A DNA stretch of 64,000 nucleotides from an uncultured cyanobacterium (GTDB lineage: Bacteria; Cyanobacteriota; Cyanobacteriia; Phormidesmidales; Phormidesmidaceae): positions 320,001 to 384,000 of the forward strand of contig CAWBZI010000007.1 in assembly GCA_963793265.1 (NCBI GenBank), read 5' to 3'. Position 1 is the first letter of the stretch; every line of letters begins with the position of its first letter. Position numbers and translations under genes: made by a program. This document shows, in pieces, positions 1-64,000 of this stretch. The notes under the pieces are model-generated. The model was given only the letters and a program-made list of their open reading frames with translations, ran no database searches and had not been told where the DNA came from.

Positions 1-1073
1 TAGGTTGAGCGATCGCAGGGTCTAAAACGAATGCAGCCTAGCGGCACAAGGAAGTGAGCCGCAAGAAAATGACTGGTTGTAAAAAAGTAATTATGCGCGC
101 CCGCGCAGCAGCTTCAGCCCAATAAGGCTAAAGCTAAGCTTGTAGAGAGGTGCAGGCCGCTTGTTCATAGGTCTTTTGCATCGGTAGCCCCATTTAAGCA
201 CAGACTAAGCATAGGCTGAACGCAAAAAATCTGGGTTTCCAGCATCTAGGTCTGTAGCATACTTATTATCATAAAAACAGACCATCACATCACCGTATTA
301 TGCACAAACAAACAGTCGTAAATGAGTGCTTTCCTAATACAAAAATGGTCTTCCATTGAGGTTTGTATACTGTTCTTCTAAAAAGAGCGTATAGAGTGCA
401 CAGATTGATTTTTTGACCTTTTGAGAGTTCTCATGTTTGCTTCAAGCGTTACGGGTGCTTAAAGATACAGGCAATAATAAAATGCTCAGTACCCAGGTTA
501 AAATTTTTTAGAAGATCCATTATTTATTATGGTAATCGTGTATGCTTCCTTTTATAAACGCAATGGAAGCTTAGACATTGCTCATTCTATTGGTGCTTAT
601 CTACATTAGAGTTCATAAAAACCTTTCTAACTAAGCAAGCATCGGCGTTTGTGCAGTAAGTAAGGGATTGCAAAGATTGTGATTGGAATGATCTAAAAGT
701 AAAAAGCATACATTTATTGCAATATCTGCTTTTGCAACTATCTTGTAGAAGGGCGATCTTCTTGAGTTAATTGAGACAGGTTACGTAGAGCTTTAATGAG
801 TCTGATAGGTTGCTGCTCAATTGTTTAAGTAAGGGTTAGGCTGGCTGTCTACAAGGGATTAAGTTGCTGTTGTGATAAGCGGCCTAATTTATTCGGCTGT
901 TTTGTGAAAGTTAGATAGGCAAAAGTAGGTGAGCTTAGGAACTCATTGCGTTAGATAGAAGACTTTAGCTTTAGTATCAACGTTTGAAATATAAGCTTGG
1001 TGCTAACCACTGAATATCCGTAGGTGAGTTTGGCTTTGGCTTTGCGTGGTTTTTAAAGAGGGTTGCTGCTACT

Positions 1074-3215
1074 TTGGCAGATGAGGATGTGAATGTGGAT
1101 TTGACGACTGCGCTGAAGTGGCTGAACGCTGCGGTGATGAATGGTGTTGGGCATCCCTTGCGAGAGCCTGAGATTGTGATATTGAAGGGCACCTGGCGAG
1201 GGTTGACGTATGAGCAAATGGCAGGCGGATCGGACTACAGCACTAATTATCTGATGCGGGACGTGGCTCCTAAGCTATGGAAGCAGCTTTCGAGCGTGTT
1301 TGGGCGCTCGGTCGGCAAGACTAATTTTCGAGTAGCGCTAGAAGCCTACGCCGTTTCTAATAAGGCGCTTGCCTCTGAAATTGCTGCTTCGAACTTTGGC
1401 TTTACGCCCGATTTTGAAGCAGACGTGATGCATAGCCGAGAGCAAGGTCGAGATGCGTTTGAGGGGCCTGGAAGCTCAAAAAGAAGCTTGGACAGTGGTA
1501 GTGGAACGACAGGCACGGACTACAGGCATCCTTCTATGCTTGGAAATGCCTCAGCTAGCGGCGGATATCGTGGACTAGCGATGCCTGTAAGTTCGGAGGC
1601 ATTGATGTATGGATATGAAGATGAGCTGGCTCAGATCAAACAGTGGATTTGTGAGGGCATTGGAGAAAGCTCCCTCTTAGCAGGCACCTCTTCAGGTGTG
1701 CTAGTGGGCCTGTGGGGCCTGTGCGGCGTTGGTAAAACGCTGCTGGTTGAAAAGGCGATCGCTCAAGTCGGCGATCTTGTTGAAGGCGTTGTGTGGCGAT
1801 CGCTACAGTCTCAACCCAGCTTGAACGACCTGAGCGCCAGCATTTTATCCAGCTTGGGGATTCGGTTAGCTGAGGCTCAAGCCGCCATTGCGCCTGCTCA
1901 GCTGATCGCGCTGATGAACCAGCGATCGCTTCTAATTGTTTTAGAAGGGGCAGAGGCGCTGCTACAGCCCGGCGTGCTTGCAGGCGACTATCAGCCAGCG
2001 TTTCAGGCATACGGTGAGTTTTTTCAGTCGGTATTGGGATCGCGTAGCTGTGTAATTATGACAGGTATTGAAGGGCCTGCTGAGCTGGTGCGCCAGGGTA
2101 GCTATAGCCAGCGGCAAGGGGTGCGATCGCTTTATCTCAAGCGGCTTCCAGAAGCGGCTGCGATTTCCCTTTTGCAAGCTGAGTCGAATCAGCAAGCGTC
2201 TTCGGCTGAGCACTGGTCTGAGCTGATTGCCCGCTACCAGGGTCACCCGCTGGCGCTGAAGTCAGCCGCTCGGGTCATTCAAGAAATTTTTAATGGCCGC
2301 GTCGATCAGTTTTTGCAGCAGGGGTCTGTATTATTCACAGATATCTTGCGGCTGCTCTCGCCGTCTTTTGAACGACTGTCTTCATCTGAATTAGATATTC
2401 TCTACTGGTTAGCCAGCCAGGAAGCGCCGATTAGCTTGGTTGAACTTCAGCAGACGCTCCCGAGATCTGTGGCGGCGAACGAACTGATCTCAGCGCTGGA
2501 CTCATTGAAGCAGCGATCGCTCCTGAGCATCCATACTGATAGCGAGGATCTGCCGACCTTCTATTTACCTGCGCTGATAAAAGCGTATGCGGTGCATCGA
2601 TTTATGAATCGATTTGGTGAAACGCTTACCGCTGACGCCATCGGAGAAAAGCGCAGCAGCGAGCCGTTAACCCGATTGAGCGCCCAACCAGCCTATAGCG
2701 ACCCCAATCAGGTGATTGACTTAAGCCCGCCAGCCGCCACGCGCGTACAGCTCAGCCAGTGGTTTCAGGGACAGTTTGAAGCCGATTGGCAGTCGCTAAA
2801 CCGTCTATTTGAGGCGTCTGCGCGTCCGGCACTGCGGCTGCGTAATGCTTATCATCTGCAAGATGAAACATTTATTAAGCGCTGTAAGTCAATTGTTTTA
2901 TCTAAAGAAAATCAGGCCAGCAGTCGGGTAAGTGCCTCTAAACCGGCGGCGGTACTCCTAGTGGCTATTCATCAAGATGGTGAGAATCTGTACAAAATCT
3001 GCGTACAGGCTCAGCCTCCCAAAGACGCTAGCGTGCTGCCCGAGCACCTGGCGCTAAAGCTACTAGATAATCAGCAGACTGTTTTGGCTACGGTCGTTGC
3101 TCAGCAAGACGACACGTTCATTCAACTGCCCTACTTTCGAGGGGCCGTGGAAGAACCTTTCTCCATTGAGCTGAGCCTGGCAGATAGTCATCATACAGAG
3201 ACTTTTGTGATATAA
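1074..3215 (+). CDS. STAND/NB-ARC-type NTPase with N-terminal HTH and C-terminal DUF1822-like domain
   Basis: N-terminal 'ILKGTWRGLTYEQMA...PKLWKQLS..GKTNF' HTH typical of cyanobacterial NB-ARC proteins; Walker A GLCGVGKT; 'GHPLALK' GxP motif; C-terminal 'LSQWFQGQFEADWQ...LPEHLALKLLD...IQLPYFRG' resembles DUF1822. Start codon (TTG 1074 or GTG 1089) uncertain. Confidence 0.75.
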   Translation: MADEDVNVDLTTALKWLNAAVMNGVGHPLREPEIVILKGTWRGLTYEQMAGGSDYSTNYLMRDVAPKLWKQLSSVFGRSVGKTNFRVALEAYAVSNKALASEIAASNFGFTPDFEADVMHSREQGRDAFEGPGSSKRSLDSGSGTTGTDYRHPSMLGNASASGGYRGLAMPVSSEALMYGYEDELAQIKQWICEGIGESSLLAGTSSGVLVGLWGLCGVGKTLLVEKAIAQVGDLVEGVVWRSLQSQPSLNDLSASILSSLGIRLAEAQAAIAPAQLIALMNQRSLLIVLEGAEALLQPGVLAGDYQPAFQAYGEFFQSVLGSRSCVIMTGIEGPAELVRQGSYSQRQGVRSLYLKRLPEAAAISLLQAESNQQASSAEHWSELIARYQGHPLALKSAARVIQEIFNGRVDQFLQQGSVLFTDILRLLSPSFERLSSSELDILYWLASQEAPISLVELQQTLPRSVAANELISALDSLKQRSLLSIHTDSEDLPTFYLPALIKAYAVHRFMNRFGETLTADAIGEKRSSEPLTRLSAQPAYSDPNQVIDLSPPAATRVQLSQWFQGQFEADWQSLNRLFEASARPALRLRNAYHLQDETFIKRCKSIVLSKENQASSRVSASKPAAVLLVAIHQDGENLYKICVQAQPPKDASVLPEHLALKLLDNQQTVLATVVAQQDDTFIQLPYFRGAVEEPFSIELSLADSHHTETFVI

Positions 3216-3222
3216 GCGCTGC

Positions 3223-5721
3223 ATGAAAAAAGTTATCTTGAACTTAGGCGGTGGCACCCTTATCGAAGGGTGTAAGAACGTTATTGGCGAATTTTTGGGC
3301 GAGTCTTTGAGCCAGCCTCAGAATCAGACCCAAAGCCAACCCTTGGGGCCGTCATCAACAGCGCAGAGTCAGGCATATCCTATTCGCTTCACCGGGGAGC
3401 TACCGGCAGCGCCTCAGCTAGCGGCCACGCAAACGCGGTGGCAGCACCTCTATGCCGCTCGCAATCAAGATCAGGCGCTACGCATTCATCTGCTTGATGT
3501 AGAAGGACTTCGCTACTCTGAAAATGATTTTAATCAGTGCTGTTTGCAGCTTGTTAATCAGTTTGAAGCCTGGCTAAATACGCCTGAATTGCTGCAGATT
3601 GATCGCGCCTTGAGAACCGAGTTCAAGCGCAGCGATGACGTTCAAATTATCTTAGAAACCGCCGACCTTCAGCTCTGTAAGCTGCCCTGGCATCTGTGGC
3701 CGCTTTTTGAAGATTATCCTCAAGCCGAGCTAACGTTTGGCGCGCTCGACTGGCGACCGCTGCCCAACCGGCCATTCAATCACCGCAAAAATCAGGGGCC
3801 TAGTGCATCCTCACGAATCCTAGCCACGCTGGGCAATCACGATGGCCTCGACTTGGCGGCTGATTTGACCACGCTCAATCATCTGCAAAACACTCATCTC
3901 AACGTTCTTGATACCCCTACGCTCAACCAGCTACACGAGCATCTTTGGGAGCCTGAAGGATGGGATATTTTCTTTTTTGCAGGCCACAGCCAAACCGAAG
4001 GAGAAACCGGCATTATTAATCTCAATCAGCATGAGCGGCTGAGCATTGAGCAGATTAAATATGCGCTGAGCCAGGCGATCGCGAACGGTCTAAAAATTGC
4101 CATCTTCAACTCCTGCGACGGGCTTGGGCTCGCCAGGCAGCTTTCGAGCCTGCAAATTCCGTATGTGGTGGTGATGCGAGAGCCGGTACCTGATGCGATC
4201 GCTCAGCAGTTTTTACGCTATCTACTCGCAGCTTTTACCCAGGGCCTGCCGTTTCACTTAGCCATGCGTGAAGCGCGTCAGCGGCTCGCTGGGCTAGAAA
4301 ATGAAGCGCCCTGTGCAAGCTGGCTGCCGGTTATTTGGCAAAATCCTACCGCGCCTGCGATCTACTGGCAAACCCTACAGCCGCAGGCTGATGGAGGAGT
4401 TAAGACGGCAAAGAGATGGGGGCGATCGCACGCTAAGCAGTTCGCTTTCAAAACTTTAATTGCCAGCGGTATTGTACTGGGCATTCGAGCGCTGGGGCTG
4501 CTAGAGCCGGTTGAACTAATAGCTTATGACCAGCTTATGCGGCAGCGGCCCACCGAATCAGTCGATCAAAGAACCGTTGTTGTCGAAGTCACTGAAAAGA
4601 CAACTAGCCAGTATGGCTACCCGCTACCTGACGAACAGCTAACGGCATTAATCGACCGGATAAATGATGCGCAGCCTTTGGCAATCGGATTGGACTTGCA
4701 CAGAGCGCGGCCCAATCCTTCTAGAGCAGAAAGCAGCTTAATCACTGATGTAGAACCTAGCTACGATAAGTTTTTGAGACAGGTAGAAAGCACACCCTCT
4801 CTGTTCTTAGTTTGCTTTTATGACAGCAAGGACAAGAACTACGGGACGCCAGCTCAGCTTTCTGAGGAGGTTCGCGCCTATCAAGTCGGCTTTAGCGACC
4901 TGCCGATTGATCGCTTTACTCAATTTGGCGGTAATCCTCGCAGCGATGTCACCGCAGCGGGCAGCAATGCGCGAATGGGCGAAATGGTGCGCCGCCAGTG
5001 GCTCTCTTACGATCCTAATCTCTCACCCGCTTCACCAAACTGTGAAACGCCCTATAGCCTGAGCTTTCAGCTTGCCTTTGAATATTTAGACCAGGCTGGG
5101 GTAGAGCCGCTGACGGTCACAGACGATGAACGCTGGCAGTTTGGCCCGGTTGTTTTTGACTGGCTACCGCAGCGGGTAGGCGCTTATCAGCAGCTAGCAG
5201 CGCACAGCAGCCAGGTTTTGCTGAACTACCGAGCGAACCAGCCAGGCGAAGAAATTACGGTTGAGCAGCTCATGTCAGACGGGTTTGATCCGCAAATGCT
5301 GACCGACAAAATTGTGCTCATTGGCTACACCGCGCCTGTTTCTAAAGACTATTTTGAAACGCCTTATGGGCCAATGGCTGGGCTGTGGGTGCACGCTCAT
5401 ATGGTGAGCCAACTGCTGAGCGCGGTGCTAGATGACAGGCCGATGATACATGGGCTAGCTCAATGGCAGAGCTGGCAGTGGGGCGACTGGGTGTGGATTG
5501 CGATGTGGGGATGTGCAGGGGGCTACGTGGGCATTGCGATTAAGCGGCGATCGTACTGGCTGCTGAGTCTCCTGCTAGGGGGAGGCGCGCTGTATCTATG
5601 GTGTTGGATAGCCTTAATATCCGGGCTGTGGCTACCGCTGGTACCGAGTGCTTTAGCTGCGACCGGCTCAACCGTTTGGCTACGGGCAAATCGCCCGTCT
5701 GACAAGAAGCTTGCGGATTAG
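3223..5721 (+). CDS. CHAT (caspase-like) + CHASE2 domain membrane protein
   Basis: CHAT dyad motifs FFAGHS and FNSCDG; CHASE2 motifs 'ELIAYDQLMRQRP', 'IGLDLHR', 'KIVLIGYTA..D.F.TP...G..VHAH.VSQL'; three C-terminal TM helices. Confidence 0.88.
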   Translation: MKKVILNLGGGTLIEGCKNVIGEFLGESLSQPQNQTQSQPLGPSSTAQSQAYPIRFTGELPAAPQLAATQTRWQHLYAARNQDQALRIHLLDVEGLRYSENDFNQCCLQLVNQFEAWLNTPELLQIDRALRTEFKRSDDVQIILETADLQLCKLPWHLWPLFEDYPQAELTFGALDWRPLPNRPFNHRKNQGPSASSRILATLGNHDGLDLAADLTTLNHLQNTHLNVLDTPTLNQLHEHLWEPEGWDIFFFAGHSQTEGETGIINLNQHERLSIEQIKYALSQAIANGLKIAIFNSCDGLGLARQLSSLQIPYVVVMREPVPDAIAQQFLRYLLAAFTQGLPFHLAMREARQRLAGLENEAPCASWLPVIWQNPTAPAIYWQTLQPQADGGVKTAKRWGRSHAKQFAFKTLIASGIVLGIRALGLLEPVELIAYDQLMRQRPTESVDQRTVVVEVTEKTTSQYGYPLPDEQLTALIDRINDAQPLAIGLDLHRARPNPSRAESSLITDVEPSYDKFLRQVESTPSLFLVCFYDSKDKNYGTPAQLSEEVRAYQVGFSDLPIDRFTQFGGNPRSDVTAAGSNARMGEMVRRQWLSYDPNLSPASPNCETPYSLSFQLAFEYLDQAGVEPLTVTDDERWQFGPVVFDWLPQRVGAYQQLAAHSSQVLLNYRANQPGEEITVEQLMSDGFDPQMLTDKIVLIGYTAPVSKDYFETPYGPMAGLWVHAHMVSQLLSAVLDDRPMIHGLAQWQSWQWGDWVWIAMWGCAGGYVGIAIKRRSYWLLSLLLGGGALYLWCWIALISGLWLPLVPSALAATGSTVWLRANRPSDKKLAD

Positions 5722-5746
5722 ATATTTAGATAGAATTTGCGAGATT

Positions 5747-6514
5747 ATGTTTAATTTTTCCACTCGGGTTTATGTTCAGTGGCTGCTAATTGTAAATATG
5801 GTGTTAGGGGCGATCGCTGTACCGCTGGCGGCTGTGGCGCGATCTCAAAACGTTCAGCCGCCAGCCGCCCGTCATCAGGCCCGCTCTCAGGTGCGTCGTC
5901 AGGTTCGTCGTCGCCCGCGCCCACCGCGCAGGCTACCGCCCAATCGGGTGCAGCCGGGGGGCGGCTTAGACGTGGCCGCGCAGTCTTGCGATTCTAGCCG
6001 CCAACCGCTGACGGCTTTAGTCCCTGTGGAAAATCCAGTCTTTACAGCGTCGGCCTATCCCACATTTCTCTTTCACTTAACAGACGATCCCGATCAGATT
6101 GAGCGAGCCGAGTTTATGCTGCTGGATGCTGATGAGAAAGAACAGATCTACGCTATGCAGTTCGAGCCCACGCAAGCAGGCATTGTTAGCATTTCGCTGC
6201 CTGCTGAGGCCGCCTACGCCCTTGAGCCTGAGCAGGCTTATCACTGGTATTTGAACATTCATTGTAAAAGGAGCACGGCGGTTTTATCTGTAGATGGTTG
6301 GGTGCAGCGGCTAGGCGAAGCCGAGAGCATAGAGGCGCGTGACGAGTCGGGTTTGCCAGTGGTTTGGTATGACGCGATCGCTCAGGTGGCCACTGAATTA
6401 GCGGTGTCTTCACAGGCGACCAGTCAGCAAGAATGGGCAGCGCTACTGGCAGCCGTTGGGCTAGAGAGCGCAGCAGCAGCGCCCATTGCAGGCACTGCCA
6501 TATCTCTTGAATAG
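5747..6514 (+). CDS. DUF928 domain secreted protein
   Basis: Signal peptide, 'GGG...C....LTALVP', 'PTFLF', 'YHWYLNIHC', 'WYDAI...W..LL..VGL' motifs; usual position after CHASE2 genes. ATG 5747 preferred over TTG 5711. Confidence 0.85.
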   Translation: MFNFSTRVYVQWLLIVNMVLGAIAVPLAAVARSQNVQPPAARHQARSQVRRQVRRRPRPPRRLPPNRVQPGGGLDVAAQSCDSSRQPLTALVPVENPVFTASAYPTFLFHLTDDPDQIERAEFMLLDADEKEQIYAMQFEPTQAGIVSISLPAEAAYALEPEQAYHWYLNIHCKRSTAVLSVDGWVQRLGEAESIEARDESGLPVVWYDAIAQVATELAVSSQATSQQEWAALLAAVGLESAAAAPIAGTAISLE

Positions 6515-6551
6515 GCGATTGAGTAGGCGGTTTTGGTGGGCGATCGCCTTT

Positions 6552-7064
6552 TTACGACGATCGCAAAGCAACCACCTCAATCTCAACCAGCCAGCCCGGA
6601 TTGGCCAGTCCTGCAATCTGCATTGCCGAGCGAGACGGTAGGTTTGGCTGCGTCTCTGTACCAAAGAACTGAGTGTAGCTGGCCATAAACCCAGCAAAGT
6701 CCATCTTGCCTTCCATCTCTGGATCGCCCACCAAAAACGCCTGCATTTTCACCACATCGCCCATCGTCAAATCCAAGCTTGTCAAAACGCTCTCAATCTT
6801 TTCTAAAACGCTGTAGGTTTGAATCTCGGTATCACCGTAGGCCATAATCGTTCCAGACTCAGCCGCTTCGTTAGTGACGCTAGGCACCTGACCGCTCAAA
6901 TACACTAAAGAGGCATCAGCCGGTATTTCAACCGCCAGCGAAATGGGGAAATCTGAGTCTGGAATAGGGTGGCGAATAGGCATTTGAGCCGAGACACGCG
7001 GCGTAAACCCAATAATTAGACCGATGACTAGCAGCGCGCTCAACAATACTTTTTTGAAAGACAT
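6552..7064 (-). CDS. RidA/YjgF family imine deaminase with N-terminal signal peptide
   Basis: 'VYLSGQV', 'LPSRS' (conserved Arg), 'WLVEIEVVA'; MSFKKVLLSALLVIGLIIGFTPRVSA signal peptide from ATG 7064. Confidence 0.88.
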   Translation of the reverse strand: MSFKKVLLSALLVIGLIIGFTPRVSAQMPIRHPIPDSDFPISLAVEIPADASLVYLSGQVPSVTNEAAESGTIMAYGDTEIQTYSVLEKIESVLTSLDLTMGDVVKMQAFLVGDPEMEGKMDFAGFMASYTQFFGTETQPNLPSRSAMQIAGLANPGWLVEIEVVALRSS

Positions 7065-7125
7065 TCCCTGATTTTCCTTTTGTGTTTGTTCTTGTTTGCT
7101 ATCTCGATTTGCTATCTCGGATGGG

Positions 7126-8736
7126 CTAAGCCGCCTGTACCCGACTGGCAACACCCTCTACCGCCGCCAGCGCCGATCTCACAGAGCCTTCCTGCCACCC
7201 TGTTAGATAGCTTAAATGTTCTCCTGCCAAAAATATTGGCCCATCAGGCTGCAATAACACTTGATAAGCCCCTTCTCTTTGTTCATCTTCCCATTCAGCC
7301 CATCCGCCTTGACTATACGGCACATTCTCCCAGGCAATCGTTACCCCATTTGCCGCCGATACTTCTGTTGCATAGTCAGGATGAATGGCGCTACCCTCCT
7401 CAATCGCTTTGGCTAAGCGGGCCTCGGGCGATAATGTGCCCCACACATTGCCAATCGGGTTATCCCAAATATAGGCACCGACTAAAATGCCTGTATCGCT
7501 TTGAAAATCGGTAGAAGGATACCAAATTTGCGTGATGTCTCGTTCTGTCCAAGAGATGCCGCCGTAGATGTTAGAGTCTTCTTCCCAAAAGCGTCGATTG
7601 GCCTGGAATGCAACCTTCACCGCGTTCGCATAAATGCCTTTACTCTCCTCAATCGCCGCCGTCATCTCTGGTGAAAAGTCCGCATCTACAGTCGCTAATA
7701 CAGGTAGAGGAAATGTGCAGATAGTGTAGTTTGCCTCTAGAGCTTTCTCTTCATCCGTTGCTAGATTTTTGTAAACAACTCTCACACCCTCTGGCGTTTT
7801 CCGAATTTCACTGACCTCAGCGTTATATTCAATTAGCGCTCCCACTTCTCGCTCAAACGCCTTGATAATCTGATCCATGCCGCCAACGGGCTCTAACATG
7901 GTTGCAGCCTGGGTATAGCCTTCGCCAAAGTGAAGCTTATAGTCCCAAAAGTCCGAGCTGAGCAGCTCGGCTAATCCTAAAGGCTCAAACGCCTCGCCTA
8001 CGTCGTTGCCCGCTGCTGGCCCGGCTACATAGCCGCCGCGCGAACCGCCTACATAGGTGTAATCGTCGCCTAAACTGCCAAAGCTTTTGACAAATGCCAT
8101 CAGCCGCTCTTGGTCAAGTCCTGACACGGCCTGATCGAGAGATTTTTGACTAATCGCCTTGGCCAGCAGCTCAGCAATATAGCCTCGGCTGTCGTTCACG
8201 ACCCGGCGGTTGAGCATAGGCGAACCATTGAAGGCTTTGTCGTCTTGAAAATAAGCGGCTCTGTTTTCATTAACACGCACCTGTAGGGGCACACCTAATT
8301 CTTTGCAGTATCCTAGAATCGCCGTGTGATGGTATGGAATGCGGGCAGGCCCCGGATTAAAGTACAGGCTCTGGTTGCCCTCATCGAAAGGGCAGATTTG
8401 CTCAGTATCGAATTCTTTAACAACATCGCCGCCTCGAATGGTTTGACAGCGACCGCCTGCGCGATCGCGTGCCTCTAACACAACGCACTCATACCCTGCC
8501 TTTGTCAGCTCATAGGCCGCCGTCATCCCAGCAATGCCAGCCCCCAAAATAGCAATTGTGGTGCCGTTACCTGACTGGGCCTGCAATGCTGGCTTTTGAA
8601 TGGCTTCGGCAGGTGCTAGCAGTCCCATTTCCTTCATAGTCGTCAGCACAGCCGCCGTGCCTCCGGCCCTGCCCACCATTTTTAAAAACCGCCGTCTTGA
8701 AGGAGAACCTACCGGGCGATGGCGAGAATTAGACAT
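7126..8736 (-). CDS. Flavin monoamine oxidase / L-amino-acid oxidase, Tat-exported
   Basis: Twin-arginine SRRRFLK; GAGIAG dinucleotide motif; 'LEARDRAGGR'; 'FNPGPARIP'; C-terminal 'LAGEH...WQEG'. ATG at 8736. Confidence 0.9.
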   Translation of the reverse strand: MSNSRHRPVGSPSRRRFLKMVGRAGGTAAVLTTMKEMGLLAPAEAIQKPALQAQSGNGTTIAILGAGIAGMTAAYELTKAGYECVVLEARDRAGGRCQTIRGGDVVKEFDTEQICPFDEGNQSLYFNPGPARIPYHHTAILGYCKELGVPLQVRVNENRAAYFQDDKAFNGSPMLNRRVVNDSRGYIAELLAKAISQKSLDQAVSGLDQERLMAFVKSFGSLGDDYTYVGGSRGGYVAGPAAGNDVGEAFEPLGLAELLSSDFWDYKLHFGEGYTQAATMLEPVGGMDQIIKAFEREVGALIEYNAEVSEIRKTPEGVRVVYKNLATDEEKALEANYTICTFPLPVLATVDADFSPEMTAAIEESKGIYANAVKVAFQANRRFWEEDSNIYGGISWTERDITQIWYPSTDFQSDTGILVGAYIWDNPIGNVWGTLSPEARLAKAIEEGSAIHPDYATEVSAANGVTIAWENVPYSQGGWAEWEDEQREGAYQVLLQPDGPIFLAGEHLSYLTGWQEGSVRSALAAVEGVASRVQAA

Positions 8737-8894
8737 ACAACACACCCTGCTTAAAACGTAGATTTTTAAGCAGTATGCACCAAGAGTCAATTTAAAAACT
8801 GTTCAATGAGCGACTGAAATCTGTCGCAAAATGTGTGATGTGCCTCACAGGTTTTAAATGCGTTCCGTCACAGCTACAGCTACAAGAGATTTTT

Positions 8895-8910
8895 TGTAGC
8901 TGTAGCTACA
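8895..8910. promoter_or_regulatory. Putative NtcA box (TGTA-N8-TACA) overlapping a 14-bp inverted repeat (8872-8907)
   Basis: TGTAgctgtagcTACA matches the GTA-N8-TAC consensus; it lies about 160 bp upstream of the amino-acid oxidase start. Confidence 0.5.
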
Positions 8911-8930
8911 AAAGCAATGTATCTCGAACC

Positions 8931-10469
8931 TCACTGCATGCTAACACCTGCTGCTCTGAGCATATACGCCGCGCTAAAGTGACTCTGCCCAGGAGAAGAT
9001 CGCTGCTGCCGGGCTTGGGCGTCGGCCTCTGCGTATCGCGCTTTGTTACTGCTGACTAGCTCTACTGCTGAAACAAAGTATTCAGTGGCCGAGCGCAAGG
9101 GCCTTTGCTGAGCCAAGTCGTAGGCGTACAGCGTCTTGCCATCTTCAACAAGGCGCTTGAGATCTGCGCCTGTAAACCCTGTTGTTTCAGACACTATTTT
9201 AGAAACGTCTGCCCCTGATAGCACAGCCGGTAGCTGGCTAAGATGCTGCTTTAGAATGTCTCCTCTGGCTTCATCATTCGGAAGCTGTAGCTCTAGCCAA
9301 AGCTCAATCCGCCCAGACCTCACCAAGGCAGGCGGCAAGCTGCTTACGTTCATCGCCGTCATCATCAGACACACGCGGCCAGCGTTTTCACTTTCTAATC
9401 CGTCTAGTAGCGTGAGCAGATAGCGGTAAAATCCTAGCTCGTCGCCACCTTCAAAAATCACGTCGCCATCATCGATAAAAACAACGGCAGGCGCGTTTTG
9501 TTTGGCGGCCTCAAAGATTTGATGAACCTTACCGTAAAAGTCTCCTGTGCCGGAAATGATCGTGCCGTCTATGAGAAAGAACTTGCTTCTTAGCCGGTGG
9601 GCCAGCGCGCGGCCAATGGTGGTTTTGCCGGTGCCTGGCGGCCCTACGAGAAGCACGCCGCGCTTGGGCTTCAGGTTTAGTTCAGTCGCGATCGCATCAT
9701 TCTCCAAAGGCAAAATGATATTAGCTTCCAAACTCTCCACAACGCTCTCCACACCTTTAAGCGCGCTTAGCTCAACTGCCTGTACCTCGCCTAAGTCAAT
9801 ATTGCTCACGAGCTGCCGGGCTTTAAGATATTCAATAAAGCTATCAGTACTTGTATCAGCCTCTAGTGCATCTGCTTGCTTTAGCCACAAGCAGGCGTCT
9901 TTGATTTGGTAGGCGTTTAGCTTACTCGCAAAGCGATAGATTTTAGCATGATCGAGAGTTTGCGCGACCTCGCCCAAATAGTGCTCACACAAAAACTGAT
10001 AGTCTTCTACCGTTAGTCGAGTTATGCTCATCCATCCGGCCCCCTGAGTAAGAAAACCCATCCCGCAAGGCTGACCCGAGAAAATTAGATTTTTGTCAGA
10101 CTGGGCCGCGTAGGTAGAAACAATCTTAAGCGGAATATCTAGCAGTCTAGCGCGAGGATAGAACTGGTTTTGAAGCGTTGTGCACAGCAGATGCATATCA
10201 TCAACTACAACAACATCGTGCGCTTTGAGGGCAGATAGAACCAGCTCCTCAAACACTTCCTCCATCGCAAACGGGTGGCCCTGACGCACTGAGTCTATAA
10301 AGTCTTTGAACTGAAAGACTGTCCCGCCTAGCTGCTCAAGCATGGCGTTGATGATTGTTGTTTTGCCTGAGCCACTTTCTCCAGAAAGCACGAAAGTAGA
10401 ATACAGCGGCATTTGCTGAAGCAGGCCGTTGAACGTTTTTTCTTGAGAAGGATAAAGCGATTTAGGCAT
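8931..10469 (-). CDS. AAA+ ATPase with two P-loop modules
   Basis: Walker A GESGSGKT and GPPGTGKT; second module has VFIDD and SRH-like 'LPPALVRSGRIE'; 'GFTGADL' lid. ATG 10469. Confidence 0.85.
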   Translation of the reverse strand: MPKSLYPSQEKTFNGLLQQMPLYSTFVLSGESGSGKTTIINAMLEQLGGTVFQFKDFIDSVRQGHPFAMEEVFEELVLSALKAHDVVVVDDMHLLCTTLQNQFYPRARLLDIPLKIVSTYAAQSDKNLIFSGQPCGMGFLTQGAGWMSITRLTVEDYQFLCEHYLGEVAQTLDHAKIYRFASKLNAYQIKDACLWLKQADALEADTSTDSFIEYLKARQLVSNIDLGEVQAVELSALKGVESVVESLEANIILPLENDAIATELNLKPKRGVLLVGPPGTGKTTIGRALAHRLRSKFFLIDGTIISGTGDFYGKVHQIFEAAKQNAPAVVFIDDGDVIFEGGDELGFYRYLLTLLDGLESENAGRVCLMMTAMNVSSLPPALVRSGRIELWLELQLPNDEARGDILKQHLSQLPAVLSGADVSKIVSETTGFTGADLKRLVEDGKTLYAYDLAQQRPLRSATEYFVSAVELVSSNKARYAEADAQARQQRSSPGQSHFSAAYMLRAAGVSMQ

Positions 10470-10661
10470 GGCTAGAACCTTGTACAAAATTGCTGGGGCT
10501 GACAGAGTTGATGAACGATAACGTACATTTGTATTATTTTCAAGAGAATTCTGCTATTTTCTACGTATTCGTGAGAATTCTTAAGGTGGCTCTTGCACAG
10601 ATAGTCGGCATTGCCGATAATACAAGCTATCTACTTAATCACTGACTTGTACAGATATCTA

Positions 10662-11006
10662 ATGGTTAATGTGTCTATTGTAAAATCTGAGCTGTTAGAA
10701 AAAATGGTTCAAGCCATCGTCAAGGTAGCTGAGCCTGAGAAAATAGTTCTCTTTGGCTCTAGAGCAAAAGGAACTGCTCAATTCGATTCTGATTATGACT
10801 TTTTAGTCATCAAATCAAAGTCATATTTTGAGAAATATAGTCGTCGTAAAGAGTCTGGTAATTTGAGGCGAGCGCTGGCGAAGTTTGAAGTGTCGAAGGA
10901 TATTTTAATGTACAGCGCTGACGAGGTAGAGCAGAGACAGAACTGGAGAAACGATATTGTTTCTTGCGCCTTGAAAGAAGGTCAGGTGCTCTATGAACGA
11001 TCTTGA
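10662..11006 (+). CDS. Minimal nucleotidyltransferase (MNT) antitoxin-like protein
   Basis: GS-X10-DXD motif (GSRAKGTAQFDSDYD); C-terminal 'EGQVLYE'; overlaps the HEPN gene. Confidence 0.88.
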   Translation: MVNVSIVKSELLEKMVQAIVKVAEPEKIVLFGSRAKGTAQFDSDYDFLVIKSKSYFEKYSRRKESGNLRRALAKFEVSKDILMYSADEVEQRQNWRNDIVSCALKEGQVLYERS

Positions 11007-11424
11007 GAAGGCTCAAGAACTCTTTAAAGCTTCTGAAAGAGAACTGAGAGGTTTGATTGGAATGCTTCAAGTTAAGGACATGTTTTCCGATGAGTTTTTT
11101 GGACAACACGTACAACAGGCAACCGAAAAACTTCTAAAAGCATGGATAGCGGCACTTGGCGAAGATTTTCCATACACACATGATTTGGAGCGTTTGCTTC
11201 AGCAGCTAGACGATTTACGGGGTGATGTTGCTGACTATTGGAGCTTGGTAGATTTTACCGACTTTGCTGTGAGGATCAAATATGAATCTTTGCTAGCAGA
11301 TGTCGAACCTATTGAACGAGAGGCTGTAGTTGCACAAGTTCAAAGTCTTTATGACCGAGTAAAGACCTTATTGCAGCCATCAAATGAAGGATCATTCACG
11401 GAACAAGAACTGCCTAAAAATTAG
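10993..11424 (+). CDS. HEPN domain protein (MNT/HEPN pair)
   Basis: 'QQATEKLLKA' and 'YTHDLERL' HEPN motifs; overlaps the 3' end of the MNT gene. Confidence 0.85.
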   Translation: MNDLEKAQELFKASERELRGLIGMLQVKDMFSDEFFGQHVQQATEKLLKAWIAALGEDFPYTHDLERLLQQLDDLRGDVADYWSLVDFTDFAVRIKYESLLADVEPIEREAVVAQVQSLYDRVKTLLQPSNEGSFTEQELPKN

Positions 11425-11463
11425 ATTTGTTATGGAAATATATTTAGACAGATCGCGAGTTTT

Positions 11464-12114
11464 CTAAGGCAACAAATGTTCGTGTGCCCAGAGTGCGGCT
11501 TGGGTGCGATCGCGTGCCTCTAAAAGACTAAAAATATTGGTCAAATGATTCTTAATTGTGCCCTCGGTTAAATGCAGCGCCGCCGCGATCTCTCTGTTGC
11601 TACAGCCTTTGCCCAACAGCTTCAATATCTCTAGCTCACGAGCATTGAACAGTCTTATAGTATCTTTTTCAGGCGTAGCTTTGGGCGTGGCGATCGCTGC
11701 TCTCACCTGAGAGAATACCTTAGTAGCAATCGTGGGGCCAAGCTGAGAGTAGCCGTGATGGACGTTGCGAATCGCGATCGCAACCTGTTTAGCAGGCGTA
11801 CTCTTAAGCAAATAGCCCAGCGCCCCCATCTCTAAAGACTGAAACACATAGTCATCTTCATCAAACGTCGTCAGCACCAAAATCCGAATCCAGGGAAACT
11901 GCTGGTGGATCTGGCGCGTGGCTTCTACGCCATTACACACCGGCATCCGCATATCCATCAAAATCACATCGGGCTGAAGCTGAGCGCTTAATTCTCTTGA
12001 CTCTTGCCCATCACTAGCCTCGCCCACAATCTCAAAATCCGTCTCTAGCCTCAGCAAAGATGCCAGACCTTGCCTAAACATAGGCTGATCGTCCACCAGC
12101 AAAATCTTAATCAT
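11464..12114 (-). CDS. NarL/LuxR family response regulator
   Basis: Receiver LLVDD / LMD / LTTF / LLK; LuxR HTH 'SNREIA..L..TEGT.KNH'. Confidence 0.93.
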   Translation of the reverse strand: MIKILLVDDQPMFRQGLASLLRLETDFEIVGEASDGQESRELSAQLQPDVILMDMRMPVCNGVEATRQIHQQFPWIRILVLTTFDEDDYVFQSLEMGALGYLLKSTPAKQVAIAIRNVHHGYSQLGPTIATKVFSQVRAAIATPKATPEKDTIRLFNARELEILKLLGKGCSNREIAAALHLTEGTIKNHLTNIFSLLEARDRTQAALWAHEHLLP

Positions 12115-13415
12115 CGCGGAATCACTACTCGAATAGTCGTGCCTACAGCGGCGGTGCTCTGTATTGTCATCTGACCTCTCAATAAGTGCACACGCTCCTG
12201 CATTCCTCGTAAACCAAATCCAGTGTTAGACGTCTTATGTGAGAACCCAACGCCGTTATCTGAAAGTTCTAACGTGACCTTTTTGGCAGTTGTTTGTATC
12301 CATAGGTTAAGCTCGGAGGCTTGAGCGTGCTTGCCAACGTTGACTAAGCCTTCTTTAACAATTAGATATAGCTGTTGGTTCACCTGAAGCGGCAGGATAG
12401 GGACATCAATTTGGGTGGTCACCTCAAGGTGATGCGTTTGCTTGATTTGTGCTATGAGATTAGCGATCGCCTCTTCTAAATCAAAGTCGCTGTGGCGCAT
12501 CGTAGAAACAGCGCGACGCACGTCCTGCAAAGACTCGCTGGAAAGCTCTTTAGCAATATTTAATGCCCGCAATGACTCATCAGGGTTTTGCGTGCGAAGC
12601 GTTTGCGCGACCTCTAGCTGCACATCAAGGGTCGTGAGCGTATGACCGAGCGAATCATGAATGTTTCGAGCAATTCGAGTCCTTTCTAGATCTGCGGCTA
12701 AAGCCTCTACTGTTTGGGCGAGTTCTACGGCCTGCTGCCTGCTTTTGCGCTCGGTAAGTATTGCCATACTCAACAGAACCACTAAAAAGCTCAGCGTGAT
12801 ATAAATAGTGCTGCTATTGACCAGCTCAGCTAAAAACAACAGTGACTTATTAGGTGCTGCTAAAAAATAGCCGTAGTCCTTTCGCAGCACTTCTACCGGC
12901 CCAAAGTAGCTGTGAGACATATTTTTTGCCACCCCTAGCTGCCAGGCAACGCCACCGGCAATAGTGGTAAAAATCACGTCTGAACGGCTTAGCAAAAAAC
13001 AGCTTTTCACCAAAACCAAATACATGATTGGATCGAGATCCCAGCCTGCAAAGGTTCGCCCTGCAAGCAAACAAACAATCTCTATAAAAATGTAGCCTCG
13101 CCGCTGCCACAGAGGCCGGTTGACTGGAAAGACATTGCTCAACGCGGCTAATACAAAGACTAACGCCAGCGCTAAATAGTTTCCGGCATCGGCGCGAAAG
13201 CTTGAAGATTTGCTCAGCACCTCCATCAGCAGCCGTAAGGCCAGCGCCAACAAAGAAGCCCACTCTATATAAAGCAGGGCCCTGTAGATAGAAGGGGCGA
13301 TTGTTTGGGCTGCATTTGAGCGCGACGCGGCAGTTGTCGTCACAGGTTCCTTGTTTGAAGCGTGTTGAGTGCGATATTTAATCACAGCGCCGCCCTTTTT
13401 ATCAGGTGAGGTCAA
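12111..13415 (-). CDS. Membrane sensor histidine kinase (HisKA_3)
   Basis: Multiple TM helices; 'ERTRIARNIHDSLGH'; 'DNGVGF', 'GFGLRGMQER'. 4-bp overlap with the regulator. Confidence 0.92.
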   Translation of the reverse strand: MTSPDKKGGAVIKYRTQHASNKEPVTTTAASRSNAAQTIAPSIYRALLYIEWASLLALALRLLMEVLSKSSSFRADAGNYLALALVFVLAALSNVFPVNRPLWQRRGYIFIEIVCLLAGRTFAGWDLDPIMYLVLVKSCFLLSRSDVIFTTIAGGVAWQLGVAKNMSHSYFGPVEVLRKDYGYFLAAPNKSLLFLAELVNSSTIYITLSFLVVLLSMAILTERKSRQQAVELAQTVEALAADLERTRIARNIHDSLGHTLTTLDVQLEVAQTLRTQNPDESLRALNIAKELSSESLQDVRRAVSTMRHSDFDLEEAIANLIAQIKQTHHLEVTTQIDVPILPLQVNQQLYLIVKEGLVNVGKHAQASELNLWIQTTAKKVTLELSDNGVGFSHKTSNTGFGLRGMQERVHLLRGQMTIQSTAAVGTTIRVVIPR

Positions 13416-13553
13416 TGTATAAATTCAAGCAGAATAATGACTGGCTGTTTCAGTACGGTATCTATCTTTTTTAATAGATCACACTTACCAAAGCAGCTTA
13501 ACTAAAACATTATCTAGCCCTTATCAGAATTTTCTATAAACCTTAGAAGTGAC

Positions 13554-13579
13554 AAACGTCATGATTTGGCATGACGTTT
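13554..13579. promoter_or_regulatory. Perfect inverted repeat AAACGTCATG-N6-CATGACGTTT, probable response-regulator operator
   Basis: Seen directly in the divergent promoter region between the kinase and the 13647 operon. Confidence 0.55.
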
Positions 13580-13646
13580 CGCTATAGGAGAGGGCAGACA
13601 AGCGTCGCTAGTATTCGGGCAAGACCGCTGCTACAACAAACGAACT

Positions 13647-14330
13647 ATGAACCATTTTTCAGTATTAATTTGGCTATTGCGCGATCGCCGCAAGTTTTTA
13701 GATGATGTGCGATCGCATACTAAACTAGACACCAAAATCGCCTCGCTCTTAGTTGCCAGCAGCCTATTTTTCTCAATATACGGTGCCATCATCGGCTCCT
13801 ATGGCGGCGGCTTACAAATCATCTCTTCTGCTATCAAGCTCCCTTCGCTATACCTCTTAACGCTAGTTATCTGTCTGCCTGCGCTTTACTTCTTTGATAT
13901 TCTCTTCGGCTCTAAGCTGAGCTTTAAGCAGTATGCAGCCATGGCGCTGACCTCGGTTGCCGTCATTAGCGTGTTGTTGTTTAGCTTCGCGCCAGTCGTC
14001 CTGTTCTTTTTAATTTCGGTGAGAGGCTACGACTTCTTTTTGATGCTGAACGTACTGGTGATGGCGATTACAGGCTGCGTTGGCGTGAGACTCTTTTACA
14101 AGGGGATGCTCGATATGGTAGGCCCGCAGGCCATTGAGCAAACTATGCGTCGCCGGTTATTACAAGGATGGGTTGTGCTGTATGCCCTAGTGGGCTCACA
14201 GCTTGGCTGGACGCTTAGACCCTTTGTCGGCAGCAACAGCGAGGCTTTTCAGATTTTTAGGCCCGAAATTGACGGCAATTTTTATGCTCAAGTTGTTCGC
14301 TCTATTAGCTCTATGCTGGGTCTGAATTGA
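13647..14330 (+). CDS. Conserved multi-pass membrane protein
   Basis: About 5 hydrophobic segments; 'IKLP.LYLLTL.ICLP.LYFF', 'VGSQLGWTLRPF' motifs of a family I recall being auto-annotated as WH2-domain protein. Confidence 0.75.
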   Translation: MNHFSVLIWLLRDRRKFLDDVRSHTKLDTKIASLLVASSLFFSIYGAIIGSYGGGLQIISSAIKLPSLYLLTLVICLPALYFFDILFGSKLSFKQYAAMALTSVAVISVLLFSFAPVVLFFLISVRGYDFFLMLNVLVMAITGCVGVRLFYKGMLDMVGPQAIEQTMRRRLLQGWVVLYALVGSQLGWTLRPFVGSNSEAFQIFRPEIDGNFYAQVVRSISSMLGLN

Positions 14331-14376
14331 TCGCTCCAGATCGGCGTGAAGGAACTGGGCGTTAGGAACACCAACT

Positions 14377-15075
14377 ATGAATGAAGGATCGATTCGCTTA
14401 GACAGTTTAAGAATCGGCTCACAAGAGCTAGACGAGATAACAGGCTTAGATATTAGCTATATGACAATGGGATGGGCTTACCGTCAGCGTGCGTTTGAGC
14501 CTGAGCATCGATGGGCGTTGTTGATCGATCAAGTGCTGAGCGGCTGTATGGCGCTGGTGCTGTGCATTCCGATTATGGTAACGCTGGTGCGGGCGGCAAG
14601 TGGCGACGATGTGCAGGCTGTGTGGCGATCGCTGCCGATAGGGTTTTTGGGTGCGATCGCGCTTACCCTTGTCTGGAATCTCTTTCGCTGGCAAGCAGGC
14701 AAGCGTCTGATCACGCTAAGCCACCTACTCGACGAAATTGACCGCTTTAACGAGATGGTTGTCGCCGTCGAAATTTTAGAAGAACTTGGCTCAACAACAC
14801 AGCCGCTCACGCTAGAAAACCGACATGACGTGATAGAAGCGCTTCATTTAACCCGAGAGAATTTGGTATATGGGCTCTCTACAGAGCGAATTATGCGCAG
14901 GCACCAGCGGTTTATGGCCCGCCGTCAGGAAATGTTCTCTAGCATTGAGAGAAACTTAGTCACACTGCATCTCTTAGATGTCAGTAATGAGGCCAGCGAG
15001 TATGGCCAACTGCTCAATGAGGCCATCATGATTGGTATTAGCGTCCGTGAAGAATTAGCAAAAGATTCTCTTTAA
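14377..15075 (+). CDS. Hypothetical 2-TM protein with helical C-terminal domain
   Basis: 232-aa ORF in a tight operon; two TM segments followed by a coiled region. Confidence 0.7.
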   Translation: MNEGSIRLDSLRIGSQELDEITGLDISYMTMGWAYRQRAFEPEHRWALLIDQVLSGCMALVLCIPIMVTLVRAASGDDVQAVWRSLPIGFLGAIALTLVWNLFRWQAGKRLITLSHLLDEIDRFNEMVVAVEILEELGSTTQPLTLENRHDVIEALHLTRENLVYGLSTERIMRRHQRFMARRQEMFSSIERNLVTLHLLDVSNEASEYGQLLNEAIMIGISVREELAKDSL

Positions 15076-15089
15076 TTTCGCCTACTATC

Positions 15090-16496
15090 ATGTTTTCTAC
15101 ATCCTCCTACTTCCTTCGTTTCACTTCAGTTTCTGCAGTCGCTAGTGCCCTTGCAGTAGTTGGCTCAGTCGCTATCCCGATGATTGTGCCCTGTCGCACC
15201 GCAGCCTGGGCAAATCACGACCGGCATGGACGAGAGCAAACGGAGCAAACAACACATCTTTTTGGTCGAAATGCTCAAAGCGGTAGAGATGGCAGCTCGG
15301 GTCGTGATGGACAATCTGGGGCTGACCAGACTATCTATGTGCAAGGCGCTCCTATGCGCTTAGATCTCTCTGGCCGCGATGGCGAAGCGGGCCGCGATGG
15401 CGAAGATGCTAGGCGACCTCGCTGCGAAAGACAGCCTCGGAACAGGCGCTATCATCAGCGGGCCGCAAGCGGTGGCGACGGCGGCGACGGGGGCGCAGGT
15501 GGTGACGGCGGCAATGGGGGCCTTTTGACAATTCACTATGCAAACCCTGAAGACTTGCGGCAGGTACTTGTGAATGCGGCGGGCGGTAAGGGCGATCGCG
15601 GCGGACGCGGCGGGCAGGGAACTAACGGCTGCAACTGTAGTGACTATCGGTGGACGGTTGAGGTGTGTGATGAGGAGACTTGTCACGATGAGCACTATAC
15701 CTGCCAAGCGGGACGCGATGGTGAAGATGGACAGAATGGTCGAGACGGTGCAGCAGGCGAACTGGGCTATGTCACGTTGATTGATCAGCTTGCAGCGCTA
15801 CCCTCCGAAAGACCTAGCCAAACAAAATCAATAGAGCGGCTGGCTAACGGTGAGCCGGTCAGATTATCTCGTAATCTTTGGGAAATTCGCAGCGGCGCGA
15901 GCGGACTTTTGGCCCCTGGTTCTGTTGTTCAAGATGATTACAAAGCCTATAAAGGCTTCATAGAACAACAGTTTTCTTTAGACTGGCAGGCACCGCAAGA
16001 CTTTGACGCGTTTGATGATGAAGTGAATCTGTCACTCGCAGAAGATGGCGAGGTTGAGATGATTTTTCCTGATTCGTATTGGCTGTTGGGCGAGACTCTC
16101 GAACAAGTGGATTCAACTACCTATCGCGTAGAGGGCATTTTACCAATTGATGATGTCACCCGGCTAGCTATGGGTCGGGTGACAGGTCGCAGCCGCACGT
16201 TTGAAGTGAGTGCGATTGATCAAGCTCAGCTATCAGACGAATTAGACACTGAGTTTGAGGTACGCTACAGCACCTCAAACAACGAGGGGCGTCGCTACGA
16301 GGTTAAGTACGAGGGGCCCGTGCCTGCTGATTTGATTGTGCGCGATCACAACAAATTCACGCTAGCGTTGGGGCGACTGCCGATTCGCTCTCAGCTTATG
16401 AGTGGCGGTACTGAGGCGCGCGTGGAGCTGATTGCTACCCGCAGCTATGGCCGCAATTCTAAGCAGCAAACGCTTACTTGGTCGGGGCGTTTGTAG
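15090..16496 (+). CDS. Secreted collagen-like (Gly-X-Y) protein
   Basis: Signal peptide; several G-X-Y runs (GRDGSSGRDGQSG, GGDGGDGGAGGDGGNGG, GRDGEDGQNGRDG) around a Cys cluster. Confidence 0.8.
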   Translation: MFSTSSYFLRFTSVSAVASALAVVGSVAIPMIVPCRTAAWANHDRHGREQTEQTTHLFGRNAQSGRDGSSGRDGQSGADQTIYVQGAPMRLDLSGRDGEAGRDGEDARRPRCERQPRNRRYHQRAASGGDGGDGGAGGDGGNGGLLTIHYANPEDLRQVLVNAAGGKGDRGGRGGQGTNGCNCSDYRWTVEVCDEETCHDEHYTCQAGRDGEDGQNGRDGAAGELGYVTLIDQLAALPSERPSQTKSIERLANGEPVRLSRNLWEIRSGASGLLAPGSVVQDDYKAYKGFIEQQFSLDWQAPQDFDAFDDEVNLSLAEDGEVEMIFPDSYWLLGETLEQVDSTTYRVEGILPIDDVTRLAMGRVTGRSRTFEVSAIDQAQLSDELDTEFEVRYSTSNNEGRRYEVKYEGPVPADLIVRDHNKFTLALGRLPIRSQLMSGGTEARVELIATRSYGRNSKQQTLTWSGRL

Positions 16497-16518
16497 ATAG
16501 GCCGCTTTGTTGCGCTTT

Positions 16519-17826
16519 TCAAATCCAGGAAGGTAGCCACCATCTATGGCTTAAGCTCTCTGGCGTAAGCGGTGCGCCTAAGCTCAGCGGGAGCCAAAAG
16601 AGAAATGCTAGGGCGATCGCAATCACCATTGCCAGTCCAACTGTTTTCACCCAGGCAGGCGATCGCCCGCTTGGCATACACAGCCACTCACTCAACAGCC
16701 AAGCGAGCCCCATAAAGCTAAAAATAGCCGAGGGCATATACAAATAAATAAAAGTGCAGCGTTTCACTAAAATCCAGGGCAACCAGTTAGCCAAATAGCC
16801 CGCTAAGAGATAAGTGCTAAGACTATCGGTAGCTGCTTTGCGAGCTTTCGCTTGGGCATATCTCTTAAGTGAAAGTACAACAATAGCTGCGCTAGAAAGC
16901 CACCACAAAATAGGATTTCCCATATTGTTGACGGTGTAGACCTGCTGGCCTGCGTCTTCGTACCAGTAGGCAATGGGTTTGATTAAAAGCGGCCAGGTGT
17001 ACCACTTTGAGCAGGCTGAGTGGCCGGTAGTCGGGAGGCCCTGGTGAAAGGTGAGTAGGGATTGGTGTAGGGTTAGTAGGTTTTGGCTGGTGAGATGAAT
17101 GTGGGGTAGCCAGATCAGAAGGTATGTGATGAGTGGAACTAAAAGGGTGTAAAAGAGAAGATTGAACCGGCGGGTTTTGTTCTTTGGGCGGCATAGTTCC
17201 CAGCAGATGAGGCTAAGGACGAAGCCTAGACCGTTCCACTTTGTTGCGATCGCACCTCCCAAACAAATCCCCGCTAACAGCCTCAGGCCGTCTCTAACAA
17301 AAGGAGACTGAGCCTTTGAGTGCAGCCATAGCCAGTGCCCCAAAAAGCCAAAAAACACCGTGTATATGTTGATTAGCCCGTAGCGGGATTCGGTGATAAA
17401 AAGGCCATCTATGGCAACAAAGCTGCCTGCTAAAAGCGCAAACGTGATTGCTCTAGCTCGGTGACGTGAATGGCTAAACCCTTGGCTCAACAGTCGAGCA
17501 ATATCTGTGACAACTAAAGGAATCAGGCTTCCTACTAGCGCGTTCATCCATCGGTAGGAGAATGGCGATTCGACATTGAAGAGGCGACCAAAAAGACGAT
17601 TGCTGCTGAACTGATCGCTTAGCCATATGGCAGCCGCAATGAAGTATTTGCCCAAAGGTGGATGAGCATCAAACTGAGGCGCTTGTTCTAAATAAGCCTG
17701 AGCAAATTTGACAAAGTAGACCTCATCAAACACCAGATCGCTAAAGCGAGAAAGCTGCCAAAATCGGAGGCCAAAGCTCAGAAGTGCGATCGCTAACAGT
17801 CCGAGGCAATAGAACGCTCTGAGCAC
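16519..17826 (-). CDS. PMT-family (GT-C) phospholipid-carrier-dependent protein glycosyltransferase
   Basis: 'VFDEVYF', 'FDAHPPLGK', 'ESRYGL', 'KWNG', 'S.WYTWP', 'GNPILWW', 'FIYLYMP' motifs; polytopic membrane protein. Confidence 0.88.
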   Translation of the reverse strand: MLRAFYCLGLLAIALLSFGLRFWQLSRFSDLVFDEVYFVKFAQAYLEQAPQFDAHPPLGKYFIAAAIWLSDQFSSNRLFGRLFNVESPFSYRWMNALVGSLIPLVVTDIARLLSQGFSHSRHRARAITFALLAGSFVAIDGLFITESRYGLINIYTVFFGFLGHWLWLHSKAQSPFVRDGLRLLAGICLGGAIATKWNGLGFVLSLICWELCRPKNKTRRFNLLFYTLLVPLITYLLIWLPHIHLTSQNLLTLHQSLLTFHQGLPTTGHSACSKWYTWPLLIKPIAYWYEDAGQQVYTVNNMGNPILWWLSSAAIVVLSLKRYAQAKARKAATDSLSTYLLAGYLANWLPWILVKRCTFIYLYMPSAIFSFMGLAWLLSEWLCMPSGRSPAWVKTVGLAMVIAIALAFLFWLPLSLGAPLTPESLSHRWWLPSWI

Positions 17827-17841
17827 AATCCGGGCACAAAC

Positions 17842-18771
17842 TTAGTTAATTTTGGGCTGCTGAACGGCTATTGTAGGGCCATTCAACCGCTTCACAACCC
17901 CCATACCCAAGCGAGTATTGCGGCCAATAGCGCAGTAGCGGGTGAAGTCGGCCAGGGTATTCACTCGTTTGATCGTCAGCGGGTCACTATCGCCTGCGAT
18001 GCGAAAGCTAATTTGTCCCGTGCAGCCAACAATCAGCTCAGGTGAGCTGCGTCGCAAGTTTCGGGTCACCTCGGTTTGAATATTGAAATTCACGGGGATA
18101 ATGTTGCTGATTAGGCTGGGTGCAAATACCAGACCACTGTAGCAATTCCATTGTTTTCTAAGCGAGTGAAAGACCACTTCGGCCGTGGGTAAAGGCGTGA
18201 GATAGCCCGCATTACTGAAGGCAGTAGGGGTTACAAACTGCAGGTGAATATCGCGATCGCAGCTAGAGGCGTGCTCATAAATATCACGGTAGCTACAGCT
18301 AGAGGCCCAGTCAATACCCGGTAAATCGGCGGCGATACTGGTGATGGTAACGCTGCTGGAACCTAAAGGAAAAGGCTCGTCTCGGAGCTGATTCCAAAGG
18401 AAAATGAGATGGTCGAAGAGGTCATCATCTAGAAAGGAAATTCGCCACCAGCAGGAGACGTTTGCCTGTAAAGCCTCTCTATGAGCGTACTGAAGCTGGC
18501 AGGTCTGTAACCTCGCTTGAGACTGCACTTTAGAGGGAAACAGGCGAACATTACTCTTGGACGAAGGCCGCGCTGGCCAGCTAACCCCTTCAGACTGAAG
18601 CGCACTTAAGGCGTAGGAACGGTTGCTTTTATCGCGCCGAAGAACATGGCCTAGCTCTGGATCTACCGCCTCTACTAGCTCAAAAAATAGCATCTGCAAG
18701 GAATAGCCCTGTAGATGATCCAGGCTGATAGAAGACTGGGTGACTAAGTTGAGCACAAGACTTTGGGGCAT
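17842..18771 (-). CDS. cas6: Orphan Cas6-like RAMP protein, probably degenerate
   Basis: 'SLVLNL', 'WWRISFLDD.LF', 'LQFVTPTAF', 'PLP..VF.SL...WN', 'G..G...F' and C-terminal G-rich loop AIGRNTRLGMG typical of cyanobacterial Cas6. Confidence 0.85.
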   Translation of the reverse strand: MPQSLVLNLVTQSSISLDHLQGYSLQMLFFELVEAVDPELGHVLRRDKSNRSYALSALQSEGVSWPARPSSKSNVRLFPSKVQSQARLQTCQLQYAHREALQANVSCWWRISFLDDDLFDHLIFLWNQLRDEPFPLGSSSVTITSIAADLPGIDWASSCSYRDIYEHASSCDRDIHLQFVTPTAFSNAGYLTPLPTAEVVFHSLRKQWNCYSGLVFAPSLISNIIPVNFNIQTEVTRNLRRSSPELIVGCTGQISFRIAGDSDPLTIKRVNTLADFTRYCAIGRNTRLGMGVVKRLNGPTIAVQQPKIN

Positions 18772-19108
18772 ACGTTCTATGCGAAGTATTCACGCAAACA
18801 TGTAGATAAACAGTGACAGCATGTGAGGCGGAAGGCTGTTAACCTCGGCCTAATTAAAAGATAGTCAGAAATAGCACCCTCAGAAAAAGACATAAAGGTA
18901 AGGAGAAAGTGTTAGAAAAATCGCTGGGTTCATCAAATCTTTAAACTAAAAGAACCTAAAAGGCTAGACTCTACTCAATCACATCTATTTCATATATCTA
19001 TGGAGCTTGATGTAAAGTTTTACTTTAAGCAAGCGATTGTACTTAGCCAATAAAGGCTATGACAGCTCGTCAACTGGGCTTTAGTCTTGAAAATAAGGTT
19101 TTAGAAAG

Positions 19109-20323
19109 ATGTGGCGAAGTATGAGTAAGCGCGCTATTTGGCAGGGCGTGATTTGGCTGGCGGCTGGGGTGACTTTTTTGTTGAGTCTGTGGATTGTGCT
19201 GCCCGGCACTAATTTATTTCTTTTGACCCTGGCGGTGGGGGCTCCTGAAATAAGCCCGCTTTTAGGACTCATAGCGCTCATTTTGCTAGTGCTGGCGCTG
19301 CGACTGTATCTTCGAAAGCATCCTCGAAAAAAAGGGTTTCGAGGACGCGCTTTTCGCCTGCTAGTAGCGATGCTGCTAGTGACGCTGACGCTGAGCAGCT
19401 TGCCCTTGTTGCAGCAACCCGGTGCGGTAGCCCAAGCGAATAGATCGATGGCGATCGCATTTCCCAATGCAACCCCAGCCGCGACGACTGCGCCCACCTT
19501 TAGCTGGCTTAATTTTGCCAGAGGCATCCCTACCCAAAACGTACGCTATCAGGGCCAAATTCCGTTTGCCTCACCGGACAATCAGCCTCTATTTTTAGAT
19601 ATTTATCAGCCGCCAGAGGTGGGGCAGTATCCGGCAGTGGTGACGATTTATGGGGGGAGCTGGAAACAGGGGAGCCCTGCGTCGAGTGAGAAGATTGGGC
19701 GATATTTGGCGGCTAGGGGCTACGTGGTGGTAGCGGTGGACTATCGACACGCACCTGAGCATCGCTTTCCAGCGCAGTTAGAAGATGTGCAGGCGGCTTT
19801 GGATTTTGTGTACGATCGCACCGATGAGTATGAAATTTTGCGCGATCGCATCGGCCTATTAGGCTGGTCAGCAGGCGCACATTTAGCCATGCTCGCAGGC
19901 TTCCAATCCTCACAAATCAAAAGCATCGTAGACTACTACGGCCCGGTAGATTTGGCGGCTGGATATGCAGATCCGCCGAACCCCGATCCAATAGATGTCA
20001 GGCAGGTGCTTTTAGCCTTTATGGGCGGCCCGCCGAGCGAGCTACCTGAAGCCTACGCAGTAGCTTCACCGATTACCTACGTAAACTCTGCTCAGCCCAA
20101 GACGCTGCCGCCTGTTTTACTCATTTACGGCGGGCGAGATCATCTAGTCGAATCGCGATTTGGCAGGCGGCTATACGAAGCCCTGATTGCATCCCAGAAC
20201 CTCGCCGTTTGGGTAAAAATTCCCTGGGCCGAACACGCCTTTGATTCGATATTTAATGGCGTTAGCAATCAGATGGCGCTGCACTTTATAGAGCGATTTT
20301 TGTCGCAAACACTGGGGCGCTAA
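19109..20323 (+). CDS. Membrane-anchored alpha/beta hydrolase (HSL-like lipase/esterase)
   Basis: YGGSW oxyanion motif, GWSAG nucleophile, D-H.V and AEHAFD. Confidence 0.88.
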   Translation: MWRSMSKRAIWQGVIWLAAGVTFLLSLWIVLPGTNLFLLTLAVGAPEISPLLGLIALILLVLALRLYLRKHPRKKGFRGRAFRLLVAMLLVTLTLSSLPLLQQPGAVAQANRSMAIAFPNATPAATTAPTFSWLNFARGIPTQNVRYQGQIPFASPDNQPLFLDIYQPPEVGQYPAVVTIYGGSWKQGSPASSEKIGRYLAARGYVVVAVDYRHAPEHRFPAQLEDVQAALDFVYDRTDEYEILRDRIGLLGWSAGAHLAMLAGFQSSQIKSIVDYYGPVDLAAGYADPPNPDPIDVRQVLLAFMGGPPSELPEAYAVASPITYVNSAQPKTLPPVLLIYGGRDHLVESRFGRRLYEALIASQNLAVWVKIPWAEHAFDSIFNGVSNQMALHFIERFLSQTLGR

Positions 20324-20483
20324 ACATCGGAGCGCTAGCTTGGTTCTTTAGCTCTGAGCTGTCTGCTTGTCTGACAGCTATGGCTAGCGCGCTTTCGGTG
20401 GTAGTCTTTTTGATACTCGGTCAATGTCGTCAGATTTAACGATCTGTTGGCTAAAACAAGGTGTATTCAACAAAGAGATAGTT

Positions 20484-21368
20484 ATGGCTGTGAGATTGCG
20501 AAGCGCACTGTCTGCTGGGTTACTTGGCGCACTGTTATCAGGCGTATTGAGTTCTCAGAATGCAAGGGCTGAAGGTGTAAAGGCTGAAAGTGCGATCGCT
20601 AAAATTCCGCTTCAAACTCGTAGCCTCAAAACGGCAGTAGAAATTCCTGAAGATGCCGAAGGCCATGCCAGTGCGCTGCCAACTTCTGCAGCTAAGGTCG
20701 GCAACGTTCGCCAAGAAATGACTGAGATTACAGAAGCCGACGGTACGACCGTAATTTTGCCGCCAGGCTACGAAGAAGGCCAGGCTTATCCAGCGCTAGT
20801 GCTGATGCCCTACACCAATCGCACTGCGCTCCATATGTTCAACTGGGGCATGTACGAAGCCTATCACCAGCGCACCGAAGGGTCATTCATTGTGATTATG
20901 CCGCCGGGCCAAGGTAGCTCAGCGAACTGGTCGGGCTCGGGGTGGGAAGCTTTGGTAAATGAGTACGAAGCTTACGTGCAGCAAGACTTAGAACCATTAG
21001 TAGCTAAGTATAATGTCGCGCCCGATCAGCTCGCGATTGGTGGCTTTTCGCTGGGTGGAGACTTGAGCTGGACGCTCAGCTTGCGTAACCCCGATATTTT
21101 TAGCGGCGCGATTGTGATGGGTAGCATGTCGAACTACCGCAATCCGCAAAGTGCCAGGCAGCTAGCGGGCAATGACTTTCGCTACTTTATGGTGATGGGC
21201 GGCTATGACGGTAATCGAGGCGCTATGCACAATGCGTTAGATAGCTTAGAGGCGCATGATATTGACTATCACTATGAAGAGGTTAGTAATGCGGGCCACG
21301 GCGATTTGCCAGCGCAAATGCAGCCCGATCTATTTTTGTCGGGTATGGACTACGTTTTTTCGGAATAA
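20484..21368 (+). CDS. Secreted alpha/beta hydrolase (esterase-like)
   Basis: Signal peptide; GFSLGG nucleophile elbow; C-terminal GH. Confidence 0.78.
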   Translation: MAVRLRSALSAGLLGALLSGVLSSQNARAEGVKAESAIAKIPLQTRSLKTAVEIPEDAEGHASALPTSAAKVGNVRQEMTEITEADGTTVILPPGYEEGQAYPALVLMPYTNRTALHMFNWGMYEAYHQRTEGSFIVIMPPGQGSSANWSGSGWEALVNEYEAYVQQDLEPLVAKYNVAPDQLAIGGFSLGGDLSWTLSLRNPDIFSGAIVMGSMSNYRNPQSARQLAGNDFRYFMVMGGYDGNRGAMHNALDSLEAHDIDYHYEEVSNAGHGDLPAQMQPDLFLSGMDYVFSE

Positions 21369-21761
21369 GTTTTTTTGAATCAGGGATTGCTCTATGCGAT
21401 CGCTGCAAAAGATCTATGCATTTTTCAGAAGCATCAATATACAGCCTTCATAGCGTTTATCTAGGTAAATTCTAGATGCTGTCAATTACATTCTCTAATT
21501 TTCTTTGCGAAACTACTGATACCACGCGTTACAGGTTATTTTGACGTATCTGTGAAAAGACTGGGCAGTATAAAGCGTGCATAAACCTAATAAAAATTGG
21601 CAATACACATTTCAGTAAACATTTCTACCGTAGGTAACTGTGCTCATGTTTTAAAAGTTGCGGTTGCGCTAAAGGTTGTTTTAATGTTTAGTGATATGAG
21701 CATTTTTGATTAGCTGTTGTCTACCTGCCAACAGATTACTTAGTCTTTTCGCATACTTTTT

Positions 21762-22889
21762 ATGACTAATAAACAAGAGAGTCCTTTCTTCAAGGGCTTC
21801 CCGTTTGCGCTGCCCGCTCTTGCTGTAGGAGCAGTTCTAGGTTTTGGTAGCTATAATTTTGCGCGTCACAACAGTTTGAGTACTCATAAGTTGTTGTCTG
21901 CGATACTAAATGCAAATTCTGCTGTAGCTGCTGAAACAATTGATACACAAATTGCCAAGCGTCCGGTCAATCCGCCTCAAGCGGTTACCACTCAAACGCT
22001 CTGGCAATCAAAAGAGATTCGAGGAATTTATCTTAGCCGGTATCAAATAACTGGCAGTACCAGAGAAGAGACTATTCGCGATCGCGTTCGATACTACAAA
22101 TCGCAAGGGATCAACACCATCATTCACGGCGTATGGGGCAATGGCTGCCCAATGTACAACAGTAAAGTGATGGAAGATACCTTTGGGATTAAAAGCTGTC
22201 CTAACGCTTTTAATGAAGAGTGGCTAGACTGGCTGCTAGATGAGGCCCATAAGCAGGGAATGCAGGTACACGCCTACTTTGAAAAAGGGATTAAGCTAGA
22301 CGAAGACAGTCCTATTTTTGAAACTGCTGTTGCTAACAATTGGTTTGTTCCTGGTGTTGATCGCACCTATGCCGGTGTTGATCACTATCTGTTGAATGTC
22401 GATAAGCCTGCTGTGAGCACATTCTTTAGCCAAATATCGGCAGAGTTTGTTCAGCGATATCCTACTGTTGACGCGGTGCAGTGGGACGATTATCTAGGCT
22501 ATCATTCTGACTTGCCGGGCTCGGAATATCGCACATCTTCACTCACCCGGTTTGTGCAAAGGCTCAGAACAAGCGTGAAGCGGTCTAATCCAAACGTGAG
22601 CTTCGATCTGTGCCACCACAATCCCTATTGGAGCAGTCGCTATTTCGCGGCTGACTGGACAAATTGGGATGCGGATCGGGCGTTTATTCAAGCTTACAAC
22701 GACAACAACTTTCGAGATGAGATAGCCTACGCTGAAGCCCATTCAGGCGTAGCGATTACTGAAAATCAGTTTCATCGATTGGATGAGCTGGTGAAGAACG
22801 AGAATATCGAGAGCATTTTGATATTTCCGTCTCAGGGAAATCCTGAAGAGGCCGCGGGGTTGATTAAAAACTATACGGCGGTGCGGTAG
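21762..22889 (+). CDS. Glycoside hydrolase-like family 10 (GHL10/DUF187) protein
   Basis: 'EIRGIYL', 'GINTI', 'EAHKQGMQVHAYFE', 'DAVQWDDY'. Confidence 0.82.
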   Translation: MTNKQESPFFKGFPFALPALAVGAVLGFGSYNFARHNSLSTHKLLSAILNANSAVAAETIDTQIAKRPVNPPQAVTTQTLWQSKEIRGIYLSRYQITGSTREETIRDRVRYYKSQGINTIIHGVWGNGCPMYNSKVMEDTFGIKSCPNAFNEEWLDWLLDEAHKQGMQVHAYFEKGIKLDEDSPIFETAVANNWFVPGVDRTYAGVDHYLLNVDKPAVSTFFSQISAEFVQRYPTVDAVQWDDYLGYHSDLPGSEYRTSSLTRFVQRLRTSVKRSNPNVSFDLCHHNPYWSSRYFAADWTNWDADRAFIQAYNDNNFRDEIAYAEAHSGVAITENQFHRLDELVKNENIESILIFPSQGNPEEAAGLIKNYTAVR

Positions 22890-22913
22890 ATACGGTAGAG
22901 GGCGTAAGGCATT

Positions 22914-23152
22914 CATTGGTGTCAACTTAAGCATGTATCCCTCGTGGCGTAAGCTGCTCAGCCCTCATCCTAAATCCTTCTCCCGAGGGGAGAAGGACTT
23001 CAGAGTCCGGGTTCCCTTCTCCCCTCGGGAAAACGCACTATGCTACCAAGGTGTCACTAAGTTGTGTCTTTAAAGGGCTAGGGATGAGGGCTACGAAACG
23101 TATGCTGAACACCTATGACTGCAAGCATTTCAGCGTTAAGTTGACACCAATG
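22914..23152. mobile_element. MITE-like element with 17-bp perfect terminal inverted repeats
   Basis: CATTGGTGTCAACTTAA (22914-22930) and TTAAGTTGACACCAATG (23136-23152); no transposase ORF; lies between convergent genes. Confidence 0.72.
22960..23092. repeat. Internal palindromic CCCTCATCC...CCTTCTCCC/GGGAGAAGG...GGATGAGGG repeat
   Basis: AGCCCTCATCC (22960) pairs with GGATGAGGGCT (ends 23092); internal TCCCGAGGGGAGAAGG / CCTTCTCCCCTCGGGA inverted pair. Confidence 0.7.
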
Positions 23153-23179
23153 ATAGCCATGCGCCCCTACGACGTTTTC

Positions 23180-25033
23180 TTACACCTGCTCAACTAGCTC
23201 CTCAAACCGAACAACAGATTTTTCAACAATATCCAAACTATCTTGCCAAAACTGAGGCTGTCTCAGATCTTTCTGCAAGTGCTGCTGCACCAGATCTTCT
23301 GCTGTCATCGTGCCGGTATCACGCAACAGATCGGTATATCGCTGGTTAAAATCGCTGCCGTAAACAGGCTGCTGCGCATAGATCCCTAAGCTGAACAGAT
23401 AGCCAAACAAGTACGGATAGTTGTAAAAGCCGAGACTAGAAATAGAGAAGTGAAGCTTGCTCGCCCAGAACAGATCGTCGTACTGGCTGAGGCTATCTTC
23501 AAACCACATTTTCCAGCTATCACGCATCATCTCGCTGAGCTGAGCGGGCCGCAGCGCGCCCACTTTTCTCGCCTCAACCAAACGCTTTTCAAACTCAAAC
23601 CGAGCGGGAATATTTAACAGAAAAACCGCTGCGCTGCTGGCATCTTCCCAAGCAATTTCCATCTGTTGCGCGGGGGTCGTAGCCCTTTGCATGAGCGCAT
23701 CTCGAACGAGCGTTTCGGCAAAGATGCTCGCTGTCTCAGCTAGGGTCATCGGGTAGCGGGTTTTCATTTTAGACAGATCGCGCATTACCCAGTTGTGCCA
23801 GGCGTGGCCTAGCTCGTGGGCAAGCGTGATGACGTTGCTCATCGTGCCCTCGTAGGTCATAAAAATGCGGGGCTCTCTCGGGTCGCTAAAGCCGGAGCAG
23901 TATGCGCCTGTCGATCGGTTTGGGGTGGGCTTGCCGTCTATCCAGCCTTTTTCGGCCATCATGGTAGCGAATTTGCCCATTTCAGGCGTGAGATTGTTGA
24001 AGGCGTTTGAGATCAGGGCGATCGCCTCTTCAAACGGAATCTTCTCACCATCTCCTGATGCACTAGGCGCACCCGCCATCGTATCCCAAGGATTCATTTG
24101 CGCCTGACCCAACGCCTTAGCCATCGCGGCTAGGGCTCTATGCCCAATCTTTCGATTTTGATAGGTTGTGTCCATCAGCGCATCAAGCGTCGATCTTTCA
24201 ATTCGGCTTTGATGACAGCTTTTATCGAGGTAGTGGAGCTGACGCACATTAGAGCGCTTTTTGGCTTCTTCTAATCGCCAGCCATTAATAGCATTGAGTC
24301 CAGCGGCAACGGCAGGTTGTTGAGTAGCCCAAGCGCTACGGATACCGTCCCAAGCCGCTTTGCGAGTATCAGCGCTAGTGCTGCTCAGCAGATTAGCTGC
24401 CTGAGCGAGGCCCATGGTTTCTCCCTGCACTTCGCACTTTAGGGTGCCTGCTAGCTCGCTGTAGAGATTGCCCCAGGTGTGCAGTCCATTAGTAGCCAGC
24501 GCCGTCATGAGCTGTTCTTCAGCTACGCTGAGTAAAAAGTCTTTTTGTTTACGAGCGTGACGCAGCAAAAACTCAATTTCGCTCAGGTCGGGGTCAGCCA
24601 GTAGCGCCGTTATGAACGCTTCGCTAGCCCTTTCTAGGAAAATATTCAGCGGCTTCATGCCCTCTTCCAAGTCAGCGCTGAGCTTTTGCAGGATGGGCAT
24701 CCAGGTATTAGCGTGCTCATCTTGGGTATCGACACTGAGGGCGGTGTAGATGAAGGTGCCAGTGTTGCCTAAGCGGCTGAGGATGTCTTTGCGCTGTAGG
24801 TGAATGGGGCGAATTTGATTGATGAGATTGGCGTAGTCGGCCAGATCAATCGTTTCGGCGGTTTCGGCTAAAGTTTTGAAGGGCTTGCAGTCAGCAGTGA
24901 TATTGGCAATGTCGGCCTTAAGGGCTTCTACGGTGGCGTCGATTTTAGGATCGCGGGTGCTGCTGTAGAACTTCGTGTTGTCCCAGGTTTGGCGCAGTGT
25001 CGCTGTAGGCTTTGCAGGGATGGTAGCTGTCAT
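23180..25033 (-). CDS. M3 family oligoendopeptidase (PepF-like)
   Basis: HELGH zinc motif, 'GAYC', 'LAETASIFAE', 'FYNYPYLFG'. Confidence 0.92.
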   Translation of the reverse strand: MTATIPAKPTATLRQTWDNTKFYSSTRDPKIDATVEALKADIANITADCKPFKTLAETAETIDLADYANLINQIRPIHLQRKDILSRLGNTGTFIYTALSVDTQDEHANTWMPILQKLSADLEEGMKPLNIFLERASEAFITALLADPDLSEIEFLLRHARKQKDFLLSVAEEQLMTALATNGLHTWGNLYSELAGTLKCEVQGETMGLAQAANLLSSTSADTRKAAWDGIRSAWATQQPAVAAGLNAINGWRLEEAKKRSNVRQLHYLDKSCHQSRIERSTLDALMDTTYQNRKIGHRALAAMAKALGQAQMNPWDTMAGAPSASGDGEKIPFEEAIALISNAFNNLTPEMGKFATMMAEKGWIDGKPTPNRSTGAYCSGFSDPREPRIFMTYEGTMSNVITLAHELGHAWHNWVMRDLSKMKTRYPMTLAETASIFAETLVRDALMQRATTPAQQMEIAWEDASSAAVFLLNIPARFEFEKRLVEARKVGALRPAQLSEMMRDSWKMWFEDSLSQYDDLFWASKLHFSISSLGFYNYPYLFGYLFSLGIYAQQPVYGSDFNQRYTDLLRDTGTMTAEDLVQQHLQKDLRQPQFWQDSLDIVEKSVVRFEELVEQV

Positions 25034-25159
25034 AGGGTTTTGGTAATTTGATTAATACAGAGATGCTTAAGGGTAGCAAAACTGGAACAGGGCGGCTTGC
25101 TGGTGAAGGAAGGAACATACACAATAGAGACTTTTAACAGCGATCGCACGGCAGCATTC

Positions 25160-26926
25160 ATGAGTAGTTTAATCGGCAAACGCCTGCAATCTGGAAAGTA
25201 CAAGCTGGATACCGTGCTGGGTCGGGGTGGATTTGGTCTGACGTTTCGAGCGCATCAAACCTTTCTAGATCAGGTGGTGGTGATTAAAACGCTGCATGAA
25301 ACGCACTGGCGCGCGCCGAATATTGGCGATTTGCAGCGGCAGTTTCAAGACGAGGCCCGGCGGCTGGCGATGTGCAGCCATCCTAATGTGGTGCGGGTAA
25401 GCGACTTTTTTTTGGAAGACGGCCTGCCCTACATGGTGATGGATTACATTCCAGGGCGATCGCTCTTCGATATCGTCATCCCCAGCAATCCGCTCCCTGT
25501 CAAAGCCTCTGTAGACTACATCAGCCAAATAGGCCGAGCCCTTCAAGCCGTTCACGCTAAAGGCTTACTGCATCGTGACGTAAAGCCGCAAAACATCATG
25601 ATTCACGAGCTGACCGGAGAAGCCGTGCTCATCGACTTTGGCATTGCCCGCGAGCTAACGCAAAACCCAACTCAAACCCACACCAGCATTGTCTCAGAAG
25701 GATATGCGCCGATTGAGCAGTATTTGCCCAAGGCCCATCGGTCGGCGGCAACTGATATCTATGGCTTAGCCGCGACGTTATATACGCTATTAACCGCTGA
25801 GGTGCCAGTGGCGGCGGTGTTGCGCGATCGCAATCCTCTAACGCCAATCAGACAGCTTCGGCCTGATGTGCCTGAACCAATGGCGGCGGCAATTGAGCAG
25901 GGAATGAATATTGAACTGCGCGATCGCCCGCAGTCGGTCGGTCGGTGGCTAACTATGCTAACAGAGGGGCAAAAGACAGGGATCTTCGGGCGATCGCAGC
26001 GTCCCACCGCAAAGCAAGTTTCTAATCGCCTACCGAATTCCTCAGCCGTGCCAACCCAGGTTGCAGCACCAGGCTATCGATCAGCGCCTGCTGGCACGAA
26101 CAGTAAAACGGTAGCGGTGCCTGTTCCTACCGGCTACCGAGAAGAAACCGCTTATCGCCCAGCCGTCCAGCCCAAACCAAAAGGAAAAGGATTGAGCTGT
26201 CTTTCTATTTTAGGACTGCTGGCGTTGTTGATTATGGGCGCTGTAGCGGGCGGTGGCTACTGGCTGTATGAACAGTCTCGGGGACTTTCGCTGCCGCAAA
26301 TAGAGCTGCCCGATGACATTGAGGTAACACTGCCTGAAGCAGAGAACCCTGAGTCAGAATCGGAAGAACCCGAAAGTGAGCAGCCTGAAGCGGAGCCTAC
26401 TCCAGAGCCAAACGTGCCCGATGAGCCTGAGTACACGCCCGTACCTGATAAACCTGTGAGCAGCCCAGGCGCGCCGCCGCTGGTACTTGCAAACAGCGGT
26501 AATCCTGCCAATGCCCAGCCTGGCAACACGGGTGGAATGGTGCCTGTACCAGGATTTTCGCCGGGCACCTCAGAAGATAAGGTAACCGCCAGGCTCGGCC
26601 AACCTACTCGAACCAATTCGGCCAACGGCTTTTATACAACAACTTATACGCTGGTTCCCAATCGCGTCACAGTAGCCTACGTATACGACCAGGGCTCCGA
26701 TCAAGTGCGACAGTCTGAAGCAGCATTTTCACCTGCTACCGACCGGTTTGTCATGCGGACGGCTTTGATCGGCATGTTGAACGGGCGATCCACCACAGAA
26801 ATTGAGAATGGGCTGAAGGCGGTAAGAAAGGGGGAGCGCGATCGCTTTCCGATCAATACAGGCGCGTTTACAGGCGCTATAGAACGCAACGCCAACGGCT
26901 ACATTCATATTCACGTGCAGCAGTAG
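25160..26926 (+). CDS. Membrane Ser/Thr protein kinase
   Basis: LGRGGFG, VVIK, HRDVKPQN, DFG motifs; TM helix; Pro/Glu-rich linker and C-terminal domain. ATG 25160. Confidence 0.93.
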   Translation: MSSLIGKRLQSGKYKLDTVLGRGGFGLTFRAHQTFLDQVVVIKTLHETHWRAPNIGDLQRQFQDEARRLAMCSHPNVVRVSDFFLEDGLPYMVMDYIPGRSLFDIVIPSNPLPVKASVDYISQIGRALQAVHAKGLLHRDVKPQNIMIHELTGEAVLIDFGIARELTQNPTQTHTSIVSEGYAPIEQYLPKAHRSAATDIYGLAATLYTLLTAEVPVAAVLRDRNPLTPIRQLRPDVPEPMAAAIEQGMNIELRDRPQSVGRWLTMLTEGQKTGIFGRSQRPTAKQVSNRLPNSSAVPTQVAAPGYRSAPAGTNSKTVAVPVPTGYREETAYRPAVQPKPKGKGLSCLSILGLLALLIMGAVAGGGYWLYEQSRGLSLPQIELPDDIEVTLPEAENPESESEEPESEQPEAEPTPEPNVPDEPEYTPVPDKPVSSPGAPPLVLANSGNPANAQPGNTGGMVPVPGFSPGTSEDKVTARLGQPTRTNSANGFYTTTYTLVPNRVTVAYVYDQGSDQVRQSEAAFSPATDRFVMRTALIGMLNGRSTTEIENGLKAVRKGERDRFPINTGAFTGAIERNANGYIHIHVQQ

Positions 26927-26996
26927 CGGCTGAGCTATTCCATGAATCTTCTTTGACTTCGCTACGGCGACGCGAGTTGAACGATAAACTGAGGTC

Positions 26997-29807
26997 TTGT
27001 CGCAACCTACGCAAGGCAGTTCTACAGTTATGTCTACAGTTCAGCAGTGGCACACGCTAGGAACAAGTGAAGCTTTGACGGCCCTTAGCAGCAGCTCAGA
27101 AAAGGGACTAAGTGCGGCAGAAGCAGACAAGCGACTAGCGGAATACGGCACGAATGAACTGAAGGAGACGGGCGGTCGCAGTCGCCTGAAAATTTTGCTC
27201 GATCAGTTTGCAGATGTGATGCTGCTGATGCTGATTGGGGTGGCTGTTGTGGCGGCGGTGCTGGATATTCGGGCGGGAAATTTTCCCAAGGATGCGATCG
27301 CAATTTCCGCCATTGTCCTGATCAACGCAGCCTTAGGCTACTTTCAAGAGAGCAAAGCAGAAGAGGCGCTATCTGGATTAAAAGCACTTTCTGCCCCAAA
27401 CGTGTCGGTACTGCGAGACGGTCAGCGACAGCAGCTACCGGCAAAGGAGTTAGTGCCGGGCGATTTGGTGCTGTTAGAAGCGGGCGATCAGGTGGCAGCC
27501 GATGGGAGACTGTTAGAAGCAGCTAGCTTGCAGGCTAGGGAGTCGGCGCTGACGGGGGAAGCGACTGGGGTAGAGAAGCGATCGCAAGAAACGCTGCCTG
27601 AGGACACTGCACTAGCCGACCAAAAGAATCTTGTTTTTCAGGGCACCGAGATTGTTCACGGACGCGGCAAGATGCTGGTGACGCGCACTGGCATGGACAC
27701 AGAGCTAGGCAAAATTGCCACCATGATTCAGTCAGTATCCGTGCTCTCTACACCCTTGCAGCAGCGGCTCAAGCAGCTAGGCAACGTGTTGGTCATTGGC
27801 TCTCTTTCGCTGGTAACCATTGTTGTTGTTGTCGGTACAATCGTTCTAGGCTGGCCGTCGTTTGAAGAATTGCTTACCGTGTCGTTGAGTATGGCGGTGG
27901 CGGTGGTGCCAGAAGGACTGCCTGCGGTGATTACGGTGACGCTGGCGATTGGAACGCAGCGGATGGTAAAGCGACAGTCCTTAATTCGCAGGCTCCCGGC
28001 GGTAGAAACGCTGGGCTCGGTGACGACCATTTGTTCTGATAAAACCGGGACGCTGACGCAGAACAAAATGGTGGTGCAGTCGGTGCACGTTGCCGGGCTT
28101 CCTTTTGAGAGCAATATAGAAGTTAGTGGCGAGGGCTATGTGCCTGAAGGAGAGTTTCTGTTAAAAGAGAAGGTGGTGGAGCCTTTAGAGAAACCGACGC
28201 TGGCTTTGTTGCTGTTGAACTGCGCGCTGTGTAACGATGCCGCGCTGCAAAAAGAAGATAGCGCAGAAGGTAAGCAGTGGGGGATTGTGGGCGACCCGAC
28301 AGAAGGGGCGCTGGTGACGCTGGCGGCTAAAGCTGGACTGGATAAAGGACAGCTAGACTATGAGTTTGTGCGGCAAGATGAATTTCCGTTTTCTTCTGAG
28401 CGCAAGCGGATGAGCGTGATGGTGTCGGTGCCCGAGAGTAATAAGCTGGGGATTGATGCGGCGGCGGTGGTGTTTGCCAAGGGGTCTGCTGAGCTGTTGC
28501 TAGAGCGCTGTAATCGGATTGGGCATGGGGGGCGATCGCTTGCTGAAGATGACCGAAAGGAGATATTAAAAAAGACCGAAGCGCTAGCGAGTGAAGGCGA
28601 GAGAGTGCTGGGGTTTGCCTATAAACCGTTAGAGTCTGAGAGCCAAAAGCTGACAGAAGAATCGGCTGAACAAGATCTGATTTGGCTGGGGCTAGTTGCG
28701 ATGATTGATGCCCCCAGACCCGAGGTACTAGGCGCGGTAAAGCGCTGCCAAAGAGCCGGAATTCGTCCGGTCATGATTACAGGCGATCATCCTCTAACCG
28801 CGCGGGCGTTGGCATTTGACTTGGGCTTAGTGAGTGCGCCTGATTCGGAGGTGTATACGGGGCAAAAGATAGAGGCGATGAGCCAGGATGAGCTAGAGCA
28901 GGTTGTGAAGTCTGTGAGCGTATATGCGCGGGTATCCCCTGAGCACAAGCTGCGAATTGTACAGGCATTGCAGGCGCAAAAACAGGTCGTCGCGATGACC
29001 GGAGACGGGGTGAATGATGCCCCTGCGCTGAAGCAGGCCGATATCGGCGTGGCGATGGGCATTACGGGCACTGATGTCAGCAAAGATGCAAGCGATATGG
29101 TACTGCTAGACGACAACTTTGCTTCGATTGTGGCCGCTGCCGAAGAGGGGCGAGTGGTGTATAGCAATATTCGCCGGTTTGTAAAATATATCTTAGGCTC
29201 CAACATTGGCGAGGTGATTACGATTGCCCTTTCACCTTTACTGCTGCCAATCGTCGCCGTGCCGCTTACGCCCTTACAAATTCTGTGGATGAATCTTGTC
29301 ACCGATGGCTTTCCGGCTTTAGCGCTGGCGCTAGAACCACCGGAGCCAAACACGATGGATCGGCCACCGCACGACCCTAAAGAGAGTATTTTTGCCCGCG
29401 GGCTGGGTTGGTATATGGTGCGCGTGGGCATCGTGTTTGCAATCTTGGCGATTTCGCTGATGCTGTGGTCATATGGCTATACGCAGCAGAGCGGCAATCC
29501 TGAGCGATGGAAGACGATGGTGTTTACGATGCTGTGTTTGTCGCAAATGGGTCATGCGATCGCCGTTCGTTCTAGCCACAAGCTCGCAATCGAAATGTCT
29601 CAGCTTTCTAATCCTTACGTACTCCTAGCTGTTGTTACCACCACCGTGCTACAGCTCTTACTCATCTACGTACCTTTCCTACGGAACTTCTTCGGCACAC
29701 ACTACCTATCGATTACAGATTTGCTGGTATGCGTAGGCTTTAGCTCGTTGTTGTTTTTGTGGATCGAACTGGAGAAGCTGTTTATTCGTAGCAGGTCAGC
29801 GACGTAA
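26997..29807 (+). CDS. P-type cation-transporting ATPase (P2A, Ca2+/PacL-like)
   Basis: [25 protein letters not shown] motifs. Start TTG 26997 or ATG 27030. Confidence 0.95.
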
Positions 29808-29837
29808 GCGGCCAGCCGACCAACGCTAAACGTTTAA

Positions 29838-29893
29838 TCTTCTGGCTAAATTCTTCTGGCTAAATTCTTTTAGCCAAATTCTTCTAGCCAAAC
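29838..29893. repeat. Four tandem 14-bp units (TCTTYTRGCYAAAY)
   Basis: tcttctggctaaat x2, tcttttagccaaat, tcttctagccaaac; overlaps the stop of the 29884 gene. Confidence 0.8.
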
Positions 29894-30441
29894 ACAACCC
29901 CCTTTTTGGCATCATCAGAGTATACGTGAAAGGTAAATCCAGGCTCCAAGCAGGTAATGCGATGAATGCAGTTATCATAGCGCTCGGCTTCTCCAAAAGA
30001 CCAGGTAGCCTCCGCCTGCTGTAGCCGCTGGACTTCTTTTACATACAGACCGCTAGTGAGCGTTGTCCCAAAAGTTTCTACTTCAAACACGCCGCTGACA
30101 ACATAGTAAAAAGAGAAGTCGGGATGACCATGAATAGAGGTTTTTGCCTGCTTATCCCAGCGCATTACCAGTGCTTCAAAGTCTCTATAGTCGAGCGTGG
30201 CACTCGGTTCCGTAATTAATGACTCTTTTGCGATACAGGTTCGCGTGTAGTTTGCTGACTCAAACGGCATATGATCCATATTAGGAAAAGCCCCTGTGTC
30301 GAGGTTGCCCTGTAGCCATAGTCCTAATAGCTGACGGCTCGCGGTATTCTCTAGAGCGGTATTGTGAGAAGTGTTTTGGTCAATATTATCTCGGTAGTCG
30401 AGCAGCCTTTGAAACAGACGATCTAGGTCAATAGTTTGCAT
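29884..30441 (-). CDS. Cysteine dioxygenase-like cupin
   Basis: 'YTRT', 'W......SIHGH', 'IHRI', 'HVYS': 3-His cupin pattern. Confidence 0.75.
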   Translation of the reverse strand: MQTIDLDRLFQRLLDYRDNIDQNTSHNTALENTASRQLLGLWLQGNLDTGAFPNMDHMPFESANYTRTCIAKESLITEPSATLDYRDFEALVMRWDKQAKTSIHGHPDFSFYYVVSGVFEVETFGTTLTSGLYVKEVQRLQQAEATWSFGEAERYDNCIHRITCLEPGFTFHVYSDDAKKGVVFG

Positions 30442-30733
30442 TAGCTCACCTGCGCTAAATCAAAATGATCGGTCGCTCGGAACATAGACAAACCCCTTTT
30501 TGCGTTGCTAGCCCATAGAAGACGAGAAAGATGAGAATAGGCTTTGCAAGCTCAATCACAAACCTTAAAAAATCTGACTAACTGTTTTTTCGACAAGAGC
30601 ATCATCATAGAGCATCCAGCAATACTATTCATAAACTAAACCATTTCTCATTATCAACTCATCTCGCAAATCGTCTTGCAGGCTAATAGTTAGCTACACC
30701 TGTTCAAAACAGCAGTCACTCTAAAGCCTCCCT

Positions 30734-31351
30734 ATGAATCGAAAAACGTACAAAAAAGTGCCCAAAAGACTGCTTTACGGCACTGCATTTGCAGTCAGCC
30801 TATGCCTATTTGCAAGCACCGGCTTCTCTAATAACCTATCTGCACCTCGCCTGGGTTCAGCCACCGCTCAGGCCCAAACGTCAGGTATGACGCTAACGCA
30901 GCTAGAAGCCATTCTCAAGGCAGAAGACAACAACTTACAGGGTAGCGCCGGGCAGTGGCAGCTCAATGTAAACGTTCAAAATCCTGAAGATCCTTCATTA
31001 CAGGCTACTCGCCCTGTTGTCGTACTGGCTGACCAAACCAACAACCGCATGAGAATTGTGGCTCCTGTGGCTGCTGCTAGCGAGATGTCTGCGCAGCAGG
31101 TGCAAATTGTTTTGCTCGCCAATTTTCATACGGCTTTAGACGCCCGCTATGCCCTGTCGGAAGACACGCTGGTTTCTGTTTTTGTTCATCCGCTGGGCTC
31201 TCTTAGCGAGGACGATTTGCGCTCAGGGCTGAGCCAGGTCGCTACTTTAGCCGATACTTTTGGCACCACTTACTCTAGCGGCATCATTGGCTTTGGCCCC
31301 GGCAATCAGTCAAATTCTCAGCCTGCCTCTGCTGATGATTTGCCTATTTAA
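30734..31351 (+). CDS. Secreted protein, YbjN/T3SS-chaperone-like fold
   Basis: Signal peptide; 'NRMRIVAPV', 'L.ANFHTALDARYA', 'TFGTTYSSG'. Confidence 0.65.
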   Translation: MNRKTYKKVPKRLLYGTAFAVSLCLFASTGFSNNLSAPRLGSATAQAQTSGMTLTQLEAILKAEDNNLQGSAGQWQLNVNVQNPEDPSLQATRPVVVLADQTNNRMRIVAPVAAASEMSAQQVQIVLLANFHTALDARYALSEDTLVSVFVHPLGSLSEDDLRSGLSQVATLADTFGTTYSSGIIGFGPGNQSNSQPASADDLPI

Positions 31352-31421
31352 CGCTGTGTTTATGTAGCTTGCTCACCTCACAAAGGTTCATCCAACAGGA
31401 TTCATCTAACAGGATATTCTC

Positions 31422-32183
31422 ATGACTTCTAAAACAACGATCATTCGCGCGGGTCTGACGGCTTCGGCGCTAGCAGTCGCGGCCCTCTTGGGCAGTGCCC
31501 CTTTATTTGGCAGCGCTGCTAATACAGAACCTGTTGCTGTTACGGTCACTATCGAAAACATCGCGCCCGATCAGGGGCCGGTGCTCACGCCGCTGTGGGT
31601 AGGGTTTCATGAAGGCGATTACGATTTGTATGAGTTTGGGGCGGCGGCTTCGCCCGAGCTAGAGCGGATTGCTGAAGACGGCAGTCCGGCGGCGATTAGA
31701 GAGGCGTTTGCAAGTGAAGGGGAGGCCCGAGTGGATGGCGTATTGACGGGTGAGGGCATTAGTCCTGAGTCACCACCGCTGATTCCGCCCGGCACCTCAG
31801 CGACGATGACGTTTGAGGTGAGCGCGGCCCATCCCTTTTTCAGCTATGCCTCGATGATTTTGCCGAGTAATGATGGCTTTATTGGCAATGAGAGCGCCAG
31901 TGGCTACCGTGTGTTTGATGTTGAGGGTAACTTTATTGGCACGGAGTTTATTGTTATTGGTAGTCAGATTCAGGATGCTGGGACTGAGGTGAATGATGAG
32001 GTCGCTGCAAATGTGCCGCTGCTAGGCCAAATGGAGCCTGATAGTGGCACGGTTGAGGGCGGTACGATTGTTAAGCACGTTGGGTTTAATGAAGGTGGCA
32101 GCATTTTGACGGCTTTTCCGAATGCTGACTTTACGCAGGCGACCTATCCGATTGCTCGCATTCGGGTGGTGCTGGCTGAGTAG
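31422..32183 (+). CDS. Spondin-domain secreted protein
   Basis: 'TPLWVGFH', 'LERIAEDG', 'SMILPSNDGF', 'DAGTEVNDE'. Confidence 0.85.
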   Translation: MTSKTTIIRAGLTASALAVAALLGSAPLFGSAANTEPVAVTVTIENIAPDQGPVLTPLWVGFHEGDYDLYEFGAAASPELERIAEDGSPAAIREAFASEGEARVDGVLTGEGISPESPPLIPPGTSATMTFEVSAAHPFFSYASMILPSNDGFIGNESASGYRVFDVEGNFIGTEFIVIGSQIQDAGTEVNDEVAANVPLLGQMEPDSGTVEGGTIVKHVGFNEGGSILTAFPNADFTQATYPIARIRVVLAE

Positions 32184-32210
32184 TTAGGCTTCACAGCTTA
32201 GCTTCTAGGG

Positions 32211-32287
32211 GCTATTTTCATCACGACCGCTCGCAGAACGTCTTGAGAGATCAAGGCGTTTTGTGTTATCGTCTGGCTGAAAATAGC
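32211..32287 (+). other. Long intergenic RNA hairpin with GNRA tetraloop
   Basis: 15-bp stem CGCAGAACGTCTTGA/TCAAGGCGTTTTGTG with three G.U pairs and a GAGA loop, enclosed by GCTATTTTCA/TGAAAATAGC. Confidence 0.6.
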
Positions 32288-32324
32288 GCTTATCAAATTA
32301 GAAAATTATCAACAACGTGAGGAT

Positions 32325-32822
32325 TTGAATAGCGTGCTTAAAAAGTACTGGATTGTTTCATTTTGCATGGTCGCCTGTCTATCTATCAACCTTCCAGCTC
32401 ACGCGCAAACTGAGCCTGAACAAAAGCCCAGGCGTAGCTACATCGGTATTGGTGGAAATGTTGGCCTCAGCGGCGGCGATACTGCAATTGGTGACGAGGG
32501 TTTTGCGATTGTTAATAGAACTCGAATTATCGAATATCTGTCTGTACGTGGCTCTGTGATTTTTGCAAGTGATATCTCTTCGACGACTGCGCTGACGGGT
32601 GAGCTACCGATTACGAATCAAAATGGCGATGTGATGGTGACGCCGTTTTTGGGCGGTGGCTTTGCGATTGAAGATGGCGATTTTAATCCGCTTATTAGCG
32701 CGGGCGCAGATGTTCCGCTGAGCCAGGATTTTACGTTGACTAACCGCATTAACGTGAGCTTTGGCGATGAAACAAACGTTGGTGCGCTAGTTGGCGTGGG
32801 GTACAATTTTACGCTGTTTTAG
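32325..32822 (+). CDS. Small outer-membrane beta-barrel protein
   Basis: Signal peptide, alternating beta-strand pattern, 'SYIGIGGNVG', C-terminal 'GVGYNFTLF'. Confidence 0.72.
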   Translation: MNSVLKKYWIVSFCMVACLSINLPAHAQTEPEQKPRRSYIGIGGNVGLSGGDTAIGDEGFAIVNRTRIIEYLSVRGSVIFASDISSTTALTGELPITNQNGDVMVTPFLGGGFAIEDGDFNPLISAGADVPLSQDFTLTNRINVSFGDETNVGALVGVGYNFTLF

Positions 32823-32876
32823 GAAGCCGTAAAAATGTTGAGAGTTGATGCTGGCCCAGCTCGCAGACTGCTTGCA

Positions 32877-33989
32877 CTAAGTTGTACCAGCACCTTTACC
32901 GGAGATGAACGTAGGGTTTTGATAGCCTGTGGGTTTATCTCCGACAGAAGCGCCGCCATGAACCATGCCCTGCAAGCTCGGCTCAAAGAAGGTGTAAGGA
33001 AAGCGAGTCTCTGGTTTGCTCACGTCGTCCAATCTTTGCTGAAGCTCAGGGGGTAGCTCAAAGTCTAAAGCACCTAGATTGTTTTCTAGCTGGTGTAGCT
33101 TGGTGGCCCCGATTAGAACGCTTGCTACGCCAGGGCGATTGACCACCCAGTTCACTGCCACTTGTGCCATTGAACGGTCTAGATCTTTGGCTACTTTCTC
33201 TAGCTCAGCAACAATCTCCCAGTTTTTCTCTGTGAACTTGTTGAAGGCAGGATTATCGCCTCCTGCTAATGTGGCGAGTCGGCCCGATCCTTCTCCCCCG
33301 GTTTCCGAAGGTTTGTACTTGCCCGAGAGCAGTCCGCTCGCAAGTGGTGACCACACCATGATCCCAGCGCCCAGCGCTTTTACCATCGGCACATACTCAA
33401 ACTCAATATTGCGCTCTACTAAGGAGTACTCAAGCTGAACGGTGCTAATCGGCTCTAAATGTCGTTCTTTTGCCAGCGTTTGCGCCTGCGCGACATACCA
33501 GGCGGGCGTGTCTGAAAGCGCGACGTAGCGAACTTTGCCAGAAGTGACTAAATCGTCCATGGTGCGCATCACCTCTTCAGCAGGCGTGACGCTATCCCAG
33601 GTATGCAGAATGTACAGATCGATGTAGTCGGTATTGAGCCGATCTAAAGAGCCTTCGACTGCTCGCATGATATTTTTACGACCGTTGCCGCCTGCGTTGG
33701 GGTTGCCAGGTTCGCTGTTGTAGCTGAATTTGGTCGAGATGACGACGCGATCGCGCCACCCCCCATCTTTTACAAACTGACCCAGCATCTTCTCGCTATT
33801 GCCGTCTGTATACATATCGGCGGTATCGATAAAGTTGCCGCCTGCCTCTAGATAGGTATCGAAAATTCGTCGTGCCGTATCTTCTTTCGCACCCCAGCCC
33901 CAGTCTTCACCGAAGGTCATTGTGCCCAGTGCTAAACGGCTTACCCTCAACCCCGTGTTGCCGAGTGTGTAGTAGTCCATAGCAGTCAT
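32877..33989 (-). CDS. Aldo/keto reductase
   Basis: 'LGTMTFG', 'DTADMY', 'DYIDLY..H', 'WSPLASG.LSGKY'. Confidence 0.95.
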   Translation of the reverse strand: MTAMDYYTLGNTGLRVSRLALGTMTFGEDWGWGAKEDTARRIFDTYLEAGGNFIDTADMYTDGNSEKMLGQFVKDGGWRDRVVISTKFSYNSEPGNPNAGGNGRKNIMRAVEGSLDRLNTDYIDLYILHTWDSVTPAEEVMRTMDDLVTSGKVRYVALSDTPAWYVAQAQTLAKERHLEPISTVQLEYSLVERNIEFEYVPMVKALGAGIMVWSPLASGLLSGKYKPSETGGEGSGRLATLAGGDNPAFNKFTEKNWEIVAELEKVAKDLDRSMAQVAVNWVVNRPGVASVLIGATKLHQLENNLGALDFELPPELQQRLDDVSKPETRFPYTFFEPSLQGMVHGGASVGDKPTGYQNPTFISGKGAGTT

Positions 33990-34047
33990 CCTTTGGTCTT
34001 AAAAAAGTTATTATGAACCGGCAGCACCTTCAAAATCTTGTACATAG

Positions 34048-34075
34048 TTGCTAGTTGTCAGCGTTTTATTGCTAG
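34048..34075 (-). promoter_or_regulatory. CTAGCAA direct repeat, 21-bp spacing (putative AraC-family site)
   Basis: TTGCTAG at 34048 and 34069 upstream of the AKR gene; a matching arrangement occurs at 35170/35191. Confidence 0.55.
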
Positions 34076-34151
34076 CCGCGCGGTTCGATAGTGATTCTCC
34101 TGAAGAGATCTTCGGTAAGATTCAAAGTGACGTAGCCATTTGGCAGTTCTT

Positions 34152-35123
34152 ATGGACAAGAAAGCGATCGCAGGCAGCTCATTTGAGAATGAAAGTGATG
34201 GTCATGCTGGCCCTAGCGATCGCCAAATTCGCTTCGTTGATAGCCAAACATTAGAACCCAGGCCAGATGTAGATGCCGGACAAATTTTACTCTCTAGCAA
34301 GCCCCTAAACTGGGATGGCATCTACCTGGAGACAGGCGAAAATAAGTCATTTAATCCAGACGATGCTACGCTTGTTCAGCACTATTTTGCGATGAACATT
34401 GGCCCAGCCTATGAATGGGAGTGGAAGGACGGCAGACAATTTAAATCTCATCGGTATGAGACGGGTGATATCTGGGTCAATCCTGCGCATGTGCCTTTTA
34501 CGCATAGAGTGAATACCTACAATAGGTTTGCACTATTGGCGCTTGAGCCTAAAAAGCTAGTAGAGTCGCTGCCTGATTTTCCTTTGATAGAGCGCCAGCA
34601 GTTCAGACGAGAGCACAAAGCTCAAGACCTTCATTTGCAGACTTTGATGCGCTCATTGTTAGTGGAGGCCCAAACGGGTGGCCCAAACGGCAGGCTCTAT
34701 ACGGATTCACTGGCTACCGCGTTAGCCGTTCACTTTGTAAACCACTACAGCATCGGGAATCAACCAAATTTTCAAAAGCACTTTCAACAGGCTAGTATTG
34801 CTGACCGTCAGCGTCTACGGCGAGTTGTTGATTACATAGAAGCCTCTTTAAAAGAAGACATTGGCCTTAGTGACTTAGCGTTAGTGGCAGGGCTCAGTAA
34901 GTTTCATTTCTCTCGCTTATTCAAGACAGCGTTCGGTTTTACGCCGTATCAGTACCTAATGAAGCGCAAGATAGAAAGAGCAGCTTACGAGCTATCGAAA
35001 AGAGCTACGTCGGTAGCTCAAGTTGCCGCAGAATATGGCTTTACAGACCAGGCTCAATTCACTCGAAACTTTAAGAAGGTGAAGGGACTAGCGCCGAAAG
35101 CGTTCGTCAACCAGACTCGTTAA
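34152..35123 (+). CDS. AraC family transcriptional regulator
   Basis: 'LSDLA...GLSKFHFSRLFK...G.TPYQY', 'VA...GF.DQAQF.R.FK...G..P'. Confidence 0.93.
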   Translation: MDKKAIAGSSFENESDGHAGPSDRQIRFVDSQTLEPRPDVDAGQILLSSKPLNWDGIYLETGENKSFNPDDATLVQHYFAMNIGPAYEWEWKDGRQFKSHRYETGDIWVNPAHVPFTHRVNTYNRFALLALEPKKLVESLPDFPLIERQQFRREHKAQDLHLQTLMRSLLVEAQTGGPNGRLYTDSLATALAVHFVNHYSIGNQPNFQKHFQQASIADRQRLRRVVDYIEASLKEDIGLSDLALVAGLSKFHFSRLFKTAFGFTPYQYLMKRKIERAAYELSKRATSVAQVAAEYGFTDQAQFTRNFKKVKGLAPKAFVNQTR

Positions 35124-35169
35124 GTTCTACGTGGGTGGGTTGTGTACAGCCGGTCGATACAATCTCGCG

Positions 35170-35198
35170 CAGCAATATATTTATCAAGAACAGCAATA
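35170..35198 (+). promoter_or_regulatory. CAGCAATA direct repeat, 21-bp spacing (putative AraC-family site)
   Basis: CAGCAATA at 35170 and 35191 upstream of the SDR remnant. Confidence 0.55.
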
Positions 35199-35237
35199 AT
35201 TGCCTAGATTAGCAGCCGTAGATTTTGTACGATGGCT

Positions 35238-35922
35238 CATCGCCTTTGCACAAGAAGGGGCAACTGTTGTTTTCAATGGTCGTCGCGCTGATTTGGGTCA
35301 GCAAGTAGAGCAGTCGATCGCGGCGATGGGCGGTAGCGCACTGTATGTACAAACTGACGTGCGAGAAGCGGCTCAAGTAGAGCAGTTCGTCAGTACGGCT
35401 GTTGAGCGCTATGGCCGATTAGATATTGCCTTTAATAATGCTGGCATCTTTATGACGCCGGAGACAGTTCCAGAGATGGATCTTGATAACTATCACAATA
35501 TGATTTCTACAAATCTCAACGGCATTTTCTATGCCATGAAATATGAGATTCCTCAGATGAAAGAACAGGGTGGCGCAATCGTTAATATGGCTTCTGTTTC
35601 AGCGCATAGAGGCTACGCTAACACACCTCATTACAGCGCTAGTAAGCATGGTGTTGTTGGTTTGACGAAGGCGGCAGCGACGGGGTTTTCGGAGCATGGC
35701 ATCCGAATCAATTCTATATCGCCGCTAGCGGTTGATACGCCTATGCTGCGCCGTTCGTTTGAACACCAGGGATTAACGTACGAAGGCATGGCTCCTAACT
35801 TTGTTACCCCTCGCGTTATGACGGCTGACGAGATTGCTCAGTCAGTGCTGTTTTTGTCGTCGGATGCGGCTTCTTCTATTAACGGTATGGATCTTGATGT
35901 CACGGGTGGTCAGCTCGCTTAG
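35238..35922 (+). pseudogene. 5'-truncated SDR oxidoreductase
   Basis: NNAG and YSASK are present, but the N-terminal TGxxxGxG cofactor motif is absent; similarity begins at 'IAFAQEGATVV'; no in-frame ATG near that start. Confidence 0.7.
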
Positions 35923-36119
35923 AGAGATTTGTTCTGTGCGCTTGACCTGGCTCTAGTAAAAATGTAAGCGGCTTGTCGTTGCTAAACATGCCCTAGTTAA
36001 ATCATCGTTCCATCACAGCGATCGCCCGATTCAAGATATGAGTGTAAGCTGAGATTAGCATTTTTCAACTACGCTGATCTTGGCTAGCATTTTTGCGATG
36101 CCGCACTCTATGAGTAATC

Positions 36120-39100
36120 TTGATGGTGACTTCGTTTCAACGGAATAGACACATAGACGCTCATGCCCAAGCAAGCACGACTGGGGCGGAGGGTCTGCTG
36201 CGTAGCGTGGCGGAGGCGGCGCAGTGTTTGGTGGCGACTGAGAATTTGGCGGCGGCGATTCCGGCGGCGCTGAGGATTTTGGGGCTGGGGACGCGGCAGG
36301 ATCGGGTTTATGTGTTTGAGAATGTGTTTCCGAACGGGCCGGATGAGCTGTTTCTAGATTTGTTGTGTGAGTGGAATTCTTCTCATGGAATGCCTATCGC
36401 AGATATTGCAGAACAGTTTCCGTTTCCGGCAAATGCGTTTCCAAATGATTCAATCTCATTGCCTTTGAAAAGAGGTGAAGCTGTTCAATCTCTGACTCGG
36501 GATTTAGAAGGGCTTGCCGCAGAGATGAATAGAGACATACTCACAAAGTCTATGATTGTTGTTCCTATCTCAGTCGGCGGTTTGTACTGGGGATCGATTG
36601 GCTTTGATGACTGCACGACTGAGCGGGTGTGGAGTGCGGCGGAAGTGGCGGTGTTGGAGACGGCGGCGGCTTGTATTGGCAGTGCGATTGAAAGGGATCG
36701 CACGGCAAAGGCCCGCATGGCTGAGATGGAAGCGCATAATCAGGCGTTGGCGGAAAGGGATCGCATTTTAGAAGCCACGGCGGCGGCGGCGAATGTGATG
36801 CTGGTGAATGACGACTTTGAGAGCGCGGTGACTGAGGCGCTGCGAATTGTGGGCGAAGGCTTGGCGGTGGATCGGGTTGGTATCGGCAGCTACTTTGCGC
36901 AGACTTCTGAAGAAGATGGCTATCACGAGTTTTTGTATGAGTGGGATTCTGAAGGAACGAATGTACAGATAGAACATCCTGAACTATCAAAAATTAGTGA
37001 TCGTGGCATTGGGGATTTTATAAATGCGCTAAAAACAGGTCATGTCTTTGGCGGTGTCGTTGAAGAGATGGGAGAGCCTTTTCGCAGTAGCCAAATAGAG
37101 ATGGGTGTAAAGTCGGCATACGCTATTGCGATCATTGTTGCTGGTAAGTATTGGGGAGCAATAGCGCTTGATGATTGCCACAAGCAAACGCGCCGAAGCG
37201 AATCGGAGCTTGAGGCGCTCAAAACGCTGGCAAACTGTATCGGCAGTGCCATTGAGCGCGATCAAATTCGGGCGGCTCGGGAAGCGGCTGAGCGTACGGC
37301 CATTATTGAGCGAGAGCGGGCGGCGCGGGCGGATGAATTGGAAGCGGCCAATAAGGTGCTTTTGGTGCGCGATCGCTGGCTACAAACCACGGCTGCTGCC
37401 GCGAATGAGCTGCTTTCTACCACAGATGTGCCCGCGAGCGTGAATGCGGCGCTGGCAACGATTGGAGAAAACTTGGAGTGCGATCGCCTTTCTGTTCTTC
37501 GTTACATTGCAGATCACAAAAGCCATCCGTTAGGCGCAATGAAAGGGCTCTACGAGTGGGACGCTGAAGGTATTAAGCCTCAAATCGAAGACTCAGCGCT
37601 GAGCGTTATTACCGCTGAAGGTTTTGAGGACTGGTTCAAAACGCTACTTGCAGGTGATTGGATCGGCAGCAACGTCTCTGATTTGCCTGAACCTGCGCGC
37701 AGCGGTCAAGAATCGCTAGGCGTTTTATCTACCTACGCGGTGCCTATTTTTATAGATAACGCGCTTTGGGGCATTGTGGCGATGGACTACTGCCACGAAG
37801 AGAAGCGATTAGAAGGATCGGAGCTAGCGGTATTTCAGACGGCAGCGACCTGTGTGGGGAGTGCGATTCATCAGGCACAGGTGCGGCGAGATAAGGCAGC
37901 ACGGGAGCGATCGCGTTTACTCGGCAGCGTTGCTCAGGCGGCAAATTTGCTGTTGGAATCGTCAGACTATCAGAGTGTGCTTTCGGAGGTTGTGCGGTTG
38001 TTGGGTGAGGCGACTGGGAGCGATCGCTGTAGCATTTTGCAAGAGGTCATTATGTCTTCTTCTCAAGAACTCGGAGACACTGTAGTGACAGAATGGTGCA
38101 ATGCCGAAACGCAGCATTCAAAAGTGCATACCCCTGAGCTCTCAGATGCACTTTCCTGTCGGGTTATTCCTGAACTGCATGAGTCATTTTTATCAGGTGG
38201 AATTTCTAATGTTCTCGTGTCAGACTTGCAGGAGCCTGCGCGAACTATTCTCTCAGAGCAGGGAAATACTGCGATGATTTATGTCACTATCGTAGTTAAT
38301 GGCAAACCTTGGGGCGTTATTAGCTTTGATAACTGTGGTGAGCCTCGACTTTACGATGAGGCTGAGATTTCAATTTTGCAGATTGCAGCGGAGAGTATTG
38401 CCAGTGCGATTTCTCGTCAGGCTCAAGATAAAGCGCTGCGAGATGCTGAAAAATTCATCCTACAAGAACAAGAAAAGGCAGCTCGCGATCGCGCTACCAA
38501 ACTCGCCAAAACCAACGAAGCCATCAGCACCACCCTCACCACTCTCGCCACCCGCCCCGAACTAGACCAGTTCTTAGGCACTATCCTCAGCGAAATGGTA
38601 CGCCCTCTCGGAGCCTGCAAAGCTCATCTGTTCCTTTACGACCAGCCCACTCACACGCTAAGCCAGCGTGTAGTTATTCAAGACGATCAGCTCTATATGG
38701 GCGCAGGCCCAAATGATCCTGACATGTTCAAGCATCCTGTTTCAGCCGACATAACGGCTGCATGGGACGCAATCATCAATAGCAACAGACCGATCACCTA
38801 CGATGAAACTCTACCTTCTGACGAAAACATTTGGTGGCCCGAATCGCATCGACTTGGCATAAAGCACAAGGACACAAAGCCGTCACCTGTATCCCTCTGA
38901 AAGCAGGCGAACAGCCCATCGGCTACATCGGCTTTTGCTTTTACAATCACACCTTCCTCACCGACGAACAGCTCGAATTTATGCAGGCGCTCGCCAACCA
39001 AGCCATCATCGCCATCCAACTCACCCGCCTTGCCGACGACAGCAAAACCGCCGCGCTCTCGGTTGCCCTCACCGAAGAGCGCAACCGCCTCGCCCGCGAA

Positions 39101-39676
39101 ATTCACGACACCCTCGCCCAAGCCTTCACCGGCATCTCTCTCCAGCTCGAAGCCGCCAAAGGCAGCTTTGACGAAAGCACCGAAGACACCCTCTACCACA
39201 TGAACCGAGCCGGTAACCTCGCCCGCCGAGGACTCTCTGAAGCGCGTCGTTCAGTCAGAGCCCTGCGCTCAGCCGCCCTCACCACCAACACCCTCCCCGA
39301 AGCCCTCACCATCGCTCTCACCGAAATGACCCAAGACAGCCCCACCACCCCCCACCTACACATCGTCGGTACCCCCTACACCCTCCCCGAAGACATCCAA
39401 ACCAACCTCCTGCGCATCGGCCAAGAAGCCACCACCAACACCCTCCGACACGCCCAGGCCGACACCCTAAATATTACCCTCACCTACAAACCCACCCAAA
39501 TCCGCATGACCATCAGCGACGACGGCAAAGGCTGCGATATTTCTCTAGACAACGTAGAAGGCTTTGGCCTGCTAGGAATGCGAGAGCGCGTTCTGCGATT
39601 CGACGGTCAGTTTGCCTTATTTGGAACCCCCGGTAGAGGTACTGTAATAGAGATTGCCATTCCCCTCGACCTATGA
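36120..39676 (+). pseudogene. Multi-GAF sensor histidine kinase (HisKA_3), split by a frameshift near 38845
   Basis: ORF 36120-38900 has tandem GAF-like repeats; overlapping ORF 38831-39676 continues the last GAF ('WHKAQGHKAVTCIPL') and has 'ERNRLAREIHDTLAQ' plus HATPase motifs. Confidence 0.8.
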
Positions 39677-40308
39677 ACACCCAGCCCGCTATCAAAGTCT
39701 TAGTCGTTGAAGATCACAACGTTGTCCGCGAAGGCATCGTGTCGATCATCAACCGGCAAAAAGACATGACAGTCGTCGCTGAGGCTCGTAACGGTCAGCA
39801 GGCTATTGATCTCCATCAGGCGCACGAGCCAGATGTCACCCTGATGGACTTGCGAATGCCCAAAATGGAAGGACTAGAGGCCATTATCCAAATTCGCCAG
39901 AGCCATCCCAAAGCCAACATCATCATCCTCACCACCTACGACACCGACGAAGACATCTACCAGGGATTGCAGGCCGGAGCGCGTGGCTACCTGCTAAAAG
40001 ACGCCACCACCGCCGAACTCATTGAGGCCATTCAGCAAGTGAGCAAAGGCAAGCGATCTTTACCCGCCAAAGTAGCCGATAAGCTGGTTGAGCGCATGGA
40101 AGCCGACGAGCTAACGCCCAGAGAAAAAGAAGTTTTAGCGCTGATGGTAAAAGGATCTAGCACCGCTAAACTGGCCGCAACCCTACATCTCTCCGAAGGC
40201 ACCGTCAAATTTCATATCAACAACATCTTTCAAAAGCTCGGCGTCAGCGATCGCGCCCAGGCCATCGTCGTCGCCCTCCGCAGAGGCATCATCCGCCTAG
40301 ATCCGTAA
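39673..40308 (+). CDS. NarL/LuxR family response regulator
   Basis: VVED/LMD/LTT/LLK receiver plus LuxR HTH; 4-bp overlap with the kinase. Confidence 0.93.
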   Translation: MNTQPAIKVLVVEDHNVVREGIVSIINRQKDMTVVAEARNGQQAIDLHQAHEPDVTLMDLRMPKMEGLEAIIQIRQSHPKANIIILTTYDTDEDIYQGLQAGARGYLLKDATTAELIEAIQQVSKGKRSLPAKVADKLVERMEADELTPREKEVLALMVKGSSTAKLAATLHLSEGTVKFHINNIFQKLGVSDRAQAIVVALRRGIIRLDP

Positions 40309-40453
40309 CTTCTTCTGCCGATTGAGCCTACCCTACCCCCGCAAAACCTATCCGATCAGCTAGGTCATCACCCGGTTATAGTCCAGTCGCTTGTACTTCC
40401 GTAAGTGCCTACGCTAGAAGGCATTACGTGAAAACCAAACCTGCTCCTGCCTA

Positions 40454-40981
40454 ATGGATACGATGCCTACGCTTAGAGACGTTGACCATATCCAAGGCTC
40501 ATCTTCTGCGGCGCTGCTGCTGCTGGCCTACGGCAACTATCAATGCCCCCAATCAGGCAAAGCACGCCACACCATCAATAGGCTACAAGACTCACTGGGC
40601 GAAAACCTATGCTTTGTGTTTCGCCACTTCTCAGTCGCTCACTACCCCCGCTCCCAAAAAGCCGCCGAATCTGCCGAGGCTGCCGGTAGCCAGCAAAAAT
40701 TTTGGGAAATGCACAACAAACTGTTCGCCAATCAAACAGCGCTCGACGATGCGTCCTTAGTAGAGTATGCCATTGAGCTTGGCCTGGATCTGCCGCAGTT
40801 TCTCTATGAGATAACGCACGGGGTTCATACCGAGCGCATCCGGTCTGACGATGAGATTGGTCGGCAGTGTGGTGTAGAAGAGACACCCACGTTTTTTGTT
40901 GGCGTGCGCCATCAGGGCAGCGACAACTTAGAGGCGCTAGTAAAGCGGCTGTTGAACGTGGCGCTCAAAGATGACAACTAG
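40454..40981 (+). CDS. DsbA/thioredoxin-like protein (CxxS variant)
   Basis: 'YGNYQCPQS', 'FVFRHF', 'AAESAEAA..Q.KFWEMH..LF', 'GVEETPTFFV'. Confidence 0.82.
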   Translation: MDTMPTLRDVDHIQGSSSAALLLLAYGNYQCPQSGKARHTINRLQDSLGENLCFVFRHFSVAHYPRSQKAAESAEAAGSQQKFWEMHNKLFANQTALDDASLVEYAIELGLDLPQFLYEITHGVHTERIRSDDEIGRQCGVEETPTFFVGVRHQGSDNLEALVKRLLNVALKDDN

Positions 40982-41307
40982 CCTGGGCAAACGGGATCTC
41001 TCAAGATGTAGCCGATGCCGCAAACCGTATGAATCACATTATCTGTTGAAGTAGCCCCAAGCTTCCTGCCTAAATAGCGAATATAAACCTCAACAATATG
41101 GGAGCCCTCTTCAGAGTCGTATCCCCAAACGGCTTCTAAAATCTGGCTGCGCGTGACGACTTTGAAGCGATACTTCATCAGATACTCTAATAGCTCGAAC
41201 TCCTTTTCAGTTAGTTGAATGAGGCGATCGCCTCGAAACACCTCTTGAGTATCGCGGTTGAGCGAAATATCCGAACAGCGTAGAACTGAAAGCGTATAGC
41301 CATCCAT
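40978..41307 (-). CDS. Stand-alone OmpR-type winged-helix DNA-binding domain
   Basis: 'LTEKEFELLEYLM', 'VWGYD...VEVYIRYL..KL', 'TVCGIGY'; no receiver domain. ATG 41307. Confidence 0.75.
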   Translation of the reverse strand: MDGYTLSVLRCSDISLNRDTQEVFRGDRLIQLTEKEFELLEYLMKYRFKVVTRSQILEAVWGYDSEEGSHIVEVYIRYLGRKLGATSTDNVIHTVCGIGYILRDPVCPG

Positions 41308-41514
41308 GAATCTTTCTTTATCTGTAGAAAAACTTTGTGTGTTTATTCTACGAGAATACAGAACCGTGAGCGCCCGGTGACAAGACTGGCTTCCGCTCGA
41401 ACGATGAGAGAGGGTGTGGTTATACAGCGAAATGTAGGTGGTGCCTATGAAAATGGTAGGGGGATGGACTGGCTGATGGGGTGGTACTTGTTTTGGGTGG
41501 GTTCGCAACCCACG

Positions 41515-42054
41515 CTACATCAAATACACCTTCCCCGTAGACTCCACCATCAGGCTCCCTACCTCTATCTCTGGATTGTCTGTTGGCGTCACAATCAAAT
41601 CCAACATATCGGCCAGCGCATTAGCTCGCAAATCAGCCTTAATAAATCCGATGCCTGTGGGTCTATTCTCTCTGACATCCCGGTACGTAAACGTCACAGT
41701 CGTAGGCACCTGAAGATCGGGCAGCATAATATCCTCGTTCGGATCTAGGCTGCGCGGCTCTGTATCGCCTAGCGCCTGGTAGGTAATAGAATTAGGCGTG
41801 TTATTCACCAAATGAACAGAAACGCTGCCTGATGTGAGTGGCATGATCATGGCGTGTTCTCTGGCGGGCGCTCTGGGGTTTGCAGGTGCGATCGCCTCAG
41901 CTTCTATCGGCTCTACAACTAACTCCTGTGCGCCTAGCTGCGGCAGTTGGGCCAGCGACGTGCCCTGCGCTACAATCGGCGCTTGATAAACAGTTGCAAT
42001 CAGCAGCGCCGATATCACGCCACTGACAAAAAGAACGCACTGACTAAATTTCAT
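41515..42054 (-). CDS. Hypothetical secreted protein
   Basis: 179-aa ORF with signal peptide; 'L.N.T...I.YQALGDT..R.L' motif. Confidence 0.7.
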   Translation of the reverse strand: MKFSQCVLFVSGVISALLIATVYQAPIVAQGTSLAQLPQLGAQELVVEPIEAEAIAPANPRAPAREHAMIMPLTSGSVSVHLVNNTPNSITYQALGDTEPRSLDPNEDIMLPDLQVPTTVTFTYRDVRENRPTGIGFIKADLRANALADMLDLIVTPTDNPEIEVGSLMVESTGKVYLM

Positions 42055-42302
42055 AATGTCTCACCTTGTTTAGTCAAACAATAAGACGGGTAGCTTATGC
42101 AACTATGAGAATTTTACGAGTAAATCGACAAACATTTGTGTTTAAATCCCGCGGCTATTCAACTGTGATAGCAACTGAAAGACATAGCACGCTGAATTTT
42201 CACCCATCTCTCATCTACTAGCATAGCTGCGTTGTCATCATAAGCAGTACTTATAACAATTCTGCCACGTGACGCTTTGCCGACAACACAAAATTTTCAG
42301 CT

Positions 42303-43949
42303 ATGGAACCCTCTTTCTTCAAGCCTCGCAAACGCTTTAATACGCTAGCCAAAGTCTTAGTCGGGATGCTGACTGGGGCTGTTGTAAGCGCGATCGCCTC
42401 CCTTCCCGCCCAAAGCGCCGAGAGAATCCAGTTCTTCGTAGGCCCTTTTGAGCCCACAATATATGTTGACGATCTAGAAACTTTCGCCACCACAGGAGAG
42501 ATTGTTGATCGATTGAAACCTTTTGCCAACCGACTTAATAGCGAACAGAGGCAAGCCTTGAGAGGAATGCTTATGGCTCAATATGACCTGAGCCCTATTC
42601 CAGTCGCGCAGTTCACCTACTCAACGTTTGGCGAAGATCTGCTCAGCAAGCTAGGGCAGGTAGTTCAAACCGATAGCTTTTTAAACGGCATGAAAGGCAT
42701 TCGAGCCTCGCTAATTTTAGCTGCCGCAGACGAAGCGCAAGGCGGCTTCACGCCGATTAATATCCTGCGTCACTTCCCCTCCAACACCATTCAAATCGAC
42801 TTTTCTCTTGCTCAGCGGCTCATCACCGAAAACAACGAGATCTTTAGACGCCGCGATCAGGTCGTTGCCGGTATTAAGCAGCTCGCTCAAGCCCAAGCAT
42901 TAGACAATATCGACCTTTCAAGCACGGGCGATCCACGCTCAGCCGGTCGCTACACCTGGGATGTAAACACGCTCACCTTTCAAAATCCCAATCGAGATCA
43001 AAGCTCTATAGCCGATATATATTTACCTCAAAAGGAGGCCGCAGGCAGCACGCCAGTTGTTATCATCTCTCACGGCGTCGCCTCAGACCGCAAAACGTTC
43101 GCCTACCTATCAGAACACCTCGCCTCTCATGGCTATGCCGTTGCCGCCCTAGAGCACACCGAAACCAGCGCCGAGCGGTTTATGCGCTTTTTGTGGGGGC
43201 AAGAAGGCCCGCCTAGCTCCAGAGACTTACTGCTGCGTCCTCAAGATATTACAGCGCTGCTCGATACGCTTAGCGACCAGCAGGCCACTGACCCTGCCCT
43301 GAAAGATTTGAACCTCAATTCAGTTGGCTTGCTGGGCCAGTCACTCGGCGGCTACACCGTACTGGCCGCGAGCGGCGCGGTCATCGACTCAGACTTTTTG
43401 TTTGACGAATGCGAGTCAGATTTAGGATCGCGGCCTACACTCAATCTCTCTTTGTTTCTACAGTGCACGCTGCTAGATTTGCCTGTCGGCACAGACTTAA
43501 CGGTAGCTGATCCGCGAGTGGCGGCGGTAATTGCGCTCAACCCGGTCACCAGCAGTATATTTGGCCGCTCGGGCCTGAAAGCAGTGCAGGTGCCCGTAAT
43601 GATGATGGCCGGGACAAACGATTTTGTCGCCCCTGCCCTACCAGAGCAGATAGAACCTTTTGACTGGCTAGACACAGAGCATAAGGCGCTTGTCGTTATG
43701 GAAAGAGGCACGCATTTCTCTTTTTTAGATCGAGAAAGCCAGAGCGTTTTACCCTTTTCTCAGAGCTTCACTGGCCCTGATCCCCTAGCGGCCAGAGAGC
43801 CCACGCAAGCGCTTAGCCTGGCTTTTTTCAACAGACATCTACAGCAAAAAAACGACTTTGAACAGTTTTTGAACCAGGCGTATCTCAACGAATTTCCAAC
43901 GGAGCCGTTTCAATTTAGCGTGGTCGATAGCCTGCCGCTAGCAGAGTAA
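42303..43949 (+). CDS. DUF1400 + alpha/beta hydrolase
   Basis: 'AERI', 'LETFA.TG' DUF1400 start; 'ISHG', GQSLGG, 'THFS'. Confidence 0.88.
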   Translation: MEPSFFKPRKRFNTLAKVLVGMLTGAVVSAIASLPAQSAERIQFFVGPFEPTIYVDDLETFATTGEIVDRLKPFANRLNSEQRQALRGMLMAQYDLSPIPVAQFTYSTFGEDLLSKLGQVVQTDSFLNGMKGIRASLILAAADEAQGGFTPINILRHFPSNTIQIDFSLAQRLITENNEIFRRRDQVVAGIKQLAQAQALDNIDLSSTGDPRSAGRYTWDVNTLTFQNPNRDQSSIADIYLPQKEAAGSTPVVIISHGVASDRKTFAYLSEHLASHGYAVAALEHTETSAERFMRFLWGQEGPPSSRDLLLRPQDITALLDTLSDQQATDPALKDLNLNSVGLLGQSLGGYTVLAASGAVIDSDFLFDECESDLGSRPTLNLSLFLQCTLLDLPVGTDLTVADPRVAAVIALNPVTSSIFGRSGLKAVQVPVMMMAGTNDFVAPALPEQIEPFDWLDTEHKALVVMERGTHFSFLDRESQSVLPFSQSFTGPDPLAAREPTQALSLAFFNRHLQQKNDFEQFLNQAYLNEFPTEPFQFSVVDSLPLAE

Positions 43950-43971
43950 CCCTTCTAAACACATAGCCAAC

Positions 43972-44005
43972 AAAAAAGGCGGACATTTACTGAATGTCCG
44001 CCTTT
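43972..44005 (-). terminator. Rho-independent terminator
   Basis: 13-bp stem AAAGGCGGACATT/AATGTCCGCCTTT with a U-tract on the minus strand, downstream of the 44065 peptide gene. Confidence 0.8.
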
Positions 44006-44064
44006 CCTAATGGCCCTGCTCAAGGCTTTAGTGTGATGAAGTAAAAGGATGAGTCCTCGAAAGC

Positions 44065-44277
44065 CTAGTGATGATGACCGTGACCGTGGCCGCCGTGACC
44101 GTGGCCAAACTTCTTCTTCTTTTTGAACTTAAAGAAGCCTTTCTCCCCGGCCTCATCACCTGCACCGTCTTTAGCCGTTTCATCGACTGAAGCTTCGTGA
44201 TGGCCTCCTGAAACCTCCTCTAGTACGTCATCAGAAACCTGATCAACTGCCTTTGTATCTTTTTTGATGTCTGTCAT
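44065..44277 (-). CDS. Small peptide with double-glycine-type leader and Lys/His-rich C-terminus
   Basis: MTDIKKDTKAVDQVSDDVLEEVSGG|HHEASVDETAKDGAGDEAGEKGFFKFKKKKKFGHGHGGHGHGHHH; followed by a terminator. Confidence 0.75.
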   Translation of the reverse strand: MTDIKKDTKAVDQVSDDVLEEVSGGHHEASVDETAKDGAGDEAGEKGFFKFKKKKKFGHGHGGHGHGHHH

Positions 44278-44432
44278 GTTCTTGCCTATGAGTGTAAACA
44301 ATGGCGCTAAAGAGATAGCTGTTTTCTTGTGTCAGCAACTTCAAGATATGGCAATAACCAGCGAGTATACTGAGGGAACCGTGAGAGAGTCGTAAGAAAA
44401 AAGAGAACTTATTATGAGATAAAAATAGGGCT

Positions 44433-45434
44433 TTATGGAATAGAAGCAACATTTTCAGTATCTTTCATCATTATTTCTGCTTTGGGATCTACATTTTTCG
44501 CGCTGCCAAGACTCGCGATCGCGACCCCCATAATAATCACCACCAAAGTCCCTAGCTGAGTAGCAGAAGGATATTCTCGATTGATTAAAAAAGCGTAGAC
44601 CACGCCAAACACCGGAGAGAGCACCGTCAGTCGGCCCACGATGCGAGAATCTAGATTGTTAATAGAGGCATACCAAAGGAACTGCGCAAAGACAATCACC
44701 ACCAGCGCATAAATAGACATCAGCGCCCAAAGCTGACCGCTGAAAGCATCGGCAAAATGATGAGGGCCAAAGAGCCTGAGCGCAATGAAGAAGAAAATAA
44801 CAGACGATAAAAAATTACGAGAGAACACCACCACCTGCAAACTTGCCGCATTTGCAATCATGAGCCGATTAATCAGTGCTGAGAGCGCAAATACCAGCGT
44901 AGAGAGCAGGATGAGAATATCGCCTTTATTGGTTTGAAACTGGCTGGTTTTGAGTGCGATCGCCACCACCCCCACCGTAATCAAAGAAAACCCAGCCCAC
45001 TCCAGCGGCCTGATCCGCTTGCCCAACACCATCGCCCCCACCAGTGCAAAAATCACCGGGCCGAGTCTTCCGAGCAGCACCGCATTGGTCACCGTCGTCT
45101 CTTGCAAGCCCAAAAAAATAAGCGCCGAGAGCAGCGTTGCCAGCGCTCCATTTAGCAGCAGGCCCAGCTTTACCTTTGGCCTGAGCGCTCTCATATCTGC
45201 CAGCAAAGCCCCAAAGCCAAACCAAAACCCCACCAGCAGCGCGGCAGAGAAATTGCCTACAAACAAAACATTGCAAAATGAAATAGGATGCTGAACGCCT
45301 CCGCTCAGCTCAGCCCCGCTGGTAATCAGCAGCGAAATCAACGCAGGACGCGCTGCCGACAGTGCCCGAGAGGCTACTAGCATCACCTGAGAATTCAGGG
45401 GCTTAGCGGAACGGTCGGCAGAAAAATCACTCAT
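44433..45434 (-). CDS. DMT/EamA family transporter
   Basis: About 10 TM helices in two EamA-like halves. Confidence 0.85.
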   Translation of the reverse strand: MSDFSADRSAKPLNSQVMLVASRALSAARPALISLLITSGAELSGGVQHPISFCNVLFVGNFSAALLVGFWFGFGALLADMRALRPKVKLGLLLNGALATLLSALIFLGLQETTVTNAVLLGRLGPVIFALVGAMVLGKRIRPLEWAGFSLITVGVVAIALKTSQFQTNKGDILILLSTLVFALSALINRLMIANAASLQVVVFSRNFLSSVIFFFIALRLFGPHHFADAFSGQLWALMSIYALVVIVFAQFLWYASINNLDSRIVGRLTVLSPVFGVVYAFLINREYPSATQLGTLVVIIMGVAIASLGSAKNVDPKAEIMMKDTENVASIP

Positions 45435-45560
45435 GGTAGCTCAAACGCAAAGACAAACACTCAACCAAAAAGTGTATGGAGCGAATAAAAGCAGAAGATG
45501 AGAATTGTCTTACAGAGCGCTAAGAAAAGTATAAAAGATAGCAAGGAAATCTTAGGGAGC

Positions 45561-45710
45561 TGCGCTCAAATAAAGTACCGGCAAACCGACAAATATTGCC
45601 CTGGGCATAGCGTGCTATGCCCCTACGTCATCGTCAATTTCTGTAGGGGCTTAGCACTGCTATGCCCGAGGCAATGAACAGCGCTATCAGCGGTACTTTA
45701 TTTAGACGCA
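45561..45710. repeat. Nested palindromic REP/MITE-like element
   Basis: Outer IR AAATAAAGTACCG/CGGTACTTTATTT; inner ATTGCC..GGGCATAGC/GCTATGCCC..GGCAAT and two GTAG/CTAC-type hairpins (GCCCCTAC, GTAGGGGC). Confidence 0.72.
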
Positions 45711-45716
45711 TGTCCC

Positions 45717-46493
45717 TTATTCCACTTCTCTCAAGATGTATCCCACGCCGCGAACCGTCTGAATCAGACGATTTTCTTCAGTCTCTTGCAGCTTGTTGCG
45801 CAAATAGCGAATATACACTTCTATAATGTTCGAGTTTCCTGTGTAGTCGTAGCCCCACACATTCTCTATAATCTGAGCCCGCGTTAGTACCTGAAAATAA
45901 TGAACCATCAAGTACTCTAATAGGTCAAACTCTTTAGCCGTGAGCCGCACAGGATTCCCGCCTCTAAAAACCTCTCGGGTATTGCGATTTAGCAAAATAT
46001 CTGCGCAGCTTATTGTCGCATCTGATTCCTGTTGCAAATAGCGCTCCGCTAGCTTTGCATTCACCCTTGCCACAAACTCTTCTTTTACAAACGGCAGCGA
46101 AATGCAGTCATCAGCGCCCGCCTTGAACCCGGAGATTCTATCAGCAGCGTCATTGCCATGCGTGAGTAGAATAACGGGTTCTTCACCTTGCCCTGAACGA
46201 ATGCGATCGCATATTTCCAGCCCCGACAGCCTGGGCGGCGACCAGTCCACAACAATCAAATCAGGCGAAAAGCGCTTAACCGCGAGCAGTCCTCTTAAGC
46301 CATCGTGAATAACGCTAACCTGATAGCCCTCAAGACACAGCGCAGTCTGAAGCTCCTCAGCTAGCTCTACAGCACCCGAAACCACCATGATCCGTTTAAT
46401 ATTTCTACGGCGCTGTAAATTTCTAGGTAGCGTATTAGGTGAAACTTTATGCAAGGCTTGAGCGGTCGGCGCTGACTGCAAGGAAGTTACCAT
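45717..46493 (-). CDS. OmpR family response regulator with atypical receiver (NblR-like)
   Basis: Receiver fold with phosphoacceptor D ('LIVVDW') but no acidic pair and LPF in place of KPF; winged-helix 'LTAKEFDLLEYLM...TVRGVGY'. Confidence 0.82.
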   Translation of the reverse strand: MVTSLQSAPTAQALHKVSPNTLPRNLQRRRNIKRIMVVSGAVELAEELQTALCLEGYQVSVIHDGLRGLLAVKRFSPDLIVVDWSPPRLSGLEICDRIRSGQGEEPVILLTHGNDAADRISGFKAGADDCISLPFVKEEFVARVNAKLAERYLQQESDATISCADILLNRNTREVFRGGNPVRLTAKEFDLLEYLMVHYFQVLTRAQIIENVWGYDYTGNSNIIEVYIRYLRNKLQETEENRLIQTVRGVGYILREVE

Positions 46494-46708
46494 TAGGTGT
46501 CCTATAGGTTAGATTCCGCAAATATACTAATGTCCCGGCCTCAAGTCACCGCTTCACCCGGAAACGGCCTTTCCAAAATCGGAAAAATGAATGAAATAAA
46601 TCGTCAAAGCACTGATGTCTAAAGCGTTTCCCGTAGATGATTAAAAGAATCAATAGTTCTTCGTTAAAACGGCCTTAAATGCATCATAAACAGGCTGCTG
46701 ATGTGAGA

Positions 46709-47110
46709 TTACCCCATCAAAATCACCGTATCAATCGCATGGATCATGCCATTGTCAGCCTCTATATCTGCGGCTACGACTGTCGCATTCTTCACCTCAA
46801 AATCAGGTTCAATACGTATAGGAATTGGAGAAGTTTCTAGCGAAGGCCAGCTCTCTTTCTCGGCTAGATCAGACTTTCGCAAGCTTCCAGCAACTACGTG
46901 ATACTTTAATATTCGAGCTAATTGAGGCGGATTATCCACCAGCGTTTGCACTGTACCCGGCGGCAGCTTCGCAAAAGCATCATCAGTGGGTGCAAACACC
47001 GTGAAAGGCCCGCCTGTTGCCAGCACCTCGACGAGCCCGGCAGCCTGCACGGCGGCGACTAGCGTAGAAAATCCTTCGGCATTTACGGCAATATCAACAA
47101 TACTTGGCAT
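46709..47110 (-). CDS. cupS: Fasciclin-domain protein CupS
   Basis: '[11 protein letters not shown]', 'ILKYHVV', 'NG.IH.ID.V'; last gene of the ndhF3-ndhD3-cupA operon. Confidence 0.85.
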
Positions 47111-47152
47111 GGTTTTCCTGTTTAATAGTTCTCTTAGGTGCCTCTCTCTAAC

Positions 47153-48445
47153 CTAACGATAATCCTGTGTTTGAATATCCATCAGTCTTGCTTCTGGTCT
47201 CTTAAATCGATCAAGCTGTTGCTCTAGAAACTGACGATTCGCCTTCAAATGCTCTACATTCTCATCATCTAGCGGATAAAGCAGCGCCATTCTTAATGCC
47301 TGAATTACTGCTGAGGTCACGTTGTACATAGAGCGCTGAAACGTAATTCCAAGCTGAATCAGCGCGTCGTCCTCCCCTCGCCCGTGCTGCTGATACATCT
47401 CTACTAGGTAATCTGGCAGAAAGTGCAGCATATCCTGCATGAGCAGCGTCGGCGGAATGCCCGCGCTGCCTACCGGAAAAACGTCTGCATAGAGAATGCC
47501 GTAGTGAAAGTCTTTTTGCTCGGCTGGAACCTGCCCGGCCTGGGCGTTGTAAGACTTTGTGCCTCTAAAGGGGGCAGTGCGATAGAAGACTGCTTCTACA
47601 TAGGGCAAAGCTGCCTCGTATAGCCAGGTAAAGCCCTGAGACTTAGGGATAATCTCAAAGCACTCATTACCAATATAAACGTGGTGGTAGATGGGACGAC
47701 CGGCTACTGCAAAAATGCCGTTTGAAATAAAGTCCATTGCCTCCGGGACAGTGGTCATTTTGCCTTCGTCGTAAAGGTCGCTCATCTCGAAGAATACGGG
47801 GGCCATCACCTCCCAAAACAGTCCTAAATTGGCGTAGTAGGAGAGTCTTTTGACCTGCTCTAAAAACATGTCAGGGAACAGCTTATAGAGGCCGAGCATC
47901 ACCGGATTGTTTTTGAAATAGGCGCGAATGGCGCGATCGCTATTCTCCCTATACTCCTCACTATCTAAATACTCATTAAACTTGGGATTGATATCCTCAT
48001 GCCAGAGCATTGCCTGCATACAGGCTTCAGCAAACTCCATATTCACCCGGTCGTGCCACAGGTGATGAAACAGCTTCGGCAGCTTGCGCTTAACTTCGCC
48101 CTCTTTCATAAAGGCTCGCAGTTCAGGATGCGCATCGCCTACACCGCGCCATATGCGCAAGTCGGCCTCATCTCCCGCATAGGCATTTTGACGATCTAAG
48201 TACTCGTCAGAAATGAAGTATTTGAAGGCGGGTAGAGGATTAAGGAAAACGCGCTCGGCGATATAGAGCAAGTCTCGCCAATAGAAGTCCATCGGCACCG
48301 CGTAGGCTTTGTATATACCGATAATTTGCTTGAGGTTTTCAGGCGTATCGGGCAGCATTGAGCCGCCTGCTTCGAGCCGATGAATAATATCGGCAAATTC
48401 GTGGCTAGAAGGTGGCAGCGTTTTTTTGAGGGTGGCAGTTTCCAT
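47153..48445 (-). CDS. cupA: CO2 hydration protein CupA (ChpY)
   Basis: 'LEAGGSMLPDTPENL', 'HHLWHDRVNMEFAEAC', 'PFRGTKSYNAQA'; 430 aa from ATG 48445; operon context. Confidence 0.92.
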   Translation of the reverse strand: METATLKKTLPPSSHEFADIIHRLEAGGSMLPDTPENLKQIIGIYKAYAVPMDFYWRDLLYIAERVFLNPLPAFKYFISDEYLDRQNAYAGDEADLRIWRGVGDAHPELRAFMKEGEVKRKLPKLFHHLWHDRVNMEFAEACMQAMLWHEDINPKFNEYLDSEEYRENSDRAIRAYFKNNPVMLGLYKLFPDMFLEQVKRLSYYANLGLFWEVMAPVFFEMSDLYDEGKMTTVPEAMDFISNGIFAVAGRPIYHHVYIGNECFEIIPKSQGFTWLYEAALPYVEAVFYRTAPFRGTKSYNAQAGQVPAEQKDFHYGILYADVFPVGSAGIPPTLLMQDMLHFLPDYLVEMYQQHGRGEDDALIQLGITFQRSMYNVTSAVIQALRMALLYPLDDENVEHLKANRQFLEQQLDRFKRPEARLMDIQTQDYR

Positions 48446-48500
48446 GGGGGGTTTAGAGAGAGTAGGGAGTGGGGGGTTGGAGGTTAGAGAGCTTAAAAGG

Positions 48501-50015
48501 CTAAAGCGCGTTGGGAGCGCGAGCAGATGAAACGGTTGTTTTGTGTAGTGAAGCTTCAATTGCTGGCTGTATCAGCTTTACAGAGGTTGCCTCGCTCCAG
48601 TGCACTAGCCAGTTAGGCTGAAGTCCTAAGACAACAACCAAAGCCGCTAGTATCAACGCGGGCGTACGCTCGCTGACGGTGACTTTGTTGTAGTTCGCCG
48701 TTTGATTGTTCAACCGACCAAAACAGGTGCGATTGATCAAAATCACGAAATACACAGCCGTTAAGCCGGTACCTACCACACATAAGAGGGTCGCCACTGG
48801 AAACACGCTATAGCTGCCCTGAAAGACCAGAAATTCGGTGATAAAGCCAACCAGTCCCGGAATCCCAGCGCTCGCCATACCGCTTAGTACCAGCAGCGCG
48901 CTCACCATCGGCAGCCCTCGTAGCGGGTTCATTAATCCATTGAGCTGATCGAGCTGCCGGGTGCCGACTTTAGCTTCCACCACGCCAACTAGGTGAAACA
49001 ACAGCGCCAAAATCAAACCGTGAGACACCATCTGAGAAATCGCCCCGACCAGGCTCAGCTCTGTGAACGCTGCGCCGCCGAGCATCACGTAGCCCATGTG
49101 CCCAATCGAGCTGTAGGCCACCATGCGCTTGATGTCTTTTTGGGCGATCGCGGTTACCGCACCATACAAAACGCTCGCCGCCGCCCATACCGCTAACAAT
49201 GGAGAAAGCGCCGCCCAGGCATCGGGAAACAGCCCCAGGCCAAATCGAAAAATCCCATACGTGCCCAGCTTAGCCAATACGCCGCCTAGCATAATCGCCA
49301 CGGGTGGAGACGCACTCACATAGGTATCGGGTAGCCAGGTATGAAAAGGAATCAGCGGAATCTTGATGCCAAAGCCGACTAGCAGTATGGTCAGCAGCGT
49401 GATTTGAGCCGGTAGCGGTAGCTGATTTTGGAGCGCCTGCTCGTAGGAAAAGTCTAGGGTGCCGCCAAGGAGAACCGTGCCGATAAAGCCAGCGAAAATA
49501 AAAGCGCCTGCGATCGCGGTATACAACAAAAACTTCGTCGCCGCATACTCTCGCTTCTCCCCACCCCAAATCGAAACCAAAAAGTAGAGCGGCACCAGCT
49601 CGATTTCAAACAGCAGGAAGAACAACAGCAGGTTTTGTGCCAAGAACGCACCGGCTACACCGCCACTCACCAGCAGCATCAGCGCATAGAAAAACCGAGG
49701 GCGCTCCTGCGTTTTTGAACTGCTGCAAATGGCAATCCAGGTCAGCAAGCTGTTGAGCGCAATCATCATCAGCGAGAGCCCATCAACTGCCAAGTCGTAG
49801 TTTAGCCCCAGCGAGGGTAGCCACGACATAAACTCTCGCATTTGAAAGTCCGCGCTACCCATATCAAACTGCGTGAACAGTCTCATTGTCCAAAGCAGTG
49901 CGGTGCCTGAAAATGCCAGCGCCACGCCTCGAACCTGAGCGGCGTTGAGCTTTAGTGGGAGAAAGGCAATCAGCAGTGCGCCTAATGTCGGCAACCAGAT
50001 TAAGGGGCTCAGCAT
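48501..50015 (-). CDS. ndhD3: NDH-1 subunit D3
   Basis: NuoM-family motifs 'IKIPLIPFHTWLPD', 'KLGTYG', 'KRMVAYSSIGHMG'; lies between ndhF3 and cupA. ATG 50015. Confidence 0.9.
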   Translation of the reverse strand: MLSPLIWLPTLGALLIAFLPLKLNAAQVRGVALAFSGTALLWTMRLFTQFDMGSADFQMREFMSWLPSLGLNYDLAVDGLSLMMIALNSLLTWIAICSSSKTQERPRFFYALMLLVSGGVAGAFLAQNLLLFFLLFEIELVPLYFLVSIWGGEKREYAATKFLLYTAIAGAFIFAGFIGTVLLGGTLDFSYEQALQNQLPLPAQITLLTILLVGFGIKIPLIPFHTWLPDTYVSASPPVAIMLGGVLAKLGTYGIFRFGLGLFPDAWAALSPLLAVWAAASVLYGAVTAIAQKDIKRMVAYSSIGHMGYVMLGGAAFTELSLVGAISQMVSHGLILALLFHLVGVVEAKVGTRQLDQLNGLMNPLRGLPMVSALLVLSGMASAGIPGLVGFITEFLVFQGSYSVFPVATLLCVVGTGLTAVYFVILINRTCFGRLNNQTANYNKVTVSERTPALILAALVVVLGLQPNWLVHWSEATSVKLIQPAIEASLHKTTVSSARAPNAL

Positions 50016-50080
50016 AGTTTTATAGACAAGTTCTAAATTATATTGGCGTTGTTGAAAGATCCTGTGGGGCGCGAGGCGCA

Positions 50081-50110
50081 AGAGGGCGTAAGGTCTTACG
50101 CCCCTACCGT
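50081..50110. repeat. REP-like hairpin (GGGCGTAAG..CTTACGCCCCTAC)
   Basis: AGAGGGCGTAAGG is identical to 22897-22909; ends in CCCCTAC like 23164-23170. Confidence 0.6.
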
Positions 50111-50121
50111 TGGGGGGCAGG

Positions 50122-51984
50122 CTAGTGGAGGAGGCCCCAGCTTAGATATAGGCAGATTGCGGCTACAAAAGAGGCAATTGTTAGCGCATAGACCTGCGTT
50201 TTACCGCTGTTGGAATACTTCAGCGCCTCACCACTTAAAAGAGAAGACAGCCCGATGAAATTCACTAGCCCGTCTACTACATAGCGATCTAGCCAGTCGG
50301 TGAACTGAGAGAGTTTATCGACCGCGAAAATGGCGGTTAAGTCATAGATTTTGGGCGTGTAGAAGTCGTAGGCAAGCAGGCGATTAAGGACGGGAGAAAG
50401 CAGCTTTTCTGGTTTCTCTACGCGTCGCAAAATGTAGAAATTAGCCGCGATCGCAATTCCCACCACGCTCGACAAAAACAAAGGCCATCCCAACGCCCAG
50501 CTCAGCGTCACATCCGCCGGGAACAGCGAAAAGTTTCGGATGATAAACGGCATATGCAGCGTCAGTCCGGCCATAGTAGCCATCGGTAAAACAACGAGCC
50601 ACAGCGGCTCGGGCGCGCGGTTTGTCATGGGGGTGCGATCGCCTGCAAACATCAGGCCAAACATCCGCACCAGCGCAAACGCCGCCACCCCGTTAGCTGC
50701 AATCACAACGCCAATAACACCCCACTGACCCTGCGCCTGTAACCCTTCTAAAATCACCATCAGCGACCAAAAACCACCAAAAGGCGGCAGCGCCACCAGC
50801 CCCACAATTCCCACCAAAAAAGAGAATCCTGTCACCGGCCTGGGACGCCAGAGCCCGCCCATCTGAGTCAAATCCTGAGTCACCACATTGAAAAGCACAG
50901 ACCCCGTACTCATCAGCAGCAGCGCTGTTGCCACCGCATGAGTCAGCACCAACAGCAGCGCTGCCGTGGCCTGCCCCGTGCCCACCGCGATAAAAATCAG
51001 CCCCATATAGGCGCTCGCCAGGTAAGAGAGCACCCGCTTCGCATCAATTTGAGCGGCTGCAATCAACGTACCGCCCAGCGCACTGATCGCCCCAATCGCC
51101 ACCGCCACACCAGAGGCCCAGGGCGAAAGCGAAATCACTGGTTCTAGCTTCACCAGCACCCAGGCTCCAGTGGCCACCACCACCGAGTTTCTTAGAATAG
51201 TCGTCGGCAATGGCCCTTCCATTGCCTCGTCAAGCCATAGATGCAGCGGAAACTGAGCGCATTTACTCACCGGCCCAGCTACCAGCGCAATCCCAATCAG
51301 CGCCAGCGTTAGTGACTGCGGCCCGACCTCCATCAAAGGCACCTGCTGCGCCCATTCAGCCAGCTCGCTAAACCGCCAGGTTCCCGTCAGCGGATACAGT
51401 GCCAGCACCCCCATCAACAGAATCAAGTCACCAATCCGCTTTGTCAAAAAAGCATCTCGTGCACCGCTCACCACCAGCGACTGATTAAACCAGAAGCCCA
51501 CAATCAGGTAGGTTCCTAGCGTCAAAATCTCCAACAGAATGTAGCTAAAGAACAGCGAATCGCACAGCACCAGCGCCGTCAGCCCCGCCTCAAACAAAGC
51601 CAGCAGCGAATACATCCGCCCCCAGCCCCAATCCATCTCCAAATAGCCCACCGCATAAACCTGCACCAGCAGATTCAGCACCGTAATCACCACGCTCGCC
51701 CCCAGCGTCAGCGCCGACAGCTCTAGCGGCAAAACCAGGTTCAAGTCAGCGACATGAAGCCAGGAAAGCGTTAAAAACTGCTCGGGCTGATGCCACACCG
51801 CTGCCAGCGCTACGCTGCTATGAACCAGCGCCACCACCGTCAGCAGCAGGTTGATATATCCCACCGGACGGGGGCCAGTGCGGCGAATGAGCGCTGGCGA
51901 CCAAAAAACAGAGAGCGCAGCGCCCAATAGGGGATAGCAGGGAATCAACCAGCTTGTTTGGGCGAAAACGTCAGCATTTATCAT
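50122..51984 (-). CDS. ndhF3: NDH-1 subunit F3
   Basis: 'RRTGPRP.GY', 'GYLEMDWGW', 'GARDAFLTKRIGD', 'KCAQFPLHLWLDEAMEGP'. Confidence 0.92.
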   Translation of the reverse strand: MINADVFAQTSWLIPCYPLLGAALSVFWSPALIRRTGPRPVGYINLLLTVVALVHSSVALAAVWHQPEQFLTLSWLHVADLNLVLPLELSALTLGASVVITVLNLLVQVYAVGYLEMDWGWGRMYSLLALFEAGLTALVLCDSLFFSYILLEILTLGTYLIVGFWFNQSLVVSGARDAFLTKRIGDLILLMGVLALYPLTGTWRFSELAEWAQQVPLMEVGPQSLTLALIGIALVAGPVSKCAQFPLHLWLDEAMEGPLPTTILRNSVVVATGAWVLVKLEPVISLSPWASGVAVAIGAISALGGTLIAAAQIDAKRVLSYLASAYMGLIFIAVGTGQATAALLLVLTHAVATALLLMSTGSVLFNVVTQDLTQMGGLWRPRPVTGFSFLVGIVGLVALPPFGGFWSLMVILEGLQAQGQWGVIGVVIAANGVAAFALVRMFGLMFAGDRTPMTNRAPEPLWLVVLPMATMAGLTLHMPFIIRNFSLFPADVTLSWALGWPLFLSSVVGIAIAANFYILRRVEKPEKLLSPVLNRLLAYDFYTPKIYDLTAIFAVDKLSQFTDWLDRYVVDGLVNFIGLSSLLSGEALKYSNSGKTQVYALTIASFVAAICLYLSWGLLH

Positions 51985-52104
51985 AGATAGGACTCTATGC
52001 GAGTATAGAAAATTGTGGCGACAATCAATACATAAAATATACCATCGCCAATATCTATTCAGATCAAAAATACTATTGAATAATCTTAATAGTGGTTTAG
52101 GTAT
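51983..52104. promoter_or_regulatory. Putative NdhR/CcmR (LysR) sites
   Basis: ATAG-N8-CTAT at 51983-51998 and ATAG-N8-GTAT at 52089-52104 upstream of ndhF3; motif recalled from Synechocystis NdhR work. Confidence 0.5.
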
Positions 52105-52219
52105 TGCTTATAGACTCGCTTAAAAATGTGTGCTGTAAATCAAGTCCGTAACAATTATTGTTACGAGCTAAGCCACGGTATGTAGGGATGTATGGACTAT
52201 TTTGAGAGGCAGGCGCTAT

Positions 52220-55200
52220 CTAGGTAAGCGGCGACAAAACGGTCACATCTCTCGCTTCAATAAAATCACCTGTGCGCTTTTTCCGTCGTCTCCTATGCAG
52301 AATCAGATAAGCCGCGGGTGTAAAATACAGTGCTAAAAAAGGTGAGCCGCCAATGCCACCCGCGATCGCAATCGCCAAAGGCTGCCAAAACGCCCCACCC
52401 GACATCAGCAAAGGAATAAACCCCACCATCGTGGTAATCGTCGTTGTGAGCACGTGACGGGTTGAACGGATAACAACATTCTGCACAGCCACGCGATCGC
52501 CCTGCATCGCCAGCTCATCTTCATTAATCGCCGAGAGCACAATAATCCCACCGTTGATCGCAATCCCAATCAGGCCCATCGTGCCAACCACCGCCATAAA
52601 GCCCATCAGCGAACCAAACGCTCGCAGCGAAAACAGCGCCATCCCCACCGAGCCAATCCCAATCGCCGCCACAATTCCCGCCGACCGAAAGCTTCTCAGC
52701 GACAGTACCAAAGTTGTGCCCATCAGCAGCAACAACAGTCCCACGTAAGCCAGCAACGCGCCGACCGCACTACCGCTCTCCGCCTGCTCTCCTCCCACTT
52801 CTGTGTAGTAGCCCGGCGGCGTCTCAAACCCTCTAGCCGCTAGCGCCGCCTGAAAATTCGCCAGCACCTCCGAAGGCAGCGTGCCTGCCGTAATAAATCC
52901 CTGCACCGTATTCACCCGCTGCTCATTACGGCGAGAGATTTGCGCGAGCTGAGGCACCAGCTCAAACTCGCCTAGTGCAGAAAGGGGACGAAGATCTGAA
53001 GCGCCCGGCTGATTGTTCTGTAAATTCAAAGCCGCAATCTGCGAGAGATCGCCCCGGTCACCGTTCCCAATTTGTACCCGTATCGGCAGGCTTTCCGTAG
53101 ATTCTAGAACAGAGCCACCGACCGCCCCTTCCAAAGTGGCTTCTAGCTGCCTAGCAATCTCTGCGTTCGTCAGCCCGGCAAGCTGCGCCTGTTCTTCATC
53201 CACCTGCAAAGCCAGCTTTGGCACTGTTGCCGTCAAATTATCTCTTACATGAGTAACTTCAGGCACCTCTGTTAAGATTTCTCGCGCTTCTGCGCCTAGC
53301 TCTCTGAGCACAGCCAAATTAGGCCCATAGATACGCAGCTCTACAGGCGCTTCAAAAGGTGGCCCCTGCTCTAGCTGACGCACCAGCACCCGCGCACTCG
53401 GCAGCGTCATATCTAGCTCGTTTTGAATCTCACGGATGAGCGATCGCACCCCCTTATCCGTATTAAGCTGAACCATTGCCTGCGCGTAGTCAGGAGAGTT
53501 TTGTCGGTTGCCCGTAAAGTTGTAGAAAAACTTAGGCGCGCTCTCCCCTACAAACCAGTGAACTTGTTCAATTTCCTCATGCTGTAAGAGAACATCGCGG
53601 GCGCGTGAAACGTCTGCTTGGGTTGCTGCGATCGCCTGCTGACTGGCAAACTCCACCTCAATTTGAAACTGATCGCGATCGACAGATGGAAAAAACTGTT
53701 GATCGAGCCCGCCCGCGCCCGCAAATCCCATAACCGGCACGATAAAGGTAAGCGCAACGCCCAAAATAGGCCGCGCCGTTACCCGCTCCAACGTCCACCG
53801 ATAAAACCGCCCTAGCCGCCTAGAGCTGAAGCCCTCATTCCACCAGGCTCCCGGACTATTTAAAAAGTTAAGCACCTTCGCCTTTAGCCCTCGATGCTGC
53901 CGCATTCGATTCTGCCGTCCTAAAAACCGCCCGCTCAGTGCCGCAATCACCGTCAGCGAAATCACCAGCGACGCACAAAGAGAGAGAATCACCGTCAGCG
54001 CAATAGAGCCCACAAACTCACCCGCTGGCCCTGGCAAAAGCGCAATCGGTAAAAAGGTCAGAACCGTCGTCAGCGTCGAAGCAAGCAGCGGCGCTTTGAG
54101 ATAGTTCACTGTCTTCACCACGGCCTGCTCCGGCGGCGTCCCGTGCTTCAGCTCCGCCTGAATTTCATCGACGGCCACCACCGCATTATCAATCAGCAGC
54201 CCCAGCGCAATAATCAGCCCCGTCACCGACATCTGATGCACCGCAATGCCCATCACGCTCATCAGCCCCAGCACCGCCGCAATTGTCAGCGGCAGCGCCG
54301 TGCCCACCACCACCGACGCCCGCCAGCCCATCGCCACAAACGTCACCAGCACCACCAGCCCCGCCCCAAAAACAAGGTTAGACACCAGCGTCTCTAGCCT
54401 GCTTGCCACATACTCACTCTGATCAAAAATAACGTCTAAAGAGATTCCTCCCGGCACCTGCGCCCGAAAATCTTCTATCTGCGCACGTGCTGACGCTGCC
54501 CACTGATCGATTCGCTGCCCAGGCTGCATTAGAATGCCGAGTGCGATCGCTGGCTTTCCATTCACAATCGCCAAGTCCGTCACCGGCTCCCTCACGCCCC
54601 TGGTCACCTTTGCCACATCCGCCAGCCGCGCAAACTGCCCGCCCTCAGTCTGAATCGGAATCTGCCGAATCTGTTCTAACGCGCCCAGCTCGCTATCAAT
54701 TTCAATCGCCAAATTCTGTTCCGCATTTCGAAGCTGCCCCGCCGTCACCTTCGCATCGCTACTATCAATCTGCTGTGCCAACGCGCGTGCACTCAGGCCC
54801 ATCGCCGCCAGCCCAGGCGCATTCACCGCCACCTTAATCTCCTCAGTCGGCGCACCAAAGTCTTCTACTTCCTCAGTGCCCGCCACCCCGCGCATCTGCA
54901 CCGCTAGCTCTTCAGCAAAGCGCCGCAAAATCGCATAGTTCGGCTCGCCCCCCTGATCCCAAGTCAGCGCCGCAATCAGCGAATAGGCCCGCGTCTCAGC
55001 CGACTCCAGCTCCGGCTCAGACGCCCCCGCTGGAAACTGACTGCTCGCATCTTCCAGCTCATCCCGAATCCGCGACCAAACCGGATCGGCGTCCTTCACC
55101 GCATCTTGCAGCTCGATCGTCACCGTCGAAAATCCCACCCGCGAAGCCGACGTGAGCGTTTTAATCTCATCTATTGTCGCCACCTCCGACTCCACCACCT

Positions 55201-55387
55201 GAGTCACCAGCGCCTCCACCCGCTCAGCGCTCGCCCCGGCAAATCGTGTTTTTACTACCGCAATTCTCGGCACTAAAGTCGGATCTTCCTGTCTGGGCAG
55301 CGATTGAGAAGCGGCTAGCCCCCACACCACCACCATCACCATGGTTAAAATCAGCAGCCGAGTATTGCGAAAAAAAGCGCGAACCAT
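52220..55387 (-). CDS. RND efflux permease (AcrB/CzcA superfamily)
   Basis: 1055 aa; 'LPRQEDP', 'GASAERVE..VT', 'GLLIDNAVV', 'GEFV', 'GIAINGGI', 'PLAIAIAGG'. Confidence 0.93.
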   Translation of the reverse strand: MVRAFFRNTRLLILTMVMVVVWGLAASQSLPRQEDPTLVPRIAVVKTRFAGASAERVEALVTQVVESEVATIDEIKTLTSASRVGFSTVTIELQDAVKDADPVWSRIRDELEDASSQFPAGASEPELESAETRAYSLIAALTWDQGGEPNYAILRRFAEELAVQMRGVAGTEEVEDFGAPTEEIKVAVNAPGLAAMGLSARALAQQIDSSDAKVTAGQLRNAEQNLAIEIDSELGALEQIRQIPIQTEGGQFARLADVAKVTRGVREPVTDLAIVNGKPAIALGILMQPGQRIDQWAASARAQIEDFRAQVPGGISLDVIFDQSEYVASRLETLVSNLVFGAGLVVLVTFVAMGWRASVVVGTALPLTIAAVLGLMSVMGIAVHQMSVTGLIIALGLLIDNAVVAVDEIQAELKHGTPPEQAVVKTVNYLKAPLLASTLTTVLTFLPIALLPGPAGEFVGSIALTVILSLCASLVISLTVIAALSGRFLGRQNRMRQHRGLKAKVLNFLNSPGAWWNEGFSSRRLGRFYRWTLERVTARPILGVALTFIVPVMGFAGAGGLDQQFFPSVDRDQFQIEVEFASQQAIAATQADVSRARDVLLQHEEIEQVHWFVGESAPKFFYNFTGNRQNSPDYAQAMVQLNTDKGVRSLIREIQNELDMTLPSARVLVRQLEQGPPFEAPVELRIYGPNLAVLRELGAEAREILTEVPEVTHVRDNLTATVPKLALQVDEEQAQLAGLTNAEIARQLEATLEGAVGGSVLESTESLPIRVQIGNGDRGDLSQIAALNLQNNQPGASDLRPLSALGEFELVPQLAQISRRNEQRVNTVQGFITAGTLPSEVLANFQAALAARGFETPPGYYTEVGGEQAESGSAVGALLAYVGLLLLLMGTTLVLSLRSFRSAGIVAAIGIGSVGMALFSLRAFGSLMGFMAVVGTMGLIGIAINGGIIVLSAINEDELAMQGDRVAVQNVVIRSTRHVLTTTITTMVGFIPLLMSGGAFWQPLAIAIAGGIGGSPFLALYFTPAAYLILHRRRRKKRTGDFIEARDVTVLSPLT

Positions 55388-55432
55388 AGGTCGTGTCTGT
55401 TTAAGTCCGTGTCTGTTGAGCTGTCTTTAAAA

Positions 55433-56920
55433 TTAGTTAGCAGCTTCTATCTGAAGATTAGAAAGCAGCTCCTTCACTGGCTGCACCTGCTGACCCGGCA
55501 CTAATCGGTGCACCCCATTTGCCACCACCGTATCGCCCGGCTTCAAAGTGCCTCTTACCAAAACTCGATTTTCTGACGGTAAAGCACCACCGCCTGATGA
55601 GCCCTGGCCAGTACTCTCCTGCTGAATAATCTCGAGCGATCGCGCCTCAATCTCAAACGCACCCGGCTCCCCTTCAGCAGGCACCAGCACATAGCAAGTC
55701 CAGAGCCCGCGAATCCCCTCAGTCAGCGCCGCCACCGGCAGCCAAAACCCTTCCGCTTGAATGCGATCGCTCAAAGCCCACTGCACCGTCTGCCCTGGCT
55801 CCACCGCTCCAAAAGCCGTCTGCGCAAGTCCCAACACCACCGTCTGCGTCCTGGTCGCCACATCCACCTCCGGCAGCACCGCCTTCACCTCAGCCGCAAA
55901 AGGCTGGTCATTCACCCGTACGCTTTGAGTGCTGCCCACCGCCAGCGTACTTGCCACCTCACTCGGCACCCCAATCCGCGCTTCTGGCGCAGCCGACTCT
56001 ATCAGCGCCACCACGGTTTGCCCCGCGCTCACCACCGTTCCCTCATCCACCGCCCGCTCTGCAATCACCCCAGAAAACGGAGCCGTCAGCGTACTTTTAT
56101 TTTGCGTTATCTCCAGCGCGTCTATCTGCGCCTGAAACTGATCGAGCGTCGCATCTTGAGCGGCCACCTGCTCCGATCTCGTGCCGTTCTCAAGCGCTGC
56201 TAAATTACTTCGGGCCTGGTCTAGTTTGGCCTGTAGCGATCGCGTCCCGAACGTATATTCATCTAGCTGCTCTCGTGTGATCGCCCCCTGGCTAAACAAA
56301 TACTCCCGCCGATTCTGCTGCGTCTGCTGCAAAGCAAGCTGCTGCTCCAAATCCGTCGCCGCCGCTGCCGCCACTGCAATATCTTCCGGCCTCGCCCCTG
56401 TTTGCAGCTCATTCAGCCGCGCCTGTGCCTGCGCCTTCTGCGCAATAAGCTGCCGCTTCTGAGCTTCCAAATCCTGAGTATCCAGCGCCGCCAAAGCCTG
56501 CCCAGCGCTCACCTGCTCGCCTTCACTCACCTGCATATTCACCACCTGGCCGCTGCGCTCAAACCCCAGGTCGCTGCTGCGAAGTGCTGCAATCTTCCCC
56601 GTATACAGCCGCGATACTGTGTATGACGAAACCCGCTCCACCTCAAATGTTTCTACCGGAATCGCTCGGCTGGCGGCAGGGGTTGCTACAGGGGCAGGCA
56701 CAGCCGTCTTTTTGAGTGTGCGTACGCCGACAACAGCACCTACGAGTGCAGCTAGGGCGAGTGCACCTATCAATGCATAGCGTTTAAAAATCGGCGGTGC
56801 GGTGGGCTGTTCTTCTCCTAAGCTAATAGGCAGCAGTCCGGCAGGCGTTAGCCAAGCGGCTTCAAACTCACTGGGCTCGGCAGATTTTACTGGCGGTGTG
56901 TGAAAAGGGTCGGGAGCCAT
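55433..56920 (-). CDS. RND periplasmic adaptor (MFP) subunit
   Basis: TM anchor, lipoyl halves ('V.EGEQV.AGQ.LA.LD', 'APFSGVI'), long alpha-hairpin. Confidence 0.92.
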   Translation of the reverse strand: MAPDPFHTPPVKSAEPSEFEAAWLTPAGLLPISLGEEQPTAPPIFKRYALIGALALAALVGAVVGVRTLKKTAVPAPVATPAASRAIPVETFEVERVSSYTVSRLYTGKIAALRSSDLGFERSGQVVNMQVSEGEQVSAGQALAALDTQDLEAQKRQLIAQKAQAQARLNELQTGARPEDIAVAAAAATDLEQQLALQQTQQNRREYLFSQGAITREQLDEYTFGTRSLQAKLDQARSNLAALENGTRSEQVAAQDATLDQFQAQIDALEITQNKSTLTAPFSGVIAERAVDEGTVVSAGQTVVALIESAAPEARIGVPSEVASTLAVGSTQSVRVNDQPFAAEVKAVLPEVDVATRTQTVVLGLAQTAFGAVEPGQTVQWALSDRIQAEGFWLPVAALTEGIRGLWTCYVLVPAEGEPGAFEIEARSLEIIQQESTGQGSSGGGALPSENRVLVRGTLKPGDTVVANGVHRLVPGQQVQPVKELLSNLQIEAAN

Positions 56921-57113
56921 GGCGATCGCACCTGCCGTTGCGCTACGTAAAGACGTTACAGCTCATCGTAAAGGCGCTCTCCCGGACAAATCTACCTTAC
57001 CTGCAAAAACCCTAAAATATGGTCAAAAGACAGCTCTTATTTTTCAAAAGCCATAAAAAAGAATCAACAAAACCATCTGTCTAAAATCGGTAAGCCCTTA
57101 TGAGATTCGCCAA

Positions 57114-57665
57114 ATGAGATTAGCCAAGAAAATAGAAATCGTTTTTGAAAAGACCATTTGGAACTTCCGATTTTTTGTGCTGCTGCCGGTCATTTTTAGC
57201 CTATTTAGCGCCGTCAAGTTTTTCGTTATTGGTACGCTCGACATCTGGGTGGGCCTCAACCTCAACTTTGATCTGACCGATCCAGAAGGCGAAGTCACTA
57301 ACCAAATTGTCTCTTACATCATCGGTGGGGTGGACTACTATCTCATCGGCATTGTTCTACTTATCTTCAGCTTCGGCATCTACGAACTGTTCATCTCTAA
57401 AATTGATATTCGATTTGAGCAAGAGGTGAGCATTCTTCAAAGTGAGTCTTTAGAAGAGCTGAAGAGTAAATTAGTGCAGGTGATTGTTGTCGCGCTGATT
57501 GTGAGCTTATTTAAACGAATGCTGGGCTTAGATGTGAGAGAAGCGAGCGATTTGGTTTATGTGGCGATTTCTATTCTGCTTATTTCTGTTAGCAGCTATC
57601 TGCTTCAGATTCAGTACAATGCGCATGGGAGTAAGGGCAGTGCAACGAAGGCTGAGGAGTCGTAG
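57114..57665 (+). CDS. YqhA/UPF0114 family membrane protein
   Basis: 'D.YL...VLLIF..G.YELFISKID', 'SL.ELK.KL..VI'. Confidence 0.85.
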   Translation: MRLAKKIEIVFEKTIWNFRFFVLLPVIFSLFSAVKFFVIGTLDIWVGLNLNFDLTDPEGEVTNQIVSYIIGGVDYYLIGIVLLIFSFGIYELFISKIDIRFEQEVSILQSESLEELKSKLVQVIVVALIVSLFKRMLGLDVREASDLVYVAISILLISVSSYLLQIQYNAHGSKGSATKAEES

Positions 57666-57703
57666 TATGGGAGTATGTGTCGATACCCTTCAAGGCAACC
57701 CAA

Positions 57704-58171
57704 TCAAGGCAACCCAAAGCTAGCCACCCTAATCACCAAATCCCCTTGTCTTGGGTCGTGCTCAAACACAAACCCACCGCTCTTCTGTTCATTCCCCGAG
57801 AGAAAATCAAACTGTTGTTCTCCCGCTTCATCGACACCTTCGTCTACGCCTGCATTCACGTGCAGCTCAGCAATCACCTGCACCGTTCTAGCAATGCGTC
57901 CTCCGGTGTTCTTGATTGTAAACGGCACATAGTAATGACCCTCTGTCAGCCTGGGCGCTTCCATCATTTCCACCCGAAAAGTTGGCGGCAAATTTTTACT
58001 CACCTGCCAGTCGTACAGCACCAAAACAACCAGCAAACTCAGCACCAAAGCAGACACCGCCAGCGTGATCCATTCAGCGAGCGATCGCATCCCCTTCAGC
58101 CTGGCAATTCTCGATGGCAGCACGGCCTTAGATTTCTGCGTTACTTTCAACTCCGGGACATCTTCACTCAA
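57704..58171 (-). CDS. TIGR02588 family protein
   Basis: 'AEWIT', 'YYVPF.I.N.GG..A..VQV', 'F.FL..NE...G.F.F..DP'; paired with TIGR02587. Confidence 0.8.
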   Translation of the reverse strand: MSEDVPELKVTQKSKAVLPSRIARLKGMRSLAEWITLAVSALVLSLLVVLVLYDWQVSKNLPPTFRVEMMEAPRLTEGHYYVPFTIKNTGGRIARTVQVIAELHVNAGVDEGVDEAGEQQFDFLSGNEQKSGGFVFEHDPRQGDLVIRVASFGLP

Positions 58172-58183
58172 AGCTACAAACCA

Positions 58184-59092
58184 TCACGCTAAAATTCTAC
58201 CGGCTGCGCCCCCCACCGAAGCAGGCAGGCCCAGCACAATTATATTGCCTAGCCACTCTTGCCACGGGTCGCTGCTGCTAAGCTGCTGAAAGAAAACCAG
58301 CATCAGCGTAGACGCACCCAGCACCACAATATACGTCACCAGCGTCTCAGTTAGCGGGCTCAGCAGCAACCCTCTTTGGGCCCGTTCGCTGCGATCGGTA
58401 AAGCCCGAGGCAAACACAATTACATAGGAAATTAGCAGAGAGGCCGCCATAATTAGCAGCAGCCACAGCGACGGCAGACCCGAGGCGATAATTGCAATTT
58501 CTTCAGTGGGGGCAATGCTAAAGGCGATCACAATCGCGCCAATAATCGTTGCATCGATGTCGGCTAGCGTATCGCCTAGCACACCGCGAAAGCTCACCGT
58601 CGTCGGCAAAAAGGTAGGGGCAGCCTCAATCGTACGGCGCGTGCTCGCCCGGCGACGCTCTAGGGTAGAGCGGGCTAAGGTGACGCCCAGTGAAAAGGGA
58701 ACGCCTTCAAAAATCAGCTTGCCCAGCGCCTCTGAAAGCGGCGTTTCTAGCGTGATGCGGCGGAGCAAGAGTAGGGCGATCGCAGCGCAAATAATGCCAA
58801 TCCCCAGCGCCTCAATGCTTTCTAATACCGTCTCAATGGGATTGATGGAGAGCGATCGCCTAAATCCCTCAATCTGAGTCAGCAGCAGCACCACTACAAA
58901 CGTCACCGCCTGCACCACCAGCAGCCGCAGCGAATCTGTCGAAGACCCAATTGCCCACACCTCGACCGTATACAGCAGCGGAATGCCAAACAAAAAGCTT
59001 CCCGCCGCCCCCCGCAAAATCGCCCGCAGCTCCTCTGTCCACATATTGCTAGGGGTCTTTAGTGGAAATGATTCTAAGGGCTCTTGAGGCAT
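58184..59092 (-). CDS. TIGR02587 family membrane protein
   Basis: 'RGAAG.FLFGIPLLYT.EVW.IG', 'IAPTEEI', 'LGLPASVGGAAGR'. Confidence 0.85.
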   Translation of the reverse strand: MPQEPLESFPLKTPSNMWTEELRAILRGAAGSFLFGIPLLYTVEVWAIGSSTDSLRLLVVQAVTFVVVLLLTQIEGFRRSLSINPIETVLESIEALGIGIICAAIALLLLRRITLETPLSEALGKLIFEGVPFSLGVTLARSTLERRRASTRRTIEAAPTFLPTTVSFRGVLGDTLADIDATIIGAIVIAFSIAPTEEIAIIASGLPSLWLLLIMAASLLISYVIVFASGFTDRSERAQRGLLLSPLTETLVTYIVVLGASTLMLVFFQQLSSSDPWQEWLGNIIVLGLPASVGGAAGRILA

Positions 59093-59374
59093 ACGAGAAA
59101 CTGTTGAGCAAGGGCATAAGCTATGAAAAGCTTAGCGAAGAGCATGTATCTTTATAACGAGGTGTCTAGTTTTGTAAGCGTTTGACGGTGACGCTCATCA
59201 CAGCGCCGAGCATAGGGAATAGTTTATTGACGCAAAGTTCATGATATAACCCCTAGAGGGTAGCTTATAGCCAACTAAGTTTGATACGTGCGCGGCTCTT
59301 TTGAGGCTAACTCGACTGACTGGCGTAATATGTCGGCAAGTGTCGTCAAACAGTCTGTAATGAGAATAAAGCGC

Positions 59375-60130
59375 ATGACAGTAGCATTTCGCACACAGCA
59401 ACATCCCTGCCCCTTTGCTCAAAAGATCTTTCGACCGATGGCTGCTGTTGTTCTTACGGGACTATCTAGCTTTTTGCTGGCAGGCTGCAACCCTTCTAAT
59501 TTGGTTGCCCAAGGCATTGAGCGAGAGCTACCCAAATATGTCGGCCCGGCTGATAATTACGATGTAGACATTGAAGGGCTAAGCGTACGAGAAGGCAGTG
59601 CTAAAAGCGTGGTAGCGGTAGGCGAGCGGGTGCGGCCCGAGGGAGCCCCGGTTATCGATCAGTTGTCCTTGGATTTGCAAGATGTGGTATATGACCGGGA
59701 GGCTGAGCGGCTGAGTGAGGTTGGCGCTGTGCGACTCACTGCTGTGATTAAGACAGATGACTTGGCCGATTTTTTGGAGGCTTATCGCAATGTGCGCGAG
59801 GCTGAGGTGATGTTGCGATCGCCCGACCAGGCCACTATTCGCTTGCGTCCTCAAGTCGGCAATCTTGCCGTCCCTCCTGGTATCACCGTTGATGTTGGGG
59901 GCCAAATTGTCGGCCAGGGCACTCAGCTCAGGTTTGAAGTAGACAAAGTAACCGCCGCTGGATTCGACCTGAGCAACCTTGCCGCGCGCCGCCTTTCGGA
60001 TGTGATTAATCCTTTAGCTGATTTGCAAGAGCTACCTGTAGATGTGAATATCACTTCTGTTGTTGTTGCGGGTGAAACAATTGGCTTGGAAGTGGTGGGC
60101 GATCCTAGCAGCTTTGAAATGGAGCTTTGA
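59375..60130 (+). CDS. DUF2993/LmeA-like lipoprotein
   Basis: Lipobox LLAGC, beta-rich body; start uncertain (59288-59438). Confidence 0.6.
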   Translation: MTVAFRTQQHPCPFAQKIFRPMAAVVLTGLSSFLLAGCNPSNLVAQGIERELPKYVGPADNYDVDIEGLSVREGSAKSVVAVGERVRPEGAPVIDQLSLDLQDVVYDREAERLSEVGAVRLTAVIKTDDLADFLEAYRNVREAEVMLRSPDQATIRLRPQVGNLAVPPGITVDVGGQIVGQGTQLRFEVDKVTAAGFDLSNLAARRLSDVINPLADLQELPVDVNITSVVVAGETIGLEVVGDPSSFEMEL

Positions 60131-60191
60131 GTAGCTACGGTTTGTTGTTTGCGATGTGTTTAGTGTTGGTCGGTTGGTGGTTTGGGTTGCT

Positions 60192-60233
60192 GACCCACCC
60201 CGTCGCTGCGCGCCACCCCTCCCAAAAGGGGAT
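60192..60233. repeat. Short dispersed palindromic repeat (CCCACCCC...CCCCTCCC..AGGGGA)
   Basis: GC-rich hairpin motif of a type common in bacterial intergenic regions; single copy in the window. Confidence 0.35.
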
Positions 60234-60466
60234 CTACTTCAGGAGAGGAAAATCAAAGGGGTCTCTTTCGATCTTTAACTTGCTCGTAGCCAGGACAGAT
60301 CTTATCTTGGGAGAACGCATTAACGATGTAGTTTCGTTCACTTTTCTTTTATAGCTCCTTTTTCTATCTAAGTGATCGCTATAAACGGTTGATAAAGTGA
60401 CCTGACAGAACTACTGAAGGGAGATGGTATAGATTATTGTAAGAGCTACTGCCAAGCTTTCATTAA

Positions 60467-60866
60467 ATGAGTATCAACTTCGGTCTTTATGCGCTGCTAA
60501 TTGTAATTCCATTAGTCCTGCATCTCATCACGCGAACTGCGATCATAAGCTTTCGCGACCGGCGACCCGCAAAGCTTTTAGCGGTCATATACAGACGCCA
60601 GCATCGAAAGATAATAGGATTGCTCTTGCTAATACTTGTTTTATCGCCGCCGTGGTGGACTCGGTTTGGGCCACAAACTGCGTGGCAACAGGAATCTTTT
60701 ATTCCTTGCGGAAGCCCATTGGCAATGGAAAACGATGTACTTCTAGTGGGTGGAACAGCAGGGCATCACGTATATATCCTGCGATATCAAAAAGGTCGCT
60801 GGATAGAGGAAGCTGCTTTTGTACGCGAGGTGAATAAATCCGAGAAAGTGAGGATTGTTGAGCCTT
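60467..60866 (+). pseudogene. Membrane-anchored hypothetical protein truncated by the IS remnant
   Basis: Two TM segments, then a beta-propeller-blade-like stretch; the reading frame runs into transposase DNA at about 60867. Confidence 0.45.
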
Positions 60867-61160
60867 TATCACAGCAAATACAACCCCATAGAACGATGCT
60901 GGGGTGTGCTTGAACAACACTGGAATGGTACTCAACTTATCGACTTGCCCACTATGCTTATTTGGGCTAAGAGCATGCGGTGGAAAGGCACTTATCCCAC
61001 CATCAAATTGAATCCATTGATTTATAAAAAAGGGATCGCTTTGACAAAACAACAGATGAACACAATTGAAGCGCGATTAGAACGACATCCTGACCTGCCA
61101 AAATGGGACATTTTTATTCGACCCGCTTAAACGGTAGCTTTATTCTTGGAAACTACCTTA
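60867..61160 (+). mobile_element. ISAzo13-like transposase 3' remnant with probable right end
   Basis: 'YHSKYNPIERCWGVLEQHWNG', 'YKKGI.L', 'LPKWDI.I.P' C-terminal motifs; stop 61130; probable end TATTCTTGGAAACTACCTTA. Confidence 0.8.
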
Positions 61161-61600
61161 TCAGTCATAGCTATCTCGATTGACTGCTTCGTAGTAAATC
61201 TACTGAAGTAAGCTGGCAATCTCTAAGGCTTAAACATTCTTTGCTACTTCATAAGTGCGTAAAGATACATAAAGGCTACCTATACCTACGTAGCCATTTC
61301 GGTAATATTTCAGATACGTTTGTGAACGAAGCCCCCAAGCAAAACAACGTTCCGCAAAACAGAGTTATTGCATAAGATTGAAAGAGGAAGCGGTAGATTC
61401 TGATAGCCCATTTGCTATATCTCTAAACGTTTGAAATTAAAGTTTTAGCATTAGACAAGCTATTTGAGCCGTTTCTAATGCACCTGTATTTGGCCTGCAT
61501 TAAGATTCAGAAACGTTATCTCTATGCCTTGAGACAAGCCAACAATAATACTGTTTTAGAGCTATCCCTATATCTCTATTATTAAAGGAATTGATAGTAT

Positions 61601-61972
61601 ATGATGCATGTAAGACGATGTAGTGTTGTTGCTGGTCGATTAGTGTTGATAGTTTTTCTTCTATTTTCTACTACATCATGCCGGTTATTGCGCACATTCA
61701 GACCTGAAAGCGAATGCTACAAATACGATAAAGCTGTTTTTAAGCCCTGCATAGAAGAGAGATTTCCTGTCGGGTCTAGCTACTCTGATTTAGAAGATTT
61801 TTTGCTAGAAGATGGTTTTAGAAGTTCCCAGAATCCTGACGATTTAGCCGAAAACAGATTCTACTTCAGATGGAATGCCAACAATCTGACTAATGGATTT
61901 ACTGACTACGCTGTAGTCGTTGCAGGAAATTACGACGAGGGTCTGAAAATAACGGACATTGAAGTCAACTAG
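61601..61972 (+). CDS. Small hypothetical lipoprotein (immunity-like)
   Basis: Basic N-terminus, hydrophobic stretch, lipobox-like 'STTSC'; 'FPVGSSY..L...L...GF'. Confidence 0.7.
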   Translation: MMHVRRCSVVAGRLVLIVFLLFSTTSCRLLRTFRPESECYKYDKAVFKPCIEERFPVGSSYSDLEDFLLEDGFRSSQNPDDLAENRFYFRWNANNLTNGFTDYAVVVAGNYDEGLKITDIEVN

Positions 61973-62068
61973 GGAAGGTGCTGACACGAACAAAGGAAAA
62001 TGCTTTTCAATTCTGTGACGGTATTTACATCTCAATAGTAGATAACAGATACATACTAGGAAATAATT

Positions 62069-64000
62069 ATGAGTAAGATTTCAATTGAAGGATTGCCTGC
62101 CGCAGGATTCAGTGGTTCTCAAGCAGTTCCAGGATTTCCCGTAACCCCAAGTGGGCATCTATATTTAGTATATGAAGATGCTGCTGGCAACGAGTTTGTT
62201 ATTCGAGGTGGCCCGAGAAACGGAGAGGAAGACGACGGAGCCGGTCCTATACTGGTTGAGGTGGGCAAGCCGATCGAAAGATCATTAGATAAGAGAGAAG
62301 ATGCGTACGGAAGACCCGTCACACCAGAGGCTCGCGGAAGCAGAGTCCTAGATCTAGGAGGACGCAACCCAGAAAATGTTTGGAACGTTCTTCTCCAGTA
62401 CGCTCAAGGTATACAAAACAAGCAAATTCCTTATCATGCTCTCGGTGACAACAGTAATTCTGCAATCGGTAATCTTCTTCGACTTATAGGTATAGAACTA
62501 CCGACAATTTTTCCAGATCCGTATGGCATTTTCCGATTAGCAGGTATAGAGCTGCCGACAATTTTCCCAGATCCGTATGGCACAACTATTTTTCCTTTCT
62601 TAGGATGGGAAAGGCAGTTCTCATTTGATTATGAGATTGCAGGAACAGATGGCGACGATATTTTGATAGGTGGGGGAGGTGCACAGAGATTTTATGGAGG
62701 GGATGGCGATGATACGCTAGAGGGTGGCTCTGAAATTGATATCTTGATAGGTGGTTCTGACAAAGATATCTTGAAGGGTGGTTCTGGAGTTGATTTCTTA
62801 GACGGTGGGTCTGGTAATAATGACGAAGCTATCTATTCTGGAAGATACGCTGAATACGATTTCTCATACAACAGAAGAACGGCTGAATATGCAATCGAGC
62901 ATAAAAATGGAGGTGTTGATAGCATTGATTATGTTTCGAGAGTAGAAGTGGCTAGATTTACGGAATCCTCCGCCATGCTATTTGACGGACAGGTTATCAG
63001 ACTAGGAGGTCAGGTTCTATCCGCAAAAAACGGAGAAGATCCGATTCACCTATCAATAGAAGCTCCTGCACACATGATTGACGGAGATATCGAATATAAA
63101 CTTACTCTTTCGTCTAACAATAAGGGTGATGACAAGGATGGTTCAGAAGCAGCGAACGGCTTTTACAACTTTGCTTACATCATCGACAAGTCAGGTAGCA
63201 TGGGCGGCGGTCAGCTCGCGCAGGCAAAAGCAGCCTATATTCAGCTAACAAATGCGCTAGCAAGCTACGGTATCACAGAAGAAAATAGCACCTTCGCAGT
63301 CATTCCCTTCAACGATAGCGCCCAGCTACTATCAGGCCCATACACACCGGACAATGCAAAATCTCAGCTTTCATCCTTAAACTCAGGGGGCGGCACAGCG
63401 TTTGGCCCCGCACTAGACAAAGCAAAAGCTTTCTTCACCTCTAAAAATGCTACACCGAACGCAATAAACATAGCTTACTTCTTATCTGATGGATCGGGCA
63501 GCGGAGCCGACACGTCTCTCCAACAATACGCAGACGTACGAGCATATGGCATCGGCGGTGGAGCCAACCTTACTGCCCTAGACATCATCGATTCCAACGA
63601 CGCAGTTGTTCTAAGCGACGCTTCAGAACTAGCTGAGGCTTTTCTAAATGGCGATGCAGGTGGAGATGATAGCGACGCTGCCGAAGAAGTCTCAAAAGTC
63701 ATTCTCCTCCTCAACGGAGAAGCCGTTCGCACTATCTTGCCAGACGAATTCACTCAAGATCCACTCGGGCTAGAAGGACTACAGTTCGAAGGCACACTCG
63801 ACGGATTAGATACATCGCTAGACGCAGAAAACATACTCACCGCTCAAGTCATCTTCAAAGACGGCAGTCCTTCCAAATCTGTTGAGATCACAGTCAGAAG
63901 TGGTGCTGTTAGCTATGGCGCACCACCTATCAACGCCGACGGACAGCTCAACCCAGTCGTAACAGATTACGCAGCCCAAGAAAACGACGATAAAGTCATT
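62069..64000 (+). CDS. Large RTX (Ca-binding nonapeptide) + vWA domain protein, 3'-partial
   Basis: Translated by hand: open from ATG 62069 (AGGA upstream) to the window end (644 codons); GGxGxD-like repeats at about 62640-62820; MIDAS DKSGS at 63185, GGT and LSDG. Absent from the supplied ORF track because it has no stop in the window. Confidence 0.88.
   Translation, partial: MSKISIEGLPAAGFSGSQAVPGFPVTPSGHLYLVYEDAAGNEFVIRGGPRNGEEDDGAGPILVEVGKPIERSLDKREDAYGRPVTPEARGSRVLDLGGRNPENVWNVLLQYAQGIQNKQIPYHALGDNSNSAIGNLLRLIGIELPTIFPDPYGIFRLAGIELPTIFPDPYGTTIFPFLGWERQFSFDYEIAGTDGDDILIGGGGAQRFYGGDGDDTLEGGSEIDILIGGSDKDILKGGSGVDFLDGGSGNNDEAIYSGRYAEYDFSYNRRTAEYAIEHKNGGVDSIDYVSRVEVARFTESSAMLFDGQVIRLGGQVLSAKNGEDPIHLSIEAPAHMIDGDIEYKLTLSSNNKGDDKDGSEAANGFYNFAYIIDKSGSMGGGQLAQAKAAYIQLTNALASYGITEENSTFAVIPFNDSAQLLSGPYTPDNAKSQLSSLNSGGGTAFGPALDKAKAFFTSKNATPNAINIAYFLSDGSGSGADTSLQQYADVRAYGIGGGANLTALDIIDSNDAVVLSDASELAEAFLNGDAGGDDSDAAEEVSKVILLLNGEAVRTILPDEFTQDPLGLEGLQFEGTLDGLDTSLDAENILTAQVIFKDGSPSKSVEITVRSGAVSYGAPPINADGQLNPVVTDYAAQENDDKVI
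62480..62581 (+). repeat. In-frame 54-bp tandem duplication (RLxGIELPTIFPDPYG x2)
   Basis: Copies start at 62480 and 62534. Confidence 0.9.

Follow-up and report, generated by a model that had tools for sequence, protein, structure and literature searches.

The window, a 64-kb stretch of cyanobacterial DNA, carries a Cas6-like gene, referred to here as cas6o (product, Cas6o), that is divergent from an esterase gene and is followed on its own strand by a gene for a PMT-family membrane glycosyltransferase (Table 1). As the initial annotation had described, the Cas6-like open reading frame is full length and intact, with both Cas6 Pfam domains, and 15 nt separate its stop codon (17842-17844) from the GTG codon at which the PMT-family gene begins (17826). 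No terminator-like site was detected in a scan of this gap; the promoter-like site that lies in cas6o, within its 3' end, has 9/12 consensus matches, and the number of such sites was not above that in shuffled sequences. Among the window's 50 non-nested open reading frames with a length of 100 aa or more, Pfam found a Cas domain in none but Cas6o, and TRF and a direct-repeat search of the same window found no repeat-spacer array, which bears out the statement that neither an array nor another cas gene is present within the 64 kb. The term "orphan" is therefore apt for the window but not for the genome, in which other contigs carry a complete type I-D locus together with three arrays.

Table 1. 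Features of the cas6o locus, with positions in the 64-kb window
Feature	Position	Strand	Basis
cas6o, solo Cas6d-derived gene, 309 aa, ATG start, intact	17842..18771	-	ORF; PF19308 and PF10040; PADLOC Cas6d PDLC02042
Cas6_N, N-terminal RRM domain of Cas6o, residues 1-166	18274..18771	-	PF19308 match
Cas6o codon 26 (Gln)	18694..18696	-	Aligns with T. thermophilus Cas6B active-site His23
Cas6o codons 45-47 (Arg-Arg-Asp)	18631..18639	-	Residue 45 aligns with T. thermophilus Cas6B His42
Low-complexity variable insertion of Cas6o, residues ~61-92, predicted disordered	18496..18591	-	Gap in canonical paralogue; pLDDT 48-55
C-terminal RRM domain of Cas6o, residues 177-293; contains residue 186	17893..18243	-	PF10040 match
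G-rich loop of Cas6o, AIGRNTRLGMG, residues 281-291	17899..17931	-	Alignment
Conserved block of ~70 nt 5' of cas6o; promoter or leader candidate	18875..18947	-	Alignment of 11 loci
Gene for PMT-family (GT39-like) membrane glycosyltransferase, 435 aa, GTG start	16519..17826	-	PF02366 and PF16192
Promoter-like site within cas6o 3' end, upstream of PMT	17870..17897	-	Consensus scan; weak
BD-FAE-type alpha/beta hydrolase (esterase) gene, divergent from cas6o	19109..20323	+	PF20434, 2.8e-43

The type I-D locus of the genome, on contig C1, comprises csc2, csc1, cas3', cas6, cas4, and cas1, with an 889-aa open reading frame at the place expected for cas10d for which NCBIfam gave no match. Two arrays flank this locus, one with 26 and the other with 55 repeats, and a third array, of 11 repeats, lies on contig C6; the three arrays carry three repeat variants. 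The Cas6d protein encoded within the locus (G000:C1, L004:15957-16829) is 37% identical to Cas6o over the full length.

Cas6o is a genuine member of the Cas6 superfamily, belongs to the Cas6d subgroup, and has retained the tandem ferredoxin/RRM fold. Both Pfam matches were above the cut-offs (PF19308, 122 bits and 2.9e-35 for residues 1 to 166; PF10040, 56.7 bits and 4.2e-15 for residues 177 to 293), and the best PADLOC model was Cas6d (7e-80, residues 1 to 295). Against the TIGR01877 equivalog, which has a cut-off of 58.65 bits, Cas6o scored 58.4 bits, just below it, and the genome's own CRISPR-linked Cas6d scored 66.7 bits. The AF2 model of Cas6o (pLDDT, 88.5; pTM, 0.85) had only Cas6 chains among its top 10 Foldseek matches, the best of which was 4c9d, T. 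thermophilus Cas6B (E, 3.5e-19; TM score normalised to the target, 0.80). The low-complexity insertion that had been noticed in the first RRM is a real addition, since residues ~61 to 92 are missing from canonical Cas6d and have a pLDDT of about 50; the median length from Q59 to CWWR is 47 residues in the Cas6o clade versus 30 in canonical Cas6d.

In a quick IQ-TREE search with 119 sequences, the Cas6o clade (76 rows, each a cluster) was monophyletic, with an SH-aLRT value of 100 and a stem length of 0.78, and was separate from the CRISPR-linked Cas6d proteins. The difference in motif on which the initial annotation had relied, GYSLQMLF...LRR in place of GRHLHALF...LH, is present when Cas6o is aligned with the type I-D Cas6 of its own genome (GYSLQMLF...VLRR versus GRHLHALF...ILHG). 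All 32 canonical Cas6d sequences have His at positions 24, 26, and 45, whereas of the 76 members of the Cas6o clade none has His at position 24, one has it at position 26, and none at position 45; position 24 is Ser in the window protein, position 26 is Gln in 74/76, and position 45 is Arg in 73/76. Position 186, which is Arg in 32/32 canonical sequences, is Glu in 41/76 and Lys in 15/76 members of the Cas6o clade and Ser in the window protein, and Arg is not among the five commonest residues there, which cover 65/76. Arg284 and Lys285 are likewise invariant in canonical Cas6d (32/32 each) but are kept in only 6/76 and 1/76 members of the Cas6o clade, where position 285 is Asn in 59/76; Asp191, also present in 32/32 canonical sequences, is replaced as well. 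Newly conserved in the Cas6o clade are H121 (74/76), H176 (73/76), R205 (76/76), and R269 (71/76), and next to R45 the clade has R46 in 54/76 and D47 in 76/76 members. The residues Q26-Q27, R45-R46-D47, N285, H121, and H176 constitute a conserved set that is particular to this clade. Within the G-rich loop, G283, G289, and G291 are invariant in a 64-sequence alignment and in all 119 counted sequences. The first Gly of the loop (position 281) had been reported as Ala; this is correct for the window protein but is a local variant and not a feature of the clade, in which 32 members have Gly, 28 Pro, 10 Ser, 5 Ala, and 1 Asn.

The catalytic positions were mapped on the T. thermophilus structures; the passages available from the Synechocystis Cas6-1 paper (PMC5741207) name no catalytic residues. 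In the passages available from the T. thermophilus work (PMC3902920), His23, His42, and Tyr256 make up the active site of Cas6B, and Arg129 of Cas6A reads the stem. The Cas6B residues aligned with Q26, R45, and Leu288 of Cas6o, respectively, and Arg129 of Cas6A aligned with residue 186, with the offset checked against Arg83/Gly85. By alignment, then, the loss of catalytic residues that had been proposed is confirmed for the histidines at the Cas6B active-site positions. The absence of these histidines does not prove that Cas6o is inactive, because some Cas6 enzymes cleave without histidine; the crenarchaeal Cas6 of PDB entry 3zfv is said to be one of them. The loss of R186, R284, and K285 could also mean that RNA binding has been weakened instead of redirected.

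The gene was present in 26 of the 46 genomes of the genus, the members of which are named Phormidesmis sp. or unclassified marine cyanobacteria, and was absent from the other 20; sampling at the level of the order added no new family, since in this collection the order consists of this single family. Csc2 was found in 6/26 carriers versus 8/20 non-carriers, so that 20 of the 26 carriers were without it. The five carriers assembled in 1 to 20 contigs gave no match to Cas1, no second match to PF10040, and no excess of the I-D repeat pattern over a reversed control, and four of these five also gave no RAMP match. The occurrence of cas6o in relatives without CRISPR, a check suggested at the outset, is supported by these four well-assembled carriers, which gave no match to Cas1, RAMP, or a further Cas6 protein. 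Around 11 cas6o loci of the genus, no cas genes or arrays were seen within 8 to 13 kb (BLAST with four window proteins; Pfam for the immediate neighbours only). The closest relative, G020, has kept a CRISPR leader and one repeat. In neighbouring genera there is a sister clade of solo Cas6 proteins, always paired with a membrane protein of ~230 aa. PADLOC gave no defence-system match for this partner, for PMT, or for the esterase gene; an MTase-like neighbour of the sister clade matched type II methyltransferase models.

The checks of selection and inheritance that had been suggested at the outset both indicate a maintained gene. Because dS was saturated in most pairs, the dN/dS ratio of cas6o was read from the three pairs with the least saturation; the values were 0.093, 0.17, and 0.14, which is purifying selection. 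Vertical inheritance is indicated by the fixed chromosomal locus and by pairwise distances that correlate with the distances of the adjacent esterase (Mantel r, 0.52; 0/5000 permutations as high), and the mean p-distance of cas6o was 0.47 versus 0.39 for this core esterase. The frame was intact in 26 of 27 copies despite divergence to as little as ~40% identity; 21 of the intact frames were checked to be clean and stop-free, and the remainder were judged by their open frames. The copy in G008 is frameshifted. In other species of the genus, cas6o has been deleted repeatedly, in some cases with relics left behind: in G080, 37 codons interrupted by an in-frame stop remain between the esterase gene and PMT, and G007 also has a relic. 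The term "domesticated", which the initial annotation had used for this Cas6, fits the fixed locus, the purifying selection, and the carrier genomes in which no CRISPR-Cas genes were found.

The esterase gene was present in 44/46 genomes of the genus and adjoined cas6o in 25/27 loci. The conserved block upstream of cas6o was unique in the genome (nhmmer; E, 1.6e-15) and was found in 9 of 11 further cas6o loci of the genus (16 loci were searched, 5 of which were outside the genus) but in only 2 of 19 further esterase-adjacent loci; one of these 19 loci carries cas6o. No consensus fold was obtained for the block on either strand. We considered whether it might be a conserved small open reading frame and rejected this because, judged by eye, the alignment shows insertions and deletions of 1 nt and the frame ends early in one orthologue.

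The PMT gene of the window, which is single copy in the genome, belongs to the GT39/PMT family and encodes a putative glycosyltransferase (PF02366, 119.9 bits; PF16192, 125.1 bits; both above the cut-offs); against NF058602, the model for bona fide protein O-mannosyltransferases, it scored 37.9 bits, compared with a cut-off of 800. The gene 3' of cas6o was PMT in 9, pirin in 11, and another gene in 2 of 23 loci, with 1 locus uninformative. The order cas6o-PMT recurred, with gaps of 3 to 130 nt, in five relatives (G020, G016, G019, G017, and G024), and PMT also came next after cas6o, in the same orientation and either abutting or overlapping it, at three further loci (G162, the second copy of G154, and G135). 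Nine of the genus genomes that lack cas6o have PMT directly adjoining the esterase gene. The conserved cas6-PMT operon that the initial annotation had envisaged did not hold up: PMT occupies its position whether cas6o is present or not, so that the pairing is a matter of local gene order, and the PMT neighbour looks incidental.

Searches for a target RNA were made in the genome and around the locus. When the core of the type I-D repeat was searched for across the whole genome with mismatches allowed, 93 matches fell within the three arrays; the only others were 2 matches at two mismatches and 57 at three, and this search detected no solitary I-D-like repeat outside the arrays. An Rfam scan of positions 15000 to 21000, judged by E value, gave one chance-level match only and no RNA family near cas6o. 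Among the public runs listed for the locus, none was of RNA. In a full-text literature search we found no description of a solo Cas6d family in cyanobacteria, and searches for orphan, solo, standalone, or non-catalytic Cas6 returned nothing beyond "standalone Cas6" as a generic term in the context of type III systems.

Since cas6o is kept in species seemingly without CRISPR and its residues for cutting and for repeat binding have been exchanged, the protein probably does a job outside CRISPR. We postulate that a Cas6d derivative left CRISPR and settled as a chromosomal gene in a single genus of cyanobacteria. Cas6o may still bind structured RNA by means of its RRM and G-rich-loop scaffold, and it would no longer use histidine acid-base chemistry or read the type I-D repeat; because both of these functions appear to have been lost, it may act on host RNA as a binder, either as a regulator or as a chaperone. 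We judge the chances to be about even that Cas6o is such an exapted, CRISPR-independent Cas6d derivative that binds host RNA without histidine-based cleavage chemistry. Against this reading, the gene is dispensable, being absent from 20/46 genomes of the genus, and no candidate target RNA emerged from the repeat, Rfam, and upstream-fold searches.

The pocket of Cas6o looks rebuilt and not dead, because the replacements at Q26, R45, and D47 are not drifting but are as conserved as the residues that they replaced and because two new near-invariant histidines, H121 and H176, have appeared. Cas6o may thus have remained an endoribonuclease, one that has remodelled its active site and processes a non-CRISPR host RNA; Arg45/Arg46 would then stabilise the transition state, and His121 or His176 might be the acid/base. 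Retention of activity by the H42A variant of T. thermophilus Cas6B, albeit with a ~300-fold defect, as stated in the passages available from PMC3902920, is consistent with this possibility. However, each of the three residues of the Cas6B active site has a different equivalent in Cas6o, Gln for His23, Arg for His42, and Leu for Tyr256, and we consider continued nuclease activity rather unlikely. It can also be proposed, tentatively and with somewhat more doubt than belief, that Cas6o is a neofunctionalised Cas6d, the pocket of which would have been rebuilt into a strictly conserved site (Q26-Q27, R45-R46-D47, N285, H121, H176, R205, and R269) for the recognition, and perhaps also the cleavage, of a host RNA unrelated to CRISPR.

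The remaining explanations keep Cas6o tied to CRISPR, tie it to PMT, or deny it a function. A non-cleaving binder of crRNA or repeats that acts in trans for type I-D, as a decoy or by negatively regulating the maturation of crRNA or the assembly of Cascade, can be envisioned in a genome that holds a type I-D locus with three arrays and three repeat variants; in addition, G020 keeps its leader and repeat, and the passages available from PMC12102369 describe a type III-associated Cas6 that negatively regulates type I-B in T. thermophilus. Such a role, which the initial annotation had offered as a trans-acting crRNA binder, is nevertheless disfavoured and seems improbable, because the presence of cas6o does not follow that of type I-D (most carriers are without Csc2, and in the four well-assembled carriers without Cas1, RAMP, and a second Cas6 the I-D pattern is at or below the control) and because the residues of the stem-recognition hairpin and of the G-rich loop that are invariant in Cas6d are replaced, often with reversal of charge as in E186. 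A functional operon in which, for example, Cas6o acts on envelope glycosylation through control of the PMT mRNA would accord with the common strand, the short gap without a terminator-like site, and the recurrence of the gene order in relatives, but pirin is the commoner 3' neighbour, PMT sits beside the esterase gene in genomes without cas6o, and the conserved upstream block goes with cas6o and not with PMT; we attach little probability to it. The absence of the gene from 20/46 genomes, the relics in G080 and G007, the frameshift in G008, and the loss of the catalytic residues are what would be seen if cas6o were a decaying, functionless remnant of a lost CRISPR-Cas locus. This seems extremely unlikely, given the intact frames in spite of deep divergence, the low dN/dS ratios (0.09 to 0.17), the invariant or near-invariant residues specific to the clade, the fixed locus with its conserved upstream element, and a divergence close to that of the core esterase.

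To our knowledge, Cas6 enzymes are known almost solely as crRNA-processing nucleases. The Cas6o clade offers a clean natural example of a host re-using an immune-system RNase, in that selection without detectable CRISPR-Cas, a new set of residues, an upstream element of its own, and relics of loss are found together. If Cas6o is indeed a neofunctionalised Cas6d, it would be a lineage-specific factor for RNA processing or regulation derived from an immune nuclease, and together with the sister solo clade it would represent an exaptation of Cas6d into host RNA metabolism, of which we found no report in the literature searched. It is also a tractable test case, since Cas6o is small and soluble, the paralogous Cas6d provides an internal control, and presence/absence variants exist within one genus. 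The system is well suited to asking how specificity is rewired in a re-purposed Cas6 and which RNA such a protein reads.

Among known systems, Cas6o is most readily compared with Cas6d, for example, Cas6-1 (Slr7014) of Synechocystis sp. PCC 6803, with which it shares two Pfam domains and a length class; the two clades have 69 conserved alignment columns in common, with the same residue in each, among them WWR, TPT, G283, G289, and G291. An active Cas6d cuts the repeat RNA at 8 nt upstream of the spacer. Unlike Cas6d, Cas6o has no adjoining cas genes or arrays, has an additional stretch of variable sequence inserted after residue 60, has replacements for His24, His26, His45, Arg186, Asp191, Arg284, and Lys285, and occurs in genomes where type I-D genes were not found. 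Among solved structures, the best matches in sequence (1.4e-9) and fold were T. thermophilus Cas6B (TTHB231; 4c98 and 4c9d) and Cas6A (TTHA0078; 4c8y), from which Cas6o differs in having Gln26, Arg45, and Leu288 for His23, His42, and Tyr256 and Ser186 for Arg129. The Pyrococcus Cas6 homologues 3qjj and 3ufc ranked 26 and 30 among the fold matches and are ~11 to 12% identical to Cas6o. We take these to be Cas6-fold proteins that bind repeat RNA without cleavage in genomes that bear CRISPR; they are archaeal, whereas the Cas6o clade is bacterial, derived from Cas6d, and found in genomes without detectable CRISPR-Cas. "A non-catalytic Cas6" is mentioned in the passages available from the T. thermophilus paper (PMC3902920). 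Finally, in the passages available from PMC12102369, the type III-associated Cas6-2 of T. thermophilus HB27 has a regulatory role beyond processing alone; unlike Cas6o, which has no Cascade in most carriers, that protein is active, is linked to CRISPR, and acts on Cascade assembly.

The gene cas6o encodes a full-length Cas6-like protein, and its stop codon lies 15 nt from the GTG start of the PMT gene on the same strand; ORF coordinates, Pfam and repeat searches agree with the initial annotation in this and in the solitary state of the gene. No repeat-spacer array was found across the 64-kb window, and none of its 50 larger ORFs other than cas6o carried a Cas domain by Pfam. Alignment to Cas6 profiles, which had been proposed as a check, gave matches to CRISPR_Cas6_N (PF19308; 2.9e-35), CRISPR_Cas6 (PF10040; 4.2e-15) and, as the top PADLOC model, Cas6d (7e-80, residues 1 to 295), and a score against the NCBIfam Cas6 equivalog (58.4 bits) slightly under the cut-off of 58.65; the 435-aa downstream ORF matched both PMT domains. 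The AlphaFold2 model of Cas6o, built from a 64-sequence alignment, was confident (pLDDT 88.5, pTM 0.85) except at residues ~61 to 92, and the closest solved structures were Thermus thermophilus Cas6B and Cas6A (Foldseek E 3.5e-19; TM 0.80, target-normalised). Cas6o belongs to the Cas6 superfamily and descends from Cas6d.

cas6o sits among ordinary chromosomal genes (two-component systems, a P-type ATPase and the NDH-1 genes of CO2 uptake), and the NDH-1 cluster identifies the window as part of the core cyanobacterial chromosome. The window also holds neighboring nucleotidyltransferase and HEPN genes, the usual MNT-HEPN toxin-antitoxin-like pair; a DUF1822, CHAT-CHASE2 and DUF928 run, a trio recurrent in cyanobacteria; and, convergent with PMT, a 468-aa ORF to which no family was assigned and which has a signal-like N terminus, low-complexity repeats rich in Gly, Asp and Arg, and a weak collagen-like match (E 0.053).

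Coordinates of cas6o, its neighbors and related features
Feature	Location	Strand	Remark
Window	G000:C7:320001-384000		window's own genome
cas6o	17842-18771	-	309 aa
PMT	16519-17826	-	435 aa, GTG start
Conserved upstream block	18875-18947	-	~70 nt; common to intergenic regions of 11 cas6o loci
468-aa ORF	15090-16496	+	
Nucleotidyltransferase and HEPN genes	10611-11424	+	Polbeta/NTP_transf_2
NDH-1 CO2-uptake cluster	47153-51984	-	ChpXY CO2-hydration gene, two Proton_antipo_M (NdhD/NdhF-type) genes
DUF1822, CHAT-CHASE2, DUF928	1074-6514	+	
Sister-clade gene	L039:6001-6864		
Sister-clade gene	L040:5971-6846		
Sister-clade gene	L041:5989-6855		
Sister-clade gene	L042:6001-6867		
Sister-clade gene	L043:3121-3999		
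cas6o relic, G080	L055:4091-4201		37 codons, N-terminal
cas6o relics, G007	L060:4169-4333		
CRISPR leader and repeat, G020	L037:1440-1520		G020:C2, ~901.5 kb

The window's genome is not CRISPR-free. A type I-D locus lies on its contig C1 in the order 889-aa ORF, csc2, csc1, cas3', cas6, cas4, cas1, bordered by arrays of 26 and 55 repeats; the 889-aa ORF occupies the place expected of cas10d and had no NCBIfam match. A third array, of 11 repeats, lies on contig C6, and the three arrays represent three repeat variants with a common stem (TCCCG-N5-CGGGA) and handle (CTGAAAC). The Cas6 of the C1 locus is 37% identical to Cas6o, and the motif contrast drawn earlier (GRHLHALF...LH against GYSLQMLF...LRR) was right, since this canonical copy from the same genome reads GRHLHALF...ILHG where Cas6o reads GYSLQMLF...VLRR. 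In the closest relative, G020, a CRISPR leader closely like the array leaders of the window's genome is followed by one type I-D repeat and no spacers, and no Csc2, Cas1 or RAMP match was found in that genome; either an array was lost there and this is what remains of it, or the repeat stands alone.

A protein search returned 132 relatives, and a quick IQ-TREE analysis of 119 sequences (the best 120 of 132, minus the 211-aa fragment P0079) divided these matches into a clade of 76 that includes Cas6o (SH-aLRT 100, stem length 0.78), 32 canonical Cas6d proteins and 11 intermediate sequences. His24, His26, His45, Arg186, Asp191, Arg284, Lys285 and Met288 (Cas6o numbering) are invariant in all 32 canonical proteins listed. 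Among the 76 clade members listed, position 24 is Ala in 42 and Ser in 23 and never His; position 26 is Gln in 74 and His in 1; position 45 is Arg in 73 and never His; position 186 is Glu in 41 and Lys in 15; position 284 is mostly Cys, Ser, Tyr or Ile, with Arg in 6; and position 285 is Asn in 59. A different set is conserved only in the clade, namely, Asp47 and Arg205 (76 of the 76 listed), His121 (74), His176 (73), Arg269 (71) and Gln27 (67). In the sequences listed, 69 conserved columns are identical in the clade and canonical Cas6d, including WWR, TPT, Gly283, Gly289 and Gly291. The change of the first G-rich-loop Gly to Ala, as annotated initially, is present in the window's protein but does not hold as a clade feature, being a local variant in 5 of the 76 members listed. 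Residue 60 is followed by an insertion of variable length; the Q59-to-CWWR interval has a median of 47 residues in the clade versus 30 in canonical Cas6d.

Two HMMER alignments, single-sequence and profile-based, agree in pairing T. thermophilus Cas6B His23, His42 and Tyr256, which are active-site residues according to PMC3902920, with Gln26, Arg45 and Leu288 of Cas6o. Cas6A Arg129 aligns with position 186 once a chain-to-residue offset of +4 is applied, an offset checked on the Arg83/Gly85 pair named in that paper. The same paper gives functional roles for Cas6A Arg22, His37 and Arg129, reports cleavage defects of ~17,000-fold for Cas6A H37A and ~300-fold for Cas6B H42A and a ~260- to 290-fold reduction in binding for Cas6A R129A, and mentions a noncatalytic Cas6. 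Most clade-specific changes map to model elements (helix 23-36, region 37-52 and G-rich loop 277-292) that match the Cas6A pocket borders described there (helix alpha1, the alpha1-beta2 loop and the alpha5-beta12 loop). Because the replacement residues are nearly invariant, the pocket looks rebuilt rather than decayed.

A sister "intermediate" clade of Cas6d-like genes, seen at five loci in genera g23, g20 and g27 of the same family, is also solo. It lacks the His45 equivalent and keeps the HLH motif in part, and no cas genes were seen near the five loci. At all five, the Cas6d-like gene converges on that of a conserved ~230-aa protein, membrane bound to judge by eye, for which neither a Pfam match nor a homologue in the window's genome was found; in g20 and g27, a further adjoining gene, of 444 aa, matches models of type II methyltransferases.

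Neighbors were read directly at 23 cas6o loci in 22 genomes, and adjacency at four further loci was taken from coordinates. A BD-FAE-type alpha/beta hydrolase (esterase) gene, which belongs to the genus core (44 of 46 genomes), divergently adjoins cas6o at 25 of the 27 loci. Downstream, 9 of 23 loci have PMT (G000, G020, G016, G019, G017, G024, G162, the second copy of G154, and G135), 11 have pirin, 2 have another gene and 1 is unreadable at a contig end. Where cas6o is missing (18 genus genomes), the gene upstream of the esterase gene is directly PMT in 9, pirin in 4 and neither in 4, with 1 cut off; PMT and pirin therefore keep their place with or without cas6o. The G154 bin contains two cas6o copies (L051 and L052, on G154:C39 and G154:C106), one with the esterase gene and pirin, the other followed by PMT and with no esterase neighbor, reflecting either duplication or a mixed bin (contamination, 2%).

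The conserved upstream block sits 56 to 214 nt before the start codon at 11 loci and is unique in the window's genome (nhmmer 1.6e-15; next match, E 4.2). Among 16 further cas6o loci searched, five of them outside the genus, it was present at 9 of the 11 from the genus, and the G154 copy without an esterase neighbor has it. Only 2 of 19 further esterase-side loci do, one being that of the relic-bearing G080; G011, also among these 19, has cas6o and lacks the block. The block thus belongs to cas6o, and we read it as promoter plus leader. A TTGATG-17-TAACAC arrangement is visible by eye, although a consensus promoter scan gave no flag there. No consensus fold of the block was found.

Within 46 GTDB genomes of the genus, the window's included, cas6o copies at 53 to 75% identity occur in 24, and in G156 and G011 a divergent copy (~40% identity to the window's, 71% mutual) occupies the same place next to the esterase gene, giving 26 carriers. 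Csc2 (TIGR03157) was matched in 14 of the 46 genomes, 6 of the 26 carriers (not found in 20) and 8 of the 20 noncarriers (not found in 12). Five carriers in 1 to 20 contigs (95 to 98% complete) were checked more closely, absence here meaning not found with these queries rather than proof: none had a Cas1 match, cas6o was the sole PF10040 match, type I-D repeat-pattern counts were 0 to 6 versus 8 to 12 in a reversed control, and four had no RAMP match (G015 has three). Copies above 53% identity were limited to the window's genus in family- and order-level samples (173 genomes, single family), and a class-level sample of 16 other families gave matches at the canonical level only.

The gene is dispensable in sister species. 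G080 retains a relic between the esterase gene and PMT, with an in-frame stop, 73% identity to the window's protein and a persisting upstream block; shorter relics lie between the esterase gene and pirin in G007, and cas6o is frameshifted in G008. Together with the fixed neighbors, these remnants fit an ancestral gene lost repeatedly rather than gained sporadically. Pairwise distances of Cas6o and esterase across 16 genomes were correlated (Mantel r 0.52; 0 of 5,000 permutations as high; mean p-distances, 0.47 and 0.39). The gene is passed on at a fixed chromosomal locus, occurs also in genomes without detected CRISPR-Cas, and is under purifying selection: Nei-Gojobori dN/dS was 0.093 (dS 0.98), 0.17 (dS 1.17) and 0.14 (dS 1.77) in the three pairs with the least saturation, synonymous sites being saturated in the remainder.

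This selection, together with the conservation, makes neutral decay of cas6o extremely improbable. A functional operon with PMT, as initially proposed, is very improbable in view of the synteny counts. That Cas6o serves type I-D as a decoy or regulator is quite improbable, since the distribution and the loss of repeat-contact residues disfavor it, though less so in genomes that, like the window's, carry both. The main alternative, a rebuilt pocket that has kept catalytic activity and acts on a new substrate, we consider unlikely, though less so than these.

Retained fold, residue replacement, purifying selection, a control region of its own at a fixed locus, carriers without detectable CRISPR-Cas and dispensability lead us to infer, with an even chance of being correct, that Cas6o has been exapted: it would bind RNA, would have ceased to process type I-D repeats and would act on some host RNA. 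The Cas6d fold and glycine loop are kept, and a new conserved set has replaced the histidine chemistry and Cas6d-invariant basic contacts. A genome-wide type I-D repeat search, an Rfam scan of 15000-21000 and the block fold test yielded no candidate target RNA. As far as sequence can tell, the proposal of a domesticated, histidine-less Cas6 is supported.

Full-text searches of the openly available literature turned up no description of a cyanobacterial family like Cas6o. Judged from its sequence, cas6o may offer a clean, testable case of immune-nuclease re-use. Active CRISPR-linked Cas6d is defined by passing the equivalog cut-off, by its histidines and by its genomic association, and Cas6o lacks all three. 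We presume that it works most like the noncatalytic Cas6 homologues of Pyrococcus; in contrast to those, Cas6o is of another lineage and is found without CRISPR.
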